The position numbers and the translations under genes were made by a program. A stretch of DNA of 64,000 bases. It comes from Coriobacteriia bacterium. Lineage in GTDB: Bacteria > Actinomycetota > Coriobacteriia > Anaerosomatales > Anaerosomataceae. The stretch lies in NCBI GenBank assembly GCA_030651765.1, contig JAUSBY010000015.1, positions 74,043 through 138,042 on the forward strand. Reading direction: 5' to 3'. The stretch's first letter is position 1. The number at the start of each line of letters is the position of its first letter. Below the pieces are notes generated by a model. That model was not told the DNA's origin. It ran no database searches and saw nothing but the letters and a program-made list of their open reading frames with translations. Positions 1-64,000 of this stretch are shown here, piece after piece.

Positions 1-2
1 AG

Positions 3-1784
3 CAGTCCAGCGGGCGCTACACCGTCGGCGGCGACTGCACCGACTGGGTGCCGCTTCCCGAGGACCACAAGTACTACGACGACGGGACCGCGACCCGGGA
101 CACGTCGGAGAACGTGTGGCTGTTCCTGGCCGATTCGCTCAACGGCTGGTACGAGATGCAGATCGCTGCAGGCGCGGAACCCGAGGATATCAACGCGTAC
201 CTGGCCGAGTTCGACACCCACGACCGTTATGACTGGGACGGCGACGGGAACTTCGATGAGCCGGACGGCTACATAGACCACTTCCAGTCGATCCACTCGG
301 GCGAGGGCGAAGAGGCCGGTGGCGGTGAGCTCGGCGACGAGGCCATCTGGAGCCACAGCTGGTACGCGTACTACGACCAGATCGGTACGACCGGACCGTC
401 GGACGAGTTCCTGCTCGGCGGCATCCGCATCGGCCAGAGCGACTTCTGGATCGGCGACTACACGGTCCAGCCCGAGAACGGCGGCGTGGGCGTGTTCGTC
501 CACGAGTTCACGCACGACCTCGGCCTGCCGGACCTCTACGACACCAACGCCGGAGAGAACGGCACGGGGTTCTGGACGCTCATGAGCAGCGGATCGTGGC
601 TGTCCGATGTGGACTACGACATCGGCTCGGCGCCCGGGCATCTGGGGCCGTGGGAGAAGAACCAGCTCGGCTGGCTCGACGTGCACGTGGCCGAGGCGGG
701 CGAGACCGAGCTCACGCTCGGGCCGGCGGAGTACAACTCGACCGAACCGCAGGCGCTGCTGGTGAACCTGCCCGACAAGTTCGTGGCGTGGGACATCGCC
801 GCGCCGTACGCCGGCGAGCACTTCTACTACAGCGGCAAGGGCGACAATCTCCGCAACGAGATGACCAGGGCGTTCACGCTTCCCGCGAGTGCGACGCTCA
901 CCGCGCAGGTGAACTACGGCATCGAGAAGGGCTACGACTACGCGAACCTGATCGTTTCGTCCGATGACGGTGCGACCTGGGCGACGGTGCCCACGAACCT
1001 GTCGAAGTCGACGGTGGAGGTCAACGGCATCGATGGGTTCTCCAAGGGCTGGGTCAGGCTCACGGCCGACCTCTCGGCGTACACTGGTGACGTGTTGCTC
1101 GGCTTCCGCTACGTCACCGATGGCGGCGTTGCCGAGGTCGGGTTCATGGTCGACGACATCGCGATCACCGGTCAGACGCTCGACGGCGCCGAGTCCGATG
1201 CCGGTTGGGTGTTCGACGGCTTCAAGGTGACCACCGGGCACGAGAGCGGCGAGTTCTGGAACTACTACCTGGCCGAGTACCGGCAGTTCTGGGGGTACGA
1301 TGCGGCGCTTGCGAAGTGCTACAATTTCGGCTTCCTCAAGGGCAAGGACGCGGCGGCCAACTGGGTAGAGCGCTTCGGGTATCAGCAGGGGCTTCTCGTG
1401 TGGTACTGCGACGAGTCGCAGGCCGACAACAACACGAGCGTGCATCCGGGTAGCGGCTTCGCGCTGCCGGTCGATGCGCACCCCGTGCCGTTGATGCGCA
1501 ATGGCAAGACCGTGTGGCGCAACCGGGTGCAGGCCTACGACGCGACGTTTGGGCTCGAGCCTACCGACGCGCTCGGGCTGCACATCAACTCGAAGCTCTG
1601 GCCGATCCCGAGTCTGCCGGCCGTGCCCGTCTTCGACGACGCGCTCTCGTACTGGGACGCGGCCAACCCGACCGGCAGCGTGAAGACGCCGTCGACCGGG
1701 ACGAAGATCGAAGTGCTCGATACGGCTCTGTCGGGTGACGGTGGCGCGTACATGGGCGTGCGTGTGACGGCGCCGGGGCTGTAA
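3..1784 (+). CDS. M6-family (immune inhibitor A-like) zinc metalloprotease, 5' end cut by window edge
   Basis: The frame is open from the window start. It carries the zinc motif VHEFTHDLGLPDLYD (HExxH) and a long beta-rich C-terminal region, as in InhA-like secreted proteases. Confidence 0.75.
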   Translation, partial: QSSGRYTVGGDCTDWVPLPEDHKYYDDGTATRDTSENVWLFLADSLNGWYEMQIAAGAEPEDINAYLAEFDTHDRYDWDGDGNFDEPDGYIDHFQSIHSGEGEEAGGGELGDEAIWSHSWYAYYDQIGTTGPSDEFLLGGIRIGQSDFWIGDYTVQPENGGVGVFVHEFTHDLGLPDLYDTNAGENGTGFWTLMSSGSWLSDVDYDIGSAPGHLGPWEKNQLGWLDVHVAEAGETELTLGPAEYNSTEPQALLVNLPDKFVAWDIAAPYAGEHFYYSGKGDNLRNEMTRAFTLPASATLTAQVNYGIEKGYDYANLIVSSDDGATWATVPTNLSKSTVEVNGIDGFSKGWVRLTADLSAYTGDVLLGFRYVTDGGVAEVGFMVDDIAITGQTLDGAESDAGWVFDGFKVTTGHESGEFWNYYLAEYRQFWGYDAALAKCYNFGFLKGKDAAANWVERFGYQQGLLVWYCDESQADNNTSVHPGSGFALPVDAHPVPLMRNGKTVWRNRVQAYDATFGLEPTDALGLHINSKLWPIPSLPAVPVFDDALSYWDAANPTGSVKTPSTGTKIEVLDTALSGDGGAYMGVRVTAPGL

Positions 1785-1900
1785 CCGCGCCGCGTTAGCG
1801 GTGCGCGTGGTATGCATCGTGCGTGATGGGGCCCCTGCGAGTCGGGGGCCTCATCACGCGGGGCTCCTTCGCGCTATCCTCTACACAGGGGGTGCTCCGC

Positions 1901-2995
1901 ATGTCGCTCCACGCGCGGCTCGGCAGGGACGATCCAGCGCCTTGGCTGCTCGCATCCGACGAGCCGCAGGCACGTTGGATCGCGCTCAGATGGCTGGCGG
2001 ACAGCGGTGTGGCCACTCTTGCCGACGTGCACGCCGAAGTGCTCGCCGATGAGCGCACCGCGCGGCTGCTCGATCTGCTGCCGGCCTCGTGGGACGAGCC
2101 CGCCCACGTGAGCGGTCACGACAAGCCGCAGCTTGCCACCAACGTGCTCGATCTGCTGGCCGAGTTCGGCCTGCGTGCCGACGATGACCCGCGCATCGGA
2201 CTCCTGCTCGAGCAGATGCTCACGCACACCGACGCCGACGACCGCTTCATGGCGTACGCCGCCCAGCGCTCGGGCCCGCCCGTGTGGGGGTGCCTGCACT
2301 GCGACACACACGCGATCGCGGACGTGGCCGGTCGCTTCGGCCGTGCGCGCGACCCGCGAGTGCTCCGGGCGCTCGCCGCTGCCGGGGCCGACCTGGTGCA
2401 CACCGACCTCGGCCTGGCGTGGGGGTGTCGTCCCGACCCGGCGACCGGCTTTCGGGGGCCCGGGCGTGCGAGCGAGCCGTGCCCTCAGGCCACGCTCGAA
2501 GCGCTGCGGGCTTTCAGCTGGCTTCCCGCGGCCGAGCGCCCTGCGTGGCTCGCCGACGTGGCGCACACCTCGCTCGAGATCTGGCGGCAGCGCGGCACGC
2601 GCAAGCCGTACATGATGGGACACGGCAGGCAGTTCAAGCAGGTGAAGTGGCCCCCTGCCTGGTACGGCGCGTACGAGGTGGTCGACACGCTCGGGCGCCT
2701 GCCGGAGGCGTGGCGGCATTCGTCCGAGGACCGCGCGTCTCTCGCCGAGATCGCCGCCTGTCTGCTCGCCTACAACGTGGCCGCCGACGGTCGGGTGACG
2801 CCGCTCTCGGCGTTCAAGGGCTGGGAGTGGATGAGCCTCGGGCAGAAGAAGGAGCCGTCGGGGCTGGCAACCGCGATGGTCTGGGCACGCCTGGCGGCAC
2901 TCGAGGAACTGGCCGACGAGATCGCTGCCGTGGACGTGACGCGTCTGGCGAGCAGCAAGGGCGGCAGTGGCACACCGATGCCGCCGAAGGTGTGA
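1901..2995 (+). CDS. hypothetical protein
   Basis: ATG at 1901 (MSLHARLG...). Amino-acid composition is balanced, unlike the Arg/Pro-rich antisense ORF. I recognised no diagnostic motif. Confidence 0.5.
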   Translation: MSLHARLGRDDPAPWLLASDEPQARWIALRWLADSGVATLADVHAEVLADERTARLLDLLPASWDEPAHVSGHDKPQLATNVLDLLAEFGLRADDDPRIGLLLEQMLTHTDADDRFMAYAAQRSGPPVWGCLHCDTHAIADVAGRFGRARDPRVLRALAAAGADLVHTDLGLAWGCRPDPATGFRGPGRASEPCPQATLEALRAFSWLPAAERPAWLADVAHTSLEIWRQRGTRKPYMMGHGRQFKQVKWPPAWYGAYEVVDTLGRLPEAWRHSSEDRASLAEIAACLLAYNVAADGRVTPLSAFKGWEWMSLGQKKEPSGLATAMVWARLAALEELADEIAAVDVTRLASSKGGSGTPMPPKV

Positions 2996-3047
2996 GGTGA
3001 GAGTCCGTATCGCACGCTCGTTAAGAGCCCCACGACAGGAGCCGTCC

Positions 3048-4217
3048 ATGTCCGAGCACGACGACCTTTCTTCCGACCTCGCCCGCCTTCGCGCGCTTTC
3101 CGGCGTTAAGTGGACGCGCTACCCGGCCGACGTCCTGCCGTGCTGGGTGGCCGACATGGACCTGCGCACGGCTCCGCCGGTGACGGACGCGCTGCGGGAT
3201 CTGATCGAGCGCGGCGACTTCGGCTACAACTTCCACGCGGCGGCGGCACTGCCCGAGTGCTTTGCAGACTGGACAGAAGCGCGTCACCACTGGCGGCCGG
3301 ACCCCGCGCACGTGCGCGTCTTCACCGACGTGCTGCAGGCGGTGCACCTCGCGCTGTGGCTCGGCACCGGGCCGGGTGACGGTGTGGTGCTCTTCACGCC
3401 GGTCTACCCGCCGTTCTTCCGCATGGTGACCGGAATTGGCCGACGCATCGTCGACTGTCCGCTCGACCCGGTCGGGTGGCGTCTCGAGCGCGACGCGCTC
3501 GACGAGGCGATCGAGCGCGCGGCCGCCGACGGGATCACCACCCGCGCGGTGCTCTTATGCAGTCCGCATAACCCCACCGGGCGCGTGTTCGGCCCGCACG
3601 AGATCGCCGCGGTGGCCGAGGTGGCGGCGCACCGCGATCTGCTGGTGATCAGCGACGAGATCTGGGCCGACGTGGTCTTCCCGGGGAAGCAGCACGTCCC
3701 GTTCCCGGCGTTTCCCGGCCTCAGGCCCGACCGGATCGTCACGGTCGCCGCGGCAAGCAAGGCCTTCAACCTCGCCGGTCTGCGCTGCGCGGTCGCCCAC
3801 ATCGGCGATGAGCGGCTCCGGGCGAAGATCGCCGAGCTGCCCGACCACCTGCTCGGCGCCGTGAGCACGCCGGGCGCGGTGGCAACGCGTGCCGCGTGGA
3901 CCGAGGGCGGGCCGTGGCTGGCCGAGACGGTCGCGTTCCTCGAGAGCCAGCGGGACCACCTGATCGAGCGCCTGAACGCCGAGCTTCCCGAGGTGCGCGT
4001 GCAGACACCCCAGGCGACCTACCTGGCGTGGCTCGACTTCCGTGCGCACGATCTCGGCGACGACCCGGCCGCCTGGCTGCTCGAGCACGCGAAGGTCGCG
4101 CTGGGCGCGGGGCCGGACTTCGGCGTGCACGGGGCCGGCTACGCCCGGCTCAACTTCGCCACCACTCGCGCGGTGCTCGACGAGGCGATCGATCGGATCG
4201 TTGCGGCGGTAGGGTAG
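3048..4217 (+). CDS. PatB/MalY-type class I/II aminotransferase (cystathionine beta-lyase-like, PLP-dependent)
   Basis: Start MSEHDD at 3048. Motifs VKWTRYPADVLPCWVADMD and the PLP-lysine context AASKAFNLAGLRCA are typical of the PatB/MalY family. Confidence 0.8.
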   Translation: MSEHDDLSSDLARLRALSGVKWTRYPADVLPCWVADMDLRTAPPVTDALRDLIERGDFGYNFHAAAALPECFADWTEARHHWRPDPAHVRVFTDVLQAVHLALWLGTGPGDGVVLFTPVYPPFFRMVTGIGRRIVDCPLDPVGWRLERDALDEAIERAAADGITTRAVLLCSPHNPTGRVFGPHEIAAVAEVAAHRDLLVISDEIWADVVFPGKQHVPFPAFPGLRPDRIVTVAAASKAFNLAGLRCAVAHIGDERLRAKIAELPDHLLGAVSTPGAVATRAAWTEGGPWLAETVAFLESQRDHLIERLNAELPEVRVQTPQATYLAWLDFRAHDLGDDPAAWLLEHAKVALGAGPDFGVHGAGYARLNFATTRAVLDEAIDRIVAAVG

Positions 4218-4246
4218 GCAGTCCGGGACGCGCTGCCGTCCTGCAG

Positions 4247-6652
4247 TCAGTAGGACAGGCGGATCACGGCACCCTGCTCGGTCACGAAGACACTCGGGAA
4301 GGTTCTGCTCGCTGGGATCAGCTCCCAGCCGTACGGGTAGCCCAGATTCTCCCAGTACTCGTAGTCGACGTGCACGTAGTAGGCTGTCGCGCGCACGGGG
4401 ACGACGATATCGTTCACGCCGCTCCAGCCGGCCCCTGTGTCGCTCCCTGTGGCCACGATGGTGCCGGTGGCGCCCCCGAGACGAACGGTCCAGCTCGCCC
4501 ATTCATCCTCGGCCGGACCGGGTTGTCCCTCGATGTCCGAGTCACCCCATACCAGCCTGATCGTCCCCGTCTGGCGGATGATCGTGAAGTTTGCGGTGTT
4601 GGGGCTCTCGACGTTGCCTGACCAGTCCTCGGACCAGAACGTGAGCGTGTGTGGAACCGCCCCGTCGAGGGCCGGTACGTTCACGATCGTGCCGGTCTGT
4701 GTGGGGCCGTCATCAAGCGAGTAGAAGGTAGCCTTCACACCATGCGTGCTCGCGTCGGTCGCCGTCAGGGTGATCGAGGCGTTGTACCAGTAGTAGGTTG
4801 TCTGAGCATTCGAGGTTGTGACTGGGGCGGTCACGTCCTCGACGATCGTGAAGTCAGCGGTGTTGTGTGTCGCCTCGGTGAGCCCGTTTTGATCGACCGA
4901 CCAGAACTCGATCGTATGCTCACCCGGCGCAACTATGAGTGCGGTCTTGCCCGTGAGCACCGCACCGCCATCCACGCGATAGTATGTCGTGCCGATCGCT
5001 GCCTTGCCGCCCTTAGTGATCGTGAACCGTATGAGAGCCGCGCCGTCGTAGGTCGCTCGCGCGTTCGACGATGTCACGGGCAGGGACGCACTGGCAGGGC
5101 TGGCGTGGCAGTTGAGGCAGTCCACGGGCCTCGGCCACCACGAGGACGGGTGGCACGCATCGCACCCCTCGTCGTATGCCTGCCAGTGCGTATCGAACGG
5201 CCCGTCGTGATAGGTCACGTGGCACTCACCCTGCTGGCAGCCACTGCCCCAGCCGGGCTCGAGCGTGTCGTACGGTGTCGCGTGGCATGCGACGCACTGG
5301 TCCGCGTGAACCGGCAACAGGTCCGTGACGTGGCATGTGGTGCACGGGGCATCGATGCCGTCTTCGGGGCCCGACACCCAGTCGTGCTTCTCGTCGAACA
5401 CCTGAACGTAGCCACTTCCCGGTGCTGCGTCATGGACGAGTGAGTGGCAGTTCAGGCACAGGCTGTTGGGCTCGGCGGACTCGGGAGTGCGCACGAGGAG
5501 GTTCGCGCGGTCACTCTCGTGCGGGAATGTCTGGAACTGCGGGTTGTCGGTGGGATCCGCGTCCGTCCCGTACGCGGTGACGCGGAACTCCTGATCGGCA
5601 TCGGTCAACGTAGGGTTGGTCTTCCGGGCCGACGGACCCACATCGCGTCCATCCTCATGACACTGCTGGCACAGCGGAGCTGCACCCTCCTGAAGTGGCG
5701 TCTTCAGGGTGGGTTCGCCAAGCGCCGGTCCGGGCATCACGTAGCCGCGGTTACTCTGACCGAGCGACCCGAGCTCGGTTGTGATGGAGCCGACGCCGGT
5801 CACGACGGGCAACTCCTCGTACGTGTAGGAGTCGTCGGCCATCACGGGGTGGTTCTGCATGGCCCCGGAGTCCTCGTCATGCTGGCCGAGTCGACCTTTG
5901 TGGCATCCGGCACACCAGCCCGCTCCATACTCGGCTACCGCCGAGTCGGCGCCGGTGGGCTGTGACCTGAGCAGACGGCTGGTCTTGGTGGCGTAGGCCG
6001 TCTCGCTTGCCGGCGCGCTTCGGAGCCGGTCTCCGGTGAACGGTTCCACCGTCTGCGAGTCGTGAGGTGAGTGGCAGTCGGTGCAGGTGAGCGTGTCGCC
6101 CGCGCCGGAGAAGGCAACGACGGCGGAGCCGCCGGCCGGGTCCCCGCCGGGCACGACGTTGGTCTGCCCCACGCGATGACCGGCGGTCGCGTCCACTCCC
6201 GTGCGGGCCTTGACCACGCCGTAGACGCCCGTCCCGCCGGTGCCGTCGTGGCACGACTCGCAGACGCCCTCGATCGTTTGGGCGGGGAGCAGCCTCGAAT
6301 CGGGTGCCGCGTGGATGTCGTGGCAGGTCTGGCACTTGCCGGTGGACGTCCGGTAGTTGCCGTGAGGTCCCTTGCGGATGTCGGCGAGCAAGGCGGGGTC
6401 GGTCCCGGGATCGAGAAGGTCGGCCTGCTCGTTGCCGTGGCAGTCGACGCAGCCGGCGCGCGCCAGACCATCGGGGTATGTGGCGTCGGGGTTGGGATAA
6501 GCAACCGCGGTCTGAGCGCCACAGAGAACGGCCAGGAAGCAGAGCACAAGCAGCGTGCCCCACGCGAGTATCCCGGGCCTGGCCTGGGTCAGGTTCACGG
6601 ACACGTGCCTCCGGCGGGTGCAGTTCGTGACCAAATAGCGAACAGAATGCAT
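4247..6652 (-). CDS. secreted multiheme c-type cytochrome (11 CxxCH plus 1 Cx4CH) with C-terminal Ig-like beta repeats
   Basis: Heme motifs: CVDCH, CQTCH, CESCH, CTDCH, CAGCH, CQQCH, CLNCH, CTTCH, CVACH, CQQGECH, CDACH, CLNCH. Hydrophobic signal-like segment ILAWGTLLVLCFLAVLCGAQTAVA. The C-terminus has repeated T/Y-rich beta modules. The start is uncertain: ATG at 6652, or in-frame GTGs near 6601 just ahead of the signal-like segment. Confidence 0.85.
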   Translation of the reverse strand: MHSVRYLVTNCTRRRHVSVNLTQARPGILAWGTLLVLCFLAVLCGAQTAVAYPNPDATYPDGLARAGCVDCHGNEQADLLDPGTDPALLADIRKGPHGNYRTSTGKCQTCHDIHAAPDSRLLPAQTIEGVCESCHDGTGGTGVYGVVKARTGVDATAGHRVGQTNVVPGGDPAGGSAVVAFSGAGDTLTCTDCHSPHDSQTVEPFTGDRLRSAPASETAYATKTSRLLRSQPTGADSAVAEYGAGWCAGCHKGRLGQHDEDSGAMQNHPVMADDSYTYEELPVVTGVGSITTELGSLGQSNRGYVMPGPALGEPTLKTPLQEGAAPLCQQCHEDGRDVGPSARKTNPTLTDADQEFRVTAYGTDADPTDNPQFQTFPHESDRANLLVRTPESAEPNSLCLNCHSLVHDAAPGSGYVQVFDEKHDWVSGPEDGIDAPCTTCHVTDLLPVHADQCVACHATPYDTLEPGWGSGCQQGECHVTYHDGPFDTHWQAYDEGCDACHPSSWWPRPVDCLNCHASPASASLPVTSSNARATYDGAALIRFTITKGGKAAIGTTYYRVDGGAVLTGKTALIVAPGEHTIEFWSVDQNGLTEATHNTADFTIVEDVTAPVTTSNAQTTYYWYNASITLTATDASTHGVKATFYSLDDGPTQTGTIVNVPALDGAVPHTLTFWSEDWSGNVESPNTANFTIIRQTGTIRLVWGDSDIEGQPGPAEDEWASWTVRLGGATGTIVATGSDTGAGWSGVNDIVVPVRATAYYVHVDYEYWENLGYPYGWELIPASRTFPSVFVTEQGAVIRLSY

Positions 6653-6765
6653 AAGAGTATGCCATATTCCGCAAGTTTCGTGCCGCTCGGGACGGCGCGG
6701 GGCTGCCGGCATCGACCCGGAGGAGTAGTCTTCTTCGCGAGGGCTGACCGGCCAGCGGGGTACTG

Positions 6766-7161
6766 CTAGCGGCCCCGCAGGTACTCGGCGGGGGGCAGCA
6801 CACGGACGCCACTCACAGTGGTGCCGAGGCACGGGCCGAAGTGCGTAAGGTCGCCCGTAAGGAGCACGTCGGCCCCGCTCACGATCGCGGCGAGGAGCAC
6901 CGGGCGGTCATTGGGCGGGAGGCCGGGGTCGTCTTCTATGCGGAAGTCGGCGGGCTCGGCGGGCAGCGCCACGAGCGCGGCGATGAGCGTCTCGAGGCGC
7001 TCGGCCGCATCAGGTGCAGGCACGTTGCGGCGTGCCTCGGCCAGCACGTGCGGAGAGGCGAGCAGTCGCACGCCCGGCAGCGTCCAGAGCGACGCGATTC
7101 GCGACGCGGGCTTGAGCGCGGCCGAGACGAGCACGTTGGCGTCAAGGAAGACCCGCTCCAC
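6766..7161 (-). CDS. PIN-domain toxin (PIN_3/VapC-like)
   Basis: VFLDANVLVSAAL ... ADVLLTGDLTHFG acidic PIN signature. The GTG start lies 3 nt after the stop of the upstream antitoxin. Confidence 0.8.
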   Translation of the reverse strand: MERVFLDANVLVSAALKPASRIASLWTLPGVRLLASPHVLAEARRNVPAPDAAERLETLIAALVALPAEPADFRIEDDPGLPPNDRPVLLAAIVSGADVLLTGDLTHFGPCLGTTVSGVRVLPPAEYLRGR

Positions 7162-7164
7162 CGC

Positions 7165-7455
7165 CTACTCCGGGCGCTTCTGGTGGGGAACCGTGTCGGG
7201 GTCGATACCGAGGGCGCGGACCTCGGCCAGCGCCTCGTCGAACTCGGCGCCCGTGACCGCGTTGTTGAGCAGGAACTCGGCCTGTCGCTCGGGCGTGTAG
7301 ACCTCCACCTCGTAGGCGCGGACCGGCTTGAGGAGTAGGCCGGCGGCCGACTCCTCCATCACGAGCATCTCGCCCTCTTCCAGCCCGTAGCGCCGCCGCG
7401 CGCCGGCCGGGATCACCACCGTGCCACGCTTGCCGATGCGGATGTAGTCGGCCAT
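7165..7455 (-). CDS. AbrB/SpoVT-fold antitoxin
   Basis: MADYIRIGKRGTVVIPAGARRRYGLEEGEMLVMEE is a swapped-hairpin AbrB-type motif. The gene sits immediately upstream of the PIN gene. Confidence 0.75.
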   Translation of the reverse strand: MADYIRIGKRGTVVIPAGARRRYGLEEGEMLVMEESAAGLLLKPVRAYEVEVYTPERQAEFLLNNAVTGAEFDEALAEVRALGIDPDTVPHQKRPE

Positions 7456-7574
7456 GAGCACCCACCTCTCGAGGTTGTGTTCAGTATAGCGGAATGTCTG
7501 ACATTCAGATAGCAACCACCAGCTGTCAGCACGCGTAAGGGCGCCTCTGGAGCACTACCGAAGGCAATGGCCCG

Positions 7575-7910
7575 TCACGAACCCGCGGACGTGGCAGTGT
7601 GCGATGCGATGACCCGGCCTACGTCGGCCGGTGTCGCGCCGAGGGTGAGCAGTGCCTTCACGAGAAGGTCCAGCGAGACCGTCGCATCAGCCGCCTCCAA
7701 CTTCGCCACGCGTGACTGGCTGGAGCCGAGCCTCATGGCCGTCTCGGTCTGCGTCAGGCCACTCTGGGTGCGCAGGCCGCGTGCGTATCGGGCCAGAGCA
7801 ACCTTCATCTCGACGAAAGCAGTCTCCTCGGGGGTGAGGTCGAGGAAGTCCGCGGCGCTGCCTACCTTCCAGCCTGCCGAGTCAAGACGTGCTCGTTTCC
7901 TCGGATCCAT
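7575..7910 (-). CDS. XRE-family HTH antitoxin (HigA-like)
   Basis: GLTQTETAMRLGSSQSRVAKLE helix-turn-helix. The ATG lies 2 nt after the stop of the upstream toxin-like ORF. Confidence 0.75.
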   Translation of the reverse strand: MDPRKRARLDSAGWKVGSAADFLDLTPEETAFVEMKVALARYARGLRTQSGLTQTETAMRLGSSQSRVAKLEAADATVSLDLLVKALLTLGATPADVGRVIASHTATSAGS

Positions 7911-7912
7911 CG

Positions 7913-8143
7913 TTAGTCCTCCCGTCGCGAGGCGGCATCGTACCTGCTGAGCCGCCGCTTACACTCGTTGATGACCGCAGGCGGCGTGGCGCGCGTCGTC
8001 TTGCGAAATACCGCCGCGATGACGATCGCGAGCACTTCGCCGTCCTGCAGATACCGCAGCAGTACGCCCGCCTTGACACGCGCAGCGCGTGAGAAAGGCG
8101 GTGTTGCGATCTCATCACGGAGCCATACGAGCGGCTTCGTCAC
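7913..8143 (-). CDS. RelE/Gp49 (DUF891)-like toxin, abnormally short, possible remnant
   Basis: The N-terminus (TKPLVWLRDEI..FSRAARVKAGVLLRYLQDGE) and C-terminus (AVFRKTTRATPPAVINECKRRL) resemble Gp49-type RelE toxins. About 35 central residues appear to be missing (76 aa total). Confidence 0.55.
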   Translation of the reverse strand: MTKPLVWLRDEIATPPFSRAARVKAGVLLRYLQDGEVLAIVIAAVFRKTTRATPPAVINECKRRLSRYDAASRRED

Positions 8144-8243
8144 CCTGCGTCACCCCCAAGGATATGTCAGAAGCGACATACGCGCAAGTCCACTGAGAAC
8201 CCCGGGCTGGGGCTGGCGGGCGATGCGGACTTCGGTCCGTGAA

Positions 8244-8640
8244 CCGTCGGGGAGGCGGAGCGCGAGCTTCCGCGCGGTTCGGCCCGGCGAGCCGTTCTTC
8301 TTCCGCCTCAAGTCGCCGCACAACGCGATCGCGGGCTTTGGGTACTTCGCAGGCTTCAGCGCGCTGTCGGCGTGGCTCGCATGGGAGAGCAACGGGTCCC
8401 AAGAACGGCGCCGCCGACTTCGACGAGATGCGCGCGCGCATCGAGCGCTACCGCCGACGCAACAGCACGCCGGTCTCCCAGCGTCCGGGCGACTACTCGA
8501 TCGGCTGCATCATGGTGGCGAGCCCGGTGTTCTTCCCCGAGGAGCTGTGGGCGCGCGAGCCGAAGGGCTGGGCGCCCAACATCGTGCGCGGACGCGGTGA
8601 GGACCTCACGCAGGCCGAGGGGCTGCGTCCGAGCAGGGAG
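8244..8640 (+). pseudogene. decayed copy A of the HNH endonuclease gene at 13372-14307 (5' end missing, 1-nt frameshift, nuclease domain deleted)
   Basis: Near-identical nucleotides to 13459-13820. The peptide PGEPFFFRLKSPHNAIAGFGYFAGFSAL is split over two frames by an extra nt in gagagcaacgggtccc versus gagagcttcgggccc. It then jumps to gcgtccgagcaggga, which in the intact gene lies at ~14252. Confidence 0.8.
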
Positions 8641-8729
8641 CGGATTGCCGAGGCTACAGTGATCGCACGAACTGTCCGATTCAACTAGGAAGCTGCAGCA
8701 CGCAACTCCTCAGATGAACGGCGGTGGTC

Positions 8730-9239
8730 ATGGCGCGGCGCAATGATGGCTTCTTGGATCTAGTCGTGGAACTCCCGTGGTGGGTCGGTGTCATCGTCGC
8801 CGGCCTCGCCTATGCAGTCATGCGGTACATGATTCCGAGCATCGTTAGTGACAGTCCCTTCACGGCGGCGCTGGGCCAGGTGAGCTACGGCCTCGCCCCG
8901 TACGGAGCAGGGCTGACCCTTCTTGCGGCAGGTGTTTCGGCGATTCGCTCGTTACTCGAGTATCTGCGCGGACATCGGCAGCACACAGCCTCGCCGAGAA
9001 TCGACCCTCCGCCCAGCAGGGGACCGCGCCCCGTCGTCCAGCGGCCCGCCCCGCGCGCTAGCACCCAGTCCGGCGGTCCGGTCGAGCGTCGACCAGTGAC
9101 CGTTGCATCCCGTCCTTGCCCGCGCTGCGGTGGCGCGCTGGTCATGCGCCGCGCGTCGCGCGGGGCGCATGCCGGCTCGAGCTTCTGGGGTTGCTCCAGC
9201 TATCCGAAGTGTCGCCACACAGAAGACGTCACGGCGTGA
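8730..9239 (+). CDS. membrane protein with C-terminal topoisomerase-type C4 zinc finger
   Basis: Two hydrophobic helices (WWVGVIVAGLAYAV; YGLAPYGAGLTLLAAGV), a Pro/Arg linker, then CPRCGGALVMR...FWGCSSYPKCRH (zf-C4_Topoisom pattern). Alternative GTG start at 8724. Confidence 0.7.
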   Translation: MARRNDGFLDLVVELPWWVGVIVAGLAYAVMRYMIPSIVSDSPFTAALGQVSYGLAPYGAGLTLLAAGVSAIRSLLEYLRGHRQHTASPRIDPPPSRGPRPVVQRPAPRASTQSGGPVERRPVTVASRPCPRCGGALVMRRASRGAHAGSSFWGCSSYPKCRHTEDVTA

Positions 9240-9267
9240 GGCAGCCCATGGGCGCTGATCGCAGTCA

Positions 9268-12183
9268 ATGACTCCTCCTAGCGTTTCACGGGGCATTGCC
9301 TCGCGTATCCTCTACGGCGCCGCCTCTGCCGAGGTGTCCGACGACGGCCTTCTCATTTCCAGTAGGGGCGACAGGGAGTCGTTCGCCCTGGGCGAGTTGA
9401 ATGGACTACTCGCCCGCGAGGACGGCCTGATCTGGTCTACGATGCGGGTACCGACGGCCCGCGGAGAGCGCAGCCTGCGCGGACTGTCGAAGCAGCAGGT
9501 GGAACCGCTTATCGCCGCTGCCAATGCCGCTGTGGCCGAAGACGCCGCCAGCCGCTACGCGCATCTTGAGCCCATACTCAGTGCTCTCGTCACCCGCCTC
9601 GACGCGCTGGATGCTCGCTCGCGCTACATCCGCCACTCAGAGGCTAAGGCGCTGCTCGATGAGATCCGCTCAGCGCTCACGATCCGCTCAGACTCCCTCT
9701 GGCGTCAGTACGCTCCGCTGTCGCAGAAGGTGAAGATCGGGCGTTTGACGCTGCTCGCTGAATCCGAGGGTGGGATCGAGGGATGGATCGAGTCGGTCAG
9801 GTCGGCCTTCGTCGAACACGAGCTGGCTGAGCACGCCGCCTTCTTCGACAGCGTCGAGAGCAAGCCGCTCACCGAGGCACAGCGCCGGGCCTGCGTGATC
9901 GCCGAGGACAACAACCTTGTCCTTGCCGGCGCTGGCACCGGCAAGACCAGCGTCATGATCGGCCGCGCAGGGTATCTCATCTCGTCCGGCCGGGCGAAGC
10001 CGGACGAGATCCTCATGCTGGCATTCGGTCGCAAGGCGGCTCAGGAGATGCAGGGGCGACAGGACTCGCGGCTCGAGGCCTGGCTCACTGCCGGCACGCC
10101 GACGATCAAGACGTTCCACGCGCTCGGCCTCGAGATCATCGGGAAGGTGGAGGGCAGGCGCCCGGACATCACGGTCATGGCCGAAGACCAGCTGCGGTTC
10201 ACGACCTTCGTCGATGAGACGATAGCCTCGCAGTGCGAGGAGGATGAGTATCGGCAGCGACTGATCCGCTACTGCGGCACCGAGCGCTTCCCATACCGAA
10301 ACTGGTTCGACTTCACGACCGAGGCCGAGTACCTCGAGTACGTGCGGGTGAATGAGCTCCGCACGCTCAAGGGCGAGATCGTGAAGAGCTTCGAGGAGAT
10401 GTTCATCGCCAACTACCTCGCGAGCCAGGGTGTGACTTACGAGTACGAGCGCCCGTATGAGGTGGACACCGCCGGCGCGACCTATCGTCAGTACCGCCCA
10501 GACTTCTACCTGCCCGAGCACGGCGTCTACATCGAGCACTTCGCGCTCGACCGCAGTGGTGACCCGCCGCGGTACTTCGACCGTGCCCGGTACGTAGAAG
10601 GGGTTGCGTGGAAGCGGAAGCTTCATGCCGAGCACGGGACACGCCTGATCGAGACGTACTCGTACCTGAAGCGTGAGGATCTGCTGGAGACGACGCTCGA
10701 GGCGGCCCTGGCAGAGGCCGGTGTGACCTTCGATCCACAGCCCACCGAACAGTTGCTTGCGCAGTTGCGGGAGACATCGCAGGTTACGGACTTTGCAGCG
10801 CTGGTTGCGGACTTCATCGGGCTCATGAAGCAGTCCGGCCATACAATCCCCGAACTTCGCACCAAGGCTGTCGCGAACCTGGACGCGTCGCGCATCAATC
10901 TGCTGCTCGATCTGATTGCGCCCGTCTACCTGACCTATGAGGCGACGCTTGCCGAGCGTGGCGAAATCGACTTCGCAGACATGATCTCGCGCGCGACCGA
11001 GCATGTTGAGAGCGGCCGCTATCGGTCACCGTACACCCAGATCATGGTCGACGAGTTCCAGGACATCAGCCCTGCCCGGGCCCGGCTCATACAAGCGCTA
11101 CTGCGTCAGCGGCCCGAGGCGATGCTCTTCGCAGTTGGGGATGACTGGCAATCGATCTACCGCTTCACCGGGAGCGATCTGCGGTACACCACGCGCTTCT
11201 CTGAGATCTTCGGCGCCACCGCCGCAACGGCCCTCGATCTCACATTCCGTTTCAACGACAAGCTCGGTGATGCGGCTTCGAAGTTCGTGCTCAAGAACCC
11301 CGAGCAGGTCCGCAAGGAACTCGCGTCGATGCGCGCTCAGGATGAGCCGGCCGTCTCAATCGTCCCCGCGGCCGCCTTGCGTGTGGGGCTCGATGCGGTC
11401 CTTGAGGCGATACGCCTTCGGGCCGACGGACGGGGCGGGTCTCGGTCCACCGTGCTCGTTCTGGGGCGATTCACGTTCACGTACAGCGAGATCGCGAGTG
11501 CGGAGTACAGGGAGCAGTTGCGTCGGCTACATCCCGCCCTCGACGTGGAGTTCATGACTGCGCACGCGGCCAAGGGCAAGGAGGCCGACTACGTGGTCGT
11601 CTTGGATGTCTCCCAAGGCCGCTACGGATTTCCGAGTGAGCGGCCGGCCGAGCCTGCGCTGGAGTTCCTCTTGCCCGAGGCGGAGCCATTCCGCTTCGCC
11701 GAGGAGCGGCGGCTGTTCTATGTGGCGCTCACACGCGCGCGACACCGCACGTACGTTGTCTGCGACCCTGCGAAGCCATCGACGTTCGTAACCGAACTGC
11801 TGGCCGAAGATGACCCGTACCCGGTGTGCACTGATGAGTGCGGGACTCTCGCATCCGCGCTGACAGCGCAACTGCCCTGCCCTCGATGCCACTCAGGCCG
11901 CCTCGTGGTCCGTGCCGGTCCCTACGGCAGCTTCGTGGGGTGCAGCCACTACCCGTACTGTACGCATCAGGCGCCGGCGTGCCCGGCATGCGGTGGAGTC
12001 ATGCGGCGTACTGGCGAGAGGCGGGTCTGCGTGGACCCTGCGTGTGGCCACAGCGTGCGACTCTGCCCGCGATGCGGTGGTGACCTCGTAGTGCGCAAGG
12101 GGCCGTACGGCCAGTTCATCGGGTGCAGCAACTACGGCAAGGGTGCCTTCTCATGCGGGCACAAGGAGAAGGTAGAGGGGTAG
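9268..12183 (+). CDS. helD: DNA helicase IV (HelD)-like UvrD-family helicase with internal PD-(D/E)xK-like insert and three C-terminal topoisomerase-type zinc fingers
   Basis: FFDSVESKPLTEAQRRACV..NLVLAGAGTGKTSVMIGRAGYL, MVDEFQDISPARARL, LFAVGDDWQSIYRF, FMTAHAAKGKEADYVVVL and EERRLFYVALTRARHR are colinear with E. coli HelD as I remember it. Insert: YEYERPY..YRPDFYLPEHGVYIEHF. Tail: CPRCHSG..GCSHYPYC, CPACGG.., CPRCGG..GCSNYG. Confidence 0.85.
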   Translation: MTPPSVSRGIASRILYGAASAEVSDDGLLISSRGDRESFALGELNGLLAREDGLIWSTMRVPTARGERSLRGLSKQQVEPLIAAANAAVAEDAASRYAHLEPILSALVTRLDALDARSRYIRHSEAKALLDEIRSALTIRSDSLWRQYAPLSQKVKIGRLTLLAESEGGIEGWIESVRSAFVEHELAEHAAFFDSVESKPLTEAQRRACVIAEDNNLVLAGAGTGKTSVMIGRAGYLISSGRAKPDEILMLAFGRKAAQEMQGRQDSRLEAWLTAGTPTIKTFHALGLEIIGKVEGRRPDITVMAEDQLRFTTFVDETIASQCEEDEYRQRLIRYCGTERFPYRNWFDFTTEAEYLEYVRVNELRTLKGEIVKSFEEMFIANYLASQGVTYEYERPYEVDTAGATYRQYRPDFYLPEHGVYIEHFALDRSGDPPRYFDRARYVEGVAWKRKLHAEHGTRLIETYSYLKREDLLETTLEAALAEAGVTFDPQPTEQLLAQLRETSQVTDFAALVADFIGLMKQSGHTIPELRTKAVANLDASRINLLLDLIAPVYLTYEATLAERGEIDFADMISRATEHVESGRYRSPYTQIMVDEFQDISPARARLIQALLRQRPEAMLFAVGDDWQSIYRFTGSDLRYTTRFSEIFGATAATALDLTFRFNDKLGDAASKFVLKNPEQVRKELASMRAQDEPAVSIVPAAALRVGLDAVLEAIRLRADGRGGSRSTVLVLGRFTFTYSEIASAEYREQLRRLHPALDVEFMTAHAAKGKEADYVVVLDVSQGRYGFPSERPAEPALEFLLPEAEPFRFAEERRLFYVALTRARHRTYVVCDPAKPSTFVTELLAEDDPYPVCTDECGTLASALTAQLPCPRCHSGRLVVRAGPYGSFVGCSHYPYCTHQAPACPACGGVMRRTGERRVCVDPACGHSVRLCPRCGGDLVVRKGPYGQFIGCSNYGKGAFSCGHKEKVEG

Positions 12184-12204
12184 GGTTGAAGTCGGAGTCG
12201 CGGT

Positions 12205-12468
12205 GCGGACCCCGCGCCCCTTCTTCTTCCGCCCCAAGTCGCCGCACAACGCGATCGCGGGCCTTGGGTACTTCGCGAGCTTCAGCGCGCTGCCGGCGTG
12301 GCTCGCGTGGGAGAGCTTCGGACCCAAGAACGGCGCCGCCGACTTCGACGAGATGCGCGCGCATCGAGCGCTACCGCCGTCGCAACGGCGCGCCAGTCTC
12401 CGAGCGCCCGAGCGACTACTCCATCGGCTGCATCATGGCGGCGAGCCCGGTTGTTCTTCCCCGAGGGG
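12205..12468 (+). pseudogene. decayed copy B of the HNH endonuclease gene (internal fragment, frameshifted)
   Basis: Starts directly after the helD stop. PFFFRPKSPHNAIAGLGYFASFSALPAWLAWESFGPKNGAADFDEMRA is then out of frame (2-nt deletion in gatgcgcgcgcatcgag versus gatgcgcgcccgcatcgag, 1-nt insertion in cccggttgttcttcc). Homology ends near ttccccgagg. Confidence 0.8.
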
Positions 12469-12505
12469 TTGGGCCTCGTCTGCACGTGACCCCGAGCTCT
12501 CACCG

Positions 12506-13145
12506 CTACCACTCGCGCGGCTTGCGAACCACGCGAATCCCGAGATGCACAGTCTCCGGCAGCTGCGACCTCTGGAGCACCGAGGCGTTGACGTGTCGCA
12601 TGATGCCGTCTACGCGACCCTGGAAGACGGAACCGCGACGCAGCCGCCCGGTGAACACGATGTGCACCTTCTTGCCGAGCTCTTCCCGGACCATCCTCAC
12701 CGGTTCGAGCAGATCGGAGTCATTGGACGACCACTGCGACATCGTAGCGATCGCGGAATCCGTCCAGAAGGAGATGAGACGCCAGGTTGACGTCCGAGCC
12801 CTTCTCCTTGGTGTCGATGATGGCGACCGTGTCGGGCGGGACGCGTGCACTGTCCGCGAGAGGGCGTCTGACGACGTTGGAGCGGAACTCACCGAGGTGT
12901 ACCGACACATCAGGCAGGGACTTGAGGGCCTCAAGATACGTGCCTTGCCGGTAGTGTCCGGTTGCGTCCCACGGAAGCGGCTTCAGGCGTGCCGTGAAGT
13001 ATCTGATCAGCACAATGTCGTACGCAGGCAGCAGCGTCTTCGCGAAGGCAGAGAGGTCGAGCCAGCGATGCGGCGTGTTGCGCAGCAGCCCGTAGTACAG
13101 GTTGAATCCGTCAATGTAGACGATGGCGATTGGCCGCGGTGTCAT
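12506..13145 (-). pseudogene. NYN/LabA-like (PIN-related) ribonuclease-domain gene with a single frameshift
   Basis: The N-terminal part (IAIVYIDGFNLYYG ... EKGSDVNLASHLL ... YDVAVVVQ*) stops at 12720-12722. The continuation SNDSDLLEPVRMVREELGKKVHIVF...SQLPETV reads in the next frame. The junction gtggtcgtccaatgactcc is consistent with a 1-nt loss. Confidence 0.75.
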
Positions 13146-13371
13146 GCCGAGTGTCCCCCGAAATGCGGAGGCCGCCTTGCGGCGGCCCTCGCGCCCTGGA
13201 TCGCAACCCAGGGGTGGTAAACCGATTCTGCCGAGCGATGCAGGACCTGTCAACAGGCTCGCAGGAGCATCATGGCACGCCGACCTCAACCGGATGCCAC
13301 CCGGATCCAAACCGCATCACACCCCTGCGCTACACTCCCCGTAGGGCTCCAATCGCCGGGGGGATCCGCCC

Positions 13372-14307
13372 ATGCGCGGCTACATCGGGAACACCGACTA
13401 CGACTGGTACCGCTTCTTGGCCTCGCAGCCCGGCATCGACGAGGTGAACTTCTGGCAGCCGTCGGCAAGCGCGAGCTTCAGCGCGCTGCGGCCCGGCGAG
13501 CCATTCTTCTTCCGCCTCAAGTCGCCGCACAACGCGATCGCCGGCTTCGGGTACTTCGCGAGCTTCAGCGCGCTGCCGGCGTGGCTCGCATGGGAGAGCT
13601 TCGGGCCCAAGAACGGCGCCGCCGATTTCGACGAGATGCGCGCCCGCATCGAGCGCTACCGCCGTCGCAACGGCGCGCCTGCCTCCCAGCGTCCGGGCGA
13701 CTACTCGATCGGCTGCATCATGGTGGCGAGCCCGGTGTTCTTCCCCGAGGAGCTGTGGGTTCGCGAGCCGAAGGGCTGGGCCCCCAACATCGTGCGCGGT
13801 CGCGGTGAGGATCTCACGACCGGCGAGGGCCTGCGCATCTTCACCGAGAGCCTCGACCGCGCGCAGCACCTGGGCGCGCCGGTGTTGGCCGCCGAGCCGG
13901 GCGCGCCCCGCTACGGTGAGCCGACGCTCGTGGCGCCGCGGCTCGGGCAGGGTATCTTCCGCGTGTCGGTTCTCGACGCGTACGACCGCGCGTGCGCGGT
14001 CACGGGCGAGCACTCGCTGCCGGTGCTCGAGGCGGCGCACATCATGCCGTACGCGTCCGGCGGCACGCACCAGGTCACCAACGGGTTGCTGCTCCGAAGC
14101 GACATCCACCGCCTGTTCGACCTGGGCTACGTGACGGTCACGCCCGAGTATCGCTTCCAGATCTCAGATGCGCTGGCCGAGGACTTCCACAACGGTCGGA
14201 CGTACTACGCCGAGCGGGGGAAGCGAGTGATCCTGCCGAAGGCGGAGGAGATGCGTCCGAGCAGGGACCTGCTCGCGTGGCATGGAGAGAGTGTGTGGCG
14301 GGGGTGA
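13372..14307 (+). CDS. HNH endonuclease (HNH_2 type) with ~170-aa N-terminal putative DNA-reader domain; candidate restriction nuclease
   Basis: C-terminal CAVTGEHSLPVLEAAHIMPY....NGLLLRSDIHRLFDLGYVTV is the HNH_2 pattern found in COG3440-like predicted restriction endonucleases. Only this copy is intact. Confidence 0.85.
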   Translation: MRGYIGNTDYDWYRFLASQPGIDEVNFWQPSASASFSALRPGEPFFFRLKSPHNAIAGFGYFASFSALPAWLAWESFGPKNGAADFDEMRARIERYRRRNGAPASQRPGDYSIGCIMVASPVFFPEELWVREPKGWAPNIVRGRGEDLTTGEGLRIFTESLDRAQHLGAPVLAAEPGAPRYGEPTLVAPRLGQGIFRVSVLDAYDRACAVTGEHSLPVLEAAHIMPYASGGTHQVTNGLLLRSDIHRLFDLGYVTVTPEYRFQISDALAEDFHNGRTYYAERGKRVILPKAEEMRPSRDLLAWHGESVWRG

Positions 14308-14388
14308 TTGCTCACCCGGGGATTCAGCCTCCCCGTGTCAGCATGATGAGCTATCCTCCAGAACGGGAGACCTGAATCTAGGAGCGAG

Positions 14389-15093
14389 TTGAAGCACCGA
14401 TACGCATATGAGCGTGAGCTCGTCGCCGACTTAGTTGATGAGCTGCCGGCCACCCCCGTCTCCAATCTGCCGCTTGCTGCAGCATGGGGCGAGGTGGTCT
14501 TCTCCACTCGTGTCGTGGACGTAGTCGGGCTGTACGCGTCATCACAGTGCTCACAAGTCGGTGAGGCCCTCGCTGGTTTCGAGGACAGAGATCTTCTGGT
14601 TCTTGCAGCAATCATCGCCTGTGGTCCGATATCTAGTGAACGGCTTACCTCAACGCTCGGGGCGGGAGCGGAGCGGGCAGTAAAGCAGTCGGTCGGCCGG
14701 CTGATGAACAATGATCTCGTGAGCCCAGGTCCGCGGGCATTGCGATCATCCTTGGGAGAAGTGCTGAAGGAATGCGAAGTTGCTGCAATTGAGGCGAAGC
14801 TGCACAAGCAGAAGGACGTGCTGCGTCAGGCAGAAGACAATCTGGGGCTGGCCGACTTCTCCTATGTCGCACTACCAGTAACGGTTGCCTTCAAGGAGGA
14901 TTTCCTGACCAGCGCACGTACGTGTGGGCTGGGGGTCATGTCCGTAGATCCAACTGGGTTGTTCGTACTGGTCAGGGCGCCGAGACGGCGTGGCGCGAGG
15001 CGAGGCATCGTACAGACGCATTTCACGTTGCGCCTGTTGCAGGAGAGTGCTGCCAGGACCGGCAGATGGATTAGCACAGGGGGGACTACCTAA
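14389..15093 (+). CDS. hypothetical protein, possible PD-(D/E)xK nuclease fold interrupted by a winged-helix domain
   Basis: TTG start with AGGAG 6 nt upstream. VVDVVGLY (Asp strand) ... wHTH-like LLVLAAIIACGPISSERLTSTL..SVGRLMNNDLVS ... AAIEAKLHK (ExK). The fold assignment is inference only. Confidence 0.55.
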   Translation: MKHRYAYERELVADLVDELPATPVSNLPLAAAWGEVVFSTRVVDVVGLYASSQCSQVGEALAGFEDRDLLVLAAIIACGPISSERLTSTLGAGAERAVKQSVGRLMNNDLVSPGPRALRSSLGEVLKECEVAAIEAKLHKQKDVLRQAEDNLGLADFSYVALPVTVAFKEDFLTSARTCGLGVMSVDPTGLFVLVRAPRRRGARRGIVQTHFTLRLLQESAARTGRWISTGGTT

Positions 15094-15890
15094 TGGGCGG
15101 TTTCAGCCCCGACCTTCAAGCGTCCGAAATCCAGGGGCAGATTCCGGGGTTGAGTCTAGCTAGTGCGCTGCCCGCAGGCGGACAAGGCGCCGTCTTTCGG
15201 GGAGTCCATGCCGAGCATGGCGACGTCGTTCTGAAGGTCGTCCTGCCGCAGTTCGAAGAACGAACGCGCCGCGAAATCGACGCCCTCCGTACACTCCGTC
15301 TGCCGAATGTGGTTCGACTGCTGGATCATGGCTACATCGACGTGAGGCAGGAGACTTGCCCTTACACACTGACGCGACTGGTAACAGGGGATGACATTAG
15401 AACGCGCATCCTTAACGGAGACCATATGGACGAGTTTCAGGCACGCGAGCTTATCCGTGGAGTAGCCGCCGCGCTTGACGAGTTGTGGCGCAAAGAAATC
15501 GTGCACAGAGACGTGAAGCCACCGAACATCATTTGGTCGACGTTGGGGACTGCCGTGCTCATAGACCTGGGCGTCGCGCGACATCTGACACGAACGGATC
15601 TGACGACGTATGGAGGATGGCTGGGGACGCGAGGCTTCATGGCGCCCGAACAAGCCTCTGGGGAGAAGCACCTGACCGTACGAGCCGACGTCTTTGGCCT
15701 AGGGGTAACGGCACACATGGCCATTACTGGAGTGCATCCATTTGGTGGCCAAGACGAGATTATGGCCGGGAAGAGGCCGACTAGCGTTGCGACAGTGAGC
15801 GACAACTTGTCGGCTCTCCTACTGTCGATGATGTCATTGAGGCCGATCGATCGCCCGACGGCTCGAAACCTGTTGGAGGCGTTGTCTTGA
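15093..15890 (+). CDS. Hanks-type Ser/Thr protein kinase, kinase domain only
   Basis: GGQGAVFRG (G-loop), VVLKVV (Lys), HRDVKPPNIIW, DLGVAR, GTRGFMAPE. The ATG overlaps the upstream stop (TAATG). Confidence 0.85.
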   Translation: MGGFSPDLQASEIQGQIPGLSLASALPAGGQGAVFRGVHAEHGDVVLKVVLPQFEERTRREIDALRTLRLPNVVRLLDHGYIDVRQETCPYTLTRLVTGDDIRTRILNGDHMDEFQARELIRGVAAALDELWRKEIVHRDVKPPNIIWSTLGTAVLIDLGVARHLTRTDLTTYGGWLGTRGFMAPEQASGEKHLTVRADVFGLGVTAHMAITGVHPFGGQDEIMAGKRPTSVATVSDNLSALLLSMMSLRPIDRPTARNLLEALS

Positions 15891-17137
15891 TGCCGAAGAT
15901 GCTCTACAACTGCCACGGTTCCTGGAGTTGTCGAGGGATTGAGGCGGCGGATGGTCGAATCATCCACGCCGCCGGCTTCGCTGAGAAGCGAGACTGCACT
16001 GGAGCGGCATCTGAAGGATTCGGTATCGTCGACTGCGATCCTCTGGTGTGGAATCTGCCGTATGACCCCCACGCAACTGTCTGCAACAAGATTGCTACGC
16101 ATGCGTTTCTTCCGATTGCCACGCCCCGCTTTGAAGATTGGCACGGCAAGGAGAGCGAGTGGATCGCCGCGGCAATCGCCCCGGTGGTATCAGCGGATTG
16201 GCCTCCTCCCTTGCCTTCAACTACTGGAGACATCGAGGGATTCATCGTCGACTGCCTGACCTGGCAAGGTCGCCTGCAGCCCACGTTGCTGACTGTTCCG
16301 ACGCCCCCGCTTGCGGGAGCGACGCCGGACTTGGATGCATTCCTCAAATGGCTACGCGCAGGTACACGTGCGGCTTCATACCTGCAGCCGAGCGAGACCA
16401 CGCTATTGTCCGTCACGGTAGAGGAAGGACTGCTCTCGACAGTAGGGGACGTCCTTCTTGACCAGATCACCGCCAGAGAGGGAATCGACGGGGTCTACTT
16501 GAACGTTGTCACGCACAAGACCGAGTTGGGCGAGCGGATCACTCAGGATGTGGCGACTTCACTTGTGCGGTTCGTTCGCGACCTCGCGCCTCACAGGCGC
16601 GTCTTCGTGAATGGCGTCGATCTCTTCGGATTGGTGCTACTCGGGGCCGGCGCGGAAGGAATCGGAATCGGCTATGAGCTTAAGGGGATGCGCCTGAACA
16701 CCAACGACTTCAAAGACACCAACAGTCGAGGAGCGTTTCCAAGAATGCTGTCGCTGGCGCTGTGCAAGAGGTTGGCCTTGGCAGAAATCGAGGTGCTTCG
16801 CAACGTTGGCTTGTTGGATCGTCTCGAGTCGGACCGTACCGATTCAAGCTCTGTACTCCTTGACGCTATACGTGACCGTCGGGACCTACGCACGATTATT
16901 CCGTGGCGACCCACTAAGGGGACTGTGGGTGAGGCACGGCGCCACTACATTCTTCGGCATGAAGGGGTCAAGCGCGAGTTGGATCCCATGAGCCAACGGG
17001 AGCGCTGGGAGTGGGTCGCGGGCTGGCTAGATACCTGCGACGCAAACATCAGCGACTTCTGTCAAGCGACTGGCAAGCGCCCGCAACAGGTGGGGGCGGG
17101 TCACGTGTCCGCTTGGCGTGAAGCAGTGTCTAAGTAG
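15890..17137 (+). CDS. hypothetical 415-aa protein with no recognisable motif
   Basis: The ATG overlaps the kinase stop (TGATG). Composition is coding-like and the ORF is long in a lower-G+C stretch. I recognised no motif. Confidence 0.65.
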   Translation: MPKMLYNCHGSWSCRGIEAADGRIIHAAGFAEKRDCTGAASEGFGIVDCDPLVWNLPYDPHATVCNKIATHAFLPIATPRFEDWHGKESEWIAAAIAPVVSADWPPPLPSTTGDIEGFIVDCLTWQGRLQPTLLTVPTPPLAGATPDLDAFLKWLRAGTRAASYLQPSETTLLSVTVEEGLLSTVGDVLLDQITAREGIDGVYLNVVTHKTELGERITQDVATSLVRFVRDLAPHRRVFVNGVDLFGLVLLGAGAEGIGIGYELKGMRLNTNDFKDTNSRGAFPRMLSLALCKRLALAEIEVLRNVGLLDRLESDRTDSSSVLLDAIRDRRDLRTIIPWRPTKGTVGEARRHYILRHEGVKRELDPMSQRERWEWVAGWLDTCDANISDFCQATGKRPQQVGAGHVSAWREAVSK

Positions 17138-17230
17138 ACCAGTAGTGGCTGTATTGGACGATTCCGCGCATCGCAGATAAAGTCGTTCAAGTTGGGAGGG
17201 AGTCCGGGCGATTGATTCACGGCTGACTCT

Positions 17231-19009
17231 ATGCGGCCGGTAGTGACGACGGTTAGTCTACACGTCCTTGGATGCTTCGTATCGATGTCTACTATCGCAT
17301 TGCGCGGTGAGGTAGAAGAGGAATCCCCGGACGCCCTTCCACTCCGCGACGCCTTTCTTGCGATTCTCGATCTTGAGGACCTTGCATCCTTCTTCGGTAC
17401 GGCGTACGAGGACTTGGGCCGCCTCATCTACGGCTACAAGCCGCAGTACAAGTATCGGACGTTCCTGATTCCGAAGAAGCGCAGCGGTTATCGAAAGATA
17501 TCGACCCCGTGCAAGAGCCTGAGACGCATTCAGAATCGGCTGAAGGCCGCCTTGGACGAGGTCTATCGGCCAAAGGCCTCAGTACACGGTTTCGTGAACG
17601 ACAGGAGCATCGTCACTAACGCGGACGCCCACCTCCGCAAACGGTACGTGTTCAACCTGGATCTGAGGGACTTCTATGGCTCGATCCACTTCGGCCGGGT
17701 GCGCAACCTGTTCATGAAGGATCCGTTCTCCTTCTCGTACGAGGTAGCGACCGTTGTCGCGCAAATCTGCTGCTTCGAAGGGTCTTTGCCTGCCGGGGCT
17801 CCGACTTCGCCTGTTGTCTCCAACATGATCGCCAGGAAGCTTGACTCCCGCTTGCAGACGATGGCCCGCAGGCGAAATTGCACCTACAGCAGGTACGCCG
17901 ACGACATCACCTTCTCATTTGACAAGCCGAGACTGCCCCATGACCTGGTCGATACTTCGGGCATGCACGCCCAGCCGGGCGCGGCGCTGCTGCAGGCAAT
18001 TGAGGACAACGGCTTCGAGGTGAATTATGAGAAGGTGCGATTGACCGGCCGATCTCAGCGGATGGAAGTCACCGGCCTGACGGTAAACGAGGCCGTGAAC
18101 GTTCGACGCCAATACGTTCGAGAACTGTCGTCAATGCTGCATGCATGGGAGAAGTTCGGTCTCGACAAGGCACAGGAGACCTTCCACTCAAGATTCGCGA
18201 AGCCTCACAGCGCTAGCGGTCAGCCCAAGTCTCTCGCTCATGTCGTGCACGGTAAGCTGGCGTTCTTGAAGAGTGTTAGGGGCGGGGACGATCCTCTGTA
18301 TAACCGGCTCGCCAGTAGGTTCAACAAGCTGGTGGGCGACAGCGCACTCGCATTGAATGTCGTCTCAATCTATGGTGCCGAGGAGTCATTGTGGATCGTG
18401 CACGCTAATGATCCGAAGGATACGAAGGAGCTTGAGCACCAAGGCAGCGGCTTCTCGTTGAGAGGAGTCGGCATTGTTACTTGTTGGCATGCCGTGAGTG
18501 AGCCGGTCTCACCGAAGTCCAGGTCGAGAAGACTGCTACCCATCGTCGAGGTATCAGGCTGGGATCGTCCGCTACCACGAACTCGTGCCAAGGTTGTCTT
18601 TCACGACGAAGACAGGGACCTGGCGATCTTACAGCGAGTAGGCGTTGACGAGGCCAAGACCACCCCCGCGCTCGTGATGTCAGAGCGTGACATCGCACAT
18701 CGACTACCACTCCACCTGCTTGGCTTTCCGGGCTGGCATGTTGGCGAAAGCTATAGCGACAAAGCGGTCAGGATATCGGCCTTGCGTACGGATCACGGTG
18801 TGCAGAAGTTCAACATTGACCAGCGGATTGACCATGGCAATAGTGGCGGCCCTCTCGTTGACGTAGAAGGCAAGGTGGCCGGAGTCGCCGTTGAACGCTC
18901 GTGGGATGGAGTCGGTAAGGACGGCGCTATTCACTACCTGGAATTGGAAGTAGTAGTCGAGGCATATCTTGACGACTTGGCATCAGGCAACGACCTGGCT
19001 GGGGCATAG
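17231..19009 (+). CDS. retron-type reverse transcriptase fused to a C-terminal trypsin-like (S1/Trypsin_2) serine protease
   Basis: RT motifs: NADAH (NAxxH), FNLDLRDFYGSI, SPVVSN, YSRYADDITFSF (YADD at 17894-17905), MEVTGLTVN (VTG). Protease triad: TCWHAV (His 18488-18490), DRDLAIL (Asp 18617-18619), GNSGGPLVD (Ser 18842-18844). Alternative ATG at 17285. Confidence 0.85.
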   Translation: MRPVVTTVSLHVLGCFVSMSTIALRGEVEEESPDALPLRDAFLAILDLEDLASFFGTAYEDLGRLIYGYKPQYKYRTFLIPKKRSGYRKISTPCKSLRRIQNRLKAALDEVYRPKASVHGFVNDRSIVTNADAHLRKRYVFNLDLRDFYGSIHFGRVRNLFMKDPFSFSYEVATVVAQICCFEGSLPAGAPTSPVVSNMIARKLDSRLQTMARRRNCTYSRYADDITFSFDKPRLPHDLVDTSGMHAQPGAALLQAIEDNGFEVNYEKVRLTGRSQRMEVTGLTVNEAVNVRRQYVRELSSMLHAWEKFGLDKAQETFHSRFAKPHSASGQPKSLAHVVHGKLAFLKSVRGGDDPLYNRLASRFNKLVGDSALALNVVSIYGAEESLWIVHANDPKDTKELEHQGSGFSLRGVGIVTCWHAVSEPVSPKSRSRRLLPIVEVSGWDRPLPRTRAKVVFHDEDRDLAILQRVGVDEAKTTPALVMSERDIAHRLPLHLLGFPGWHVGESYSDKAVRISALRTDHGVQKFNIDQRIDHGNSGGPLVDVEGKVAGVAVERSWDGVGKDGAIHYLELEVVVEAYLDDLASGNDLAGA

Positions 19010-19118
19010 AGACGGCAGATCACGATTACGGGCGTGACAACAGCCCTCTCTTTCCAGGCTTGACCTGCTGAGATTCCACGACTCCTAATCCCAGGGTCAA
19101 CTGTCGCTTGGCCATTCT

Positions 19119-19460
19119 CTACAGCTCCGTGTACTTCTCCCGCTTGCCCTTCGCCTTCTTCGCGGGGTACCTCTCGTCGTTCTTCGCGAGCTTTCGCTGC
19201 ACCGCCTTGGCCGGATCGATCCCCGTATCGTGTGCGAGCAGCAGCGCGTAGATCAGCACGTCGGCGATCTCCTCTTCGATCTCGCTGCGACGCTTCTCCA
19301 CGTCCTCAGCGATTGTCTCGTCGCTGCTCCACTGGAAGCATTCGAGCAACTCAGCGGCCTCGATGCTTATGCTCGCCGCCAGGTTTCTCGGCGAGTGGAA
19401 CTGCTTCCAGTCGCGCTCGTCTCGGAACTCCACGATCTGTCGGGTGAGGTCTTCGAGCAT
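19119..19460 (-). CDS. MazG-like nucleotide pyrophosphohydrolase (single-domain)
   Basis: FRDERDWKQFHSPRNLAASISIEAAELLE..EEIADVLIYALLLA is the EExxE/metal-binding helix pattern of MazG/YpjD-type enzymes. A GGAGGG RBS lies in the 3' end of the upstream gene, with a 5-nt spacer after its stop. Confidence 0.85.
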   Translation of the reverse strand: MLEDLTRQIVEFRDERDWKQFHSPRNLAASISIEAAELLECFQWSSDETIAEDVEKRRSEIEEEIADVLIYALLLAHDTGIDPAKAVQRKLAKNDERYPAKKAKGKREKYTEL

Positions 19461-19465
19461 CGGTA

Positions 19466-21403
19466 TCAGCCCTCCAGCGGGTCTTCGGCGGCGAGTGGCG
19501 CGGCGGTCGGCGTGAGCGCGTAGTCGGCCTTCGGCATGCGGCTGCGCAGGTACTCGCCCAGTGCAGCTTCGGTGCAGAACACGTAGCAGCCCTTCATGCC
19601 GCGGGTCATGAGCACGCGGTAGGTGTTGCGGATGAGATCGTCGGCGATGCGGGCGGCGCGCTCGGGGTCGTGCTTGGCGAGCTTCACGATGCCGCTGAGC
19701 GCCTTGTCGGACTTTGCACGCTTCGTGCGGTCGGTGATCACGCGGCCACCCTCGAAGCGCAGGTCGTTGCCCACGATCACGCCCACGTAGTCGAACTCGA
19801 GTCCCTGGCAGGTGTGGATGCAGCCCACCTGGTCGACCGAACCCTCGTCGATCGCCCACGTGTCGCTGTTGTTGAGGTTCCACGAGCGCGCGTAGGTGTG
19901 CGCGGGGATGACGATGTCGTGGTGGTTGGGGTTCGCGCGCCTGGCGCCGCTTTCCCACTCCCAGCAGTAGCCGGCCACCACGCGCGACTTGTTGGCCACA
20001 CGGTTCTTTTCGGCGATGGCTGCGTGCATTGCGTTCGGGTCGTCGAAGACGCGGAAGTCGTAGTCGAGGTCGGCCACATCCTCCTCGGCAGGGCGGATGC
20101 CCAGCACATCGTCGAGCCAGGTGAGGTAGCCGTCGCTGCCATTGCAGCGGAACTGCGAGAACAGGTCGGCCTCGTGGACGTGCGCACCCGCCGCCTCGGC
20201 ATGCGCACGGATGTCGGACACCGTGCCGGCGTCGCGGAGCGTGACGCGCTGCGTCTCGTCGATGAAGAAGACCGTGAAGCGCGCCGCCGCGATGAGCTCG
20301 GCAATCTGGTTCTCGCCCAGGTTGCCGTACAGGCCCGACTTCTCGTTCAGTCGGTGCGCTTCGTCGATCACGAGCGCGTCGAACGATTCCTCGGCCAGCT
20401 CCCAGAAGGCGCCCGAGCCGCGAAAGAGGTTGTTGATGTATGAGAGGGTGCGGTCTCTCCCGCGCAGCAGGCGCGCGTACACGTTGCGCGGCGCGCTGTT
20501 CTTGGAGACGTACTGGACCGTCATCTCCTCGGCGGTGAGACGCACGAGCAGGTTCACCGCCACCACCGACTTGCCGGTGCCAGGGCCGCCCCGGACGATG
20601 AGCACGTGCTTCTCGCTGGTGCGCTGCGCCTCGCGCGCGAGGGCCACGGCGGCCTCGAAGACCACCTTCTGGTCGTCGATCATCACGAACTCGTCGTTGC
20701 CGTCGAGCATGCCGGCAAGCGCGTCCTGGAGCGACTTGGACGGGCGCAGTCGGCCGCTCTCGATGTGGTAGAGCACCGCCCCGTCGTCGGCGTGCGTGAT
20801 GTGGCGGCAGATGAAATTGCGGAGCTTCAGCGCGTCGCCGTTGCAGAACGCGGGTGCACGCTCGAGGTACTCGAGGTAGGCGGGGTCGAGCAGGGGGTCG
20901 TACCCCTCGGCGGTGTGGTAGTTGTGCAGGTACGCGCAGGGCACGAGCTCGATCTGCGCGTCTCGGACGGCCTCGTTGTAGTCCTCGATCATGCGGGCGT
21001 ACGACCACGCCTGGTAGGAGGGGTGGGAGACCTCGCGGTGTGCGCCGCCCACGAACGTGCGCACGATGGCGTCTTTGGTGGGCACCGCCTCGAGAGCGCT
21101 CCACTGCTTGAGCTCCACGATCACCGCAGCGTCGCGGTCGCCGTTCTGGCGGCCGGTGAGCAGGAAGTCGATTCGGCTGCTCGTGTACGGCACCCCAAAC
21201 TCGATCGCCACGCCGCAGCCGCCGGGGATCGCCTCGGTGTTGAGCACCCGGTACATGTACTGCATCGAGTTGCGCCAGCTCTCCACCTCGCGCGGGTTGG
21301 CGCGGTGGATCCTGCGCTCGAAGGCCGCCGTGATGTGGTCGACGATCAAGTCGCGGTCCACGTCGTCCATGAACTCGGCCTTGGAGGCTTGATAGACGAG
21401 CAC
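19466..21403 (-). CDS. DUF2075-family (Schlafen-like) P-loop ATPase/helicase-like protein
   Basis: N-terminus VLVYQASKAEFMDDV..., Walker A GGPGTGKSVVAVNLL, DEAHRL, and C-terminal VLMTRGMKGCYVF are typical of DUF2075. GTG start at 21403 chosen because family members start at (M/V)xVYQ. Confidence 0.85.
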   Translation of the reverse strand: MLVYQASKAEFMDDVDRDLIVDHITAAFERRIHRANPREVESWRNSMQYMYRVLNTEAIPGGCGVAIEFGVPYTSSRIDFLLTGRQNGDRDAAVIVELKQWSALEAVPTKDAIVRTFVGGAHREVSHPSYQAWSYARMIEDYNEAVRDAQIELVPCAYLHNYHTAEGYDPLLDPAYLEYLERAPAFCNGDALKLRNFICRHITHADDGAVLYHIESGRLRPSKSLQDALAGMLDGNDEFVMIDDQKVVFEAAVALAREAQRTSEKHVLIVRGGPGTGKSVVAVNLLVRLTAEEMTVQYVSKNSAPRNVYARLLRGRDRTLSYINNLFRGSGAFWELAEESFDALVIDEAHRLNEKSGLYGNLGENQIAELIAAARFTVFFIDETQRVTLRDAGTVSDIRAHAEAAGAHVHEADLFSQFRCNGSDGYLTWLDDVLGIRPAEEDVADLDYDFRVFDDPNAMHAAIAEKNRVANKSRVVAGYCWEWESGARRANPNHHDIVIPAHTYARSWNLNNSDTWAIDEGSVDQVGCIHTCQGLEFDYVGVIVGNDLRFEGGRVITDRTKRAKSDKALSGIVKLAKHDPERAARIADDLIRNTYRVLMTRGMKGCYVFCTEAALGEYLRSRMPKADYALTPTAAPLAAEDPLEG

Positions 21404-21491
21404 GGGGCGGCTCCGGGGAAGAGCGGGCAAGGGCTGGGACCAGGGTAGCAGAGGAGGGAGGCGGTTCACTCCCCTTCGGCATCTTGACCAA

Positions 21492-21507
21492 TCGAACATA
21501 TGTTCTA
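21492..21507. promoter_or_regulatory. SOS (LexA/Cheo) box-like palindrome TCGAACATATGTTCTA
   Basis: Perfect 12-bp palindrome GAACATATGTTC at 21494-21505 in the divergent intergenic region between the DUF2075 and ORF6N genes. It matches the Gram-positive LexA consensus CGAAC-N4-GTTC. Confidence 0.45.
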
Positions 21508-21529
21508 TCATGGGCAGTGGGGATGTGTC

Positions 21530-21596
21530 CTGTGATTTCAAGTCAGGCCTGTGACCAGGGCAAACGATCTTGACATCACAGACTGTGATTTCAAGT
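21530..21596. repeat. two direct copies of CTGTGATTTCAAGT (21530-21543 and 21583-21596)
   Basis: Exact 14-mer repeated 53 bp apart in the same divergent promoter region. ATCTTGAC also occurs twice (21481 and 21566). Confidence 0.6.
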
Positions 21597-21607
21597 TGGG
21601 GGAAACC

Positions 21608-22120
21608 ATGACGGACGGGACTGCACTGATGCCGGTTGAGGCTGCGGAGTTGCGCATTCGTGTCGTCCGGGATACCCGGGTAATCCTTGATGCTGACCTT
21701 GCCGTGCTCTACGGGGTGGAGACACGTATGCTCGTGCAGGCGGTCCGCCGCAACCCCGACCGCTTCCCTTCGGACTTCATGTTCGAGCTGACATTGGACG
21801 AGTGGGCGGCCCTCAGGAGTGCTGCATCGGCCATGGATGGCTGGGGTGGGCGCCGCACGCCGCCGCTCGCCTTCACGGAGCAGGGCATCGCAATGCTCTC
21901 CAGCGTGCTCCGTAGTCCCCGGGCGGTCGCGGTCAACGTGCAGATCATGCGTGCGTTCGTGCGGCTGCGCGAGATTCTTGCGGAGAACGCAGACCTGTCG
22001 CGTCGGCTGGATGATCTGGAGCAGCGATACGACGACCAGTTCAAGATCATCATCCAGGCGATTCAGGCGCTCACGGCACCACCGGTGAGGCCGCGGAATC
22101 CGGTGGGGTTCAGGCCCTGA
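21608..22120 (+). CDS. ORF6N/KilA-N-like DNA-binding domain protein
   Basis: IRVVRDTRVILDADLAVLYGVETRMLVQAVRRNPDRFPSDFMFELT is the ORF6N pattern, followed by a coiled-coil C-terminus. Start uncertain (GTG 21551 or ATG 21608). Confidence 0.65.
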   Translation: MTDGTALMPVEAAELRIRVVRDTRVILDADLAVLYGVETRMLVQAVRRNPDRFPSDFMFELTLDEWAALRSAASAMDGWGGRRTPPLAFTEQGIAMLSSVLRSPRAVAVNVQIMRAFVRLREILAENADLSRRLDDLEQRYDDQFKIIIQAIQALTAPPVRPRNPVGFRP

Positions 22121-22209
22121 GTCACCCTCGGCAGACGCCCGCCACCCCGAACTCGATCGCCACGGATCTTGCGCTCGAAGGCCAGGGCGGACGGGGGCCG
22201 TGTCCCGCC

Positions 22210-22998
22210 CTACCGCAGTGCCTCCTCCGACGCCCCGAGCCGCCGCGATATCTCGGCGGCAGCGTTGCGGACCACCGACGCGAGGCCCCCCAGCCGGTCG
22301 AGCGGCATTCGCGTAGCCGGCCCCGAGATGCTGATCGCCGCTACCACGTCACCCCGGTGGTCGAACACCGGCGCTCCCACGCACCGGATCTCACACTCGT
22401 TCTCCTGGTCGTCGATCGCATACCCCTCGGCACGCGCTCGCTCCATCTCGGCGCGCAGAGCTTCGGGCTCCACGATCGTGTACTCGGTTCGCGCTTGCAT
22501 ACCGTGTTGCACGACCGCGTCGAGCACGGACGTGTCCGAGTGGGCGAGAAGCATCTTGCCCATCGCGGTGCTGTACAGCGGCTGACGGCTGCCGATCCGG
22601 GAGACCGTGCGCACCGAAAGCGGGCTCTCCACCTTGTCGACGTAGACCACGTCCACTCCATCGCGCACGCCGAGGTGCGCCGTCTCCTGCGTTTCCGCCA
22701 CGAGCGTGCGCAGGACCGGCTCGGCAACGTCATGTACGTCGAAGTGCTCGAGGTAGATCTGGCCGAGCCGCGCGGTCTGCGGGCCCAGCCGGTAGCGTCC
22801 GGTGTCCTCGTCCTGCTCGACGAGCCGCGCCTCGGCCAGGGGCTGCAACAGCCGCGAGACCGTGCTGCGGTTCACGCCGCTTGCGGCGGCGATCTCCGTG
22901 AGTGTGGGCGAGTGTCCGCGCTCGCATGCTGCGGCCACTGCGCCCAGCAGGTCGAGCGCGCGCCTGAGTGACGACGATTGGTTTCTGCTCGCGGTCAT
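22210..22998 (-). CDS. IclR-family transcriptional regulator
   Basis: LRRALDLLGAVAA..LTEIAAASGVNRSTVSRLLQPL HTH plus a C-terminal IclR effector domain (ENECEIRCVGAPVFDHRGDVVAAISISGP). Confidence 0.85.
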   Translation of the reverse strand: MTASRNQSSSLRRALDLLGAVAAACERGHSPTLTEIAAASGVNRSTVSRLLQPLAEARLVEQDEDTGRYRLGPQTARLGQIYLEHFDVHDVAEPVLRTLVAETQETAHLGVRDGVDVVYVDKVESPLSVRTVSRIGSRQPLYSTAMGKMLLAHSDTSVLDAVVQHGMQARTEYTIVEPEALRAEMERARAEGYAIDDQENECEIRCVGAPVFDHRGDVVAAISISGPATRMPLDRLGGLASVVRNAAAEISRRLGASEEALR

Positions 22999-23072
22999 GC
23001 GTGCTCCCGTGGTCGCGATATGGGCGCCAACTTGACGCCCGCTGTCAGTATAGGCACTATAGTGGGTAACAA

Positions 23073-23098
23073 GCAAACGTGAGGTTTGCTATGCAAAC
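23073..23098. promoter_or_regulatory. GCAAAC / GTTTGC / GCAAAC repeat set at the start of the ThrC-like gene
   Basis: aaGCAAACgtgagGTTTGCtatGCAAACag lies in the IclR-divergent intergenic region. It is a candidate operator. Confidence 0.35.
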
Positions 23099-24410
23099 AG
23101 ATTCGAGGGGACAACAGTTTCACCATTCCGCCACGCCACCCCCTGACAGGGGACGCGCGTGGCCGTTGCGCTGTGTCTCGTGCAGCCAGACGTTCTCCGA
23201 CATGGCGTACCGCTGCAGTCGATGCGGCGGGGTGCTCGAGGTAGACATCTCGCTCACGCGCGAGCAATGGGACGCGGTGGAGTATCCGTCAGTGGCTGCC
23301 AGTCAGTGGATGTACCGGGCGCGAATGCCCGTGGGGTTGGCTGACCCGATCACGCTCGGCGAGGGCGCCACACCGCTCATCAACGCGACATCTGCTCTGG
23401 CCAGACCCGGTCACCCCGGTGAGGTCCTCCTCAAGGACGAGACCGGCAACCCTACGGGGTCGTTCAAGGACCGGCTCGTCTCGGTAGGCATAAGCCGCGC
23501 GGTCGAGGACGGGTACACCGCGATCGTGTGTGCATCCACGGGGAACGCCGGTGCGTCGGCAGCCGCCTACGCCGCGCGCGCCGGCCTTCCCTGCGTGGTC
23601 TGCGTCCCGGCATCTGCTCCTGCCGCCAAGCTGCGGCAGATCCAGGCGTACGGCGCACGCTTCGTAGCGGTGCACGGCACCTATAGCGATGCGTGGGCGG
23701 TGGCCGACGCACTGCAGCGTGTCGGCTCCTTCGTCAACGTCACCACCACCTATCAGAACCCGTACGGAGTCTCCGCCCTGCGGGCAGTGGCCTACGAGCT
23801 GCTCGACGAGATGGGCGGCGAGGTTCCCGACGCGGTCTTCGTGCCCACAGGCTCCGGGCCGCTCGTGCGCGGCGTGCTGTGGGGTTACGAGGAAGCGCTC
23901 GCACTCGGCATCATCGACCGCGTGCCCGCAGTGGTGGCGGTGCAGGCCCAGGGGTGTGCGCCGATCGTGCGAGCCTTTGACGTGGGCGCCGAGGAGGTCG
24001 AGCCCTGGGGCGAGCCGCACACCGCGGCCGCCGGCATCGCCGATCCTCTCGAGGGCTACACGCAGGACGGTACGTACACGCTTGCGATGGTGCGCCGCAG
24101 CAGCGGCTGGGCCATCGCAGTGTCCGACGATGAGATCCGCAGCGCCGCAGCCGAACTCTCCCTCCAGGTCGGCGTGTTCTCCGAGCTCAGCGGCGCTGCG
24201 GGTCTTGCCGGACTGCGTGCCTCACTGGCCCACGGCATCCTCTCGCCTGAGGCCACCGCAGTGGTGCTGGTCACCGGCTCGGGATTCAAGGATCTCGACC
24301 GCCGGGACGTTCCCTCGGGCTCGCGGCTCGACTTTCATCCGGCCATCGACGACGTCGCCGAGTTGGCCGAGCGGATCATGGCGGAAGGTCCCGGCAACGG
24401 CGGGGCATGA
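23091..24410 (+). CDS. threonine synthase-like fold-type II PLP enzyme with N-terminal zinc ribbon
   Basis: CVSCSQTF..YRCSRCGG zinc ribbon, PLP lysine context NPTGSFKDRL, and STGNAGAS. True activity is unknown. Confidence 0.8.
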   Translation: MQTDSRGQQFHHSATPPPDRGRAWPLRCVSCSQTFSDMAYRCSRCGGVLEVDISLTREQWDAVEYPSVAASQWMYRARMPVGLADPITLGEGATPLINATSALARPGHPGEVLLKDETGNPTGSFKDRLVSVGISRAVEDGYTAIVCASTGNAGASAAAYAARAGLPCVVCVPASAPAAKLRQIQAYGARFVAVHGTYSDAWAVADALQRVGSFVNVTTTYQNPYGVSALRAVAYELLDEMGGEVPDAVFVPTGSGPLVRGVLWGYEEALALGIIDRVPAVVAVQAQGCAPIVRAFDVGAEEVEPWGEPHTAAAGIADPLEGYTQDGTYTLAMVRRSSGWAIAVSDDEIRSAAAELSLQVGVFSELSGAAGLAGLRASLAHGILSPEATAVVLVTGSGFKDLDRRDVPSGSRLDFHPAIDDVAELAERIMAEGPGNGGA

Positions 24411-24454
24411 CGAGGGACGGCGCGGATCGGGCAATCGAGCGAGATAGGAGTGAG

Positions 24455-25390
24455 ATGATGAGGCGCATGAGAAGGTTCCTAGGAGAGGGTGGAGGCGGAC
24501 GACTGCGCACGCTGCTGGTGCTGTCCATCGTTCTGGCACTCGCAACTGCGGTGGGCTGCGCTGAGACTGCAGTGGAAGAACCGGACGAGGGCACCCCGCC
24601 TCCGGTTGTTGAGGAAGAGGAGACCACGCTCGATCGCATCAAGAGCGAAGGCGTGGTGCGTGTGGGCTTCGCCAACGAGGCGCCGTATGCGTACTCCACC
24701 CCTGACGGCAAGCTCGCGGGTTTCATGCCTGCGACGATGGAGTACATCTTCAGCCAGATCGGTGACATCAGACTCGAAGGCGTGCTCACCGAGTTCAGCG
24801 GTCTGATCCCGGGTCTGCAAGCAGGCCGCTTCGACTGTGTCGGCGCCGGTCTGTACATCAATGCCGAGCGCGCCGAGCAGGCCATCCCGGCCAATCCGCA
24901 GTACACCGCGGCCGAGGGCATGGCGGTTCTCGCCGGTAATCCGAAAGGCATCACCGGCTATGCGGATCTGCTCAAGGACGGCGTGAAGTTCGGTACGGTC
25001 TCCGGTTCGATAAACCTGCAGTACGCAACGGACGCTGGCGTGGCCGAGGGCGACGTCGTGCTGTTCCCGGACGTGCCTTCGGCCCTCGCGGGTCTTGAGG
25101 CCGGCCGGGTGGACGCCATCGGCATGAGCGTGATCTCGCTGCGTGATGCGATGACGAAGTCGGGCACCACCAAGATCGTGATCGCCGATCCGTTCACCGC
25201 TCCCGAGGGCGCGAACGCCTACGGCGCCGTGTACTTCGCGCTGGGCGATGAGGAGCTTGCAGAACTGTACAACGCGGAACTCGCGAAGGCGGTCGAGTCC
25301 GGCAAGATCCTGGAGATCCTTGAGGCCCAGGGCTTTGGCAAGGAGATGCTGCCGCCCGAGGGTGTGACTTCGCAAGATCTGATCAAGTAA
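24455..25390 (+). CDS. polar amino-acid ABC transporter substrate-binding lipoprotein (EhuB-like order)
   Basis: Lipobox LALATAVGC and a family-3 SBP pattern. It is followed by two permeases and an ATPase. Confidence 0.8.
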   Translation: MMRRMRRFLGEGGGGRLRTLLVLSIVLALATAVGCAETAVEEPDEGTPPPVVEEEETTLDRIKSEGVVRVGFANEAPYAYSTPDGKLAGFMPATMEYIFSQIGDIRLEGVLTEFSGLIPGLQAGRFDCVGAGLYINAERAEQAIPANPQYTAAEGMAVLAGNPKGITGYADLLKDGVKFGTVSGSINLQYATDAGVAEGDVVLFPDVPSALAGLEAGRVDAIGMSVISLRDAMTKSGTTKIVIADPFTAPEGANAYGAVYFALGDEELAELYNAELAKAVESGKILEILEAQGFGKEMLPPEGVTSQDLIK

Positions 25391-25477
25391 CACCGGCCCG
25401 TCTGTGAACTGATGCCGCCGTCTCGCGCACAAGACGGCGGGGCGGCGGCATCACACCGATGACGAAGGACCGCACCC

Positions 25478-26122
25478 GTGACTCAGTGGATACCACGTCT
25501 GCTCGACGGTCTGGCCATGACGGCACAGGCCACGATTGCGAGCTTTGCGCTCGCGGTTCTGGTCTCTTTCGTGGTGGGACTCGGGTCGCGCGTGCGGGTA
25601 TTGAGGCCGATCTTCCGAATCTACGTTGAGGTTTTCAGGGGCACTTCCGCGCTCGTTCAGATCTTCTACTTCTTCTATGTGCTACCACTCGTCGGCGTGC
25701 AGTTGTCGCCACTCGTTGCGGGCGTCAGCGCCCTCGGTCTCAACTTCGGAGCGTACGGCTCTGAGATCGTGCGTGGCGCGATAGAGGCCGTGCCCCGCGG
25801 CCAGCACGAGGCGTCCGTTGCACTCAGCATGCCGCGCTGGCTCGCGATGCGCCGGATCATCCTGCCCCAGGCGGTGCGAACGATGATTCCGCCGTTTGGC
25901 AACATCCTCGTAGACCTCATGAAGACCACGGCGCTCCTGTCGATGATCTCGGTGGGCGACCTTGCGTTCGTCGGCAAGCAGGTCTTGCAGTCGGAAGGCA
26001 GCGCCGTGATGGCGTACCTGCCGGTCATGGTGCTGTACTTCGCATTCGCCGTTCTGTTAGGGCGCGGGACCCACCGCATCGAGCAGCTCGTTGGTCGCGG
26101 CTGGAGCGAGGCGACGACGTGA
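25478..26122 (+). CDS. amino-acid ABC transporter permease
   Basis: His/Glu/Gln/Arg/opine-type permease; EAA-like loop GAIEAVPRGQHEASVALSM. Confidence 0.85.
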   Translation: MTQWIPRLLDGLAMTAQATIASFALAVLVSFVVGLGSRVRVLRPIFRIYVEVFRGTSALVQIFYFFYVLPLVGVQLSPLVAGVSALGLNFGAYGSEIVRGAIEAVPRGQHEASVALSMPRWLAMRRIILPQAVRTMIPPFGNILVDLMKTTALLSMISVGDLAFVGKQVLQSEGSAVMAYLPVMVLYFAFAVLLGRGTHRIEQLVGRGWSEATT

Positions 26123-26775
26123 GGATCGATTACGAATACGCGCTTCGCGTCCTGCCCGTGCTGTTGCGTGGAGCGGTGACGACGCTCCAGGCCACCATCG
26201 GCGGGATGGCGCTCGCGCTCATACTCGGGCTCGTGTTCGTCGTGCTGCTCCGCTCCAAGAACGTGTTCATCTCGTACCCCACACGGGCCGTCCTCGAGTT
26301 CGTACGCGGCACGCCGCTGCTCATCCAGCTGTTCTTCCTCTTCTACGTCCTGCCCGAGTGGGGAATCAGGTTGGAGGCGCTCGGCACGGGTATCTTCGCC
26401 CTCGGTCTGCACTACAGCACCTACATCGCCGAGGTGTACCGCGCCGGCATCGAGTCTGTTCCGCGCGGGCAGTGGGAGGCTTCGACGGCACTGAGCTTCA
26501 GCAAGGTCGACACGTGGCGGCGTATCGTACTGCCTCAGGCGGTCATCACCGTGCTGCCCATGCTCGGCAACTACCTCGTGGCGATGTTCAAGGAGACACC
26601 GCTTCTGGCGACGATCACGGTGATCGAGATGCTTGGCGCGGGATTGAGCGCGGCGGCTTCGAGCTACCGGTACTTTGAGGTGTTCACCCTGATCGGCCTC
26701 ATCTTCCTCGCGATGAGTCTGCCTGCGGGCGCACTCGTCCGGAAGTTCGAGGCGATCAACAAGCGGTACGCGTAA
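26119..26775 (+). CDS. amino-acid ABC transporter permease
   Basis: Paralogous permease; AGIESVPRGQWEASTALSF. It has a 4-nt overlap with the upstream gene. Confidence 0.85.
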   Translation: MRIDYEYALRVLPVLLRGAVTTLQATIGGMALALILGLVFVVLLRSKNVFISYPTRAVLEFVRGTPLLIQLFFLFYVLPEWGIRLEALGTGIFALGLHYSTYIAEVYRAGIESVPRGQWEASTALSFSKVDTWRRIVLPQAVITVLPMLGNYLVAMFKETPLLATITVIEMLGAGLSAAASSYRYFEVFTLIGLIFLAMSLPAGALVRKFEAINKRYA

Positions 26776-26784
26776 AGGAGCACG

Positions 26785-27570
26785 ATGAACGATCACCGAG
26801 ACGTCCCGGCCATCAGATTCACCGGCTGCAGCAAGGCCTTTGGCGAGACGGTCGTGCTTGACGACTTCTCGTGGGACGTGCCGGTGGGGCGCCGCGTGGC
26901 GATTCTCGGGCCGTCAGGCTCGGGCAAGACGACGCTCCTGCGGCTCGTGATGACGATCGAGCAACTCGACGAGGGCGCCATTGACGTGTTTGGCCGCCCG
27001 ATCGCAGTCGGTCGCGACGCGCCGGCTGCCGAACGCCTCTCCGAGCGCCAGGTTCGCGAGGTTCGGCGCGACGTGGGCATGGTGTTCCAGCAGTTCAACC
27101 TGTTCCCGCATATGACGGCTCTCGAGAACGTCATCGAGGCGCCGGTGCGCGTGCTCGGCAAGAACAAGAACGAGGCCGCCGAGCACGGACGCCAGATTCT
27201 GAGGCAGGTGGGTCTGCAGGGCAAGGAGGACGCGCATCCGCGGAAGTTGTCCGGAGGTCAGCAGCAGCGCGTGGCGATCGCGCGCGCGCTCGCGATGGAG
27301 CCGCGGATCATGCTGTTCGACGAAGTGACGTCGGCGCTCGACCCTGAACTCGTCGGAGAGGTGCTCGAGGTCATCCGTGACCTGGCCGAGCACTCGAGCA
27401 TGACGATGCTGCTCGTGACCCACGAGATCGGTTTTGCGCGTGACGTATCCGATGAGGTGCTGTTCATGGAGCACGGTCGCGTGGTGGAAAGCGGGCCTCC
27501 CGAGGACGTTCTCGGCAATCCCGCCGAGGAGCGCACGCGCTCCTTCCTCCGCGCCGTGGGGCCCCACTAA
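26785..27570 (+). CDS. amino-acid ABC transporter ATP-binding protein
   Basis: Walker A GPSGSGKTT, signature LSGGQQQRVAIARAL, Walker B IMLFDE. Confidence 0.9.
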   Translation: MNDHRDVPAIRFTGCSKAFGETVVLDDFSWDVPVGRRVAILGPSGSGKTTLLRLVMTIEQLDEGAIDVFGRPIAVGRDAPAAERLSERQVREVRRDVGMVFQQFNLFPHMTALENVIEAPVRVLGKNKNEAAEHGRQILRQVGLQGKEDAHPRKLSGGQQQRVAIARALAMEPRIMLFDEVTSALDPELVGEVLEVIRDLAEHSSMTMLLVTHEIGFARDVSDEVLFMEHGRVVESGPPEDVLGNPAEERTRSFLRAVGPH

Positions 27571-27620
27571 CGCCGCATGCGGAAGCAGTCCTGCCCGCGC
27601 GCGGTGGGCGAACGAAAGGG

Positions 27621-28724
27621 ATGAGACAGATGGACCTCACGATCCGCCCGGCTGACGACTGCCTGTGGGACTGCGTGAGTCTCGGCGAGGTCATGATCCG
27701 CCTCGACCCTGGTGAGGGTAAGGTCTGCACCGCCCGGTCGTTTCGTGTTTGGGAGGGCGGCGGCGAGTACAACGTAGCCCGGGGGCTGCGTCGCTGCTTC
27801 TCGCTGCGTACGGCGGTGGTGACCGCCGCTGTGGACAATGAGATCGGCCGGCTTCTCGAGGATCTCATGCTGCAGGGCGGGGTGGATCTCAGGCACGTGC
27901 GGTGGGTCGACTTCGACGGTGTCGGCCGCTCGGCGCGCAACGCACTCAACTTCACCGAGCGGGGCTTTGGCGTGCGCGGTGCGAGATCGTGCAGCGATCG
28001 GGGTCACAGCGCTGCGTCGCAACTCGGGCCCGGACAGGTTGATTGGGAGCACATCTTCGCCACCGAGGGCGCCCGCTGGTTCCACACCGGCGGCATCTTT
28101 GCCGCACTCGGGCCCCAGACGCCGGACGTGGTTGTGGAAGCGATGACGGCGGCACGTGCCGCCGGCGTGGTGGTCTCCTACGATCTCAACTACCGCGCGT
28201 CGCTGTGGAAGGACCTCGGCGGACACGAACGTGCACGTGAGGTGAACCGTCGCATCGCCCCGCTCGTGGATGTGATGCTCGGCAACGAGGAGGACTTCTC
28301 GGCAGCTCTCGGATTCGAGATCCCGGGGGCCGACCTGTACGCCGAGCTCGATCTGGAGGCCTACGGCAGGATGAGCGCGGAAGTAGCCGCAGCCTACCCC
28401 GATCTCAAGTGCGTGGCCACGACGCTGCGGCGCGTGGTCTCGGCAACCGCAAACGACTGGGGAGCGCTGCTGTACGCCGACGGCCGGCTGCATGAGGCGA
28501 CGCGCCGCGACGGACTGGAGATCATGGACCGCGTGGGTGGAGGAGACAGCTTCGCCGCCGGTCTCATCTACGCGCTTCTTCAGGGTATGGATCCCGAACA
28601 GGCGGTCGAATACGGCGCCGCACATGGCGCGCTGGCGATGACGACGCCGGGTGACACCTCGATGGTGACGCTTGCCGAGGTCGAGAAGCTGGTGCGGGGA
28701 GGTGGCGCTCGTGTCGAACGGTGA
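27621..28724 (+). CDS. kdgK: PfkB-family sugar kinase, 2-dehydro-3-deoxygluconokinase-like
   Basis: SLGEVMIRLDP...EGGGEYNVARGL N-terminus, C-terminal DRVGGGDSFAAGLIY anion hole, and an adjacent eda. Confidence 0.7.
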   Translation: MRQMDLTIRPADDCLWDCVSLGEVMIRLDPGEGKVCTARSFRVWEGGGEYNVARGLRRCFSLRTAVVTAAVDNEIGRLLEDLMLQGGVDLRHVRWVDFDGVGRSARNALNFTERGFGVRGARSCSDRGHSAASQLGPGQVDWEHIFATEGARWFHTGGIFAALGPQTPDVVVEAMTAARAAGVVVSYDLNYRASLWKDLGGHERAREVNRRIAPLVDVMLGNEEDFSAALGFEIPGADLYAELDLEAYGRMSAEVAAAYPDLKCVATTLRRVVSATANDWGALLYADGRLHEATRRDGLEIMDRVGGGDSFAAGLIYALLQGMDPEQAVEYGAAHGALAMTTPGDTSMVTLAEVEKLVRGGGARVER

Positions 28725-29370
28725 TGCCATCGCGGCCGTTCGGGCCGTCGGCGTTGTGCCCGTGGTGACGCTTCCGGATGCCGCAACGGCCGAGCCGCTG
28801 TGCGGAGCGCTTCTCGACGCCGGACTGCCGATCATCGAAGTCACCTTCCGCTCCGAGGCCGCAGCCGAGGCGATCGGACTCATCGCCTCAAAGTACCCCG
28901 AGATGTGTGTGGGCGCCGGAACGGTGACCGACCCGGCCCAGGTCAGCATGGCTCGAGACGCGGGTGCTGCATTTGCGGTGGCACCGGGACTCAATCCGTT
29001 GGTGGTTGCCGCTGCTCATGAGTCAGGACTCCCGTTCTGGCCGGGAGTATGTACGCCCACGGAGGTCGATCAGGCGCTCTCTCTCGGCCTGAAGGTGCTG
29101 AAGTTCTTCCCCGCCGGAGTACTCGGGGGAGCAAGGACCGTGAAAGCGGTGCTCGGTCCGTTCCTGCATCTCGGGGTGGAGGTCATCCCCACCGGACAGG
29201 TGGACGAGGACTCGGCGGTTACCTACTGGGCGCTCGACGGCGTGCTTGCGGTCGGGGGCAGTTGGATCGCGCCCGAAGCGTTGGTGCTCGCGGGGGACTG
29301 GCGGGAAGTGAGCAGAAGGGCGAGAGCTGCGGTCGTACGCTACCACGCCGTGCACGGTCAGATGCCTTAG
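28711..29370 (+). CDS. eda: KDPG/KHG aldolase (Eda family)
   Basis: VVPVVTL....LPIIEVTFRSEAA...GAGTV..GA.FAV.PG...TPTE...LK.FPA pattern. The GTG start overlaps the end of the kinase gene. Confidence 0.8.
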   Translation: MSNGDAIAAVRAVGVVPVVTLPDAATAEPLCGALLDAGLPIIEVTFRSEAAAEAIGLIASKYPEMCVGAGTVTDPAQVSMARDAGAAFAVAPGLNPLVVAAAHESGLPFWPGVCTPTEVDQALSLGLKVLKFFPAGVLGGARTVKAVLGPFLHLGVEVIPTGQVDEDSAVTYWALDGVLAVGGSWIAPEALVLAGDWREVSRRARAAVVRYHAVHGQMP

Positions 29371-29425
29371 GCGGTTGGACACGATGACGGTCCGCTTGCC
29401 CGAGGTGCCGAACGGAGGGGTGTTC

Positions 29426-29884
29426 ATGTCGGCTGAAGCACGACTGATCGAACTGGGCATCGTTCTGCCGCCCGCGCCTTCGCCGGTGGCCTCGTACGTG
29501 ATGATCGCGGAGACCGGCAACGTTGCATACACGGCGGGCCACGGCCCCCTGCGGGCCGATGGCACCATGATCGTCGGCCGCGTCGGCGAGGATCTCAGTG
29601 TCGCCGAGGCGCGTGAGGCCGCGCGCGTGACGGCGCTGGGGCTTCTCGCCACGATCAGGCAGCACCTCGGCTCGCTAGACAGGGTGACGAGGGTGGTCAA
29701 GATACTCGGGATGGTGAACGCGGTTCCTGACTTCGGGGAACACCCGGCGGTCATCAACGGCTGCTCGGACCTGTTCGTAGAGGTCTTCGGTCCGAGGGGT
29801 GTTCACGCGCGATCCGCGGTGGGCATGGGGTCATTGCCGGGACGGATCCCGGTGGAGATAGAGGTCGTCATCGAGTTCGAGTAG
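29426..29884 (+). CDS. RidA/YjgF-family enamine/imine deaminase-like protein
   Basis: VAYTAGHGPL...RSAVGMGSLPGRIPVEIEVVIE is a typical RidA-family C-terminus. GGAGGGG RBS present. Confidence 0.8.
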   Translation: MSAEARLIELGIVLPPAPSPVASYVMIAETGNVAYTAGHGPLRADGTMIVGRVGEDLSVAEAREAARVTALGLLATIRQHLGSLDRVTRVVKILGMVNAVPDFGEHPAVINGCSDLFVEVFGPRGVHARSAVGMGSLPGRIPVEIEVVIEFE

Positions 29885-29902
29885 CGGGCCTCGTCGGACC
29901 TT

Positions 29903-30175
29903 TCAGCGTACCCGCGCCTGGCGGCCGGTGAGCAGGAAGTCGATCCGGCTACTCGTGTACGGCACCCCGAACTCGATCGCCACGCCGGATCCGCCGGGAA
30001 TCGCCTCGGTATTGAGCACCCGGTACATGTACTGCATCGAGTTGCGCCAGCCCTCCACCTCGCGCGGGTTGGCGCGGTGGATCTTGCGCTCGAAGGCCGC
30101 CGTGATGTGGTCGGCGATGAGGTCGCGGTCCGCGTCGTCCATGAACTCGGCCTTGGTTGCCTGATAGACGAGCAC
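29903..30175 (-). pseudogene. orphan 5' fragment (~85 codons) of a second DUF2075 gene
   Basis: MLVYQATKAEFMDDADRDLIADHITAAFERKIHRANPREVEGWRNSMQYMYRVLNTEAIPGG.. is near-identical to the N-terminus of the 19466-21403 gene. Nucleotide homology runs 29917-30240 versus 21153-21475. There is no continuation of the gene. Confidence 0.8.
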
Positions 30176-30253
30176 GGGCGGCTCCGGGGAAGAGCGGATG
30201 AGGCTGAGACCAGGGTAGCAGAGGGGGGGAGGGCGGTGGGCTGCCTGCCATGA

Positions 30254-30288
30254 TTGTACGAAGAACCTATAACGTACAAATCGTACAA
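30254..30288. promoter_or_regulatory. TTGTACG / CGTACAA / CGTACAA inverted and direct repeat upstream of the Phd/YefM gene
   Basis: TTGTACG 30254-30260, CGTACAA 30273-30279 and 30282-30288, in an AT-richer stretch ~50 nt upstream of the ATG at 30337. Confidence 0.4.
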
Positions 30289-30336
30289 AGCCGTGCTACA
30301 CTGGGCCCGACATCGGCACGCGAATCGAGGACAGCC

Positions 30337-30699
30337 ATGACACGGGTCACCGCCGCGCAGGCACGGCGCGACTTCTCCGACATCCTCAATCGCGCCTCGT
30401 ACGGAAAAGAGCGCGTGATCGTGACTCGCCACGAAGCTGACGTAGCCGCGGTCGTGCCGATTGAGGAACTCCGCGTGCTCGATGCCGCGATGGCCGTCCT
30501 GAAGGCGCATCCGCAGTTTTCGCAGGCAATCGAGAGCATCGAGGTCGCGCGAGAAGCGCAGGCCGCCTGGGGACAGGTGCAGTCGGAAGTCGATACGCTC
30601 GTGCTTTCGCCGGAGTCGTACGACACCGTGGTGGACCTCATAGAACACTCGCGGCCCGCTACGGCCGCTCTGCGCGAGCTCATGCGCGACGAGTCATAA
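30337..30699 (+). CDS. Phd/YefM-family antitoxin with extended C-terminal tail, no adjacent toxin
   Basis: VTAAQARRDFSDILNRASYGKERVIVTRHEADVAAVVPIEE is the Phd/YefM N-domain. The tail LVLSPESYDTVVDLIEHSRPATAALRELM resembles DUF1778-type antitoxin C-termini. Confidence 0.7.
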   Translation: MTRVTAAQARRDFSDILNRASYGKERVIVTRHEADVAAVVPIEELRVLDAAMAVLKAHPQFSQAIESIEVAREAQAAWGQVQSEVDTLVLSPESYDTVVDLIEHSRPATAALRELMRDES

Positions 30700-30984
30700 C
30701 CCGCGCGCAATGGGGGGATATCGAGGACGCCCGCGGCTAGGCCGACCGTGCCGCCCGGCACGCACACGCTCACCGCACACGATGTCAGACCCCGGTGATA
30801 CGCTTCTTCCGGTACCGGGTACCAGATAGACGCGCCGATTTGAGCTACAGCTTGCGGGCGCGGTACAAGTGCAGCTAAAGCGTGGGTCAGACGAGCTGGC
30901 CCCATCTGTGGTCGGCTCGTCGTGCATTCGGCGCGCCACGCCGTGTACGTGTGCCGCCCCGCCCGAGAGAAGGGCGGTGGTGTC

Positions 30985-31398
30985 ATGAGTACGGAACACA
31001 CCGGAACGGACGGCCAGGGCGGGCCGGCAAAGGTCACGCGCTTTGCCGACGTGATCGAGCACGACGGGCATGCCTGGGTGATCGCGCGCGACACCCGCAC
31101 GTGGTTCTACGAGTGCCTGCGGTGTGGCGAGCGCTGCCACGTGAGCACCATCGAGGCGATGAACAAGGCGGTCACGCACGAGTACGCGTACATGGCGTTC
31201 AACCACCGGGCGCCGTGGAAGATGGGCGACCCGATCCACGTGGCCACGGGTCCGGGCACGTTCGAGCTGGTAGAGCGTGAGCCCTACCCATCGTGCGGAA
31301 GGGCCGCCGATCCGGTCCGGCACCTCGATGAACTCGAGCGCGGGCCACTGATCACCGTTCCGCGCGCTCGGCCAAAGCCACAGCCGCGGCCTGAATAG
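30985..31398 (+). CDS. hypothetical protein
   Basis: ATG at 30985 with coding-like composition and one CxxC..C.H cluster (ECLRCGERCH). No family recognised. Confidence 0.4.
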   Translation: MSTEHTGTDGQGGPAKVTRFADVIEHDGHAWVIARDTRTWFYECLRCGERCHVSTIEAMNKAVTHEYAYMAFNHRAPWKMGDPIHVATGPGTFELVEREPYPSCGRAADPVRHLDELERGPLITVPRARPKPQPRPE

Positions 31399-31446
31399 GG
31401 TACCTACTAGCATCTGCACTGCCGGGCGTCTTTAGGAGTGAGCGCA

Positions 31447-31803
31447 ATGCGGCCAGGAAGACTGAAGTCGATCGGACTCGTGGCGCTGGTGATGCTGGCG
31501 CTTGTCGTGGCAGCGGGCTGCTCGGCCGGAGGCGACAGCGCCGACGAGACGCCCGGCAGCGCCGGCGCCACGGTGACCGAGAGCGGGCTGGCCTTCAGCC
31601 CTCCCACACTCGAGGTGAGCGCGGGCGACACGGTGACCTTCGTCAACGAGGACTCGGTGGACCACCAGGTGCTGATCGGCGGCGTCACGCTTACCCGGCA
31701 GACGCCGGGCGAGAGCGTCACGTGGACCGCCGAGTCGGCAGGCACGATAGACTACATCTGCACGCTCCACCCGTCGATGCGCGGGCGGCTCGTGGTGAAG
31801 TAG
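31447..31803 (+). CDS. cupredoxin (plastocyanin/azurin-like) lipoprotein
   Basis: Lipobox VVAAGC. Type-1 copper ligands: DSVDHQV ... YICTLHPSM (C-x2-H-x2-M). Confidence 0.75.
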   Translation: MRPGRLKSIGLVALVMLALVVAAGCSAGGDSADETPGSAGATVTESGLAFSPPTLEVSAGDTVTFVNEDSVDHQVLIGGVTLTRQTPGESVTWTAESAGTIDYICTLHPSMRGRLVVK

Positions 31804-31836
31804 GGCCGGCGCCGGACCGACTCGTAGGAGCCCTTC

Positions 31837-32652
31837 ATGCGCAAGCTCACAGTCGCACTCGTCATCATCGCCGCGCTCCTCGTCGGCGGCTTCGTCTTCG
31901 CCACCGGCGGCATGTCCTCCCGCGAGCCGGCTCCGTTCATCACCGCCGGCCCGATCGCGCACCGCGGGCTGTGGTCCGACAGCCCGGAGGCCCCCGAGAA
32001 CTCGCTTGCGGCGTTTGCCGAGGCGGCCGCCAACGGCTACGCGATCGAGCTCGACGTGCACCTCTCGGCTGATGGCGAGGTCATGGTGATCCACGACGCC
32101 GACGTCGCGCGCATGACCGGCACACAGGGCCTGGTGGCCGACATGACCGCCACCGACCTCCAGGCACTCGGCCTGTTCGACGGCAGCCAGATCATCCCCA
32201 CGCTGCCCGAGGTGCTTCGGCTCGTCGGCGGCCGCGTGCCGATCTTCGTCGAGATCAAGAACACCGGTGAGGTCGGTCGGCTTGAAGATGCCGTCGCGCG
32301 GCTCCTCAACACCTACGACGGCGAGGCGGCCGTGATGTCGTTCAATCCGTACTCACTCGGCCGCATGGCCACCGTCGCGCCGGATATCCCGCGCGGCCAG
32401 CTTGCGAGCGCGTTTGAGGGCGAGGATCTCGAGTGGTACGAGAAGTTCCTGCTCCGCAACCTCGGCATGAACTGGACGAGCCGGCCCGACTTCATCGTCT
32501 ACGACATCGCCGAGCTCCCCTCGACCGGCACGCAACTGCAGCAGCTGCGTGGCCGACCGCTCCTCGGCTGGACTGCTGATGACGAGGCCGAGCGTCTCGC
32601 CGCCGAGCAGATCTGCGACGCGGTGATCTGCAACCCCGGTGCGCTGCCGTAG
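31837..32652 (+). CDS. glycerophosphodiester phosphodiesterase family protein, membrane-anchored
   Basis: IAHRG...PENSLAAF..A...GY.IELDVHLSADGEVMVIHD is the GDPD signature, with an N-terminal TM helix. Confidence 0.8.
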   Translation: MRKLTVALVIIAALLVGGFVFATGGMSSREPAPFITAGPIAHRGLWSDSPEAPENSLAAFAEAAANGYAIELDVHLSADGEVMVIHDADVARMTGTQGLVADMTATDLQALGLFDGSQIIPTLPEVLRLVGGRVPIFVEIKNTGEVGRLEDAVARLLNTYDGEAAVMSFNPYSLGRMATVAPDIPRGQLASAFEGEDLEWYEKFLLRNLGMNWTSRPDFIVYDIAELPSTGTQLQQLRGRPLLGWTADDEAERLAAEQICDAVICNPGALP

Positions 32653-32684
32653 CGGCCTGCGGCCGGGTCTGACATACGAGGTGC

Positions 32685-34883
32685 TCACACCCCGGCAGCA
32701 CCTTCCAGCGCGGCCACTTTGCGCTTGACCTCCGCGAAGTACGACGTCGACACCCCGACCGCGTCGTAGCCGAGACGCACCAGTTCGGGCAGCAGTCGCT
32801 CGTCGCGTGCGCTCTCGCCTGCCGCGAGGCAGAACACGCCGTGTGCGCGGCACGCGGCCGCCACGCCTCCAAGCAGCTCGATGACCGCCGGATGCGACGG
32901 GTCGAAGAGCCCTGCCACGTGCCTGCTCTCGCGGTCGAGCGCGAGCGTGCACATCGTGAGGTCGGAAAGGCCCACGCTCACAAAGCGCGCGCCGAGTCCG
33001 AGCAGTTCGTCGATGCGCATCGCGGTTGCTGGTGTCTCCACCGACACGCCGAGGGCTACGTCCGCGTCGGGCGTGAGGCCATGCTCGCGAAGCGCGACCT
33101 CCGCAGCGATGTACTCGGCCGGGAAGCGCAGGAACGGCAGCTTGACGCCGAGTGTGGCGCAACCCGCCTCGACGGCCCGCGCCACCGCTGCGAGTTCGAT
33201 CGAGAAGAGCTCCGGCTCGGCGAGCGAGCGACCGATGCCGCGCCAGCCGAGGAGCGGGTTGCGCTCGGCGGGCTCGTCGTGGCCGCCCGCCAGACGGCGG
33301 AACTCGTCGGTGGGCGCGTCCATCGTCTTGTACCAGACCGGCTTGCCGTCGAAGAGCTCGGCGCAGCGCATGATGCCGTGGAAGATGGCTTCGGTGAGCT
33401 CAGCGCCCTGGCCGTCGCGCACGAGCTGCCCGGGGTGCACGCCGCCCTCGAGCAGGAAGTAGTCATCCCGAAGCGAGCTTACGCCGTCGGCGTGCCCGGC
33501 CACCACGGCCGCGCGCTCGGGCACGAGCACCGAGACGAAGACTTTCATGCGCGTCTCGGGCATCGACCCCGGCTCGAGCGGCGCGATCGACAGGTCGCCG
33601 TCGTAGACCACGCCGCGGAAGCCGTCCACCGTGACCGCGCGGCCATCGGCCAGATCGGCGGTGGCCGAGCCGGCGCCGATGACGCACGGCACGCCGAACT
33701 CGCGCAGGATGTTGGCGCCGTGACTGGTCGCACCGCCCTCGTCGGCCACCACGCCCGCGGCGTTGCGGAGGTGCACCGCGAGATCGTTGGTGAGCCGGGG
33801 GAGCACGACCACCGTCGAGCCGTCCACGCGCGGGGCAGCCGATGCGCCGGAGAGCACGAGCGTTCGGCCGGCGCCCACGGCCGGGCTCACGCCGATGCCG
33901 CGCACGAGTACCGTGTGCTCGGCGATCTGCGGGAAGATCCGCTCGGTTGCCTGCGCGAACACGAGCGGTCGCGACTGCAGGAGCCAGAACCTGCCATCGG
34001 CAAACGCCCACTCGAGATCTTGCGGCGTGCCGAAGCGCTGCTCCGCTTCGCGCCCCCACGCCGCGAGCAGCGCGACCTCCTCCTCGGTCAGGCGCGGTTC
34101 GGCCTCGGGCTCGAGCTCGGCGGAAAGCGGGGAGGCAGGCCCGTCGGTGACGCCCTCGCCGGACATGCGCGTGACCGTGACGCGCCGCGACGCGAACGAA
34201 TAGCGGTACCTCTCGGGCGTGGCCTCGCCGGAGACGAGGTCCTCGCCGGCGCCGCGGATCGCCTCGATCACCACCGCTGAGGAGTAGCGGTTGGCCGGGT
34301 CGCGGCTGAAGATGAGCCCCGACTGTTCGGCTGCTATCTGCCGCTGCACGACCACGGCCACCAGGAGTTCGTCGGGGGCGTGGCCCTTCTCGGACGAGTA
34401 GCGCGCTGCGCGTGGCAGGAACGCCGAGGCCCAGCAGCGCTGGAGTGCACCGATAACGCCGTCGGCAGACGTGATGCCGGTGTACGACTCGAGCATGCCC
34501 GAGAAGCTCGTAGTGGCCGAGTCTTCGAGCGTGGCCGAGCTGCGCACCACGAGCGTGCCACCGCCGCCGAGCAGCCGGATCGCTGCGTCGCGGAGCGTGC
34601 CTTCGAGTTCTGCGGGCAGCTGCGCGCGACTGAGCGCGTCGCGGGCGGTGGCGTATCGGTCCTCGAGCTCGGCCCGGGAAGTGTCCGGCGCAATCTCGCC
34701 GAGCAGGCTCGCGGCTCGAGCGGCCTCCGCGAACGCCTGCGCGGTCACGACGACGCCGTCGGGAACCGGGAAGCCGCCCGCGATGAGCGCGCAGAGTCCA
34801 GCCGCCTTGCCGCCGATCTCGGCGGCGGCGCGATCGCACGCGTTCTCGAGCGGGATGACGTGCGCCGATGTGTCGGCGGTCAT
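32685..34883 (-). CDS. PEP-utilising enzyme (PEP synthase / pyruvate phosphate dikinase-like)
   Basis: N-terminal ATP-grasp (GGKAAGLCAL), swivel phosphohistidine motif GGATSHGANILREFGVPCV, and a C-terminal PEP/pyruvate TIM-barrel domain. Confidence 0.8.
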   Translation of the reverse strand: MTADTSAHVIPLENACDRAAAEIGGKAAGLCALIAGGFPVPDGVVVTAQAFAEAARAASLLGEIAPDTSRAELEDRYATARDALSRAQLPAELEGTLRDAAIRLLGGGGTLVVRSSATLEDSATTSFSGMLESYTGITSADGVIGALQRCWASAFLPRAARYSSEKGHAPDELLVAVVVQRQIAAEQSGLIFSRDPANRYSSAVVIEAIRGAGEDLVSGEATPERYRYSFASRRVTVTRMSGEGVTDGPASPLSAELEPEAEPRLTEEEVALLAAWGREAEQRFGTPQDLEWAFADGRFWLLQSRPLVFAQATERIFPQIAEHTVLVRGIGVSPAVGAGRTLVLSGASAAPRVDGSTVVVLPRLTNDLAVHLRNAAGVVADEGGATSHGANILREFGVPCVIGAGSATADLADGRAVTVDGFRGVVYDGDLSIAPLEPGSMPETRMKVFVSVLVPERAAVVAGHADGVSSLRDDYFLLEGGVHPGQLVRDGQGAELTEAIFHGIMRCAELFDGKPVWYKTMDAPTDEFRRLAGGHDEPAERNPLLGWRGIGRSLAEPELFSIELAAVARAVEAGCATLGVKLPFLRFPAEYIAAEVALREHGLTPDADVALGVSVETPATAMRIDELLGLGARFVSVGLSDLTMCTLALDRESRHVAGLFDPSHPAVIELLGGVAAACRAHGVFCLAAGESARDERLLPELVRLGYDAVGVSTSYFAEVKRKVAALEGAAGV

Positions 34884-34982
34884 GAGGTGCCTTCCGGGGT
34901 CGGCCGGTGCCTACATGACCTCATACCCGCATCGGCCGGTGCAGCCCGCCGGGAGGACGGCGCGCGCGCGGTCGGACGTCCG

Positions 34983-35423
34983 CTACTCTTCGAAGTGCCG
35001 CTCGAAGTACACGCCGTCGGACTCGAACCCGCGCGAGCGGTACGCCGCCTGTCCGGCCTCGTTCGTCTGGCCGGTGGTCACGCCGATCTCGATGCAGCCG
35101 CGCTCGCGGGCGCGGTCGAGCGCGGCATCCAGCAGCGCGCCGCCGATCCCCTCGCCGCGGCGTCCCTCGGCAACCACGAGTTCCTGGATGAGCGCCACCG
35201 CCCGCCCGTGGAAGAGGTCGCGCATCACCCGCAGGCTGAGTACGCCGACGACGCTGCCAGCTTCCGCGGTCGCCACCAACACGTCGGTGTCCGCCTCGTC
35301 CAGATACGTCTGGACGCTCTGGGCGGTCACCGGCTCGTCGAGGCCCTCCTGCGCGCGCAGCTCTCCGATGAGCCGCGCGATCTCGGCCACATGTGCCCCG
35401 GTAGCGATCGTCACCCCGGTCAT
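34983..35423 (-). CDS. GNAT-family N-acetyltransferase
   Basis: Acetyl-CoA motif A LVVAEGRRGEGIGGALLDAAL. The ATG overlaps the lgt stop (ATGA). Confidence 0.8.
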   Translation of the reverse strand: MTGVTIATGAHVAEIARLIGELRAQEGLDEPVTAQSVQTYLDEADTDVLVATAEAGSVVGVLSLRVMRDLFHGRAVALIQELVVAEGRRGEGIGGALLDAALDRARERGCIEIGVTTGQTNEAGQAAYRSRGFESDGVYFERHFEE

Positions 35424-36319
35424 CTGACGCCTCCGGTCTCGTGCGCGGGTGTTGGTTCCGGCAGTGGCGACGTCGGCGGGCCGGCGTGCGCCCGGGCGAG
35501 TCCGGCACCGCCCTCTCGCGCTCGCCACACCAGCAGTGCGATCATGACGGCCACGAGTGCAAGATAGAACGCCGGGTAGAACCACTCGGGTACCGTGAGC
35601 ACGCTCTGTCGCGCCCGCACAAAGCCGTTGCCGAGCCGAACGAGCGTGAAGCCGATGGCAAAGGCGAGGAACGGCACGCCGTCGGCGGCTTTGCGCCGCA
35701 TGAGCCACAGGGCCCCGGCAGCAAGGAGTACCGCGCCGGCCATCTCGTAGAGTTGCGTGGGGTGCACCGGGTCCACCACGCCGGTGAGGCTGTTCATGAG
35801 GCCGCCCGTGCCCTGCAGGAACTGCGCTTGCCACACCGGACTGCCCGCCGGGTACGACACGGCCCAGGCCAGGTCGGTCGGCAGGCCGTAGCAGCAGCCG
35901 TTGAGGAAGCAGCCCGTGCGCATGAGAACAACGCCGACGGCGAGCGCAGGAACGGCCGAGTCGGCGATGCGCCACACCGGCAACCGCCAGGCGCGTGCGA
36001 GCGCGATGCCCGTGATCGTCGCCACCACGAGTCCGCCGTAAAGCGAGAACCCGGCGAAGTCCGCCGCCCAGATGCGCGAGGGATCCTCGGCATAGTAGCG
36101 CCCGGCGATGAACAGGTCGAAAGCCCGCGCGCCGACGATCCCACTCGCCAGTGCGACGGCGAAGAGCGCGAGCACCCGGCGGAACGGCAGGCCGCGCCGC
36201 GATGCGACCCAAGCGCCTGCGAGCGGCGCGATCACCCACGCGAGCGTGTAGAACGTGCCGTACGCGCGCAGCACGTACTCGGCCTCGCCGAGCGTGAAGC
36301 GGGCGAGGATCGGGTTCAC
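35420..36319 (-). CDS. lgt: prolipoprotein diacylglyceryl transferase
   Basis: Polytopic membrane protein with the HPTQLYE signature (VHPTQLYEMAGAVLL) and an Lgt-like N-terminus. Confidence 0.85.
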   Translation of the reverse strand: MNPILARFTLGEAEYVLRAYGTFYTLAWVIAPLAGAWVASRRGLPFRRVLALFAVALASGIVGARAFDLFIAGRYYAEDPSRIWAADFAGFSLYGGLVVATITGIALARAWRLPVWRIADSAVPALAVGVVLMRTGCFLNGCCYGLPTDLAWAVSYPAGSPVWQAQFLQGTGGLMNSLTGVVDPVHPTQLYEMAGAVLLAAGALWLMRRKAADGVPFLAFAIGFTLVRLGNGFVRARQSVLTVPEWFYPAFYLALVAVMIALLVWRAREGGAGLARAHAGPPTSPLPEPTPAHETGGVR

Positions 36320-38883
36320 GGGGTCGGTAGCGGTTTTGACAGGCTGAATGCGCCGACGATCGAGATGCCGGTCTCGCTGTAGGTGAAGGTGCCGGTCATC
36401 GTGAGGGTGTCGCCCGAGCGTGCGACCTCGGCGGACATTGCGCCGCCGCCGGACATGCCAAACGTGACGGTGGTGCCGCTGTAGCTCACGGTGATGTCGC
36501 TCGGTTCGCTGCTGGCGTCCTCGATGACCGAGCCGACGTCGATGAACATGGAGCCACTACCCTGGCCGTCCTCGCCTACGGCGAGGTCCAGCGTCATCGG
36601 CATGGGCGTGCCGATCATCGCCTGCAGGATCGCGGCCGTGCACCCCTGCTCCTCGGCCATCTCAGGATCGACATCCATGGACGTGAAGGTGAACGTGCCG
36701 TCCCAGTGCCCGCTGATGTCGAACTCCTCGATGGTGATGAGGCTGGCCGCGCCCGAGTCCAGGCGGGTGACCTTGATCGTGCCCTTGTCGTCGGGAAGCG
36801 TGACGGCCCACTCCACCTCACCCGCGCCGGCAAGCGACTGCTCGGTTGCGCCGCCGATGGCCGAGTTCTCCGCCACGACCTCTATCTTGAGGTTCGCGCC
36901 CTTCTCGCCGGTCGCCTCCACGATACCCTTGACCTGGTATTCACCCGCCGCGCCGGTGATGGCCACCGCATCGACGACGCCGAGCTTGGCAAGCGTCTCC
37001 TCGTCGAACGGCGCAAGGCCTTTAGCCGAGCGCAGGTCGTTGATGACGCGGAGCACCGCCTGGTCGATCGCGAGGACGCCCGCGCCCATCTCCGGCGGCA
37101 CGAGCTGCGACTGCGCGTTCGGATCGGCGGAGATCGCCGCCACGCCCGGCCGTGCGGTCTCCACGAGGATCTGCTTGATCTGGGCGGCTGTGAGCTCGGG
37201 ATTGAGCGACTTGAGCATGGCCGCCGCGGCCGTCACGTGCGGCGCGGCGAAGCTCGTGCCATCGGCGCGGATCGGCTTGCCGTCGGCATCCACTCCCACT
37301 ACGGCCTGCGTGCCGGGCGCGGCAAGCGTGACTTCGTAGTCATCGCTCGCCCAGTCGGTGTAGGTCGACTGCTTCCCGTCGTTGTCCAGCGCGCCGACGG
37401 TGATCATGTTGTCGAGCTTGAGTCCGCTCGGGTAGCGTTTGGCGCCGTCCATCTCCTTGCCGCCGTTGCCGCCTGACATCACGAACAGCACGTCGGGGTG
37501 TTTCTCGGCCATCTTGGTGAAGAAGCGGGTGTACGTGGCCACGTCCTTGGGGTGTGCGTTGGAGTTGCCCCACGAGCAGTTGATGACCTTGGCGCCCTTC
37601 TCGATCTGGTTCGTGATCGCTACGAGCGTGCCGATCGAGTAGGTGTTGCCCGGACTCCAGTCCTGCTTGGTGACGTCGTCCGGATCCGGCGTGGTGGTGG
37701 TGTCGCCGTACTTGCCCGCGAAGATGTTCGTCATCGAGATGGTGAGCTTGTTGCCGAGCGGCCCCGCGATCCCGGCGGATCCGCCGTTGTCCGGGTTGGC
37801 GCCGATGATGGTGCTCACGGCCGTTCCGTGACTGCCGTAGGGCGTCGTCTTGCCGTCCTTCACGTACGCCTGGGCGAGTTCGCCAGCCTCGGCGTCGGGG
37901 AACTCGACCTTCACGTCACCCTTGAACTCGCTCTCGCTGCCCTCGCCGGGCCGGAACAGCCCGTCGTCCGTGACGCCCACCTTGACGTCGCTCAGGTCCA
38001 CGCCCGCGCCCTTGATGAACGCCCACGCCTTGCTCACGCCGACCGCGTTGTAGCCGTCGCCGGCGCCGCCGCCGTAGACCGGGTCCGCGAACGGGTCGAT
38101 GCGCACGCCCCAGATCTCGGCGTCGAGCGTCACCTGCGTGATCGGGTACGCGTACTCGACGTTGGCGTCGGTCTCGGCGGCCGCGATCGCGGCGTCGAGG
38201 TCGGCTTCGGTCGCGCCGGTGAACCGCACCTGGTACAGGTCGATGAACTCGACCTCGCCGACGATCGTCCCGCCAAAGGAGGATGCTGCCTTCTCGGCAT
38301 CCTTGCGCGAGGCGCCGTCGACCATCACCATCAGGAGTTCGTTGGCGGGAACCTGGCCCCACTCGGTGCTGACGAGCGCCGCCGAGTCGGGGAGCGTGGT
38401 GTCGGCGGTGCCCATGGTCGGGCCGTCGCCGCCGCCGCCGCCGCCGAGCAGGCCGTCGCTCCCGTCGCGGAAGAACAGCGCCCATACGCCGAGCCCGCAC
38501 GCGATGAACGCGATGATGAGGGCGATCGCGATGCCGACGATCAGGCCGCGCTTCTTCTTCGGCGGCGTGGCGGAAGGACCGCCTGCCGGAGGCACGTACG
38601 CGGGCGCGGGCTGCTGCAGGGCAGGGCCGGGCGTCGCCTGCGGCTGGGGGGCTGGTGCCGGATGCGGCTGCGGTTGAGAAGCGGTCGCCGGGAACAGCCC
38701 GGGGATCTGGCTCGCCTGCTGCCAGTCGGGGCGCGTCTCGTGCCAGACGAGGTTGTGCGGCATGAGCCGCCCGTCGCGTGAGAACGCCACCAGCTCGGCC
38801 CATGCGTACGGCCCGCGCTGCCACTCGGCCGTGCCGTCGTGTCCCCGTACGTGCCAGCCGTTCGACGTGTCCGTGACTGCCAT
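36316..38883 (-). CDS. membrane-anchored S8 subtilisin-like serine protease with N-terminal GYF_2-like domain
   Basis: GYF-like module (GPYAWAELVAFSRDGRLMPHNLVWHETRPDWQQASQIPGLF), Pro-rich linker, TM helix (LIVGIAIALIIAFIACGLGVWALFF). S8 triad: VGVTDDG, HGTAVSTIIGA, GTSFAAPHVTAAAAML. Confidence 0.85.
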   Translation of the reverse strand: MAVTDTSNGWHVRGHDGTAEWQRGPYAWAELVAFSRDGRLMPHNLVWHETRPDWQQASQIPGLFPATASQPQPHPAPAPQPQATPGPALQQPAPAYVPPAGGPSATPPKKKRGLIVGIAIALIIAFIACGLGVWALFFRDGSDGLLGGGGGGDGPTMGTADTTLPDSAALVSTEWGQVPANELLMVMVDGASRKDAEKAASSFGGTIVGEVEFIDLYQVRFTGATEADLDAAIAAAETDANVEYAYPITQVTLDAEIWGVRIDPFADPVYGGGAGDGYNAVGVSKAWAFIKGAGVDLSDVKVGVTDDGLFRPGEGSESEFKGDVKVEFPDAEAGELAQAYVKDGKTTPYGSHGTAVSTIIGANPDNGGSAGIAGPLGNKLTISMTNIFAGKYGDTTTTPDPDDVTKQDWSPGNTYSIGTLVAITNQIEKGAKVINCSWGNSNAHPKDVATYTRFFTKMAEKHPDVLFVMSGGNGGKEMDGAKRYPSGLKLDNMITVGALDNDGKQSTYTDWASDDYEVTLAAPGTQAVVGVDADGKPIRADGTSFAAPHVTAAAAMLKSLNPELTAAQIKQILVETARPGVAAISADPNAQSQLVPPEMGAGVLAIDQAVLRVINDLRSAKGLAPFDEETLAKLGVVDAVAITGAAGEYQVKGIVEATGEKGANLKIEVVAENSAIGGATEQSLAGAGEVEWAVTLPDDKGTIKVTRLDSGAASLITIEEFDISGHWDGTFTFTSMDVDPEMAEEQGCTAAILQAMIGTPMPMTLDLAVGEDGQGSGSMFIDVGSVIEDASSEPSDITVSYSGTTVTFGMSGGGAMSAEVARSGDTLTMTGTFTYSETGISIVGAFSLSKPLPTP

Positions 38884-39049
38884 CGATTGCCTCCCCCGTG
38901 TCGCGTGACCTGCAGGCGCGGCGCATCCCCTGTGCCCGCCGGAGGGCAGCGTGCGCGCCTCGCCCCAATCGTAGCCGAGCATGGCCGCCCCTCAAAGGGG
39001 TTATGTCGGGACTCACATCCATGTCAGACCGGTCGGCTACACTCCATCT

Positions 39050-40549
39050 ATGAGTAGGAACCTGTCAAAGTCGCGCTTCCAGAAGGGCCTCCAGTGCGAG
39101 AAGGCCCTGTGGCTCGCGGTGCACCGGCCGAGCCTCGCACCCCAGGCCGGTGAGGCGCTGCAGTGGGTCTTCGACCAGGGCACGGAGGTGGGCCGGCTCG
39201 CGCAGCAGCTCTTCCCCGGTGGCGTCGAGGTCACCGAGGGCCATCGCCAGTCTGCCGAGGCACTAGCCACCACCCGGCGGCTGCTGGCCGGGGGCGCCCG
39301 GGTCCTGTACGAGCCGGCCTTCGGGTATGGCGGGGCGTTCGCCCGGGTGGACATACTGGCTGCGGCCGAGGACGGGCGCTGGGACCTCTACGAGGTCAAG
39401 TCCACGGCACGGGTCAAGGACGAGCACATCACCGATGCGGCGGTACAGGCGTATGCGGTGGAGGGCTCGGGTCTCGCGCTCCGCTCCATCAACATCGTGC
39501 ATCTGGACACCTCGTACGTGTACGAGGGCGGGGAGTACGAGCTCGGCACGTTGTTCGTGGTGGCCGACGTCACTGAACGAGCGCGTGCGTACCTGCCGGA
39601 GGTCCCCGGTCACCTCGTCCGCCTCCTGGCGATGCTCGATGGTCCGGAGCCCGAGGTGCGGATCGGCTCGGCGTGCACCAGCCCGTACGAGTGTGACTTC
39701 CGGGCGTACTGCGGCGCGTTCCTGCCTGCCGAGCACCCGGTCACCGAGGTTCCGCGCCTGTCCGAGGCCCGGCTGCACGCGCTACTCGATGCTGGGATCA
39801 CCTGTACGGCCGACATCCCCGATGACTTCCCCGGCCTGTCGGCTGCGCAGCGCGAGATGGTTGCCACCGTCAAGGCGGGGGAGCCGAGGGTGGATGTAGC
39901 GGGGCTTGCGCGCGCCCTCGACGCTCTCGTCTGGCCTGTCGTTCACCTTGACTTCGAGACGATCGCTCCCGCGCTGCCACTGTGGCCGGGGACGCGCCCG
40001 TACCATGCGGTCCCGTTCCAGTACTCGCTGCACGTCCATGACAGGGACGGAAGCGTCGAGCATCGCGAGTACCTGCATTCCGGCGCCGGCGATCCCCGCC
40101 GCCCGCTGACCGAGCAGCTGCTGGCCGATCTCGGCACGAGCGGCTCGGTGCTCCATTACACCGCCTACGAGCGCACGCAGCTCGACGCGCTGGCCGCCGC
40201 GCTTCCGGACCTTGCAGACCAGCTCTCTGCCGTGAGGGGGCGTCTCGTCGATCTCGCGCCTCTCATAAGCGCCAACACTCGGCATCCGCGTGCCGCGGGC
40301 CGCTCGAGCATCAAGTACGTGCTACCGGCGTGGCGGCCGGACCTCGGCTATGCGGACCTGAGCATCGCCGACGGGCAGGTGGCGAGCGCGCGCTACCTGC
40401 GCGTGCTGCGCGGCGAGATCACGGGCGCTGACGCGGAAGCCGTCATGTGCGACCTCCGTACGTACTGCGGGCTCGATACGTACGCGATGGTCTGCCTCCT
40501 CGAGGAGATGCTGCGCCTCGCCGGCGCGGCCGAAGAGAATCGGGACTGA
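39050..40549 (+). CDS. DUF2779-like protein (Cas4/RecB-like PD-(D/E)xK N-domain)
   Basis: LSKSRFQKGLQCEKALWL start and RVDIL....WDLYEVKSTARVKDEHITDAAVQAY nuclease-like core. I recognise this as the DUF2779 pattern from memory. Confidence 0.65.
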   Translation: MSRNLSKSRFQKGLQCEKALWLAVHRPSLAPQAGEALQWVFDQGTEVGRLAQQLFPGGVEVTEGHRQSAEALATTRRLLAGGARVLYEPAFGYGGAFARVDILAAAEDGRWDLYEVKSTARVKDEHITDAAVQAYAVEGSGLALRSINIVHLDTSYVYEGGEYELGTLFVVADVTERARAYLPEVPGHLVRLLAMLDGPEPEVRIGSACTSPYECDFRAYCGAFLPAEHPVTEVPRLSEARLHALLDAGITCTADIPDDFPGLSAAQREMVATVKAGEPRVDVAGLARALDALVWPVVHLDFETIAPALPLWPGTRPYHAVPFQYSLHVHDRDGSVEHREYLHSGAGDPRRPLTEQLLADLGTSGSVLHYTAYERTQLDALAAALPDLADQLSAVRGRLVDLAPLISANTRHPRAAGRSSIKYVLPAWRPDLGYADLSIADGQVASARYLRVLRGEITGADAEAVMCDLRTYCGLDTYAMVCLLEEMLRLAGAAEENRD

Positions 40550-40590
40550 TCGCGGGCGCGCGCCAGGTGCGTACTGCTATCCTCGAACGC

Positions 40591-41031
40591 ATGGACACCA
40601 CTCCGTTCTGGCGCCATCACACCGCATCGATCGTTATCGGGCTGCTGAACGTCTTCGCGATCGGGCTCGGGATGGGCGTGCCGATTCTCGCGATCGCGCT
40701 CGGGTTCCCGGTCGGCTGGTGGTTCGCCACGCGGCACGGCGCGGGCCCGATCGCCCGCGCGACGCTTCGGCAGATCGTTCTCGCCGCCGTGGGACTCGCC
40801 GGGTCGAGCCTCGTGGTGCTCGCGGTCATCTGGGGGCCGCAGGTGCCAAACGCCTTCGATCCCGCGTTCGATGCCGCGGCGTTCGGCATCCCGCTGATCT
40901 TGTACGGATCGCAGGCGTCGATGATCGGCTGGCTCGTGCTCATGATGCTCGTGTCGCCGTTCCTGCAGTTCCTGGCGATGGTGGCGGCCGGAACGGTCGG
41001 ACTCGTCGCGCGGCCTAGCGATGAGGACTGA
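40591..41031 (+). CDS. hypothetical integral membrane protein
   Basis: Four predicted hydrophobic helices. No motif recognised. Confidence 0.55.
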   Translation: MDTTPFWRHHTASIVIGLLNVFAIGLGMGVPILAIALGFPVGWWFATRHGAGPIARATLRQIVLAAVGLAGSSLVVLAVIWGPQVPNAFDPAFDAAAFGIPLILYGSQASMIGWLVLMMLVSPFLQFLAMVAAGTVGLVARPSDED

Positions 41032-41043
41032 CGCGCCTGCCGT

Positions 41044-42372
41044 TCAGCTGGCCTTCGCGCGCGTCCGTCGCGTGAGCGCGTAGCCGGCTCCGCCAAGTAC
41101 CCCGAGCCCGGCAACCGCGCCGATCAGCCATCCCAGCCCGAGTCCGGTGTCCTGGTCCGGTTCGGCGGTCTCTGCCTCGTCCGCAGCAGGCGGGTCGGCG
41201 GGTTCGTCCACACTCGTCCCGGCAGTCGGCGTCGCGTCAACCGTGCTGGTGGCAGTCTCGCTGGCGGTCGGCTCGGCAGACTCCTCGGCAACCGTCACGC
41301 TCGTCGTCCAGCGCGGACGGGGCGGCGTCACCGGCGCCGACGCGTTCTCGTCCGGCGCGGCCTGCGGTTGCTCGTCCAGATCGCACCAGGCGGCCTCGAG
41401 CGTAGACGTCGGACGTTTGACCGCCATGCCGGCAACGCTGCCGTCGAAGCTCCACAGCAGCGCGTAGAGGTCGGGCGGCGTCACGTCGGAGATCACGCCA
41501 GACACGAGGTCGAGGACGTGGACCGAGCGTCGGCCAGTTCCGGACACGACGGTGTTCAGGGCCACGCGCGTGCCAGAGATGAGCGCCACGCTCACGTACG
41601 CCGGGTAGGCCGAGTACCGGCGGGTCACCTGGCCGGTGCGGGTGTCCCAGACGTAGACGTGGCTGCGATAGTCCGGCGTCTCGCCGATGACGATGACGAG
41701 CGGTCCGGAGATGTCCACGCCGAGAGGGCTGAAGCCCTCGACCCGTGCCGAGTGACTGGTCCCGGTCCTCGCGTCGAGCGTGCGGACGATCGCCGAGGTG
41801 TCGCTGTCTCGCTCGGCCCAGCACACCACGCCGCGATCGATCGACGGGCTGCAGATGGCCGACGCGTCGATGACGGTCGGCGGTGCCGCTGGCCCGGCGA
41901 GCGACGCCACGACCACCTCCCCGTCGGCGGACAGCCACGTCACGTACGTGCCGTCGGTGACGATCGGGGTGAGCGGCGACGGGGACGTCTCAATGCTGCG
42001 TCGCTCGCCGGTGGCCGGGTTCCACGACCGCACGGTTGAGGTTGAGTCTTCGCGCGTGTAGACGGCGAGGTCGCCGCCCGCGTGCAGCCACAGCAGGCCC
42101 GCGGGGCTGGCGTCGATCCGCTCACGCCGTCCCGTCACGCGGTCCAGGTACCGGCCAACGTACGGGGAGTGTGTCACCGTTCCGTCGTCGTGGAACGTCG
42201 GGCGCGCTTCTGCCCAGAAGAGATGGCGTCCGGAGGCGAAGACCTGCTCCTGATTGAGGTCGTCATCGGTCACCTGGTGGACTGTGTACGGCCACGCCGC
42301 CGCGTGCGCCACCGGCACAAGCACGAGTGCCGTCAGGCACGCCACCACGGCGACCCGGATGCGCCGTCTCAT
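41044..42372 (-). CDS. secreted repeat (beta-propeller-like) protein with C-terminal membrane anchor
   Basis: Signal peptide RRRIRVAVVACLTALVLVPVAHAAAW, repetitive beta-strand content, acidic/Thr-rich linker, and terminal TM helix WLIGAVAGLGVLGGAGYAL followed by basic residues. Confidence 0.6.
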   Translation of the reverse strand: MRRRIRVAVVACLTALVLVPVAHAAAWPYTVHQVTDDDLNQEQVFASGRHLFWAEARPTFHDDGTVTHSPYVGRYLDRVTGRRERIDASPAGLLWLHAGGDLAVYTREDSTSTVRSWNPATGERRSIETSPSPLTPIVTDGTYVTWLSADGEVVVASLAGPAAPPTVIDASAICSPSIDRGVVCWAERDSDTSAIVRTLDARTGTSHSARVEGFSPLGVDISGPLVIVIGETPDYRSHVYVWDTRTGQVTRRYSAYPAYVSVALISGTRVALNTVVSGTGRRSVHVLDLVSGVISDVTPPDLYALLWSFDGSVAGMAVKRPTSTLEAAWCDLDEQPQAAPDENASAPVTPPRPRWTTSVTVAEESAEPTASETATSTVDATPTAGTSVDEPADPPAADEAETAEPDQDTGLGLGWLIGAVAGLGVLGGAGYALTRRTRAKAS

Positions 42373-42413
42373 TGTCGCGCTGCCCATGCCCCTGCCCCCC
42401 AACGCCGAACGCC

Positions 42414-43583
42414 CTACAGTGGCAGGTCCCAGATCCGCCACGTCTTATACCGCGTGCCGCCCATCGATTCGGCGGCCCGGATGATGAGGTCGTTCACTTC
42501 GAGCAGCAGCGAGACGTCGCAGGCCCCGTAACCCTTCTGCTGCGTGTACGCATGGACCTCCTGGTAGAGTAGCGCGTCGGCGCCGAGCCGACGGAAGCCC
42601 GGTACGATGCCGAAGAAGATGAGGCGGATGCGCGGAATCGAGCGCCGCGTGGCGAACAGCCGCGCGATGCGTGCGTAGTCGCTGTCGCCGTACATCTTCC
42701 ACCGCGGACGGAGCGCGTAGTTCGGGTCCGGAAACGCGCCGAGTACGGCGATCGGCTCGCCCTTGTAGTAGGCGAAGCGGATCAGCCCGGGGTCGATTAT
42801 CGGCTTGAGCGCCTCGACGAGCGCGTCAACCTCCCAGTCGGTGATGGGCAGGAAGCCCCAGTTCTGCGCCCAGGCCTTGTTGTAGATGTCGATGACGATG
42901 CGTAGATCCTCGTCGAACCGCGACATCTCGAGCGTGCGGGTCGTAAGGTGATCGCGCTTCCTGACGGCTTCGGCGACGGTGCCGATCCGCTCGTCGATGG
43001 GCTTGCGGAGGTCGATCATGTACGCGTGGTAGTCCATCGCCTTCTCGAAGCCGTACCGCTCGATGAACTCCTTGTAGTACGGCGGATTGTACGTGTGCTC
43101 CACGTAGACATCCTGGTCGAACCCGTCGATCAGGCACGCCTGCCGCTCGTGGGTGGCGTTGGAGTACTCGCCAGGCCCGCGCAGCACTTCGGCGCCCTGT
43201 CGCTTCGCCCACTCCCGCGCGGCGGAGAGAAGCGCCTCGGCCACCGCATACTCTTGTACGCACTCGAAGAAGCCGAAGAACGCGAACCTGCCGCTGTAGA
43301 AGTCGTTGAAGCGGTTGTTCACCACCACGGACACGCGTCCGAGCGGCGTCTCGCCCCTAAACGCCATGAAGTGCGTTGCCGCCGCCGCGCTGTGATACGG
43401 ATGCTGCGGTGTGAGCAGGCCGGTCAGGCCGAGGAGACGATTGCCGAGCAGGTCGGCGTCGAGTTGGGGGACCCAGTGCGGATCGCCGTGGTAGTGCTGC
43501 CAGTGGAACGCCACGAACTCCTTGATGCGCGGATCGCCGAGCGGTATCTCGTCGATGCGCACGGGTAGCGCCGGGTCGCTCAT
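42414..43583 (-). CDS. large GNAT-like acyltransferase-fold protein (function unknown)
   Basis: ATG at 43583. About 390 aa with a C-terminal GNAT-like segment (IFFGIVPGFRRLGADALLYQE). Diverges from the lipid acyltransferase gene. Confidence 0.5.
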   Translation of the reverse strand: MSDPALPVRIDEIPLGDPRIKEFVAFHWQHYHGDPHWVPQLDADLLGNRLLGLTGLLTPQHPYHSAAAATHFMAFRGETPLGRVSVVVNNRFNDFYSGRFAFFGFFECVQEYAVAEALLSAAREWAKRQGAEVLRGPGEYSNATHERQACLIDGFDQDVYVEHTYNPPYYKEFIERYGFEKAMDYHAYMIDLRKPIDERIGTVAEAVRKRDHLTTRTLEMSRFDEDLRIVIDIYNKAWAQNWGFLPITDWEVDALVEALKPIIDPGLIRFAYYKGEPIAVLGAFPDPNYALRPRWKMYGDSDYARIARLFATRRSIPRIRLIFFGIVPGFRRLGADALLYQEVHAYTQQKGYGACDVSLLLEVNDLIIRAAESMGGTRYKTWRIWDLPL

Positions 43584-43705
43584 CGTGTCTCCTTCGTGGC
43601 CGCGTCGCGACGAGCGTAGCACTGCACTTGGTGCTGGTACACTGGTCAAAACGTCGAAAGGGGCGCGTCGCGGTGCTGGGTTCGCTCTCTCGCAGTCGTA
43701 CCGGT

Positions 43706-44569
43706 ATGCGCATCGCACTCGGAATCGGTAGAGCGTTGCCGAGGCGCGCGGCCCTACCGCTGGTCGACCTCGTCGCCGGACGTATGGCGTCGGATGCCGC
43801 CTCGGCGCTCGCACGCGCCGTCCGCTCCAACCAGTACGTGGTCTCCGGCGGTACGCTCGTCGGCGCTGCGCTTCACGAGGCCGCGCGCGAGAACGTCCGC
43901 CAGATGGCGGGCTTCCTGTACGACCTCTACCACGTACTCGGCATCGCCGAGGCCGAGGACGCCATCTTCATTCGCGACGAGGCGTTCGAGGAGTTCCTGG
44001 AGCGCGAACGCACCTCGGGACCGTACGTATACGTAGGCGTTCATCTCGGCAACTTCGACCTCCTGGGACGGGTGCTCGGACGCTCCGGCTGGCGTATGCA
44101 GGTGCTCTCTGTGCCGGATCCCAACGGCGGCTACCAGTGGCAGAACGACATGCGCGATGAGGTCGGCTTTGACGTGACGCCCGTCTCACTCGAATCGCTG
44201 CGGGCCGCCGCCCGCCGTCTCGAGGCGGGTGGCTCGGTTCTTACCGGGCTCGACCGGCCGCTGCCGGAGCCCGACAAGGTGCGGCCCCGGTTCTTCGGCC
44301 ACGAAGCCCCGCTTCCGCTGCTGCACGTGCGGCTGGCCATGCGCGCCCGCGTGCCCGTCATCGCCTTCACGGCGCCGCGCATGCCCGACGGGCGCTATCG
44401 GCTGCTGGTCTCCGACCCCATCCCGATGGAGGGTGACCGCGTCACCCCCGAGGCACTTCTCGCCAACGCCGAGCGTTGCCTCGAACCGGCCGAGCGCTGG
44501 ATCGCCGAGTATCCGAGGCAGTGGGCGATGCCGCACGCGGTGTGGCCCGACGTCCGTGTCCCCGACTAG
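43706..44569 (+). CDS. LpxL/HtrB/PatA-like lysophospholipid (lipid A / PIM-type) acyltransferase
   Basis: Size and pattern of the lauroyl/myristoyl acyltransferase family (HLGNFDL active-site-like motif). Lies next to a CDP-alcohol phosphatidyltransferase. Confidence 0.7.
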   Translation: MRIALGIGRALPRRAALPLVDLVAGRMASDAASALARAVRSNQYVVSGGTLVGAALHEAARENVRQMAGFLYDLYHVLGIAEAEDAIFIRDEAFEEFLERERTSGPYVYVGVHLGNFDLLGRVLGRSGWRMQVLSVPDPNGGYQWQNDMRDEVGFDVTPVSLESLRAAARRLEAGGSVLTGLDRPLPEPDKVRPRFFGHEAPLPLLHVRLAMRARVPVIAFTAPRMPDGRYRLLVSDPIPMEGDRVTPEALLANAERCLEPAERWIAEYPRQWAMPHAVWPDVRVPD

Positions 44570-44618
44570 ACTGTCCGAGGCCCTGCCTTACCTGACGACC
44601 GCCGACAAGGAGTGACCC

Positions 44619-45296
44619 GTGTCCGACATGTCCGACATCAAGAAGCACCAGCGTGTGAACCAGACGCTCACCGCGCCGCTTGAGCGCCCGGCGCTCCTGT
44701 GGCTCGCCGCGCACTCGCCCGCGTGGATCACGCCCGACGTGCTCACCGGACTCGGCGTCGTCGGCTCGATCATGTGTTTCGGCGGCTACTGGCTCTCCGG
44801 GCAGGACGTGGGGTGGTTGTGGCTCGTGAACCTCGGCTTGCTCGTGAACTGGTACGGCGACTCGCTCGACGGTACGCTCGCGCGCTACCGCAAGATCGAG
44901 CGTCCCAAGTTCGGCTTCTACATCGACCACACCGTCGACGCCATCTCCGAGTTCCTCACCATCATCGGCATAGGCATGTCGCCGTTCCTGCGCATCGACA
45001 TCGCGGCCTTCGCGCTCATCGGCTACCTGCTCATGAGCGTGCACGTCTACGTGCGTACCGCCGTCGATGGCGTGTTCAAGATCAGCTACGGCATCTTCGG
45101 ACCCACCGAGCTCCGCATCATCATCGTGGCGGTCAACATCGCGATCCTTGTGTTCACCGACTGGTTCTTAGCGCCGCTCATCTGGGACCTGAAGCCGTTC
45201 GATCTCATCGGCATCGTGCTTGCCATGGCGCTTACCGGCGTCTTCCTCGTCACGTCGCTCAAGCACGCAGCGGTGCTCGCCCGGGAGGGTAAGTAA
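44619..45296 (+). CDS. CDP-alcohol phosphatidyltransferase family protein
   Basis: Signature D-x2-D-G-x2-A-R-x8-G-x3-D-x3-D, seen as GDSLDGTLARYRKIERPKFGFYIDHTVD. Polytopic membrane protein. Confidence 0.85.
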   Translation: MSDMSDIKKHQRVNQTLTAPLERPALLWLAAHSPAWITPDVLTGLGVVGSIMCFGGYWLSGQDVGWLWLVNLGLLVNWYGDSLDGTLARYRKIERPKFGFYIDHTVDAISEFLTIIGIGMSPFLRIDIAAFALIGYLLMSVHVYVRTAVDGVFKISYGIFGPTELRIIIVAVNIAILVFTDWFLAPLIWDLKPFDLIGIVLAMALTGVFLVTSLKHAAVLAREGK

Positions 45297-45315
45297 CCTC
45301 TCGGCGGCTCGGCAC

Positions 45316-46221
45316 ATGACTCACGCCTACGGAAAGCGAGTACGCATGCGCCTGTTCGGCCCCAGGAAGCTCGGGCTTGCGCTCGGCAGCGGGAGCGCCC
45401 GCGGCCTGGCGCATATCGGCGTGCTCAAGGTGCTCGAGGCCGAGGGTCTTGCGCCCGACGTCATCGCCGGTACGAGCATGGGCGCCGTCGTCGGCGCGTT
45501 TTACGCCGCAGGGGTGCCGCTCGCGGAGATAGAGGCGGTTGCGCTCGACTTCGACGTGACCGACATCGCCAGGGTCGGCGACCTCGCGTTCAGCAAGGGC
45601 GCGGTCTTCTCGGGCCAGAAGGCGCAGGAGTTCTTGCGCAAGCACCTTCCGGAGAGCTTCGACGATCTCCGTATCCCGTTCGGGTGCGTTGCCACGGACA
45701 TGACGTGCAACAGGCCCGTGCGCTTCACCTCGGGCGACTTGATCGCCGCCGTCCGCGCGAGCGCCTCGGTGCCGGTCGCATTCCTGCCGGTCCGGATGGG
45801 CGACATGATCCTCGTTGACGGTTACGTGAGCGAGCCGGTGCCGGTGAGTCTCGCCAGACACCTCGGCGGGCAGACGATCGTGGCCGTGGACGTCAGCGGT
45901 ACCGGCACCGTGGCGCTGCCCGAGGCGGGCTCGGCCCCCGGCGCGTTCAAGCTCAAGGAGCTGCATGCCGTGATGATGGACGGGGCGGCCCGTGACCGTG
46001 GTGACTCGGGGATCGACATTCTTGGTGCGGTATCCGAGGCTTTCGAGGCGCGGGTGGCCGAGCCCGCGCTGCGCGAGGCCGATGTGCTCATCTCTCCCGA
46101 GGTGCACTACTTCAGCGCCCTTTCGTACGGTCGGGCTGCCGATGCGATCGCTGCGGGGGAGGCTGCCGCAGTCTCGGCGGTGGCGCACATCCGTCGCAAG
46201 GCGCGCCGCTCACGGCGGTGA
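45316..46221 (+). CDS. patatin-like phospholipase
   Basis: GSGSARGLAHIGVLKVLEE oxyanion motif, GTSMGA nucleophile elbow, and DG(Y/G) Asp motif (LVDGY). Confidence 0.85.
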   Translation: MTHAYGKRVRMRLFGPRKLGLALGSGSARGLAHIGVLKVLEAEGLAPDVIAGTSMGAVVGAFYAAGVPLAEIEAVALDFDVTDIARVGDLAFSKGAVFSGQKAQEFLRKHLPESFDDLRIPFGCVATDMTCNRPVRFTSGDLIAAVRASASVPVAFLPVRMGDMILVDGYVSEPVPVSLARHLGGQTIVAVDVSGTGTVALPEAGSAPGAFKLKELHAVMMDGAARDRGDSGIDILGAVSEAFEARVAEPALREADVLISPEVHYFSALSYGRAADAIAAGEAAAVSAVAHIRRKARRSRR

Positions 46222-46296
46222 CCCGCGTGCGCCTGCTAGAATGCGAGTCGGCCGCACCGCGGCACGCATGACCGCCGACTGCGAAGGAGCCCGCAC

Positions 46297-46926
46297 GTGC
46301 CGCTCTCCAAGACCGCCCGCACCGCGCTTGGCGCTCTCATCCCGCTCGCCGCTGTCGGGTGCGCGGTTGCAATCCTAAGCATCCCGCCGGACGCCCGCCT
46401 CGGCACGATGGTGCGCTTCGTGATGTTCCATGGCGCATCGACCTGGGTGAACATGGCAACGTTCACGCTCGCCGGCCTGGCCGGGCTCGGCTACATCTTC
46501 GGGGTTCGCGGGCTGCTGCCCTTGGGCCAGGCGCTGCGCTGGTTCTCGCTGCCGCTGTGGACGCTCAACACGATCCTCGGCATCCTCTCGATGCAGCTCA
46601 TCTGGGGCGGCATCCTGTGGAAAGAGCCGCGGCTGCTCATGACCTTCGGTCTGCTCGCCGGCTCGGTCGTCATCGTCGCCATCCAGTTGATCGCCGACTC
46701 GCCAAAGGTTCCGGCGGTGCTCGATGCGTTGCTCGCGGGCGGGCTCTGGTACCTCGTGCTCGCGCTCCCGAACCTCTTCCACCCGGACAGTCCGGTCTTC
46801 TCTTCTGAGAACTCGGCCTACATCGTCGGCTTCCTCGGGATGGTCGCCTCCATCGCCGTGGTCGCGTTCGCAACGGTGACGCTCATCGCGCGCCGGCCGC
46901 GCGCCGAGAAGCCCGCCGCAGAGTAG
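46297..46926 (+). CDS. CcmC/CcsA-like heme-handling membrane protein (divergent)
   Basis: FVMFHGASTWV (compare the CcmC HVPxAW motif), a degenerate Trp-rich motif IWGGILWKEPRLLMTF (compare WGxxWxWDPRL), and a second His in LFHPDS. GTG start with GAAGGAG RBS. Confidence 0.45.
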   Translation: MPLSKTARTALGALIPLAAVGCAVAILSIPPDARLGTMVRFVMFHGASTWVNMATFTLAGLAGLGYIFGVRGLLPLGQALRWFSLPLWTLNTILGILSMQLIWGGILWKEPRLLMTFGLLAGSVVIVAIQLIADSPKVPAVLDALLAGGLWYLVLALPNLFHPDSPVFSSENSAYIVGFLGMVASIAVVAFATVTLIARRPRAEKPAAE

Positions 46927-47000
46927 AGCCGTCGCAACCTCTGGCTTGTGGAGTATCCTCGCTTGAGAAGGCCAGCCGTCCGGGGGAAAGCAGGTCACAC

Positions 47001-47498
47001 ATGGCACGCCCGACCAAGCACGCGGCGCTCATCTGCGCGATCCTCTCGGCGGTGGCGGTGGTGGGCATCATCATCGGCGTGCTCGCGAAAAGCCCGCTCG
47101 TCGTGCTGATCGCGATGGCCCCGAGCGTCGCCTACGAGGTCTACCGCACCGAGGGCGAGACGACGCGCTGGGCGTCGTGGGCGCTGGCCGGGGTACTCGT
47201 GCTTGAGTTCGTGCTCCTCGTGTTCAACATCAGCTTCGACATCGGAGCGTTCCTCGGCCAGAGCACTCGCGAGGTCGCGGGTTACTCCGTGCCACTCGGC
47301 GACCTGCGCATCGTCGGGCCCGCGGTCATCGCGGTCTGTGCGCTGATCCTCATCGCCCGCACGCGTGGCGTCTACACCAAGTGGCTGGCGGTCAACATCA
47401 TCGTGTCGGCGCTTGCACTCGCGTACGTGATCGACCCCACCGTGTTTGCCGAGCTGCTGCGCCAGGGTGCCGAGGAAGGCCTGAACGCGATCCAGTGA
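47001..47498 (+). CDS. hypothetical integral membrane protein
   Basis: Five hydrophobic segments. No motif recognised. Confidence 0.55.
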   Translation: MARPTKHAALICAILSAVAVVGIIIGVLAKSPLVVLIAMAPSVAYEVYRTEGETTRWASWALAGVLVLEFVLLVFNISFDIGAFLGQSTREVAGYSVPLGDLRIVGPAVIAVCALILIARTRGVYTKWLAVNIIVSALALAYVIDPTVFAELLRQGAEEGLNAIQ

Positions 47499-47521
47499 CG
47501 CGGGCGGCATGAAGCCTGCCG

Positions 47522-48715
47522 CTACCCGCCGATGACGCCGAGCTCTCGCCCGATCTTCGCGAACGTCTCGAGCACGAACTCCATCTGCGCGTCGGTGTGC
47601 GTGGCCATGTAGCTCGTCCGCAGCAACGCGCGGCCGGCCGGAACCGCCGGCGGACGCACGGGGTTCACGAAGACACCCTCCTCGAGCAGCCGCTTCCAGA
47701 ACGCGAACACGAGCATCTCGTCGCCTAAGATGATGGGGATCACCGGCGTCTCGCTCGTGCCGAGGTCGAAACCGAGTTCGCGGTAGCCGGCCTGCATCCG
47801 ATGCACGACTTCCCACAGGCGCTCTCGGTGCTGCGGCTCGGACTCCATCACGTCGAGCGCGCCGAGGCACGCACCCACGCTCGGCGGCGCCATGGCCGCG
47901 GAGAAGATGAACGGCCGCGAGTTGTGCTTCACGTAGTCGATGACGAGTTCGTCGGCCGCGATGAACCCGCCGAGTGAGGCGAAGCTCTTCGAGAACGTCC
48001 CCATGATGATGTCGACGTCATCGGTCACGCCGAAGTGCGCCGCTGTGCCGTTGCCGAGCGGGCCGAGCACGCCCGAGGCGTGCGCGTCGTCCACCATGAG
48101 GCGGGCGCCGAACTCCTTGAGCACCGGGATCATCTCGGGCAGGGGGGCGATGTCGCCCTCCATGGAGAACACGCCGTCGACCACCACGATCGCGCCGCCG
48201 TGGTCGTTCATGTCCGCGCGTGAGAGCGCCTCGCGCAGACTTGCCACGTCGTTGTGCTCGAAGCGCACCACCTTGCCGTACGAGAGCTTACAGCCGTCGT
48301 AGATGCTCGCATGGTCGTCCTTGTCGATGAAGACCGTGTCGTGCCGGCCCACGATCGCCGAGATGGTGCCGAGGTTGGCGCCAAAGCCGGTGGAGAAGAC
48401 GAGCGCGCTCTCCTTGCCCACGAAGCGTGCCAGCCGACGCTCGAGCTCCTCGTGGATGTCGAGGTTGCCGTTCAGGAGGCGGGAGCCGGTGCACGACGTC
48501 CCGTACTTGGCGAGCGCCTCGGCGGCCCGCTCGCGCACGTGCGGGTGCGTGGTCAGGCCGAGGTAGTTGTTGGAGCCCAGCATCACGAGCTCGCGGCCGT
48601 CGATCGTCACCCGGGAGTCGGACTCCGACGCGATCACCTGGAAGTACGGGTAGTAACCTGACTCGCGCGCCACGCGCGCATCGGTGAAGTCCCACGCCTT
48701 CTGGAAGATGTCCAT
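47522..48715 (-). CDS. alpha-oxoamine synthase family PLP enzyme (BioF/Kbl/serine palmitoyltransferase-like)
   Basis: GYYPYF N-terminus, LGSNNYLGL, SGFGAN, DDAHASGVLG, and the PLP lysine in GTFSKSFASLGGF. Confidence 0.85.
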   Translation of the reverse strand: MDIFQKAWDFTDARVARESGYYPYFQVIASESDSRVTIDGRELVMLGSNNYLGLTTHPHVRERAAEALAKYGTSCTGSRLLNGNLDIHEELERRLARFVGKESALVFSTGFGANLGTISAIVGRHDTVFIDKDDHASIYDGCKLSYGKVVRFEHNDVASLREALSRADMNDHGGAIVVVDGVFSMEGDIAPLPEMIPVLKEFGARLMVDDAHASGVLGPLGNGTAAHFGVTDDVDIIMGTFSKSFASLGGFIAADELVIDYVKHNSRPFIFSAAMAPPSVGACLGALDVMESEPQHRERLWEVVHRMQAGYRELGFDLGTSETPVIPIILGDEMLVFAFWKRLLEEGVFVNPVRPPAVPAGRALLRTSYMATHTDAQMEFVLETFAKIGRELGVIGG

Positions 48716-48879
48716 GCAAGCCTTTCTGGCGGCTGTACCGGCGTGCCCCCTCCGGTTCATGTCGGCTCATTGTACCGCTTCGGAGGGGAAGTGAAGCCGT
48801 GCTCGGTCATAACGCCAAGTCCGCCACCTGGGAACGCTTGCACGTCATAGCGTCACAACGTTATGATGCTCACGAGGTG

Positions 48880-49116
48880 ATGACGATGTCCGCTCCACGC
48901 CGTTCCACCATCTATCTCGAGCCGGAGCTCCACCAAGCGCTGCGCCTCAAGGCCGCGGTGACCGATCGGTCGGTCTCCGATCTCGTGAACGAAGCCGTGC
49001 GCGCAGCACTCTCCGAAGACGAAGAAGACCTGCGGGCGTTCACTGAGCGTGCCGACGAACCGCTCATCGCGTACGAAGAGGCACTCGAGTATCTGAAGCG
49101 CGATGGCAAGCTATAG
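48880..49116 (+). CDS. ribbon-helix-helix (CopG/RelB-like) antitoxin
   Basis: RSTIYLEPELHQALRLKAAVTDRSVSDLVNEAVR RHH motif. Overlaps the downstream toxin gene by 14 nt. Confidence 0.7.
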   Translation: MTMSAPRRSTIYLEPELHQALRLKAAVTDRSVSDLVNEAVRAALSEDEEDLRAFTERADEPLIAYEEALEYLKRDGKL

Positions 49117-49363
49117 GATCCTGCTCAAGCGCTCGGTTCTGAAGGATCTCGAGCCGCTCCCCGCGCGGGATCGCGCGCGCATCATGGAGCGCATCGGCGC
49201 ACTTGCGGACGATCCCCGGCCGCGCGGCTGCGAGAAGCTCTCCGCGCTCGAGCGGTACCGGGTCCGCGTGGGCGACTATCGCATCGTCTACGCCATCAAA
49301 GATGCCGAGCTCGTGGTCTGGGTCGTCAGGGTCGGGCACCGGCGGGACGTCTATCGCGGGTAG
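49103..49363 (+). CDS. RelE/ParE-family toxin
   Basis: YRILLKRSVLKDLEPLP......I..L..DPRP.G.EKL....RYRVRVGDYRIVYAI.D..LVVWVVRVGHRRDVY is the canonical RelE/StbE pattern. Confidence 0.8.
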   Translation: MASYRILLKRSVLKDLEPLPARDRARIMERIGALADDPRPRGCEKLSALERYRVRVGDYRIVYAIKDAELVVWVVRVGHRRDVYRG

Positions 49364-49418
49364 CACAGCTATGCAGACTCCGCCGGTCGGGTCTATGATG
49401 GCGCGGACAACCGAAGAC

Positions 49419-49535
49419 GGTGCAGGTGCCCGGGCTCATAACCCGGGAGAATAGGGAAGCCGGTGAGATTCCGGCGCGGACCCGCCACTGTAAGAGGAGC
49501 GAGCGCATCCTCGAGCCAGGAGACCTGCCTGCACC
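49419..49535 (+). promoter_or_regulatory. cobalamin (B12) riboswitch aptamer
   Basis: AATAGGGAAGCCGGTGAGATTCCGGCGCGGACCCGCCACTGT contains the B12 box (GCCACTG). P1 pairing is GGTGCAGG 49419-49426 with CCTGCACC 49528-49535. It lies upstream of a Btu-like transporter operon, and the expression platform probably extends to ~49700. Confidence 0.8.
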
Positions 49536-49705
49536 ATAGCGACGCGGCCTTCGTGGTACGAGGCACACTCGCAGCGCTTCAACCGGCGCTCCGACACATG
49601 ACCTCGAGAACCACGGGACCCCCGCCACCGGCGAGGGTCTCTTTCGTTCTCGGGGCGCGTCATCTCTTCGGCCGGAGTGTAGGCTTGAAGACGCAAGGAG
49701 GAAGC

Positions 49706-50659
49706 ATGATCAGCTTGATCCGTACGACGCTCAGGGGCCCGGTCGCCCGTGGGGTGGCGCTCGCGCTCGGACTCGCGTTCACGCTCGGGGCGCTCGCGGG
49801 CTGCGGTGCCGCGGACGACCCGGGTGCCGAGGTGCCCGCCGAAGGCGCATTCCCGGTGACCGTCGTCGACGACACCGGTCGCAGCGTCACCATCGCCGCG
49901 AAGCCCGAGCGCATCGTGAGTCTCGCGCCCGCCAACACCGAGATCGTCGCCGCGCTCGGCGCGCTCGATCGTCTCGTGGGCGTCACAACATACTGCGACT
50001 ACCCGCCGGAAGTGGCCGAGTTGCCCAAGATGGGCGACTTCGTCGGCCCCAACATGGAGGCCATCGCGGCCGCTGATCCGGACCTCGTGCTCGTGACCAC
50101 GGGTATCCAGGTCGAAGTCATCGGCCAGCTCGAGGCACTCGGCGCGTCGGTCGTGGCCATCGACCCGCAGACGCTCGACGCGCTGCTCACGTCGATCGGC
50201 ACCATCGGCGCCGCCATCGGCGAGCCTGAGGCGGCTGCCGGCGTCACGGAGTCGATGGAGATCCAGATCCACGACATCGCCGAGCAGGTGGAAGGCGCGC
50301 CCGTGCGCTGCTTCCTCGAGATCGCGCAGGATCCGCTGTTCACCGTCGGCTCGGGCACGCTCCTGAACGAGCTGATCGAGTACGCGGGCGGCGAGAACGT
50401 GGTCACCGAGGCTGGGTACGTGCCGTACTCGGTGGAGCAGCTCGTGCAAGCCGATCCCGACGTGTACCTTGCCACCCTCGGCTCCATGAACTCGCCCGCC
50501 GACATCACCGGCCGCCCCGGCTACGCGAACATCTCGGCTGTGGCCGACGGGCGCGTGTACCTGCTCGACGACAACCTGGTGAGCCGGCCGGGCCCGCGCG
50601 TGGTCGACGGCATCCGCCAGATCGCCGAGGCGCTGCATCCGGACGTCTTCGGCCAGTAG
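49706..50659 (+). CDS. BtuF/FhuD-like cobalamin or siderophore ABC substrate-binding lipoprotein
   Basis: AAGGAGGA RBS, lipobox LGALAGC, PERIVSLAPANTEIV and DLVLV motifs of cluster A-II SBPs. Confidence 0.8.
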   Translation: MISLIRTTLRGPVARGVALALGLAFTLGALAGCGAADDPGAEVPAEGAFPVTVVDDTGRSVTIAAKPERIVSLAPANTEIVAALGALDRLVGVTTYCDYPPEVAELPKMGDFVGPNMEAIAAADPDLVLVTTGIQVEVIGQLEALGASVVAIDPQTLDALLTSIGTIGAAIGEPEAAAGVTESMEIQIHDIAEQVEGAPVRCFLEIAQDPLFTVGSGTLLNELIEYAGGENVVTEAGYVPYSVEQLVQADPDVYLATLGSMNSPADITGRPGYANISAVADGRVYLLDDNLVSRPGPRVVDGIRQIAEALHPDVFGQ

Positions 50660-50660
50660 C

Positions 50661-51686
50661 ATGACTCCCTCACCCGGCAGATCGCGCGCAGCCCTCACGC
50701 TTGTGGGGCTCGCCGTCGCGCTCGCGCTCGCGATCGTCGCGGGCGTGGCGTTCGGTGCGGTGCGTATCCCGCCGGCGGAGGTGATCGCCGCCGTGTCCCG
50801 GGCGCTCACGGGGCACGGGGGCGGTCTGGCCGATGCCGTCGTGGTCGACCTGCGCCTGCCGAGGGTGCTCCTGGCGGCGCTCGTCGGCGCGTCGCTCGCG
50901 CTTGCCGGGGTGCTCTACCAGGCGCTGTTCAAAAACGCGCTCGCCGACCCGTACATCCTCGGGGTATCTTCGGGCGCGGGCCTCGGCGCCACGCTCGCGC
51001 TCGCCGCGCTCGGCACGAGTTATGCCGCGCGTGCCGTGGGCGTGCCGGTAGGCGCGTTCATCGGCGCGGCGCTCACGATGCTACTCGTCGTGCAGCTCGC
51101 CTCGCGGCGCGGCCGGCTCGATCCCACCTCGCTGCTACTCGCGGGCATCGCGGTCTCCTACACGCTCTCGGCGCTCACGTCGTTCGTGCTCGTCTACGAC
51201 CGCGAGACGATGACGAGCGTGGTCTTCTGGATGATGGGCGGGCTGCAGAACCGCTCCTGGCAGCACGTGGGGATGCTCGCGCTCATGTTCTCGGCAGGCG
51301 CCGTCGTCCCGGCGCTTTTCCACCGCGAACTCGACCTCATGCTCCTCGGCGACGAGCGCGCCGGGCAGCTCGGTGTGTCCGTCGAGCGCTTCAAGCTCGT
51401 CATGCTCGCCTCGGCCTCGCTCGTGGTCGCAGGCGCCGTGTCCGTCTCCGGCCTCATAGGCTTCGTCGGCCTCATGACGCCGCACATGGTGCGCCTCGTG
51501 ATCGGCCCGCGCCACCGGTTGCTGCTACCGGCCTCCGTGCTCGCCGGGGCGATCGTGCTCGTGATCGCCGACCTGCTCGCGCGCGTCGTGCTCGCGCCGG
51601 TGGAGATACCCGTCGGCATCGTCACCGCACTCGCGGGCGGGCCGTTCTTCATCTGGCTGCTCGTGCACAAGGAGCACCGCCGATGA
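50661..51686 (+). CDS. FecCD/BtuC-family ABC permease
   Basis: LRLPRVLLAALVGASLALAG, ADPYILGVSSGAG and GGPFFIWLL are typical of FecCD permeases. Confidence 0.85.
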   Translation: MTPSPGRSRAALTLVGLAVALALAIVAGVAFGAVRIPPAEVIAAVSRALTGHGGGLADAVVVDLRLPRVLLAALVGASLALAGVLYQALFKNALADPYILGVSSGAGLGATLALAALGTSYAARAVGVPVGAFIGAALTMLLVVQLASRRGRLDPTSLLLAGIAVSYTLSALTSFVLVYDRETMTSVVFWMMGGLQNRSWQHVGMLALMFSAGAVVPALFHRELDLMLLGDERAGQLGVSVERFKLVMLASASLVVAGAVSVSGLIGFVGLMTPHMVRLVIGPRHRLLLPASVLAGAIVLVIADLLARVVLAPVEIPVGIVTALAGGPFFIWLLVHKEHRR

Positions 51687-52939
51687 GCGCGCTCAGCTTC
51701 GCTGCCACCACGGTTGGATACGGGCCGAAGCCGGTCGTCCGCGATGCCACGTTTGCGGTGGCGGCAGGCGAGTTCGTCGGCCTCGTGGGGCCCAACGGGG
51801 CGGGCAAGTCCACGTTGCTGCGCGCCGTGACCGGGAGTGCTGACGTGATCTCCGGCGACATCGCGCTCGGGGACGCCTCGGCGCTGCGCATGGCCGACCG
51901 CGACCGCGCCCGTCTTGTCGGCGTGGTGCCGCAAACGCCGGTGCCGCTCTTCGCGTTTCCCGCGCGCGCGTTCGTCGAGATGGGCCGCAATCCGCATCTC
52001 TCCCGCCTCGGCTCGCTCGATGCGGCGGACCATCGGATCGTCGACGAGGCGATGGCGCGCACTGACACCGCGCATCTGGCCGCCGAGCGCGTCGACGAAC
52101 TCTCGGGCGGCGACCTGCAGCGCCTCACGCTCGCCCAGGCGCTCGCGCAGCAGCCGCGCGTGCTACTGCTCGACGAGCCGACAAGCCACCTCGACCTCAA
52201 CCACGCGCTCCAGGTGCTCGATCTGGTCCGCTCACTCGCCGACGAAGGCATGGCCGTCCTCGGCGTGTTCCACGATCTCGAGATCGCCGCGCGCTATGCC
52301 GACCGGATCGCGATCGTCGCCGACGGCCGTCTGCGGCCGCCCGCACCACCTGTCGAGGCGCTTGACGCCGCCGCGATCGCCGACGTCTTCGGCGTACGCG
52401 CGGTCGTGCGCACCGACCCCGTCACCGGCACGGTGGGCATCACGCCGGTGCTCCGCGACGCCGAGCTCGCCGGCGAGCGCACGGGCGAGACGATCGGCGT
52501 CGTGTGCGGCTCGGGCGCTGGCGCCTCGCTCATGCGCCAGCTCGCCAAGGCCGGTCACGCGGTCTTCGCCGGCGCGCTCAATCGCGGCGACGTGGACCAC
52601 GCGGTTGCTGAGGCCATCAGCGCCGGTCGCGTCGACCTGCCGCCGTTCGGCGAGATCGGCGAGGCCGACGAGCGTGCCACGCGCGAAGGGTACGAGCGCT
52701 CGGCATGCGTGATCGTCTGCGAGACGCCGTTCGGCAGACCGAACCTCCCCAATCTGCGTGCCGCGCTCGGCTCGGGCAGGCCGCTCGTGCTCATCGGTCA
52801 GATGGCCGAGGCTCGCGACTTCACCGGTGGCGAGGCACGCCGGCTGTGGGACGAGGCGCTCAGCCGCGGAGCCGAGCGGGTAGACTCGGAGTCAGAGGCG
52901 CTCGAGGCGCTCGCGCGCCGACTCGGAACGGAGGCGTGA
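51683..52939 (+). CDS. BtuD/FepC-like ABC ATPase with ~160-aa C-terminal extension of unknown function
   Basis: Walker A GPNGAGKST, LSGGDLQRLTLAQAL, LLLDEPTSHLD. An additional domain starts near GETIGVVCGSGAGASLMRQLAKAGH. Confidence 0.85.
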   Translation: MSALSFAATTVGYGPKPVVRDATFAVAAGEFVGLVGPNGAGKSTLLRAVTGSADVISGDIALGDASALRMADRDRARLVGVVPQTPVPLFAFPARAFVEMGRNPHLSRLGSLDAADHRIVDEAMARTDTAHLAAERVDELSGGDLQRLTLAQALAQQPRVLLLDEPTSHLDLNHALQVLDLVRSLADEGMAVLGVFHDLEIAARYADRIAIVADGRLRPPAPPVEALDAAAIADVFGVRAVVRTDPVTGTVGITPVLRDAELAGERTGETIGVVCGSGAGASLMRQLAKAGHAVFAGALNRGDVDHAVAEAISAGRVDLPPFGEIGEADERATREGYERSACVIVCETPFGRPNLPNLRAALGSGRPLVLIGQMAEARDFTGGEARRLWDEALSRGAERVDSESEALEALARRLGTEA

Positions 52940-53469
52940 TGGCGTTCGCCAAGCGTGGTCTCGTGCAGGTCTACACCGGTGACGGCAAGGGCAAGACCAC
53001 CGCGGCGGTCGGTCTCGCCGTGCGAGCGGCGGGCGCCGGCATGCGCGTCGCGTTCGTGCAGTTCGTGAAGGGCGGCGCGCGTTCGAGCGAACTCGGCGCT
53101 CTCGAGCGGCTCGGCGTTCGGGTCGCGCGGCCCGCCGAGCGCTCCACCGGCCTTCTCGGCGCGGGACTCACGGGCGAGGACCACTCGGCCGCTGCCGAGG
53201 CGTGGAGGATCGCGCATGAGATCATCGGCTCCGGCGGCTACGATCTCGTGGTGCTCGATGAGATCAACGTCGCGGTGGCCTATGGCCTCGTGTCCGAGGC
53301 AGACCTGCTCGCTGCGCTCACGTCCCGGCCGACCGCGGTCGAGATCGTCTGCACGGGCCGAGGGGCGTCTGAGGCTCTCATCGCGTTTGCGGATCTCGTG
53401 ACCGAGATGGTGATGCGCAAGCATCCGTACGAGCATGGGGTTCCCGCGCGCCGCGGGATCGAGTTCTGA
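52939..53469 (+). CDS. cobO: cob(I)yrinic acid a,c-diamide adenosyltransferase (CobO/BtuR type)
   Basis: VQVYTGDGKGKTTAAVGLAVRAAG P-loop, VVLDEINVAV, and C-terminal HPYEHGVPARRGIEF. The ATG overlaps the upstream stop. Confidence 0.85.
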   Translation: MAFAKRGLVQVYTGDGKGKTTAAVGLAVRAAGAGMRVAFVQFVKGGARSSELGALERLGVRVARPAERSTGLLGAGLTGEDHSAAAEAWRIAHEIIGSGGYDLVVLDEINVAVAYGLVSEADLLAALTSRPTAVEIVCTGRGASEALIAFADLVTEMVMRKHPYEHGVPARRGIEF

Positions 53470-53489
53470 CGCACGCCGTGCCGAGGCGC

Positions 53490-54254
53490 TTAGAGCGAGC
53501 AGCCCATGATCTCGTTGCGCCCCACCGTCTCGAGCGCTGCGCCGCCTGCGCCGAGCGAACGCGCAAGCGCCATCCGCGCAGCAGCCGGCGTGTTGTTCTG
53601 CTCGGAGAGGTGTAGCGCGAAGACGTGCGCGAGCCCCGCCCACGCCACCGCCGCCAGCGCCGCTGCGGCGTCGTCGTTGGACAGGTGCCCGCGCTCGCCG
53701 GCGATCCGCCGCTTGAGAAACGGCGGGTAGGGTCCGGCATCGAGCATTCGGAGGTCGTGGTTGGACTCGAGCCCGATCGCCTGAGCGCCCGCAAGCGCGT
53801 CGGCGACCTCGGGCGTGACGACGCCCGTGTCGGTCGCCACCACCACGCGATGACCGCGCCTGCTCTCGAAGGCGAACCCGGCCGACTCGGCGGCGTCGTG
53901 CGCGGTCGCGAACGAGGTCACCTTCATCCCGGCCACCGAGAACCGGTCGCGCCTGCCGACCGCGATGGTCTCCGGCACGTCGGACAGGCAGGCGGCCGCC
54001 GCGCGGAGCGTGCCGGCCGTGGCCATCACGGGAATGCCGAGCCTGCGGGCCAGCACGCGCGCGCCACGCACGTGATCGACGTGCTCGTGCGTCAGCAGGA
54101 TGGCCTCGATCCTCGCATCTCCCGCTCCGGATGCGGCCACGCGGCGCAGCGTCTCGCGCGCCGAGAGGCCGACGTCGAGCAGCACGGCCCGGCCACCCGA
54201 CTCGATCAGGGCGGCATTGCCGGAGGAGCCGGAGGCGAGAACGACTAAGCGCAT
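53490..54254 (-). CDS. MBL-fold metallo-hydrolase (YycJ-like)
   Basis: LASGSSGNAALIE..., LLTHEHVDHVRG (HxHxDH), and C-terminal HLS. Confidence 0.8.
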   Translation of the reverse strand: MRLVVLASGSSGNAALIESGGRAVLLDVGLSARETLRRVAASGAGDARIEAILLTHEHVDHVRGARVLARRLGIPVMATAGTLRAAAACLSDVPETIAVGRRDRFSVAGMKVTSFATAHDAAESAGFAFESRRGHRVVVATDTGVVTPEVADALAGAQAIGLESNHDLRMLDAGPYPPFLKRRIAGERGHLSNDDAAAALAAVAWAGLAHVFALHLSEQNNTPAAARMALARSLGAGGAALETVGRNEIMGCSL

Positions 54255-54396
54255 GAGCGCGTCTTACGCTGTGGTGTGTTTGGCATTGGCGCATTGTACC
54301 GTGTCGCACCGACACGGTGTGGAGATATCATGCGGGTGTGAGGGAACACACTCTCAGGTGCCCGCGATGGGCGCCCCGTCTGCAAAGGAGCCGTTC

Positions 54397-54765
54397 ATGG
54401 CGCAGGATCGCTGGTCACTCAGGAACATCTATCTGTACCTCGTGTGTCTCATCACGCTCATCATGGTCATCGTCGGCTCGGTGGGCATGGTCCGCGGCGT
54501 GGTGGAGCTCGTGTATCCCGACCCGTACATGGGCGGCTACATGGAGCGTCCGGTGGACGTCAAGGGTGAGGACGGCATGTCCGAGGAGGAGTGGGAACGG
54601 CAGCAGAAGCTCAGCGCCGACTCGTCACGCCGCTACGCGATCCTCTCGCTCGTAGGCAACGGCGCGCTCGTGCTGATCGCCGGTCCGCTGTACGTCTACC
54701 ACTGGCGCAAGATCGAGGTCGAGCACGCCGAGAAGCCGCAGTCCACACCGGCGACGGGCGTCTAG
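54397..54765 (+). CDS. small membrane protein (two TM helices)
   Basis: ATG at 54397 with AAAGGAG upstream. Helices IYLYLVCLITLIMVIVGSVGMV and ILSLVGNGALVLIAGPLYVY. Confidence 0.5.
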   Translation: MAQDRWSLRNIYLYLVCLITLIMVIVGSVGMVRGVVELVYPDPYMGGYMERPVDVKGEDGMSEEEWERQQKLSADSSRRYAILSLVGNGALVLIAGPLYVYHWRKIEVEHAEKPQSTPATGV

Positions 54766-54825
54766 CCGTCCCGGGTCGCGCGGTATACTTCTCTCACGTT
54801 CCGCCGATGCACAAGGAGGGGCCGC

Positions 54826-55071
54826 ATGTCGGTCAAGGTCTTTGCGCTCTCAACGTGCCCGTACTGCCGGATGGCCCGGGCTTACCTGGATGAGAACGAC
54901 GTCTCCTACGACGTCGTCGAGGTCGATATGCTGGAAGGCGAGGAGAAGGACGCCGCGGTAGCCGAGGTCAAAGAGATCTCCGGCGGCACGTCGTTCCCGG
55001 TCGTCGTAGTCGAGGAAGAGGTGCTCGTCGGCTTCAACAAGAAGCGGATGAAGGAGCTGCTGGACCTGTGA
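54826..55071 (+). CDS. glutaredoxin-like protein (CPYC active site)
   Basis: VFALSTCPYCRMARAYL and TSFPVVVV...VGF thioredoxin-fold motifs. AAGGAGGG RBS. Confidence 0.8.
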   Translation: MSVKVFALSTCPYCRMARAYLDENDVSYDVVEVDMLEGEEKDAAVAEVKEISGGTSFPVVVVEEEVLVGFNKKRMKELLDL

Positions 55072-55745
55072 GTGACGGCGGCGTCCGTCCGGTCCGTCGG
55101 CGCTTCGCCGAGGGCACGACGATCGAGGACCTCAAGGCGTACATGGGTCCGTTTGCCGCCACGCTTGGCTACGTGTTCAACACTGAGACCGACTTCGTGG
55201 ACGAGGTGCTTCGCTCGGAACTCGAGATCCTCGAGGCGACCGGCGACGTCTACTGCCCGTGCCGGGTACGCACCGGCGACCCGAAAGAGGATGTCCGCAT
55301 CATCTGTCCGTGCATCCCGTTCCATGCCGAGCAGTTCGCGGCGATTCGCAAGTGCTGGTGCGGGCTGTTCATCCGCACGGATGTCGAGGATGGCGCCGAG
55401 TTGCTCGGCGTCGTCGATGAACCGGAGTCCGGCACGGTGATCGAAGTCCCGGTCTGCCGAGTCGCGGACCTTCCGCCGGGTTTCGTGCGGCACGTCAAGC
55501 TCGGACGGGCCGACGTCGCGCTCGCGCGCGTGGGCGACGAGTTCTTCGCGCTCTCGAACGTATGCCGCCACGCGTTCGCGCCCCTTGCCGATGGCGTGCT
55601 CGAGGGCTACGAGGTCATGTGCCCGTGGCACGGCTGGCGCTACGACGTGCGGGACGGCACGACCGACCACCCCGACGCCGACGTGAAGACCTATCCGGTC
55701 GCGGTCCGCGACGGATTGGTGTTCCTGAGCGTGACCATGCGATAG
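55068..55745 (+). CDS. ferredoxin:thioredoxin reductase catalytic-subunit-like domain fused to a Rieske [2Fe-2S] domain
   Basis: FTRc cysteine pattern CPC-x14-CPC-x13-CWC (YCPCRV...ICPCIPF...KCWCGLF). Rieske motif CRH-x16-CPWH. The GTG overlaps the glutaredoxin stop (GTGA). Confidence 0.75.
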   Translation: MSDGGVRPVRRRFAEGTTIEDLKAYMGPFAATLGYVFNTETDFVDEVLRSELEILEATGDVYCPCRVRTGDPKEDVRIICPCIPFHAEQFAAIRKCWCGLFIRTDVEDGAELLGVVDEPESGTVIEVPVCRVADLPPGFVRHVKLGRADVALARVGDEFFALSNVCRHAFAPLADGVLEGYEVMCPWHGWRYDVRDGTTDHPDADVKTYPVAVRDGLVFLSVTMR

Positions 55746-55767
55746 GCTCTTCTCTTCGATTTCATCC

Positions 55768-55890
55768 GGAGGCCTGACGGACAGGGGTCAGCCGGCGAGT
55801 TCCGCAGTGAAAGAAGAGCCGCCCGATGGGCGGCTCTTCTTTCGGTACGAGGACTGTCTGAGTCCGGCGACCCCTGTCCGTCAGGCCTCC
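55768..55890. terminator. nested hairpin between convergent genes (bidirectional terminator candidate)
   Basis: Outer 22-nt perfect arms GGAGGCCTGACGGACAGGGGTC (55768-55789) and GACCCCTGTCCGTCAGGCCTCC (55869-55890). Inner perfect 16-bp stem GAAAGAAGAGCCGCCC-gat-GGGCGGCTCTTCTTTC (55809-55843). Confidence 0.6.
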
Positions 55891-56816
55891 TACTCGGCGC
55901 CCTTCTCGCGGAACAGCTCGGCGATGCCACCGATCGAGCCCATGATCCCGGAGACCTCCATCGGCAGGAACACCTTGTTGGCGGGCCCGTCGGCGATGGC
56001 CTTCAAGGCCTCGAGGTAGCGGATCGCGATGAGGTCGTTGGTCGGGTCGCCCTCGTGGATGGCGCTGAAGACGCTCTTGATAGCGAGCGCTTCGCCTTCG
56101 GCCAGCGCGATCTTCTGGAACTTCTCGGCTTCGGCCACGTCCTTGATGGCCTGTGCCTTACCTTCGGCTTCGAGGATCGCGGCGCCCTTCGAGCCCTCGG
56201 CACGCGTGATGGCGGCCTGCTTGTCGCCGTCGGCCTCGAGGATCAAGGCGCGGCGGGTGCGCTCGGCCTTCATCTGGCGGTGCATGGCCTCGGTGACGTC
56301 CATCGGCGGCTCGATGCGCTGGAGCTCCACGCGGACCACGCGAACGCCCCACTTGTCGGTAGCGTCGTCGAGGATCTGCCTGAGCGCGGCGTTGATCTTC
56401 TCGCGGCTGGTGAGCGACTCGTCGAGCTGCATCTCGCCGATGACGTTACGCAGGTTGGTCTGCGCGAGCTTGGTGGCCGCCACGTAGAAGTTCGCCACGT
56501 TGTAGACGAGCTTCACGGGGTCGGTGGCCTCGTAGTAGACGACCGCGTCGACGGTGACCACGACATTGTCCTTGGTGATGACCTCCTGCGGCGGCACGTC
56601 CACGACGTTCTCGCGCATGTCGACCTTGGTCATCTTGTCGATGACCGGGACGATGATGGTGAGGCCCGAGTCCGCCGTGCGCTGGTACTTGCCGAGTCGC
56701 TCGATGAGCCCCTTTTCGTACGGACGCACGATCCGGATGCCGGCGAGCGCATAGAAGAACAGGACGGTGAGGACGATCAGGCCGAACAGGATCGCAAATG
56801 CGACAGCGCCTTCCAT
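55890..56816 (-). CDS. SPFH/band-7 (stomatin-like) protein
   Basis: N-terminal TM helix, then [16 protein letters not shown]..., [27 protein letters not shown] and [16 protein letters not shown]. Confidence 0.85.
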
Positions 56817-56818
56817 GG

Positions 56819-57274
56819 TCACTCCTTCGCTTCTGCGGTGGATGGGGCGGGCTTCACGACAAGGTGCGTGCCCTCGACTCTCTCTACGATCACGCGCGCG
56901 CCGACCGCGACGGCCTCGCCTGCCGAGGAGTCGGCACGCCACTCCTCGCGCTCGATGCGCACGCGGCCTGCGCCGTCACCCGGCTCCACGGCCTCGGTGA
57001 CCACGCCTGTCTTGCCGATGAGCCGGTCGACACCGACCTTCTCGGGCGGTTCATGCGTGACCCGGTCGGCGAACCGGCGCAGGCTTAGCAGTAAGACGGC
57101 CGAGACGGCGAGGAATGCCGCCCACTGCCAGCCCATGCTCATGCCCGCGAAGTTGACGCCCGCTGCCGCCGCCGCTCCGATGCCGAACGGCAGCAAGAAG
57201 AAGCCGGCGGTGAACATCTCTCCGACGATGAGCACCGCGGCCAGGCCGGCCCACACCCAGAACCAGACGTCCAT
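56819..57274 (-). CDS. NfeD-family membrane protein
   Basis: Three TM helices plus a C-terminal OB-fold ([21 protein letters not shown]). Classic partner immediately upstream of the SPFH gene. Confidence 0.8.
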
Positions 57275-57367
57275 GCGCGACTTCCTCTCTACGGTGTACT
57301 ACCCAAGAGTACCCGACCCGCGCGGGGGATAACATGCCCTCACGGGTCGGCTCCGGTGGCGGGCGCC

Positions 57368-58681
57368 CTAGTTCGCGTCCGTGATGCCGCCGGGCACGTG
57401 TGCGGCCTTTTCGCGGACACGCTCGGCTGCGGCGAGTATCTTGTCGGGAGCGACGACCGACCCTCCGTCGAGGATCCGCCAGGCTCCGGCGCTCATCACC
57501 GCGCGTACGGTCGCGGGCGCGCCAGCCTCTATGAGTTGCCTGGCAGGGTGCTCGGTCGGCCCGATGCTCACGATCGCAAGGTCCGCCTGCTTCCCGGGCT
57601 CGAGAGAGCCGAACAGGTCGTCGAGTCCGAGTACCCGCGCGCCCTCGAGCGTGAGCATCCTGAGCAGTCGGCTGGCCGAGAGTCCATGGTCGAGCGCATG
57701 GACGGCCCGGGCCTCGGCGAACAGGTCGACTCCCTCGTTGCTCGCCGCCGAGTCGGTGCCGATGGCCATGTCGGCGCCGAGCGCGTGCAGGTCGGCGACC
57801 GGGGCCGTGCCGTTGTGCAGGTAATGGTTGGAGCGTGGACACAACACGACGCCCCGTGCGTGCTCGGCGAGCAGCTGCGCTTCGCCCGTGCCGAGATGCA
57901 CGCAGTGGACTGCTACAGCGCCGTTCAGGACGCCGAGGCGGTGCGCGTACTCGACAGCGCCGCTCCGTGGGGTGGTGAAGCCGTGCGCCAGTCGTTCGGC
58001 CAGGGCCGCGAGCGGTCCGTCACCGCGGGCGAGCAAGCGCGACTCCTCGGCCGACTCGGCGAGGTGGAGCATGTATCCGGCCTTGCGCTTGCGTGCGAGC
58101 CGGTAGGTGGCATGCAGGAGGCCGGGACCGCTCGTGTACGGGGTGTGCGGCGATATCCCGCAGCGCAGGCGGCCGCCTGCGCACGCCGCGGGGTCGTCCG
58201 GGAACTCCCGACGCTCGAGCGCGGATGCGAGGTCATCGCCGTCGACGCCCAGGACTTCCCAGAAGAACGTGCCGCCGAGCCCCATGTCGCCCGCCGCGGA
58301 CAGCGCCTCGGGGCCGTAACAGACGTCGCCTACGACGGTGGCCCCGGACTGCAGACACTGCAGTGCGCCGAGTGTCGCCGACGCGATGTGATCCTCTTCG
58401 TCAAGCGCCCGGGAGACCTCGGCGATGCGGGCGAGCCACGTGGGGAAGGGCATGCTCGGCACGAGTCCCGCAAGCGCGTTGAGCGACAGATGCGTGTGCG
58501 CGTTGACGAGTCCGGGCGTGATGACGCACCCCTGGTGGTCGCACACGACGGCTTCGGGATGGCGTGAGCTGACTTCGGCCAGCGTTCCGACATCGAGAAT
58601 CGTCCGGCCCCTGACCGCGACCGCGCCGTTGCGGATGGGCGGCCTTGAGACCGGAAGCACCCAGTCGGCGGTGACGATCAC
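57368..58681 (-). CDS. amidohydrolase-superfamily deaminase (MtaD / aminodeoxyfutalosine deaminase-like)
   Basis: ITPGLVNAHTHLSL (HxH), HLAES, and GTDS..S motifs of the chlorohydrolase/MTA-SAH deaminase group. The GTG start overlaps the upstream stop (GTGA). Confidence 0.8.
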   Translation of the reverse strand: MIVTADWVLPVSRPPIRNGAVAVRGRTILDVGTLAEVSSRHPEAVVCDHQGCVITPGLVNAHTHLSLNALAGLVPSMPFPTWLARIAEVSRALDEEDHIASATLGALQCLQSGATVVGDVCYGPEALSAAGDMGLGGTFFWEVLGVDGDDLASALERREFPDDPAACAGGRLRCGISPHTPYTSGPGLLHATYRLARKRKAGYMLHLAESAEESRLLARGDGPLAALAERLAHGFTTPRSGAVEYAHRLGVLNGAVAVHCVHLGTGEAQLLAEHARGVVLCPRSNHYLHNGTAPVADLHALGADMAIGTDSAASNEGVDLFAEARAVHALDHGLSASRLLRMLTLEGARVLGLDDLFGSLEPGKQADLAIVSIGPTEHPARQLIEAGAPATVRAVMSAGAWRILDGGSVVAPDKILAAAERVREKAAHVPGGITDAN

Positions 58682-59532
58682 GGGCGGGGCCGTTCGTCGG
58701 GGATGCCGAGCAGGCTTGGCTTGCGCAACTCCATGCACCCGCACGCAGCCTCGAGGTCGGCGTCGGCGATCGCGTCGAGGACGATCTGTGCGATCGTCTC
58801 GGACTCGTCGAAGAAGATCGACTTGAGCTCGGCGTGCTGCCACTCACGGACCACGCCTTCGCCGTAGTTCACGACGATGTAGATGCCGGCGTAACATGCG
58901 CCTATGTCGCGTGCGAGGAAGACCTCGGGTGCGAGCGACTGGCCGACCACGTCTCCGCCGAGCCGCTTCATGTAGTCGATCTCGGCGACGCTCTCGAAGC
59001 GTGGGCCATCGGTCACGAGGTAGATCCCCCGGCTGAAGACCCGCGCGAAGCGCTCGCTTGCGCCGGCGTTCAGGTGTGAGGCCAGGTCGGGGCAGATTGG
59101 CTGACGCATGATGAGCAGGTGATCGCCGCGTACGTAGATGTCCTGCTTCACGGTGAGGTCGATGAAGTCGTCTGGCACGATGATGTCGCGCGGATCGAGC
59201 AGGTGGTTGAGCGACCCGACGCCGCCGTCGGCCAGCACTTTGCGGACGCCCGCCTCGTGGAAGACCCAGAAGGTCTGCAGCGAGGCGTCGGCGCGCTTCA
59301 CGCCGCGGCGCCAGCCGTGCATCTTCACCGCAAGTGCGTCGCGGACGCCGTGCGGGCCGGTGACCCGGAAGTGAACGAACGCCGGCGAGCGGCCGAACGG
59401 TGTGTCGAAGGCCAGGCCGTCGGCGAGCACCTCGACGCGCTCGTCGGCCAGGGCGGCCGGGAAGTCGAAGCTCAGTGACCCGCTACCGCCACAGATGCCG
59501 AAGTCGGCGGAAGGGACTGTTGTCTCGGGCAT
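58678..59532 (-). CDS. MTAP-family purine nucleoside phosphorylase
   Basis: FGICGGSGS, TPFG.SP, GGVGSLN, IVPDDFIDLT, GPRFES.AE and VVGQSLAPEVFLARD are colinear with 5'-methylthioadenosine phosphorylases. Confidence 0.75.
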   Translation of the reverse strand: MPETTVPSADFGICGGSGSLSFDFPAALADERVEVLADGLAFDTPFGRSPAFVHFRVTGPHGVRDALAVKMHGWRRGVKRADASLQTFWVFHEAGVRKVLADGGVGSLNHLLDPRDIIVPDDFIDLTVKQDIYVRGDHLLIMRQPICPDLASHLNAGASERFARVFSRGIYLVTDGPRFESVAEIDYMKRLGGDVVGQSLAPEVFLARDIGACYAGIYIVVNYGEGVVREWQHAELKSIFFDESETIAQIVLDAIADADLEAACGCMELRKPSLLGIPDERPRP

Positions 59533-59629
59533 GAACGCACCTCCTCGCGGTAAGGCTACCCGAAACGGGACCGGGCAGACAGGCATTGCGGCGTCGGGGA
59601 CGTATACTCCGGGGAGGGAGGTGTCGTCC

Positions 59630-59842
59630 GTGGAGCCGAGTGACTATATACACGAGATCGGCGCGAAGCTTGAGTCGAGCACCGATGCCGGAGAGCGCGC
59701 GGCCCTCGCCGACCTGCTGGGAGCCGCCGGTCTGGCTGACGCCGGACCGTACCTTGCCGAGGCGCTTGCAGTCGAGACCGACGAGAGCGTCAAGGTACGG
59801 CTGCGTGCCGCGCTTGCCCGACTCGAAGGACTCTGTCTCTGA
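59630..59842 (+). CDS. small hypothetical protein (Ala/Leu-rich helical)
   Basis: Only the last ~70 codons of ORF 59402-59842 lie outside the antisense MTAP gene. GTG at 59630. Support is weak. Confidence 0.3.
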   Translation: MEPSDYIHEIGAKLESSTDAGERAALADLLGAAGLADAGPYLAEALAVETDESVKVRLRAALARLEGLCL

Positions 59843-59875
59843 CGGTGCCGACGCGCTACGCGCCTGTGAGTCGTG

Positions 59876-61225
59876 CTACCGGAACATCTTCAGCATCTCG
59901 CGGGTGCGCTTGAACGCGAGCGGGATGCCGCCGACGATCCACCAGTACAGCACGTACGTGAGCCGTTTCATGACGATCGCCGGGAAGCCCGTAAGGTTGC
60001 GGCCGTTCAGCATCCAGCCGGCGCCCCAGGTTGGCCCCACGCTCACGAACTCCCCGTGCATGTTCGGGACGAATGGCTTGGGCTGGCCGCCTCGTGCCTC
60101 GGCGAGGATGTTCTCGGCACAGTGCTCGGCCTGGTGGATAGCGAACTGGGCGAGCATCGGCAGCGTGCGGTTGCCCTTCGGGTCCCTGAACGCCGAAACG
60201 TCGCCGATGATGTAGACGTCGCTGTGGCTGGGGGCCTTGTTGAACTCGTCGACGACGAGGCGACCTGAAGGATCCGCAGCGAGCCCCCACGCCACGGCGT
60301 CGGGGTCGGGTTTCGCGCCGCCGCAGAAGCAGAGTACCGGCGCCGGCAGCTCGCGTCCGTCGGCAAGGTGGATGACGCCCTCTTCCACGCGCTCAACCAT
60401 CGAGCCGAGGTGCAGTACGATGCCCAGCTTGTCGAGCCGCTTCCTGACCTTCGCGCGGAGCGTCTCGGGCAGGTCGTAGAGGATGTCCGGCCGGCCCTCG
60501 ACGAGGTGGACCGACAGGTCCGCCGGGTCCAGCCCGAAGTCGAGCGCGCGTTTGGGAAGCATCTGGCCGAGTGTGCCGACGATCTCCATCCCGGTCGCGC
60601 CGGCCCCAACGACGACGAACGAGAGCGCCCGGCGGCGCTCGGTCCGGTCGGCGAGCACGATGGCGGCCCGGAACTGCGCCTCTATGCGGCGCTGAAGTTC
60701 CTGCGCGTCGTCGACCGACCACATGGTGACCGCGTGCTCGGCCAGCCCGTGCACCGGCGGCACGAAGGCCACAGCGCCGGTGGCGATCGCGAGCCGCCAG
60801 TAGGGGACCTCCTCGGCGGAGCTCCCCCGTGGACCGATGGTCACGAGGCTCTCGTCGGCACGCACCTTGTCGATACGGTTGTAGCAGATGGTCACCGGCA
60901 GGTCCTTGAACACGTTGGGATGCCACAACTCGCAGAAGTCCGGTCGCGGAGGGCCGACGGCGACGAGGTCGAGTTCGGAGAGCGCCTGCTGACACGGGTT
61001 GGGTTCGACGAGCAGTATCTCGAGGTCATCACCGGGCTTGAGTCCGCGGGCGAGCTTCACGGCGAGCGTGGTGCCGGCGTACCCGCCTCCCGCGATCACG
61101 ATGCGGCGGCCGACGCCGGGTGTGATGTTCGGTCCTGCCGATGAGTTCTGCACGAATCTCCTTCCGAGAGTCCTGTATCCAGGGTACCCGAACACGAGGT
61201 CGTCCAGCGGACGAACGTGAAGCAA
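59876..61225 (-). CDS. type II NADH dehydrogenase (NDH-2)-like FAD-dependent oxidoreductase
   Basis: Two dinucleotide folds: RIVIAGGGYAGTTLA and FVVVGAGATGMEIVG. Also DVYIIGDV and a C-terminal amphipathic/membrane segment. Start codon uncertain. Confidence 0.8.
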   Translation of the reverse strand: MLHVRPLDDLVFGYPGYRTLGRRFVQNSSAGPNITPGVGRRIVIAGGGYAGTTLAVKLARGLKPGDDLEILLVEPNPCQQALSELDLVAVGPPRPDFCELWHPNVFKDLPVTICYNRIDKVRADESLVTIGPRGSSAEEVPYWRLAIATGAVAFVPPVHGLAEHAVTMWSVDDAQELQRRIEAQFRAAIVLADRTERRRALSFVVVGAGATGMEIVGTLGQMLPKRALDFGLDPADLSVHLVEGRPDILYDLPETLRAKVRKRLDKLGIVLHLGSMVERVEEGVIHLADGRELPAPVLCFCGGAKPDPDAVAWGLAADPSGRLVVDEFNKAPSHSDVYIIGDVSAFRDPKGNRTLPMLAQFAIHQAEHCAENILAEARGGQPKPFVPNMHGEFVSVGPTWGAGWMLNGRNLTGFPAIVMKRLTYVLYWWIVGGIPLAFKRTREMLKMFR

Positions 61226-61255
61226 TCCACGTTCGCCGCGGCATGCTCGTCGGTG

Positions 61256-62359
61256 TCAGAACCTGCGCACCTCACGGTAGAGGGTGTCGCGCTGCACGGG
61301 CGTGAACCCGGCGTCGCCCACGATGCGTACGAGTTCGTCGCGGGCAAGCATGAACCGCGTGCCGGCGGCTGCCACGACGTTCTCCTCGATCATCGTCGAG
61401 CCCATGTCGTTAGCACCGAAGGAGAGTGCGACCTGACCGATCTTCGGGCCCTGGGTGACCCACGACGCCTGGATGTTCCGCACGCTGTCGAGGAACAGCC
61501 GCGACACCGCGAGCATGCGCAGGTACTCCCAGCCGCTCGCCGCGACGCCGCCCTGCTCGCCTTCCAGCGCGGTGTTGCCGGGCTGGAAGCTCCACGGGAT
61601 GAAGGCGCGGAAACCCACCTGCTCGGCGGCGACGGCTTCGTCGTGCACCTCGCGCACGCGAAGCAGGTGCTCCATGCGCTCTTCGTCGGTCTCCAGACCG
61701 CCGAACATCATGGTCGCGGTAGTTGAGATGCCGAGTGCGTGCGCCTCGCGCATGACGTCGAGCCACTGCCGGGCGGTGGCCTTGTGGGGCGAGACGTAGG
61801 CACGGACGCGGTCCACAAGGATCTCGGCTCCGCCACCGGGAAGCGAATCGAGGCCCGCGTCGCGCAGCCGCACGAGCACGTCGCGCACGGGCAGCTCCGA
61901 GAGCCGTGCGAGGTGCCAGACCTCGGGCGGGCCGAAGCCGTGCACGTGGATCGGGTAGCGGCGCTTGAGTTCCCGGAGCATCTCTTCGTACCACTCCAGC
62001 GGTAGTTCGGGGTGCATCCCGCCCTGGAGCAGGATCGCGGTACCTTCGAGCGCGAGGGTCTCCTCGACCTTGGCGTACAGTTCGTCGGCGGGAAGCACGT
62101 ACGCGTCCGGTGCGTCCGCCTCGCGGTAGAAGGCGCAGAAGCGGCAGCGCGAGACGCACACGTTGGTGTAGTTCACGTTGCGGTCCACGATGAACGTGAT
62201 CTCGCCTTCGGGATGCAGCCGGTCGCGCATGGCAGTGGCCGCGGCGCCGAGCTCGAGCATCGGCGCGCCGCGGAGCAGCCCCACCGCCTCATCGGCCGAG
62301 AGACGCCGCTCACCGCGCGCCGCCGAGAAGGCGAGCGTCGTCAGATCGGCCGAGCTCAC
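61256..62359 (-). CDS. futalosine-pathway radical SAM enzyme (MqnC/MqnE family, paralog 1)
   Basis: NYTNVCVSRCRFCAFY (CxxxCxxC), GGMHPELP, LPGGGAEIL, TTATMMFGGLET, and FIPWSFQPGNT. I cannot distinguish MqnC from MqnE by eye. Confidence 0.8.
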   Translation of the reverse strand: MSSADLTTLAFSAARGERRLSADEAVGLLRGAPMLELGAAATAMRDRLHPEGEITFIVDRNVNYTNVCVSRCRFCAFYREADAPDAYVLPADELYAKVEETLALEGTAILLQGGMHPELPLEWYEEMLRELKRRYPIHVHGFGPPEVWHLARLSELPVRDVLVRLRDAGLDSLPGGGAEILVDRVRAYVSPHKATARQWLDVMREAHALGISTTATMMFGGLETDEERMEHLLRVREVHDEAVAAEQVGFRAFIPWSFQPGNTALEGEQGGVAASGWEYLRMLAVSRLFLDSVRNIQASWVTQGPKIGQVALSFGANDMGSTMIEENVVAAAGTRFMLARDELVRIVGDAGFTPVQRDTLYREVRRF

Positions 62360-63195
62360 CGCGACTCACCCCAGACCGTCAGGTCCGGAACGCGGCCGAG
62401 CTGGCCGACGGCGGTCGCCTCCGCCAGGTACCGCAACAGGCCCTCTCGGTAGCGGGGCCCGAAACGGAACTGCAGGGCATCGAAGTAGCTTCGGAAGTGC
62501 GCGGCGGGAAACGCCTCCCACCGTGCCGCATACTCGCTGACATCGTCGAGATGCGCGCGGCAGTACGCGAGCGAGCCGTTGAGCGCGTCGTTGACCGCGG
62601 CAACCGCGTCCGGCTGCTCCTCGGCAAACGAGCGACGCACCGCCCAGACGGCGTAGACCATCGGCAGACCGGTCCACGAACTCCATTCGGCACCAAGGTC
62701 GTAGACGTGCAGGCCAGCGGGGGGCTCCCAGTACGCGCGCAGCGCCTCGTCGCCGATGAGCAGCGCCGCGTCGGCCTCGCGGAGCATCGCAGGCAGATCG
62801 GGTGGCATCTCGACATAGGTCGTCGATGCGTCCCAACGGCGCTCCAGCAGGACGCGGCAGAGCACCTGCGAGGTCCGCGAGGTGTCGGTGAGCGCGACGG
62901 TGGCGCCAGACAGCGCCTCGGCAGGACGCTTGGTCACGAGCAGGATGGACTGCACCTCGCCGTCGGAGGAGATGGCGATGTCGGGCAGCAGCACGAGTTC
63001 CCCGGCATGGCGGGCGTACTCGATCGCCGGAATGGGCGCGATGTCGAGCGTGCCGGCGAGGATGTCGGCTGCCAGTTCGCGCGGCGCCGCCTTGACGAGA
63101 TCGACGTCGAGCAGGTGGTCGCCGCTCTTCACGAGCCCGTAGTACAGGGGCAGGCAGTTCAGGAACTGGATATGGCCGAGGCGCGGGCGGGCCAT
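62356..63195 (-). CDS. mqnA: chorismate dehydratase MqnA
   Basis: RLGHIQFLNCLPLYYGL N-terminus and IAPIPAIEY are typical of MqnA (VitK2_biosynth fold). 4-nt overlap with the downstream gene. Confidence 0.8.
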   Translation of the reverse strand: MARPRLGHIQFLNCLPLYYGLVKSGDHLLDVDLVKAAPRELAADILAGTLDIAPIPAIEYARHAGELVLLPDIAISSDGEVQSILLVTKRPAEALSGATVALTDTSRTSQVLCRVLLERRWDASTTYVEMPPDLPAMLREADAALLIGDEALRAYWEPPAGLHVYDLGAEWSSWTGLPMVYAVWAVRRSFAEEQPDAVAAVNDALNGSLAYCRAHLDDVSEYAARWEAFPAAHFRSYFDALQFRFGPRYREGLLRYLAEATAVGQLGRVPDLTVWGESR

Positions 63196-63199
63196 GGCA

Positions 63200-64000
63200 C
63201 TACGCGCCCGGCTGGTCGTATGTGTGGATCACGCGGTAGAGCGTGTCGCGCTCCACGGGCGTGTGTCCGGTCTCGACGATCATGCGCACGAGCTCGTCTT
63301 TGGACAGCGCCTCAGGAGTGCTCGCGCCGGCCATGTGCGTGATCCGCTCTTCGACCACCGTGCCATCGATGTCGTCCACGCCAAAGACGGTGGACAGTTG
63401 CGCCACCTTGAGGCCCACCATGATCCAGAACGCCTTGATATGCCCGATGTTGTCGAGCATAAGGCGCGAGATGGCGAGCGTCTTGAGATCATCGTAGCCG
63501 GTGGTGCCGGGGAGCGCCGAGAGCTCGGTGTTGAGCGGATGGAACGCAAGCGGGATGAACGCCAGGAAGCCGCCGCTTGCGTCTTGCTGCTCGCGCAGCC
63601 GGATAAGGTGGTCGACCCGCTCCTCGAGCGTCTCGATGTGGCCGTAGAGCATGGTGCAGTTGGTCTTGATGCCGAGCGAGTGGGCCTCCCCGTGGATGCG
63701 GAGCCAGTCGTCCGGCGATGTCTTCTTGTCCCAGGCCGCTGCGCGCGTACGCTCGGAGAATATCTCGGCGCCGCCGCCGGGAAGCGCGTCCAGGCCGGCG
63801 TCCTTGAGCTGCTGCAGCACCTCACGTGTGGAAAGCCCGCTGATCTTGGCATAGAACTCGATCTCCACCGCGGTGAATGCCTGGATGATCACGTGCGAGG
63901 GGAGCACCTGGCGCAGGCGCCTGACCATGTCCACGTAGAACTCGAACGGCCAGTCGGGGTGCAGCCCGCCGACGATGTGGACCTCGTGAGCGCCTTCGGG
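63200..64000 (-). CDS. futalosine-pathway radical SAM enzyme (MqnE/MqnC family, paralog 2), 5' end beyond window
   Basis: The frame is open to the window end (..HEVHIVGGLHPDWPFEFY..). LPGGGAEIF, NCTMLYGHIET, FIPLAFHPLNT and HIKAFWIMVG present. Confidence 0.8.
   Translation of the reverse strand, partial: PEGAHEVHIVGGLHPDWPFEFYVDMVRRLRQVLPSHVIIQAFTAVEIEFYAKISGLSTREVLQQLKDAGLDALPGGGAEIFSERTRAAAWDKKTSPDDWLRIHGEAHSLGIKTNCTMLYGHIETLEERVDHLIRLREQQDASGGFLAFIPLAFHPLNTELSALPGTTGYDDLKTLAISRLMLDNIGHIKAFWIMVGLKVAQLSTVFGVDDIDGTVVEERITHMAGASTPEALSKDELVRMIVETGHTPVERDTLYRVIHTYDQPGA

Follow-up and report, generated by a model that had tools for sequence, protein, structure and literature searches.

The occurrence of defense-island hotspots between conserved flanking genes is a general concept, and insertion of restriction(-modification) genes with long target duplication was reportedly described by Nobusato in 2000. 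Restriction genes of types I to IV, including some in an actinobacterium, have been reported to be inserted with target duplications of 30 to 420 bp and without mobility genes (PMC2853133), and in T6SS effector-immunity arrays and Rhs loci, sequential displacement via homology-facilitated illegitimate recombination leaves orphan gene fragments (PMC5361080). Here, we describe a 64-kb window (the whole stretch of DNA analyzed) from an uncultured actinobacterial lineage, in which an HNH endonuclease gene is accompanied by two decayed copies of itself. From the sequence comparisons, we see a somewhat better than even chance that a type IV-like restriction gene survives here in one live copy and that its two dead relics arose by segmental displacement.

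The intact gene (copy C; positions 13372 to 14307, plus strand) encodes a 311-residue protein with a PUA/ASCH-like reader and an HNH nuclease. The C-terminal HNH domain (Pfam HNH_2, 8.7e-13, residues 208 to 256) has catalytic residues H223, N237, and H246, which are invariant in 46 orthologs, and the NCBIfam family PT-DNA_restrict matches only this C-terminal part of the protein. An N-terminal PUA-superfamily (EVE/ASCH/SRA-like) sensor fold is present in the AlphaFold model (pLDDT 89), for which Foldseek returns VcaM4I (4.3e-10), ZmASCH (7e-5), AF2351 (1.6e-4), and TagI (1.6e-4); the sequence also matches VcaM4I in the PDB (6yex), and VcaM4I and TagI are the best matches by fold and sequence. 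The sequence and the predicted structure make copy C a candidate modification-dependent (type IV) restriction endonuclease of the VcaM4I/TagI architecture, and full-length orthologs are known in many phyla.

The original prediction held that two partial copies on the same strand share more than 90% identity with this gene, and self-comparison of the region bears this out, with three same-strand copies recovered together with their lesions, and no further HNH copy found anywhere in the whole genome. Copy A (8259 to 8639, plus strand) corresponds to codons 33 to 155 of C, with positions 8259 to 8627 aligning to C at 13468 to 13835 (342 of 367 nt identical, 93.2%). A relic had been placed here from position 8244, but clear homology begins only at 8259; the first ~30 codons are unrecognizable, as anticipated, and a candidate decayed 5′ end extending up to ~8221, perhaps with an ATG-to-ATA start change, scored no better than shuffled sequences (p=0.57). 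The 1-nt insertion is at 8397, and because positions 8628 to 8639 are identical to C at 14256 to 14267, 420 nt of C (13836 to 14255) are missing in frame, removing the whole HNH domain. A TGCG microhomology marks the deletion junction, whose 16-mer TGCGTCCGAGCAGGGA is indeed also present in the intact gene, at 14252 as well as at 8624, these being its only sites in the window. Apparent small indels at 8610 to 8615 are a cluster of substitutions private to C, where copy A has the allele of the sister genome G001, a member of the same genus.

Copy B (12199 to 12471, plus strand) corresponds to codons ~38 to 128 of C, with positions 12199 to 12466 (up to 12471) aligning to C at 13482 to 13750 (up to 13755) and 248 of 266 nt identical (93.2%). 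Both of its proposed frameshifts are present: 2 nt are missing after 12359, and 1 nt has been inserted at 12451. It was thought to begin immediately after the helicase stop codon (12181 to 12183), and although it is close by, a gap of 15 nt intervenes. Copies A and B are 91.6% identical over an overlap of ~270 nt and bracket positions 8640 to 12198; past their right ends there is no significant similarity to the HNH gene.

Of the 14 substitutions private to A or B, 12 affect the first or second codon position (positions 1/2/3: 5/2/1 in A and 3/2/1 in B), whereas 22 of the 30 differences among the intact alleles of C, G001, and G011 fall on position 3 (Fisher p=3.4e-4). The private substitutions thus bear no mark of coding constraint, which makes A and B dead relics; with identities of 91.6 to 93.2% and private indels, they are both real and old. 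Few of the changes private to C are present in the relics (2 of 13 in A, 1 of 4 in B), so neither is a recent duplicate of C, and their split is as old as the species split. Third-position divergence from G001 is 16% for C and 5 to 14% for the flanks, and A, B, and C parted at about the same time as this genome (G000) and G001 did. The alleles A, B, C, G001, and G011 make up a single shallow group; a tree of the copies with their orthologs has no exclusive A+B+C clade, and, being star-like and weakly supported, does not separate import from duplication.

The copies lie in a variable defense locus with a VapBC pair on one side and a DUF2075-MazG pair on the other. The VapBC-like pair (6766 to 7515, minus strand; PIN gene 6766 to 7161, AbrB/SpoVT gene 7165 to 7515) is the conserved left border, with synteny in G001, G009, G015, and L123 (tblastn/blastn). 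In this genome the island contains a retron XI together with a kinase operon, and in G001 an 8-kb stretch with other open reading frames; the HNH gene recurs across genera in the island. Neither an integrase or transposase family among the open reading frames of 7.5 to 17 kb, nor any mobile-element family among the cargo genes and their neighbors, was found with Pfam, NCBIfam, or PADLOC. The G+C content of the block between the border and the NYN gene is 61 to 69%, nearly the same as its flanks, a difference too small to be informative.

Comparison with G001 locates this block. G001 aligns with positions 3240 to 7509 and 12496 to 13381 at 94 to 96.5% identity (96.5% for the latter segment), the left-hand homology stopping at 7509, and its layout is VapBC, a gene for a 345-aa protein, GIY-YIG, NYN, and HNH. 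It has only one HNH copy and no match for HigBA, copy A, the zinc-finger protein, the helicase, or copy B; NYN and C are therefore the resident module, and a 5.0-kb block (7510 to 12495) appears to have replaced 1.6 kb. From gene content, the G001 layout looks ancestral, because the 345-aa gene recurs in G009 and GIY-YIG-NYN recurs in G021 (with an intact HNH gene adjoining) and G018 (with HNH fragments nearby). The left limit of the block is at the AbrB start, and its right junction is a 24-nt filler (12472 to 12495) with no similarity to the G001 spacer or to C, after which homology resumes exactly at the NYN stop codon; B and everything to its left became joined to that stop codon. A single block replacement fits the G001 comparison at least as well as three separate insertions would. 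The empty-site arrangement that was expected in relatives did not materialize, either in metagenome contigs or across the order's 146 genomes, and no intermediate arrangements were found; the G002 locus was set aside as a comparison because its contig is too short and its arrangement differs.

The block missing from G001 opens with a pair of genes on the minus strand (7575 to 8143), a HigA-like HTH gene (7575 to 7910; Pfam HTH_31/HTH_3/HTH_37) and an upstream 76-aa open reading frame (7913 to 8143) with no family match in Pfam and NCBIfam scans; the pair was not found at any relative's locus examined. Between A and B, the predicted membrane zinc-finger and helicase genes are both confirmed by Pfam, the former (8724 to 9239, plus strand) encoding a membrane protein with a C-terminal topoisomerase-type C4 zinc ribbon (Zn_ribbon_Top1, 8.8e-11), and the latter (9268 to 12183, plus strand) a helicase IV/UvrD-family protein with C-terminal zinc ribbons (UvrD-helicase, 9e-45; Helicase_IV_N; Zn_ribbon_Top1). 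The helicase scores 515.7 bits with the NCBIfam DNA helicase IV model, under its cut-off of 543, and has PADLOC matches to GajB-like helicases. As an accessory cassette this pair is rare: among 146 genomes of the order, 4 have it, and the sister G001 does not. No HNH relics were found beside it in G011, G036, or G086.

The NYN-domain gene (12496 to 13310, minus strand), the divergent partner of C, is a PADLOC candidate (HEC-09, 1.1e-27) and a pseudogene here. Its probable true start is the ATG at 13145. That it is broken was correctly anticipated: relative to the intact 270-aa G001 ortholog (Pfam NYN, 2.7e-9) it lacks 2 nt near 12728, and a TAC-to-TAG change near its end creates a premature stop. 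Its supposed role as cargo between B and C does not hold, however, as NYN and HNH form a conserved divergent pair in G001, G021, and G018, with a GIY-YIG gene beyond NYN in each.

Relics of the HNH gene recur elsewhere, in agreement with the recombination pattern originally proposed. Partial HNH copies in direct orientation lie beside different defense or toxin-antitoxin cargo in four relatives and one metagenome contig, among them G013, G018, G054, and contig L122. G054 has a complete but internally deleted copy, 4 kb of cargo (an AAA_15/AAA_21/DUF3696 ATPase and three open reading frames), and then a 5′-truncated copy; in G018, three HNH pieces surround AbiEii and two genes assigned from sequence only, one XRE-family and one MazF-like. 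One relic is common to G013 and L122, its left junction being the same in both and its right end different; independent inactivating deletions are present in G013, G015, and G001, and short 5′ relics accompanied by cargo are found in L057, L096, L097, L186, and L191. An apparent coincidence of breakpoints between A and the first G054 copy (gene nt 896) did not survive inspection, as the G054 tail runs to ~nt 911 and probably on to the gene end. Same-species metagenome contigs were sought, and none is closer than 85%.

We infer that these are probably relics of segmental displacement during island turnover, by homology-anchored illegitimate recombination, with the following mechanism, direction (gain in this genome), and sequence of steps. 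The native module would be GIY-YIG, NYN/HEC-09 on the minus strand, and HNH on the plus strand, to which copy C would belong, the HNH gene being a long-term resident of the variable island. A foreign or rearranged 5.0-kb block, comprising the HigA-like pair, relic A, the zinc-finger membrane protein, the helicase IV-like protein, and relic B, would then have replaced the 1.6 kb that G001 keeps between VapBC and the NYN stop. Island DNA from a related strain could pair through a conserved stretch, either VapBC on the left or the HNH gene, and its far end could be joined illegitimately, so that the older HNH copy would be cut off and kept as a fragment rather than cleanly replaced. Within the block, the A-cargo-B arrangement may go back to the donor lineage, where either a previous displacement of this type or an insertion with long target duplication could have produced it; once functionless, A and B would drift neutrally and gain frameshifts and deletions. 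No donor layout (the helicase followed by a fuller B, or an intact A beside the HigA-like pair) was found. The earlier idea that each event leaves a partial copy is itself a deduction for which no empty site or intermediate has been found.

Copy B also carries a private 8-nt block, CGCGCCCC, that is common to the G001 allele only and lies at the same 5′ edge in both, yet the two are on opposite sides of NYN, which a lone displacement event fails to explain. If NYN-HNH had been duplicated in tandem, a G001-type 5′ lesion to the left of NYN would be accounted for, and this is one reason to consider that the HNH gene was duplicated twice in this lineage by unequal crossing-over, with the extra copies decaying, unrelated cargo inserting later between them, and no foreign alleles involved. 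All copies are on the same strand within 6 kb and belong to the shallow, star-like allele group described above, and the G018 layout (a 3′ piece, the XRE-family and MazF-like genes, and a promoter with a 5′ piece) resembles a decayed tandem duplication. Given that the copies split at about the same time as the two genomes, an old duplication in place that was later lost from G001 is conceivable. Nonetheless, we consider this history unlikely: the split is species-old and yet G001 has no trace of extra copies; additional events are needed to place cargo at relic edges, to lose GIY-YIG and the 345-aa gene, and to repair C; and the 24-nt filler at the B/NYN junction is unlike the spacer expected from a tandem duplication.

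Less probable still is that defense cassettes enter the gene at a preferred site near nt 108 to 123 (codons 37 to 41), with repeats A and B deriving from one such event. Several fragment edges do fall within ~15 nt of each other (B left, nt 108 to 111; second G054 copy left, ~nt 115; right end of the G001 5′ deletion, ~nt 113 to 120; right edge of the 5′ relic in Aminicenantes L096, nt 123), and a 10-nt palindrome, CAGCGCGCTG, lies at nt 107 to 116 inside a 20-nt exact intragenic repeat. Cargo between ~270-nt direct repeats with no mobility gene is also as described in PMC2853133, and the five loci with short 5′ relics and cargo also count in its favor. However, the clustering was noticed after the fact, the B and G001 edges may be one event because of their shared 8-nt block, the breakpoint identity between A and G054 did not hold, and the other edges are scattered (nt 33, 42, 60, 75, 80, 202, 285, 302, 336, 384, 548, and 807). 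No empty target with the same flanks is known, and at 80 distant loci 11 of 148 repeat pairs touch the gene, which occupies 5.3% of bases; repeats thus touch it at the rate its length predicts, and a general hotspot in distant phyla, where no more than scattered short 5′ relics turned up, is rejected.

A chimeric contig, in which metagenome strain variants were joined through shared HNH sequence, is very improbable, even though the 15-contig assembly is of MAG type and the relatives, too, are represented by MAGs: the copies differ by 7 to 8% with private indels in each, a similar arrangement is present in the single-contig G054, and one relic occurs in two independent assemblies (G013 and L122). 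Moreover, had strain variants been joined at a k-mer that the repeats share, the product would be an uninterrupted hybrid gene and not relic edges that abut nonhomologous DNA (the helicase stop plus 15 nt on one side of B, and the 24-nt filler and then the NYN stop on the other). The least credible reading is that the truncated copies still have a function, whether as proteins reduced to the reader domain or as regulatory RNAs acting on the intact gene. Both keep most of the PUA-like reader region, and because B lies in the helicase operon's 3′ UTR and faces the convergent NYN gene, an RNA antisense to the HNH mRNA is conceivable; yet both are frameshifted with no recognizable starts, their private substitutions lack coding constraint, and the relics in relatives differ in extent.

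The region can be read as a record of defense-island turnover, in which a resident type IV-like restriction gene has been repeatedly broken, duplicated, or overwritten while accessory cassettes (the helicase IV-like pair, AbiEii, AAA ATPases, and toxin-antitoxin pairs) come and go beside it; the relics provide datable markers of these events and, being direct repeats, leave the cassettes between them prone to loss by looping out. If the cluster at nt 108 to 123 is real, it would offer a recombinase-free way of capturing defense genes, and nuclease-linked DNA breaks might drive cassette capture there. The broader proposal, that the PUA-HNH gene holds a preferred break or insertion site at the palindrome in its 20-nt repeat, captures defense cassettes with long target duplication, and acts as a recombinase-free landing pad that builds islands in Actinobacteria and possibly other phyla, is one that we regard as distinctly doubtful. 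The finding is mainly another example of known processes, namely displacement arrays and long-target-duplication insertions, and of ordinary to moderate interest, representing a known kind of genome turnover and not a new system.

With regard to its product, copy C resembles the EVE-HNH enzyme VcaM4I and TagI (PMC7897488, PMC6765204) in having an N-terminal PUA-like fold, a C-terminal HNH_2-type nuclease, and no adjoining methyltransferase, but differs in that identity is only ~16% and its reader is nearer to ASCH than to EVE by Foldseek. As in the insertions described by Furuta, Abe and Kobayashi in 2010 (PMC2853133), defense genes lie between chromosomal sequences repeated in direct orientation over tens to about 420 bp, with no integrase or transposase, the ~270-nt A/B repeats being longer than 30 bp; in contrast, the restriction gene here is not what was inserted but the target that was duplicated, its repeats have decayed and diverged by 8%, and no empty-site genome has a single uninterrupted target at that position, the only HNH copy of G001 lying beyond NYN.

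The Vibrio T6SS effector-immunity arrays and the Rhs loci with C-terminal displacement (PMC5361080) share with this locus an intact gene with same-strand partial older copies and other neighbor genes between them (also seen in G054, G018, G013, and L122), a conflict-system hotspot without mobility genes, and exchange anchored in a conserved stretch; in both settings displacement is the proposed mechanism. Those arrays have orphan 3′ ends downstream, whereas the relics here are upstream of the live gene and keep its middle or 5′ part, and the neighbors are unrelated defense and toxin-antitoxin genes and not cognate immunity genes, with the relics dead. A shufflon or phase-variable locus does not fit copies that are direct, frameshifted, and unconstrained with no recombinase family nearby, and an integrative element with att duplication does not fit relics that are internal (codons 33 to 155 and 38 to 128) and not gene ends, with no integrase. 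Finally, as in defense-island hotspots generally, the VapBC and DUF2075-MazG borders are conserved and the defense content between them varies even within the genus; what differs here is that, besides the flanking core genes, a resident restriction gene inside the island seems to be a recurrent break or anchor point.

The window contains exactly three segments related to the HNH gene, and all three are encoded on the plus strand. One of them, copy C (13372-14307), is an uninterrupted reading frame of 311 codons. The main segment of copy A (8259-8627) aligns to C at 13468-13835 with 342 of 367 nt identical; it has one added base at 8397 and lacks 420 nt of C (13836-14255), with the junction at a TGCG microhomology, followed by 12 nt matching C 14256-14267 before homology ends. 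The junction 16-mer occurs in the window only at 8624 and 14252. Copy B (12199-12466) aligns to C at 13482-13750 (248 of 266 nt identical) with a 2-nt deletion and a 1-nt insertion, and starts 15 nt past the stop codon of the helicase IV-like gene (9268-12183), which, with a zinc-finger membrane protein gene (8724-9239), lies between A and B. Between A and B, identity is 91.6%. These alignments therefore bear out the original prediction of three same-strand copies and their lesions, save for a few bases at the edges.

Copy C matches Pfam HNH_2, the NCBIfam family 'phosphorothioated DNA-binding restriction endonuclease' (C-terminal half only), and, by sequence, the HNH half of VcaM4I (PDB 6yex). 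An AlphaFold model (pLDDT 89; 46 orthologues as input) matched VcaM4I, ASCH-domain proteins, TagI, EcoKMcrA, and ScoMcrA using Foldseek. On these sequence and structural matches, C joins a PUA/ASCH-like reader to an HNH nuclease, an architecture that it shares with modification-dependent type IV restriction enzymes (PMC7897488, PMC6765204). A and B keep no more than parts of the reader domain. Full-length orthologues (45-60% identity) are present in many phyla. In many distant phyla, the HNH gene has one or two tandem neighbors whose HNH domains are about 30% identical to its own and whose N-terminal parts differ (L043, L046, L049, L050, L053, L059, L062, L065, L068, L071, L076, L082, L088, L093, L101, and L110); such groups resemble arrays of type IV-like nucleases that have swapped readers.

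C is 91% identical at the nucleotide level to the HNH gene of G011, from a different genus (g10; window 13372-14307 versus L025/L036), whereas the helicase genes of these genomes are only 73% identical, which suggests that the HNH gene may have been exchanged horizontally between genera. In G011 (L036), the helicase cassette is 6.5 kb upstream of the HNH gene, without an HNH relic; methylase-like ORFs are found around the HNH gene, and two ORFs (5931-8495 and 16151-18307) look DUF262 (GmrSD-like) by eye from motifs, not by domain search.

Copies A and B are frameshifted and have no recognizable starts. Among substitutions private to A or B, 12 of 14 are at codon positions 1 or 2, whereas 22 of 30 differences among the intact alleles (C, the sister genome G001, and G011) are at position 3 (Fisher p=3.4e-4), a contrast indicating that the relics have drifted free of coding constraint. 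Few changes private to C are also in A (2/13) or B (1/4), so neither is a recent copy of C. In a tree, A, B, C, and the G001 and G011 alleles form a shallow, poorly resolved group.

The HNH copies sit within a defense island, with a VapBC-like pair as the left neighbor. G001, of the same genus, aligns to window positions 3240-7509 and 12496-13381 (94-96.5% identity), and between these points has only 1.6 kb, with a 345-aa gene (also in G009) and a GIY-YIG gene; in the same interval, the window has a 5.0-kb block (7510-12495) of a HigA-like pair, A, the zinc-finger protein, the helicase, and B. The helicase cassette is rare, being present in 4 of 146 genomes of the order. Homology with G001 restarts exactly at the stop codon of the NYN gene (12496-13310, minus strand), past a 24-nt filler 3' of B. 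The order GIY-YIG, NYN (-), HNH (+) is present in G001 and G021, and in G018, GIY-YIG and NYN persist close to HNH fragments; this recurrence makes NYN and C the resident module rather than cargo, and the G001 layout looks ancestral. The NYN gene, a match to PADLOC candidate HEC-09, is broken in the window by a 2-nt deletion near 12728 and a TAC>TAG change close to its end, and is intact in G001 (270 aa). Conversely, the window has an intact HNH gene, whereas that of G001 has lost codons 4 to about 40 to a 5' deletion; NYN and HNH decay is reciprocal within one genus (window 12496-13310 (-) and L028 10421-11233). Between HNH and DUF2075-MazG, G001 (L028 1428-9356) has seven main ORFs (298, 159, 685, 207, 201, 550, and 478 aa) in the stretch corresponding to the kinase operon and type XI retron of the window, so that the island varies on both flanks of the HNH gene within the genus. 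Of the recombination hotspot originally proposed, a recombination-prone defense island with HNH relics stands, but NYN belongs to the resident module, and how many events took place is uncertain.

Of about 20 genomes of the order with an orthologue, several contain damaged copies or more than one copy. In G054, 4 kb of cargo, comprising three ORFs and an AAA_15/AAA_21/DUF3696 ATPase, separates a first copy that is complete but internally deleted from a second that is truncated at its 5' end. In G018, three HNH pieces lie around AbiEii, an XRE-family gene, and a MazF-like gene (the latter two named from sequence reading only); its contigs C42 (L031) and C1 (L120) overlap by 127 identical bases and so are adjacent. 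Two HNH-domain fragments on these contigs share a start at gene nt about 548, and each immediately follows the stop codon of an upstream gene, which differs between the two. One relic is common to G013 and metagenome contig L122, with identical left junctions and different right ends, and there are independent deletions in G013, G015, and G001, one via an 11-nt intragenic repeat. A few distant genomes have short 5' relics (L057, L096, L097, L186, and L191); across 80 distant loci, repeats touching the HNH gene are no more frequent than its length predicts. L096 (Aminicenantes chromosome OY970261.1, 4333-10933) is a nested array of a Fic-like gene, a promoter plus HNH nt 1-123, HicB-like, XRE-family, and 394-aa genes, HNH nt 1-33, a second Fic-like gene, and an intact HNH gene, with gene names from sequence reading, not domain search.

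No integrase, transposase, or recombinase families were found at the locus in Pfam, NCBIfam, and PADLOC scans, and all copies are in direct orientation. Two described processes fit the locus, sequential displacement and insertion with long target duplication, and we favor displacement. A block from a related island would have come in anchored at one end by conserved sequence, while an illegitimate join attached its other end to the NYN stop and truncated B at codon 128; A-cargo-B within the block would record an earlier event. We infer displacement rather than observe it because the genomes compared include no donor or intermediate layout, and because of the divergence ages and an 8-nt block that displacement leaves without explanation, present in B and in the G001 allele at a matching 5' edge although B lies left of NYN and the G001 allele right of it. 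An old in-place duplication, subsequently lost from G001, is a possible alternative, given third-position divergence of 5-14% in the flanks and 16% between C and the G001 allele.

A site-directed mechanism acting at HNH gene breakpoints seems improbable. Four edges do lie within about 15 nt of each other along the gene, namely those on the left of B and G054_b and those on the right of the G001 deletion and of the L096 relic (the last at gene nt 123); at this place C has a palindrome, CAGCGCGCTG, inside a 20-nt exact repeat. However, this suggestive clustering was noticed after the fact, the B and G001 edges may be one event, and the remaining edges are scattered. The direct repeat, CGCGAGCTTCAGCGCGCTGC, which contains CAGCGCGCTG, is at 13470-13489 and 13557-13576 in the intact gene, and the left edge of B is within its first copy. 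Assembly of a strain chimera is argued against by the divergence of the copies, the non-homologous DNA adjoining the junctions, and comparable layouts in a single-contig genome and two independent assemblies.

The locus adds a further case to an established type of genome turnover. Sequential displacement through homology-facilitated illegitimate recombination, the reading we prefer, is a process that earlier work put forward for T6SS effector-immunity arrays and Rhs loci (PMC5361080), and insertion with long target duplication has been described for every type of restriction gene (PMC2853133).

What the first reader, a model, noticed from the sequence alone, without database searches (positions are those of the whole stretch)
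14389..19009. Lower-G+C four-gene cassette: nuclease-like wHTH protein, Ser/Thr kinase, 416-aa orphan, retron-type RT-protease fusion
Four co-directional genes lie between an HNH restriction-like gene and a convergent DUF2075-MazG operon. The first three are translationally coupled: TAATG at 15091-15095 and TGATG at 15888-15892. A 93-147 nt gap follows, and then a reverse transcriptase carrying the retron hallmarks NAxxH (NADAH), YADD and VTG, fused in frame to a complete trypsin-like protease. Spot G+C counts of single lines inside the cassette are ~53% (for example 16681-16740), against ~65% in flanking lines (for example 33001-33060). That points to horizontal acquisition. Protease-associated retrons appear in published retron censuses. 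I cannot place this RT-protease fusion together with a stand-alone Hanks kinase, a PD-(D/E)xK-like wHTH protein and a large orphan in any described retron type, DRT or kinase defence system from memory. The working hypothesis is a composite abortive-infection system: the RT (and any msDNA) acts as a guard, and the protease, kinase or nuclease-like proteins act as effectors.
Basis: partly seen in the sequence, partly recalled or inferred. Interest (0 to 1): 0.9.

Follow-up and report, generated by a model that had tools for sequence, protein, structure and literature searches.

The report
Type XI retron beside undescribed kinase operon
The four-gene cassette is real, but it is best read as two separate units lying side by side: an already-classified type XI retron (non-coding RNA plus a reverse transcriptase-protease fusion) and a conserved, so far undescribed three-gene operon (DNA-binding protein, Ser/Thr kinase, TIM-barrel enzyme) that may be a new phage-defence system.

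Summary
All four ORFs, the overlapping stop/start codons, the RT and protease motifs, the flanking genes and the lower G+C (58.3% against 67.0% for the window) are confirmed.

The RT-protease matches PADLOC's RT-Protease_XI model at 1e-166. It also has its own conserved ncRNA (17183-17347) with covarying a1/a2 arms, so it is a complete canonical type XI retron.

The other three genes form a separate operon, here called A-K-O:
- A is a MarR-like wHTH protein with a PD-(D/E)xK-like motif.
- K is a minimal Hanks-type kinase.
- O, the 416-aa 'orphan', belongs to a family of about 206 clusters with no Pfam, NCBIfam, PADLOC or PHROG match. It is a TIM barrel whose nearest fold is tRNA-guanine transglycosylase.

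All three genes recur together in 12 distinct loci, once with A moved, and often next to R-M, Abi or mobile-element genes.

The RT-protease follows the trio only in the window and one other locus (L006). It is absent from 11 other trio loci with downstream sequence. The trio is absent from 11 other RT-protease loci and about 80 further retron RT loci.

Verdict: two adjacent modules, co-inherited in one sublineage. An obligate composite system is not supported. The trio is the novel part, and its function is inferred.

The parts
14389..15093 (+). Gene A (234 aa): central MarR-like winged helix flanked by a conserved PD-(D/E)xK-like motif set. The motifs are RVVDVV 14509-14526, IEAKL 14788-14802, QAEDN 14827-14841 and DFSYVA 14854-14871.
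   Evidence: ORF. No family in Pfam, PADLOC, NCBIfam or PHROGs. In the 9-sequence alignment A7, E135, K137, Q147, A148, D156 and G182 are invariant. The profile matches MarR regulators in the PDB at 1e-5 over the central part only. The nuclease fold is inference.
15093..15890 (+). Gene K (265 aa): minimal Hanks-type Ser/Thr kinase with an intact Gly loop (15177-15197), VLK lysine (15225-15242), HRDVKPPN (15504-15527), DLG (15564-15572) and APE (15642-15650). Its start overlaps the stop of A (TAATG).
   Evidence: Pfam Pkinase 3e-33. PADLOC PD-T4-6 4e-44 and mad6 5e-43. NCBIfam MADS6 scores only 95 bits against a cut-off of 460.
15887..17137 (+). Gene O (416 aa from TTG 15887, or 415 aa from ATG 15890, the NCBI start): member of an unannotated family of ~415-440-aa TIM-barrel proteins with a C-terminal helical bundle. 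Its start overlaps the stop of K (TGATG).
   Evidence: No family hit. Exhaustive HMMER search: 206 representatives at E<=1e-3 and 163 at <=1e-10. AF2 model pLDDT 95. Top 20 PDB fold matches are all tRNA-guanine transglycosylases, E 3e-4, TM 0.43-0.52, ~10% identity. hhalign against E. coli Tgt is not significant.
17154..17183 (+). Promoter-like element, TTGGAC (17154-17159), 18 nt, TAAAGT (17178-17183). It ends ~10 nt upstream of the a1 arm. The TGGAC and TAnAGT parts are conserved in L006.
   Evidence: Read from the sequence and the alignment with L006. The consensus scanner did not flag it. Inference only.
17183..17347 (+). Retron ncRNA (msr-msd) candidate: a1 arm 17193-17208, a2 arm 17326-17341, and a covarying msr hairpin after a1. 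The 3' part overlaps the first ~19 codons of the RT ORF.
   Evidence: Inverted repeats at the same place in the window and L006, in stand-alone type XI loci and above shuffles in 6 of 8 loci (the window alone is marginal). RNAalifold finds 15/20 pairs with compensatory changes. The covariance model hits non-training loci only, directly upstream of RT genes: L026 6e-8, L022 9e-6, L030 1e-5, L109 1e-25, L108 1e-4. 88% of cells are paired against 58% in shuffles.
17285..19009 (+). [quoted passage not shown]
   Evidence: PADLOC RT-Protease_XI 1e-166 (554 bits); the next best is RT-TIR_XII at 6e-123. Pfam RVT_1 and Trypsin_2. Thousands of homologues with the same architecture. Triad residues are invariant in A5.

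Best explanation
The 4.7-kb low-G+C block holds two self-contained modules that were acquired, or at least retained, together in one lineage.

Module 1 (17154-19009) is a canonical type XI retron: a promoter-like element, an msr-msd ncRNA flanked by a1/a2 arms, and one ORF fusing a retron RT to a trypsin-like protease. By analogy with characterised retrons (inferred, not shown for type XI), the RT copies part of the ncRNA into msDNA. The RT-msDNA complex keeps the fused protease silent. Phage interference with the msDNA or the complex releases the protease, which cleaves host or phage proteins and aborts infection.

Module 2 (14389-17137) is a translationally coupled three-gene operon, A-K-O, conserved as a unit across distant lineages and independent of any RT. 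Its likeliest role (inferred from context) is a kinase-based defence or conflict system. The three proteins probably form a complex. The minimal Hanks kinase would transduce or trigger the response by phosphorylation. The wHTH/PD-(D/E)xK-like protein would bind, and possibly cut, DNA. The TGT-like TIM-barrel protein would be an enzyme acting on a nucleic acid or nucleotide substrate.

The two modules sit in a defence island (HNH, UvrD-like helicase, DUF2075-MazG, ORF6N neighbours) and need not interact.
For: Retron identity: PADLOC RT-Protease_XI 1e-166, and the RT and protease motifs are intact.

Own ncRNA: conserved a1/a2 arms and an msr hairpin with covariation, found upstream of stand-alone RT-proteases too.

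Autonomy of type XI: 11 other full-length RT-protease loci, about 75 further retron RT loci (955 kb) and the nearest RT-domain relatives (L108, L109) carry no A, K or O gene. PADLOC and the literature describe type XI as a single gene (PMC7736814; Toro 2026 preprint).

Autonomy of the trio: A, K and O co-occur in 12 distinct loci (window, L001, L006, L011, L012, L013, L016, L017, L020, L103, L105, L107). In L107 the A gene has moved to the other side on the opposite strand, so it is co-occurrence that is conserved, not just gene order. In most of these loci the next gene is convergent, and none except L006 has the retron ncRNA or RT.

Tight coupling: stop/start overlaps or gaps of 1-10 nt in the window and in other loci.

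Defence or mobile context of trio loci: type I R-M plus GmrSD (L011), HsdR plus DUF4143 (L012), DUF262 plus Res/methylase (L001), Abi_C (L002), integrase (L016), transposase (L105), SocA/Panacea (L020).

Horizontal origin: 58.3% against 67.0% G+C, and related loci elsewhere are also 58-60%.
Against: The four-gene arrangement recurs in L006 at deep divergence (A 43%, K 61%, O 47%, RT 62% identity) with a different upstream gene. The two trio-linked RT-proteases are each other's closest relatives, and the next full-length RT-proteases are at most 47% identical. The adjacency is therefore old and may be selected.

No terminator-like site lies between O and the ncRNA, and the gap is only 45-55 nt, so read-through co-transcription is possible.

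The defence role of the trio is contextual only. Some loci sit in non-defence surroundings: a polysaccharide cluster in L103, parAB in L013, and an unclear context in L107.

The TGT resemblance is at fold level only (TM ~0.5; hhalign probability 0.5%). The nuclease assignment of A is motif-based.

No experiment exists for either module in this organism.
Confidence: 0.7

Rival explanations
1. Integrated four-gene system. In this sublineage the retron and the kinase trio work together. For example, the retron's msDNA could act as the infection sensor, with its protease activating, or being regulated through phosphorylation by, the A-K-O proteins.
For: Same strand, a 45-55 nt gap and no terminator-like site between O and the ncRNA. 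The arrangement is conserved in L006 despite 43-62% identity and a different upstream flank. The trio-linked RT-proteases form their own pair at 62% identity, against at most 47% to other full-length members. Trio and RT have similar G+C (59.2% and 57.2%). In the closest trio relatives the same downstream slot holds other defence-type genes: DUF262/GmrSD_N in L001 and Abi_C in L002. That could be read as effector swapping.
Against: Only 2 of 13 trio-family loci with downstream sequence have the RT, and distant trios end with a convergent gene and no fourth partner. None of the 11 other RT-protease loci, the ~75 other retron loci, or the nearest RT-domain relatives has the trio. The retron keeps its own ncRNA and a promoter-like element, as in stand-alone loci. 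With n=2, shared descent of one island explains the recurrence.
Confidence: 0.17
2. The A-K-O trio is not an immune system. It is instead a regulatory or metabolic module, for example a MarR-like regulator controlled by a Ser/Thr kinase together with a TIM-barrel enzyme. Alternatively it is a maintenance or addiction module of mobile elements that merely happens to land in variable regions.
For: A has a MarR-type wHTH. Some loci are not in obvious defence islands: a polysaccharide biosynthesis cluster in L103, parAB in L013, and a methyltransferase, transporter and sigma factor in L107. PADLOC models match neither A nor O. The family was not found in the plasmid or phage collections.
Against: About half of the loci adjoin R-M, GmrSD/DUF262, Abi_C, a retron, an integrase or a transposase. 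The family is rare and patchy, and its G+C differs from the host's, as expected of mobile accessory genes. The kinase scores best against anti-phage kinase models (PD-T4-6 and mad6). A's conserved D...ExK...Q motif outside the wHTH suggests catalysis rather than pure regulation.
Confidence: 0.3
3. The kinase alone is a PD-T4-6-type single-gene defence, and A and O are unrelated passengers.
For: PADLOC PD-T4-6 models match K at up to 4e-44 over nearly the whole protein. PD-T4-6 is listed there without partner genes.
Against: K is translationally coupled to A and O here, and it is accompanied by both in all 12 distinct loci with enough flank, including one with rearranged order. The generic kinase domain explains the HMM hit, since 34 PADLOC kinase models match.
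Confidence: 0.08

Closest known systems
[quoted passage not shown] 2020, PMC7736814; PADLOC 'RT-Protease_XI')
   Same: The architecture is the same single ORF: a retron RT with NAxxH, YADD and VTG motifs plus a C-terminal S1-type protease. It is the best PADLOC hit at 1e-166. An a1/a2-flanked ncRNA lies directly upstream, as in stand-alone family members.
   Different: The RT ORF starts upstream of the a2 arm, so about 19 codons overlap the ncRNA (also true in L006). Its RT domain is closer to some RT-TIR proteins (57-58% identity) than to most RT-proteases (at most 47%). It lies 45-55 nt downstream of a kinase operon, which is not a feature of the type.
Retron types XII (RT-TIR) and I-C (RT-Toprim, Retron-Eco2): single-protein retrons of the same RT clade
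   Same: The RT domains are related: PADLOC 6e-123 and 1e-108, NCBIfam Retron_TIR 1e-107 and Ec67 family 1e-98. The ncRNA model built from the type XI loci also hits upstream of an RT-TIR gene (L108, 1e-4). The logic is the same, with the effector fused to the RT.
   Different: The effector domain here is a protease, not TIR or Toprim. NCBIfam scores are below the cut-offs for those families.
Kinase-based anti-phage systems: PD-T4-6 (single kinase), Stk2, MADS (MAD6 kinase), TerY-P triad, Pgl/BREX type 2 PglW
   Same: K is a Hanks-type Ser/Thr kinase scoring 4e-44 against PD-T4-6 and 5e-43 against mad6 models. Its loci have defence-island-like surroundings.
   Different: Partner genes A and O match no model of these systems. 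The MADS6 score is 95 against a cut-off of 460, and PglW 44 against 990. No vWA, PP2C, methyltransferase or PglX/Y/Z partners are present in the trio.
tRNA-guanine transglycosylase / DpdA superfamily (Dpd 7-deazaguanine DNA modification)
   Same: The O model's top 20 PDB fold matches are all TGT TIM barrels, and O is of comparable size.
   Different: The similarity is weak: TM 0.43-0.52, ~10% identity, rmsd 7-9 A. There is no Pfam TGT hit in any of 90 members. hhalign against E. coli Tgt gives probability 0.5%. No conserved Cys/His zinc site appears among the invariant columns. The trio loci examined have no DpdB, DpdC or preQ0 genes.

Membership tests
Retron type XI | Retron-clade RT with NAxxH (region X), YxDD and VTG (region Y) motifs | tested here: met
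   NADAH, YADD and VTG are located at 17618-17632, 17894-17905 and 18068-18076. They are invariant or nearly so in A5. Pfam RVT_1 9e-21.
Retron type XI | [quoted passage not shown] | tested here: met
   Pfam Trypsin_2 1e-12, residues 405-552 of the 592-aa ORF. His402, Asp445 and Ser520 are invariant in 16 family members.
Retron type XI | Best profile match is the type XI model rather than other retron, DRT or group II models | tested here: met
   PADLOC RT-Protease_XI 1e-166 (554 bits), against RT-TIR_XII 6e-123 and RT-Toprim_I-C 1e-108. Drt2, Drt3a and group II intron RTs score only 1e-6 to 1e-11. No phylogeny was built.
Retron type XI | Adjacent msr-msd ncRNA with a1/a2 inverted repeats | tested here: met
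   Window 17183-17347. Covariation and covariance-model hits occur only upstream of RT genes. Mestre 2020 found no ncRNA for this type. Khan 2024 reports validated ncRNAs for 'clade 8, type XI'.
Retron type XI | Production of msDNA / RT-DNA and phage defence | not testable with these tools
   This needs expression and nucleic-acid analysis. I found no report of phage-defence activity for an RT-protease retron in the papers searched.
Retron type XI | Single-gene system with no conserved accessory ORF | tested here: met
   11 other full-length RT-protease loci have unrelated neighbours and no A, K or O gene. L006 is the one exception.
PD-T4-6 (single-gene Ser/Thr kinase defence) | Kinase matching the PD-T4-6 profiles | tested here: met
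   Best match 4e-44, 149 bits, covering residues 21-264. No curated threshold is available in this tool.
PD-T4-6 (single-gene Ser/Thr kinase defence) | Acts as a stand-alone gene | tested here: not met
   K overlaps A and O by stop/start codons, and all 12 distinct loci with enough flank carry all three genes.
MADS (methylation-associated defence system) | MAD6 kinase above the NCBIfam cut-off, with the other mad genes present | tested here: not met
   NF047741 scores 95 bits against a cut-off of 460. A, O and the neighbouring genes hit no mads model other than mad6.
TGT / DpdA superfamily | Sequence-profile membership (Pfam TGT or significant profile alignment) with conserved catalytic Asp residues and a zinc site | tested here: not met
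   No Pfam hit in 90 members. hhalign against E. coli Tgt gives probability 0.5%. No invariant Cys/His cluster.
TGT / DpdA superfamily | TGT-type TIM-barrel fold | tested here: inconclusive
   The top 20 Foldseek PDB hits are all TGTs, but at E ~3e-4 to 3e-3 and TM 0.43-0.52. The viral library gives only one weak TGT-like hit.
PD-(D/E)xK nuclease superfamily (gene A) | Conserved D ... (D/E)xK catalytic motif on an alpha-beta-beta-beta-alpha-beta core | tested here: inconclusive
   The motif set E...RVxDVV...IEAKL...QAxDN is conserved in 9 homologues.
TerY-P triad | vWA (TerY) plus PP2C phosphatase plus Ser/Thr kinase | tested here: not met
   No vWA or PP2C domain appears in A, O or the neighbours.

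The most novel reading that the evidence does not exclude
The A-K-O trio (wHTH/PD-(D/E)xK-like protein, minimal Hanks kinase, TGT-like TIM-barrel enzyme) is a new phosphorylation-driven anti-phage system whose effector chemistry acts on nucleic-acid bases or nucleotides. In the Coriobacteriia-type sublineage it has additionally become functionally coupled to a type XI retron, which would be the first retron with a kinase partner.
Probability: 0.4. Interest if true: 0.75.

Novelty: new variant of a known kind. Interest (0 to 1): 0.55.

Why it matters
The retron itself is a new member of a known type. What it adds is a clear computational definition of the ncRNA for canonical RT-protease retrons. 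Mestre 2020 could not find one, and the Khan 2024 census mentions validated type XI ncRNAs only in passing.

The more valuable result is the trio. It is a rare but widely scattered three-gene operon absent from Pfam, NCBIfam, PHROGs and PADLOC. It has a catalytically intact kinase and a confidently modelled TIM-barrel protein of unknown activity, and it repeatedly lies next to restriction and abortive-infection genes. If it is a defence system, it adds a new effector chemistry and a new use of Ser/Thr phosphorylation in bacterial immunity.

The window and L006 provide a natural test case for cross-talk between two immune modules. Automated tools would probably label this locus only as 'PD-T4-6 plus retron XI' and miss the operon structure.

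Tried and rejected
- Rfam scan of 12000-22500 gave no meaningful hit.
- Pfam, NCBIfam, PHROG and PADLOC searches of A and O gave nothing.
- PDB sequence-profile search with the O family gave only a chance hit to Psu (E 0.83).
- The first AF2 model, from a 3-sequence alignment, was poor (pLDDT 54). The 90-sequence alignment replaced it.
- The genome-contig scan with the single RT-protease sequence returned only 3 RT-only relatives, so that scan was largely wasted.
It was repeated with 12 sequences.
- The word-indexed search with the O-family alignment added almost nothing.
- The O-domain fusion protein P0233 carries only autotransporter PATR repeats. It is probably a gene-call artefact and is uninformative.
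- tblastn of O-family proteins against the plasmid and phage collections found no match.
- No direct repeats bound the low-G+C block, so no att-like ends were found.
- Literature searches for a kinase/TGT-like/wHTH defence system returned nothing matching. The BREX-related 'BRC' system does use a TGT homologue, but with entirely different partners.
- The window's a1/a2 repeat alone is not significant against shuffles. I rely on cross-locus conservation instead.
- DRT/UG/Abi and group II intron RT assignments are rejected on score.

Full report

The ORF list shows four co-directional ORFs:
- 14389-15093 (234 aa)
- 15093-15890 (265 aa)
- 15887-17137 (416 aa; 415 aa from the ATG at 15890, which is the NCBI start)
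- 17231-19009 (592 aa; 574 aa from the ATG at 17285, the NCBI start)

The overlapping stop/start signals TAATG and TGATG are there. The gap before the RT is 93 or 147 nt, depending on the start chosen.

The RT carries NADAH, YADD and VTG. The protease part carries His, Asp and Ser in CWHAV, DRDLAI and GNSGGP, and all three residues are invariant in a 16-member alignment.

Pfam gives Pkinase 3e-33, RVT_1 9e-21 and Trypsin_2 1e-12. It also confirms the flanks: an HNH_2 gene at 13372-14307 and a convergent DUF2075/SLFN-type helicase plus MazG-like pair.

G+C is 58.3% for the cassette against 67.0% for the window. By exact protein matches, the window comes from a 192,824-bp contig of a Coriobacteriia MAG.

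**2. The RT-protease is a complete, canonical type XI retron.**

PADLOC's RT-Protease_XI models match at 1e-166 (554 bits) over almost the whole protein, ahead of RT-TIR_XII (6e-123) and RT-Toprim_I-C (1e-108). DRT and group II intron models score only 1e-6 to 1e-11. The fusion architecture is shared by most of the 120 best hits listed, out of 5,518 proteins with E <= 1e-30.

An inverted repeat lies just upstream: 17193-17208 pairs with 17326-17341, 117 nt apart. The closest relative, L006, has the homologous repeat (14/14 complementary) at the same position. Stand-alone RT-protease loci have arms of different sequence but the same spacing and position: GGAAGGAAGCCTAG, TGGAAGGAGGTTTGG, GGGGGGAGCTGGA and others.

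The window's repeat alone is only marginal against shuffles. In six of eight loci the repeat exceeds all 40 shuffles.

RNAalifold on seven loci recovers the 12-bp a1/a2 stem and an msr-like hairpin, with compensatory changes in 15 of 20 pairs.

A covariance model built from these loci was run on 973 kb of retron and trio loci, then on five further loci. It hits non-training sequences only directly upstream of RT genes on the coding strand:
- L026 6e-8, L022 9e-6, L030 1e-5, L003 0.01
- L109 1e-25, and the RT-TIR locus L108 1e-4

The only other matches are one short fragment inside the RT gene of the training locus L007 (E 0.92) and its copy in L008 (E 0.048).

On the resulting alignment, 88% of cells pair against 58% in shuffles and 33-47% in slid controls. 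All 20 pairs show double changes. The alignment is model-fitted, which inflates these numbers somewhat, but the independent repeat scan agrees.

A promoter-like TTGGAC-18-TAAAGT sits about 10 nt before a1 and is partly conserved in L006. This is inference.

Literature on the ncRNA:
- Mestre et al. 2020 describe type XI as an RT-protease fusion 'lacking recognizable ncRNA modules' (PMC7736814).
- A 2026 preprint reports ncRNAs only for protease-less type XI-like lineages.
- Khan et al. 2024 state that they validated ncRNAs for 'clade 8, type XI'.

The ncRNA is therefore expected and not entirely new. It is clearly present here.

**3. The other three genes are a separate, conserved operon (A-K-O).**

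The 416-aa protein hits nothing in Pfam, NCBIfam, PHROGs or PADLOC and has only two close relatives in the word-indexed database. An exhaustive HMMER search found 206 representative clusters (163 at E<=1e-10), nearly all 400-440 aa. Ninety of these members were scanned against Pfam and none hit a family, apart from two isolated weak matches.

In every locus with enough flanking sequence, the O homologue is accompanied by a ~265-290-aa Pkinase gene and a ~235-290-aa homologue of the 234-aa protein. That makes 12 distinct loci: window, L001, L006, L011, L012, L013, L016, L017 (=L018/L019), L020, L103, L105 (=L106) and L107. In L107 the A gene lies downstream on the opposite strand, so it is co-occurrence, not just order, that is conserved. 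The genes overlap or are separated by a few bases throughout.

What each protein is:
- **K** has all the catalytic kinase motifs and no extra domains.
- **A** has a central MarR-type winged helix (PDB profile hit 1e-5). It is flanked by a conserved E...RVxDVV...IEAKL...QAxDN...DxSY pattern that looks like a PD-(D/E)xK active site. No profile or structure confirms that fold.
- **O** was modelled at pLDDT 95 with the 90-sequence alignment. It is a TIM barrel with a C-terminal helical bundle. Its top 20 PDB matches are all tRNA-guanine transglycosylases, but only at TM 0.43-0.52 and ~10% identity. A profile comparison with E. coli Tgt is insignificant, there is no conserved zinc-site signature, and the viral structure library adds nothing.

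The polar invariants of O (Asp51, Asp192, Asn242, Asp245, Lys266, Ser289, His353) mostly lie at or just after the C-terminal ends of predicted strands. This suggests an enzyme, but its chemistry is unknown.

**4. Do the two parts belong together?** Mostly not.

On the trio side, the RT-protease follows the trio in only 2 of 13 trio-family loci with downstream sequence: the window and L006. The closest trio relatives carry other genes in that slot. L001 has a 223-aa ORF plus a DUF262/GmrSD_N gene, and L002 has an Abi_C gene. In most distant loci the next gene is convergent. None of these loci has the retron ncRNA.

On the RT side, none of the following carries A, K or O:
- 11 other full-length RT-protease loci
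- about 75 further retron RT loci (955 kb in total)
- the nearest RT-domain relatives (RT-TIR in L108, RT-only in L109)

The exception deserves weight. L006 repeats the full four-gene order with a different upstream gene, at 43% (A), 61% (K), 47% (O) and 62% (RT) identity. The two RT-proteases are each other's nearest relatives. By the trio proteins, L001 and L002 pair together (68% in O), while the window and L006 are more divergent. The simplest history is therefore an old adjacency that was later replaced in the L001/L002 branch.

That history fits two neighbouring defence modules travelling as one block, and all related loci have ~58-60% G+C. It does not exclude cross-talk. I put the integrated-system reading at about 0.17.

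**5. Mechanism.**

Retron (steps inferred from characterised retrons; only the parts list is shown here):
1. Transcription starts from the element before a1.
2. The ncRNA folds via a1/a2.
3. The RT makes msDNA.
4. The RT-msDNA complex restrains the fused protease.
5. Phage perturbation releases proteolysis, leading to abortive infection.

Trio (inferred from composition, coupling and context): a stoichiometric complex in which the kinase senses or relays infection by phosphorylation, A binds and possibly cleaves DNA, and O carries out an enzymatic step on a nucleic-acid or nucleotide substrate.

The defence context is frequent but not universal:
- Defence or mobile neighbours: type I R-M plus GmrSD (L011), HsdR plus DUF4143 (L012), DUF262 plus Res/methylase (L001), Abi_C (L002), integrase (L016), transposase (L105), Panacea-domain gene (L020), and the window's own island.
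- Other contexts: a polysaccharide cluster (L103), parAB (L013) and an unclear context in L107.

I give the trio roughly even odds of being a defence system.

**6. Comparison with known systems, and novelty.**

The retron is a member of type XI. Every computational criterion was met, and msDNA production and defence are untestable here.

The kinase would be labelled PD-T4-6 by profile, but it is never a stand-alone gene. It falls far below the MAD6 and PglW cut-offs and lacks TerY-P partners. O is not a TGT/DpdA family member by sequence.

Six literature searches found no description of a wHTH/kinase/TGT-like operon. The library does not cover all journals, so prior description cannot be excluded.

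Overall, the finding is a known retron type next to an undescribed kinase operon. The composite idea is only weakly supported, and the trio is the part worth following up.

Noticed in passing
window 12199-12451 and 13482-13736: A ~255-nt direct repeat (90-92% identical), 1283-1285 nt apart. The upstream copy duplicates part of the 5' half of the HNH gene (13372-14307). The two copies flank a minus-strand 196-aa ORF (12720-13310) with no Pfam hit. It looks like a partial gene duplication or an insertion scar.
   Followed up: partly
window 9268-12183, 19119-21541, 21551-22120: The cassette sits in a defence-island-like stretch. It holds a 971-aa UvrD/helicase IV-like protein with two Top1-type zinc ribbons (weak GajB/RTasHel hits), a convergent DUF2075/SLFN-type helicase plus MazG-like pair, and an ORF6N protein matching PADLOC candidate PDC-S05 at 2e-48.
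   Followed up: no
window 17285-17341; L006 3623-3678: In the two trio-linked retrons the RT ORF starts upstream of the a2 arm. About 19 codons (…EVEEESPDALP) are therefore encoded by the 3' end of the ncRNA. In the stand-alone loci L007, L009 and L010 the annotated RT start lies 8-14 nt after a2.
   Followed up: partly
one search hit list; L108 6859-6994; L109 6834-6995: The window's RT domain is 57-58% identical to some RT-TIR (type XII) proteins but at most 47% to most RT-proteases. The ncRNA model built from the type XI loci also hits upstream of an RT-TIR gene and, strongly (88 bits), upstream of a protease-less RT. This suggests effector-domain swapping on a shared RT-ncRNA chassis within this clade.
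   Followed up: partly
L107 6097-8977: In this trio locus the A-family gene lies downstream of O on the opposite strand (8246-8977, minus) instead of upstream of the kinase. This rearranged but still linked arrangement strengthens the case that the three genes work together.
   Followed up: yes
L001 2665-4370; L002 2126-2932: In the closest trio relatives, the slot occupied by the retron in the window holds other defence-type genes on the same strand: a 223-aa unknown ORF plus a DUF262/GmrSD_N protein in L001, and an Abi_C-domain protein in L002. The position downstream of the trio is a fast-turnover site.
   Followed up: partly
L103 2448-13199: One trio copy is embedded in a polysaccharide biosynthesis cluster (rml-type sugar nucleotide genes, a flippase, glycosyltransferases). 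This is a non-defence context that tempers the defence-system inference.
   Followed up: no
P0233 (1193 aa): An O-family domain (residues ~36-374) appears fused to autotransporter PATR repeats. This is probably a gene-calling or assembly artefact and was not informative about function.
   Followed up: partly

Follow-up and report, generated by a model that had tools for sequence, protein, structure and literature searches.

A probable type XI retron, with a candidate ncRNA and a fused trypsin-like protease, in a Coriobacteriia metagenome-assembled genome

Background

Type XI retrons were defined by Mestre et al. 2020 (NAR), and the fusion of a reverse transcriptase (RT) with a protease has been catalogued since then and is not new in itself. 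DefenseFinder and PADLOC list them as 'single gene' retrons. Mestre 2020 reported that their ncRNA could not be recognised computationally, and it was still missing from covariance-model panels in 2026 (Toro preprint). Experimentally, Khan et al. 2024 state that type XI ncRNAs are validated and that RT-DNA is produced, the yields of the type XI relatives being low (0.02-0.09 x Eco1). Among their constructs, Terminal 1122 has a sequenced 55-nt RT-DNA, while the RT-DNA of Terminal 1278 maps from GGGTAGC to GTAAAAGAG (Khan et al. 2024). The closest solved relative is Eco2/Ec67 (type I-C1, RT-Toprim; PDB 9lm3, 9i2f and 9s1f), whose nuclease is caged by msDNA and released by the phage nuclease DenB. 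The authors of the Eco2 paper suggest the same logic for type XI, and they note that, among fusion retrons, a mechanism is available for type I-C only. Our literature search found no published phage-defence or toxicity experiment on any type XI retron, nor a type XI defence assay, structure, trigger or substrate.

Here we analyse a 64-kb stretch of a Coriobacteriia contig (the window; positions below count from its first letter), in which the element at 17193-19009 is compared with these systems. The initial annotation of this DNA was silent on the ncRNA that completes the retron and on the class being already described.

Results

An intact coding sequence with a revised start

The coding part of the element comprises the following features.

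17285..19009, + strand: RT-protease coding sequence, 574 aa (conserved start codon; PADLOC, NCBI copy, L042, AF2)
17468..18085, + strand: RT fingers/palm, Pfam RVT_1 (Pfam, motifs, homologue alignment, Eco2 match)
18107..18334, + strand: helical thumb/extension (AF2 helices; coverage by the RT-TIR_XII and RT-Toprim_I-C profiles)
18443..18886, + strand: trypsin-like protease of the PA clan, HtrA/DegS-like, without PDZ (Pfam Trypsin_2, triad, HtrA1 alignment, Foldseek)

The longest open reading frame runs from 17231 to 19009 (+) and encodes 592 aa free of internal stop or frameshift. Both Pfam RVT_1 and Trypsin_2 are present in this unbroken frame, which bears out the initial claim that RT and protease lie on a single polypeptide; the motif positions given with that claim (FNLDLRDFY, YADD, VTGLTVN and the protease His, Asp and Ser) were all verified as well. 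The frame is therefore intact as had been described, but its start at 17231 is merely that of the longest frame, and the conserved ATG is at 17285. In the closest relative, the locus L042 (62% identity), an in-frame TAG stands at the site equivalent to 17231 and shuts the upstream frame, and the L042 ATG aligns with the ATG at 17285. The identical protein at NCBI (P0001) has 574 aa, that is, a start at 17285, the family profile match begins only at about residue 43 of the 592-aa frame, and positions 17231-17284 fall within the ncRNA described below.

A stop or frameshift hidden between the two domains, which by the initial annotation would have spoken against a fusion, was not found, and the homologues are colinear. 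More than 100 fused homologues were collected, and neither a conserved split arrangement nor any split pair of RT and separate protease genes was found among the relatives, L089 and L019 being possible frameshifts only (2 of about 46 loci). An identical 5.5 kb assembly is present in a Logan contig, possibly from the same reads. The AF2 model of the 574-aa protein has a mean pLDDT of 89.9 and a pTM of 0.62, the latter meaning that the relative placement of the two domains is unreliable and hence that caging is not readable from this model. No signal peptide or transmembrane segment was found in the 574-aa protein: the Kyte-Doolittle maximum over 19 residues is 1.32, and the N-terminus is acidic, in accordance with the cytoplasmic location first proposed.

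Class assignment and relatives

The PADLOC profile RT-Protease_XI, 506 positions long, matches the protein from position 5 to position 501 (E=1e-166); this full-length match, together with RVT_1 and Trypsin_2 in one frame, agrees with type XI as defined by Mestre et al. 2020. A scan of a genome collection with the single protein as query returned mostly the protease-less types I-C and XII, with L002 and L004 as the only fused loci, and the fused loci were gathered by a metagenome scan with the family alignment. The locus shares with type XI the same clade-8 retron RT with NAxxH, YxDD and VTG, the helical extension, the C-terminal trypsin-like protease with its His, Asp and Ser, and an ncRNA placed directly upstream of the RT, as in validated members. 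It differs from the other members in its Coriobacteriia host and in its identity of 38-46% to every one of them except L042.

The RT domain covers residues 80-285 in Pfam RVT_1 (592-aa numbering; 9e-21, above the curated cut-off). The region X motif NADAH (NAxxH) lies at 17618-17632, FNLDLRDFY begins at 17651, YADD (the YxDD core) lies at 17894-17905, and VTGLTVN begins at 18068, with the region Y motif VTG at 18068-18076. All 53 of the aligned fused homologues keep NAxxH, YxDD and the T of VTG without change, while the V and G of VTG are each conserved in at least 90%. Regions X and Y and YxDD, by which retron RTs are recognised, are thus all present, and the top PADLOC, NCBIfam and PDB matches are retron RTs throughout; a group II intron, DRT or Abi RT is ruled out by far lower profile scores. 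Eco2 is the nearest relative in solved structure and in sequence (phmmer E=2e-55 over residues 22-294; Foldseek E=8e-27, 31-35% identity), and has the same single-polypeptide layout of RT and effector. Its effector is a Toprim RNase cutting tRNA, whereas the effector domain in the window is a protease.

Between the two domains, the initial annotation placed a linker of about 60 aa (residues 320-380). This region turns out not to be loose: it is a structured helical region common to types I-C and XII. The AF2 model has helices at residues 275-291, 293-303, 317-332 and 337-350 (574-aa numbering), and most 10-residue blocks within 275-350 have pLDDT of 73-92. The RT-TIR_XII profile, which matches residues 41-402 at E=6e-123, spans the extension out to residue 402, and RT-Toprim_I-C reaches residue 384. 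In type XII (RT-TIR) proteins the RT and helical region are 50-58% identical to ours (P0102, P0106, P0114 and P0115), with a C-terminal TIR domain instead of the protease.

The protease domain

Trypsin_2 covers residues 405-552 (1e-12, above the curated Pfam cut-off). In 592-aa numbering, the catalytic His is H420 in TCWHAV (18488-18490), the Asp is D463 in DRDLAIL (18617-18619) and the Ser is S538 in GNSGGP (18842-18844; S520 in the 574-aa protein). No residue of the triad varies among the 53 fused homologues (38-61% identity), so that its preservation holds and the triad is not missing from most relatives, the outcome that would have told against the first reading. In a wider set of 120 matches, His is retained in 115, Asp in 113 and Ser in 113, and the exceptions are RT-TIR, RT-only or truncated proteins.

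The order His-Asp-Ser, the GxSGG oxyanion motif and the double beta-barrel place the domain among the PA-clan S1 proteases. It aligns residue for residue at the triad with solved HtrA1 (TNNHV, DLAVL and GNSGGPL); Foldseek matches the protease half to DegS with a target-normalised TM of 0.72-0.75; and in the AF2 model the protease half is nearest to DegS, HtrA and MarP, as the RT half is to retron Eco2. With HtrA/DegS/DegP and MarP (Rv3671c) of S1C it shares the double beta-barrel and the motifs TxxH, D(L/I)A(I/V)L and GNSGGP. Unlike HtrA and MarP, however, it is cytoplasmic and fused to an RT, with no PDZ, signal peptide or membrane anchor. No PDZ domain is matched in Pfam, and the protein ends about 40 residues past the protease domain. 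The NCBIfam MarP match is at 1e-10, and all HtrA/MarP scores are far below the cut-offs (HtrA/DegP/DegS at 16-25 bits against 350-800). Membership in the HtrA family in the strict sense is accordingly rejected, for want of PDZ, of envelope targeting and of NCBIfam scores above cut-off.

The candidate ncRNA

Directly upstream of the RT, and on the same strand, we identified a candidate msr-msd with the following landmarks.

17193..17341, + strand: candidate retron ncRNA, msr-msd (a1/a2 inverted repeat, fold, conservation with L042)
17193..17208, + strand: a1 arm, TGGGAGGGAGTCCGGG (inverted repeat; identical in L042)
17220..17239, + strand: msr stem-loop SL1, CGGCTG / 8-nt loop / CGGCCG (covariation in 47 loci)
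17251..17320, + strand: predicted msd template, about 70 nt, with the RT start codon inside (projected by homology)
17326..17341, + strand: a2 arm, CCCGGACGCCCTTCCA, inside the RT coding sequence

The a1 and a2 arms form an inverted repeat of 16 nt with 88% complementarity and 117 nt between them, and the L042 a2 arm, which differs from that of the window, is perfectly complementary to a1. The RNA fold of 17193..17341 has -66.2 kcal/mol with z=-2.33. Compared with L042, the element stands out as strongly conserved between coding flanks of only about 67% identity, and the changes include ones that preserve pairing. An adjacent ncRNA on the same strand, with a1/a2 arms and internal stem-loops, is as expected of a retron.

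On the whole, the fused loci have one common ncRNA architecture. Inverted repeats are enriched immediately upstream of the RT in 47 fused loci: the median gapless stem there measures 13 nt, and in in-gene controls (p=2e-9), as in shuffles, it measures 9 nt. The loci were selected on that repeat, therefore a1/a2 covariation is not counted as evidence and the enrichment over shuffles and in-gene windows is used instead. The gapless search misses the a1/a2 pair of the window because of one mismatch, and its arms come from a separate repeat search. Since MAFFT aligns the full-length ncRNAs raggedly, both at the two ends and in the variable msd hairpin, covariation was tested for SL1 only and the covariance model was built from the 5' half. 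In the 47 loci, 86% of the SL1 cells are paired (62% in shuffles), and both sides have changed in 78 cells where 24 would be expected, a value reached by none of 500 shuffles; slid controls pair at 28-56%. The stem is kept in L042 as CGGCUG/CAGUCG.

The covariance model R1 was trained on the 5' half of the ncRNA in 42 other loci, with the lineage of the window excluded. In the 64-kb window it gives a single match, at the predicted site (17202-17281, +), which is weak (12.5 bits, E=0.46), and in L042 it gives 6.4 bits (E=2.4), below significance. The SL1 loop sequence of the window diverges from that of other type XI members, which accounts for the low score. As both R1 scores for this lineage are weak and neither is significant, the case for the window ncRNA is built on where it lies, on its a1/a2 arms, on the motifs it shares and on how well it is conserved in L042. 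On 79 unseen loci, R1 gives 55 matches, all on the RT strand and nearly all just upstream of the RT, and the strongest of these held-out matches are at RT-Toprim I-C and RT-TIR XII genes. The msr module is thus found upstream of type I-C genes, to which Eco2 belongs, and in type XII (L029), and this is evidence from sequence comparison that types I-C, XI and XII have one common msr-RT cassette with exchanged C-terminal effectors.

The Terminals 1122, 1235 and 1278 of Khan et al. 2024 belong to the same ncRNA family as the window: the Terminal 1122 ncRNA shares 99% identity with the element at the fused locus L108, and Terminal 1235 closely resembles the one at L092. The counterparts of the Terminal 1278 template bounds are GGTTAG at 17251 and GGTAGAAGAG ending at 17320. 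The Khan terminals are proteobacterial and their ncRNA was tested detached from the RT gene, whereas the msd of the window is predicted by homology, and its variable hairpin is unrelated in sequence to theirs. A further difference lies in the start codon, which together with about 19 codons falls within the msd/a2 part in the window, while most loci have an a2 that ends upstream of the start codon. An Rfam scan of 14000-21000 at permissive thresholds gave no retron model, only Xoo5 and Cobalamin at chance level (E>6). No sigma-70-like promoter or terminator consensus was seen near the ncRNA, in a scan that is uninformative for a high-GC genome of actinobacterial type.

The upstream cassette and the neighbourhood

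Immediately upstream of the retron, at 14389-17137, lies a three-gene cassette for a 234-aa protein, a Ser/Thr kinase and a 416-aa TGT-like TIM-barrel protein, a rare neighbour of type XI retrons. For the 416-aa protein no Pfam or PADLOC match was found in 40 family members; its fold weakly resembles tRNA-guanine transglycosylase. The cassette genes have overlapping stop and start codons, 55 nt separate the stop of the 416-aa gene from a1, and no terminator or promoter consensus occurs between them. The cassette and the retron together make up a single block of about 5 kb with 56-61% GC in a background of 64-70% GC. They are syntenic in both known loci of this lineage, the window and L042, where the gene order is identical and the cassette proteins and the RT-protease have 43%, 60%, 47% and 62% identity. 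The cassette is present in none of 53 other fused type XI loci, and it occurs without a retron in L124 (followed by an Abi_C gene) and in L125 (followed by a 191-aa gene and GmrSD_N), in neither of which R1 has a match. A role as a general type XI accessory is rejected on these grounds. Nearby genes of defence type encode HNH, a PD-T4-6-like kinase, a MazG-like protein, a DUF2075/Schlafen helicase and ORF6N, a defence-island setting that is suggestive of an anti-phage role.

Discussion

Taken with the type XI definition, these results make it likely that this Coriobacteriia metagenome-assembled genome carries, at 17193-19009, a canonical and complete type XI retron, whose protease would be restrained by msDNA and freed by phage. 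The pairing of a retron RT with an intact cytoplasmic S1-type protease agrees with the existing classification, and we infer that the protease is the effector. In the mechanism we propose, the ncRNA would fold via its a1/a2 arms and the RT would recognise the msr stem-loop, then copy the msd, starting near 17320 and ending near 17251, into a multicopy, protein-bound ssDNA of about 65-70 nt. By analogy with Eco2, this msDNA would hold the fused protease inactive. The protease may be freed once the msDNA is cut, modified or sequestered by a phage activity, and would then cleave cytoplasmic proteins and halt the growth of the infected cell (abortive infection). The analogy is drawn from the sister Eco2, whose RT is of the same clade and whose msr module is shared, and which carries Toprim instead of a protease; the trimer, the msDNA caging and the DenB trigger are features of Eco2 and are assumed for this retron. 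Restraint by msDNA, trigger, protease substrates and defence activity are accordingly put forward as a model built on Eco2.

Three other readings were weighed. The retron could be part of a four-gene system in which the kinase cassette senses or regulates and the RT-protease executes, or the reverse. The gene order kept in L042 despite protein divergence (43-62% identity), the overlapping cassette codons with only 55 nt to a1 and no terminator or promoter consensus in between, and the single block of lower GC all agree with such a system. Yet the cassette is missing from all 53 other fused loci and exists free of a retron and of an ncRNA match in L124 and L125, PADLOC and Mestre 2020 count type XI among the single-gene systems, and the co-occurrence is limited to two independent cases, so that we regard a four-gene system as improbable. 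Similarly, we give little credence to a protease that is no toxic effector and serves instead for self-processing (RT release or maturation) or as a structural or oligomerisation module. It is true that HtrA/DegS-type proteases, the group to which the fold is matched, are regulated oligomers, that no substrate has been reported, and that the RT-only relatives P0093, P0095 and P0107 show the RT can exist without this domain. Against this, a triad and GNSGGP invariant in 53 of 53 homologues point to catalysis rather than scaffolding, Toprim and TIR effectors hold the same position in the sister retrons, with a toxic effector in Eco2, and no conserved split arrangement of RT and protease is seen.

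We consider an inactive remnant or an artefact of assembly very improbable, whether by a hidden frameshift or chimera or by an RT that lacks a working ncRNA. In favour of this reading, the source is a metagenome-assembled genome, the family model gives the ncRNA of this lineage a poor score, and a start codon inside the msd is unusual for the family. But the frame is unbroken and more than 100 fused homologues are colinear with it, no catalytic or retron motif has been lost, conservation with L042 is higher in the ncRNA, which has pairing-preserving changes, than in its coding flanks, and the same 5.5 kb recurs in the Logan contig, though possibly from the same reads. The preferred reading hence remains that of a canonical type XI retron.

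A more speculative idea, which we think unlikely, is that a non-autonomous retron is wired to the cassette as a co-transcribed composite unit, with feedback between msDNA synthesis and RT-protease dosage. The RT start and the first 19 codons lie inside msd/a2, so that reverse transcription, once RNase H had then removed the template, would destroy the translation-initiation region of the RT. If this is true, such a loss would be a built-in feedback that sets msDNA synthesis against RT-protease dosage.

Conclusions

The locus provides a fully annotated type XI retron from a high-GC host of actinobacterial type, with ncRNA landmarks and a predicted msd, and it points to a rare, uncharacterised kinase/TGT-like cassette in defence islands. 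The msr-RT cassette apparently shared by types I-C, XI and XII turns the caging described for Eco2 into a concrete model that can be tested on a protease effector. Should the killing module indeed be a cytoplasmic protease under retron control, a proteolytic arm would be added to retron immunity, and a DNA-gated protease switch would be on offer.

The RT-protease fusion

The element in the window is a complete type XI retron. A single ORF runs without interruption through a reverse transcriptase (RT) and a protease, as proposed in the initial annotation, and the motif positions assigned there are all correct. Two Pfam matches exceed their curated thresholds.

Features of the RT-protease ORF
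17231..19009 (+), RT-protease ORF, 592 aa, uninterrupted
from 17651 (+), RT motif FNLDLRDFY
17894-17905 (+), RT motif YADD
from 18068 (+), RT motif VTGLTVN
18488-18490, 18617-18619 and 18842-18844 (+), His, Asp and Ser of the protease triad
residues 80-285, RVT_1 (Pfam, 9e-21)
residues 405-552, Trypsin_2 (Pfam, 1e-12)

Positions 5-501 of the PADLOC profile RT-Protease_XI (length 506) align with residues 44-573 (E=1e-166); the next best profiles are RT-TIR_XII, over residues 41-402 (6e-123), and RT-Toprim_I-C, over residues 49-384 (1e-108). The fusion is not new, since its class was described in 2020; a search of 5.8 billion proteins gives more than 100 fused homologues with 38-62% identity. 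When 53 fused proteins are aligned, the triad (H420, D463 and S538 in the numbering of the 592-aa ORF), which had been described as intact, is invariant, and so are the Y and DD of YADD and the retron-specific NAxxH, while the retron-specific VTG has an invariant T with V and G at least 90% conserved. The triad also aligns to the catalytic motifs of the solved M. tuberculosis HtrA1. Judged by sequence, both catalytic centres are intact and strongly conserved.

Structure prediction and a comparison of fused with split homologues had been suggested as checks. The AlphaFold2 (AF2) model built from the 53-protein alignment is confident (mean pLDDT 89.9); its pTM of 0.62 means that the relative placement of the two domains cannot be read from it. 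By Foldseek, the RT half is closest to the cryo-EM structures of retron Eco2/Ec67 (E=8e-27, 31-35% identity) and the protease half to DegS, HtrA and MarP. A PDB sequence search is concordant (Eco2 at 2e-55), and no type XI structure was seen among its matches. A protease-domain search at strict threshold matches 46 of 123 related loci, and in 42 of these the protease follows the RT without a break and in the same frame. In two further loci (L068 and L118) it is in frame after a longer gap, and in another two (L089, 1231-1908; L019, 2161-2397) it lies in a different frame, which may reflect a frameshift in a pseudogene, programmed frameshifting or an assembly error. No separate protease gene beside an RT was found at this threshold in the 123 loci. 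The relatives without protease bear Toprim, TIR or other C-terminal domains; one 626-aa protein (L106) shares the RT and carries a C-terminal domain outside all three fusion profiles.

On the whole, the RT-protease finding is real and its first interpretation right in outline, with two corrections. The start codon is not at 17231 and is placed at ATG 17285 (M19, giving 574 aa), because the RT-Protease_XI alignment reaches back only to residue ~43 of the 592-aa ORF, the identical NCBI protein (574 aa, from a Coriobacteriia MAG) begins at this codon, and in L042, the closest relative (62% identity), a TAG closes the upstream frame and the ATG aligns with 17285. Codons 1-18 of the longer ORF fall within an ncRNA stem-loop. 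In the 574-aa protein the N-terminus is acidic, and Kyte-Doolittle values in a 19-residue window reveal no hydrophobic segment (maximum 1.32); therefore the earlier inference of a cytoplasmic protease stands with the new start. The second correction concerns residues 320-380, which had been taken for a ~60-aa linker; they are confident helices in the AF2 model, are covered by the sister fusion-retron profiles, and form a thumb/extension region that is conserved and does not serve as a spacer.

The ncRNA of type XI retrons

Type XI retrons have been described as 'lacking recognizable ncRNA modules' (Mestre 2020), and in a 2026 preprint (10.64898/2026.05.14.725207) type XI still counts as a type that lacks a covariance model. 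In the window, the following inverted repeat straddles the ORF start.

Candidate msr-msd ncRNA
17193-17208 (+), arm a1, 16 nt
17326-17341 (+), arm a2, 16 nt; 117 nt enclosed between the arms

The region folds at -66.2 kcal/mol (z=-2.33). L042 has the same element, with an identical a1 and an a2 that differs and is perfectly complementary to a1; several ncRNA blocks are kept between the two, whereas the flanking coding DNA is only ~67% identical.

A set of 55 loci was assembled in which the fused gene is full length. Nearly all show a strong inverted repeat enclosing 85-150 nt, whose end coincides with the RT start or falls just short of it. Its gapless stem has a median length of 13 nt, compared with 9 nt in in-gene windows of the same size (p=2e-9, Mann-Whitney) and likewise 9 nt in dinucleotide-shuffled sequences (p=2e-12). 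Within the arms there is a common plan: a spacer, a stem-loop with conserved loop (SL1, at 17220-17239 in the window), a GTTAG-type motif, a variable hairpin and a GGTAnAAGAGRAA motif. SL1 serves as an independent test because it played no part in locus selection. It pairs in 86% of cells, whereas shuffles give 62% and slid controls 28-56%; double-sided changes occur in 78 cells versus 24 expected, and these values are reached in 0 of 500 shuffles. SL1 therefore covaries strongly across type XI loci.

A covariance model (R1) was made from 42 loci, with the window and L042 left out. Its single match at E<=10 on both strands of the 64-kb window is the predicted site, 17202-17281 (+), at a weak score (12.5 bits, E=0.46); in L042 the best match is at the expected site and not significant (6.4 bits, E=2.4). 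The msr of this lineage is a divergent family member. On 79 unseen loci R1 gives 55 matches at E<=1. Every one is on the strand of the RT, and almost all lie upstream of the RT match at a distance of no more than ~250 nt; R1 gives none in two loci with only the upstream cassette described below (L124, L125). The top held-out loci are RT-Toprim retrons of type I-C (L026, L001, L110, L079, L066) and an RT-TIR retron of type XII (L029).

Held-out matches of the type XI-trained msr model
L026:4748-4825
L001:5768-5846
L110:1789-1869
L029:5814-5894

Since the best held-out loci encode types I-C and XII, these types and type XI have one msr-RT cassette in common, with exchangeable C-terminal effectors.

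Predicted overlap of the msd with the RT gene

Khan et al. 2024 report validated ncRNAs of 'clade 8, type XI' (10.1101/2024.01.25.577267), and we mapped the ncRNAs and sequenced RT-DNAs of their Supplemental Data 1 onto the collected loci. The Terminal 1122 ncRNA is 99% identical to the element of a fused locus (L108), and the L092 element closely resembles the ncRNA of Terminal 1235; the RT-DNAs of Terminal 1122 and Terminal 1235 are 55 nt and 68 nt, with yields 0.02 and 0.09 times that of Eco1 (10.1101/2024.01.25.577267). Relatives make RT-DNA. The template of the Terminal 1278 RT-DNA spans GGGTAGC to GTAAAAGAG, and the window counterparts are GGTTAG at 17251 and GGTAGAAGAG ending at 17320. 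Projection of these landmarks predicts an msd template of ~70 nt (17251-17320).

The RT start codon falls inside this predicted template, and the start with the first 19 codons (17285-17341, +) lies within the template and the a2 arm, a stretch predicted to double as coding sequence and structured RNA. The predicted overlap is a peculiarity of the window lineage, because a2 ends before the RT start codon in most other type XI loci. The peptide EVEEESPD is kept in L042 and has low pLDDT; its conservation is probably due to RNA constraint.

The upstream cassette and the wider neighbourhood

Three genes with overlapping stop and start codons lie directly upstream of the retron on the same strand.

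Cassette genes and copies
14389-15093 (+), 234-aa protein
15093-15890 (+), Ser/Thr kinase, 265 aa (PADLOC PD-T4-6 4e-44, mad6 5e-43)
15887-17137 (+), 416-aa protein
Copies: window 14389-17137 (+), L042:743-3484, L124:3-2074, L125:3-2618

A functional link between cassette and retron, specific to this lineage, would account for the gene order that L042 keeps (identities of 43%, 60% and 47% for the cassette proteins and 62% for the RT-protease). It has a low probability, however, as none of the other 53 fused loci has the cassette, and of the four known cassette loci only the window and L042 continue with a type XI retron, the others with an Abi_C gene (L124) or with a 191-aa gene and GmrSD_N (L125). 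For these reasons the cassette is regarded as a separate, rare module adjoining varied defence genes, possibly a kinase-based defence module that has not been described. The block of cassette and retron (~14300-19100) has 56-61% GC versus 64-70% in the flanks, a difference that points to their having been acquired together by horizontal transfer.

Proteins of ~420 aa make up the uncharacterised family of the 416-aa protein (175 cluster representatives); neither this protein nor its family has a Pfam or PADLOC match, and the protein itself has no NCBIfam match. Its confident AF2 model is a beta/alpha barrel (pLDDT 92.9, pTM 0.92), weakly nearest to tRNA-guanine transglycosylases (TGT; Foldseek E ~2e-4, TM ~0.45-0.5, ~11% identity). 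This resemblance suggests an enzyme of the TGT/DpdA kind that exchanges bases or binds nucleic acid.

Neighbouring defence-type genes
9268-12183 (+), UvrD/helicase IV-like protein with topoisomerase-type zinc ribbons
13372-14307 (+), HNH_2 nuclease resembling phosphorothioate-dependent restriction enzymes
19119-19463 (-), MazG-like pyrophosphatase (1.7e-22), directly downstream of the helicase
19466-21541 (-), DUF2075/Schlafen group 3 helicase (1e-99)
21551-22120 (+), ORF6N protein (PADLOC PDC-S05, 2e-48)

The HNH_2, MazG-like, DUF2075/Schlafen and ORF6N genes are consistent with a defence island. A 790-aa ORF (19119-21491) spanning the MazG-like and helicase genes is an out-of-frame artefact. 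Farther away, an 861-aa multihaem cytochrome c (4247-6832, -) has Paired_CXXCH, cytochrome c7 and MtrC/MtrF-like domains, which in a Coriobacteriia genome hints at extracellular electron transfer or similar respiratory capacity.

Possible mode of action

In Eco2, branched msDNA acts as the scaffold on which a trimer assembles and the Toprim domain is caged, and degradation of msDNA by the phage nuclease DenB unleashes tRNA cleavage (PMC12916289). The window retron has the same msr-RT cassette and helical extension, while its effector is a protease instead of Toprim. An analogy to Eco2 seems reasonable for type XI, because the msr-RT cassette is common and the helical extension conserved. By this analogy, the msDNA-bound complex would hold the fused protease inactive, damage to the msDNA by a phage would release the effector, and the freed protease would cleave cytoplasmic proteins, leading to abortive infection. 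The residual interest lies in the mechanism of type XI, in its ncRNA annotation and the I-C, XI and XII cassette relationship documented here, and in the unusual predicted overlap of RT start and msd together with the adjoining kinase/TGT-like cassette.
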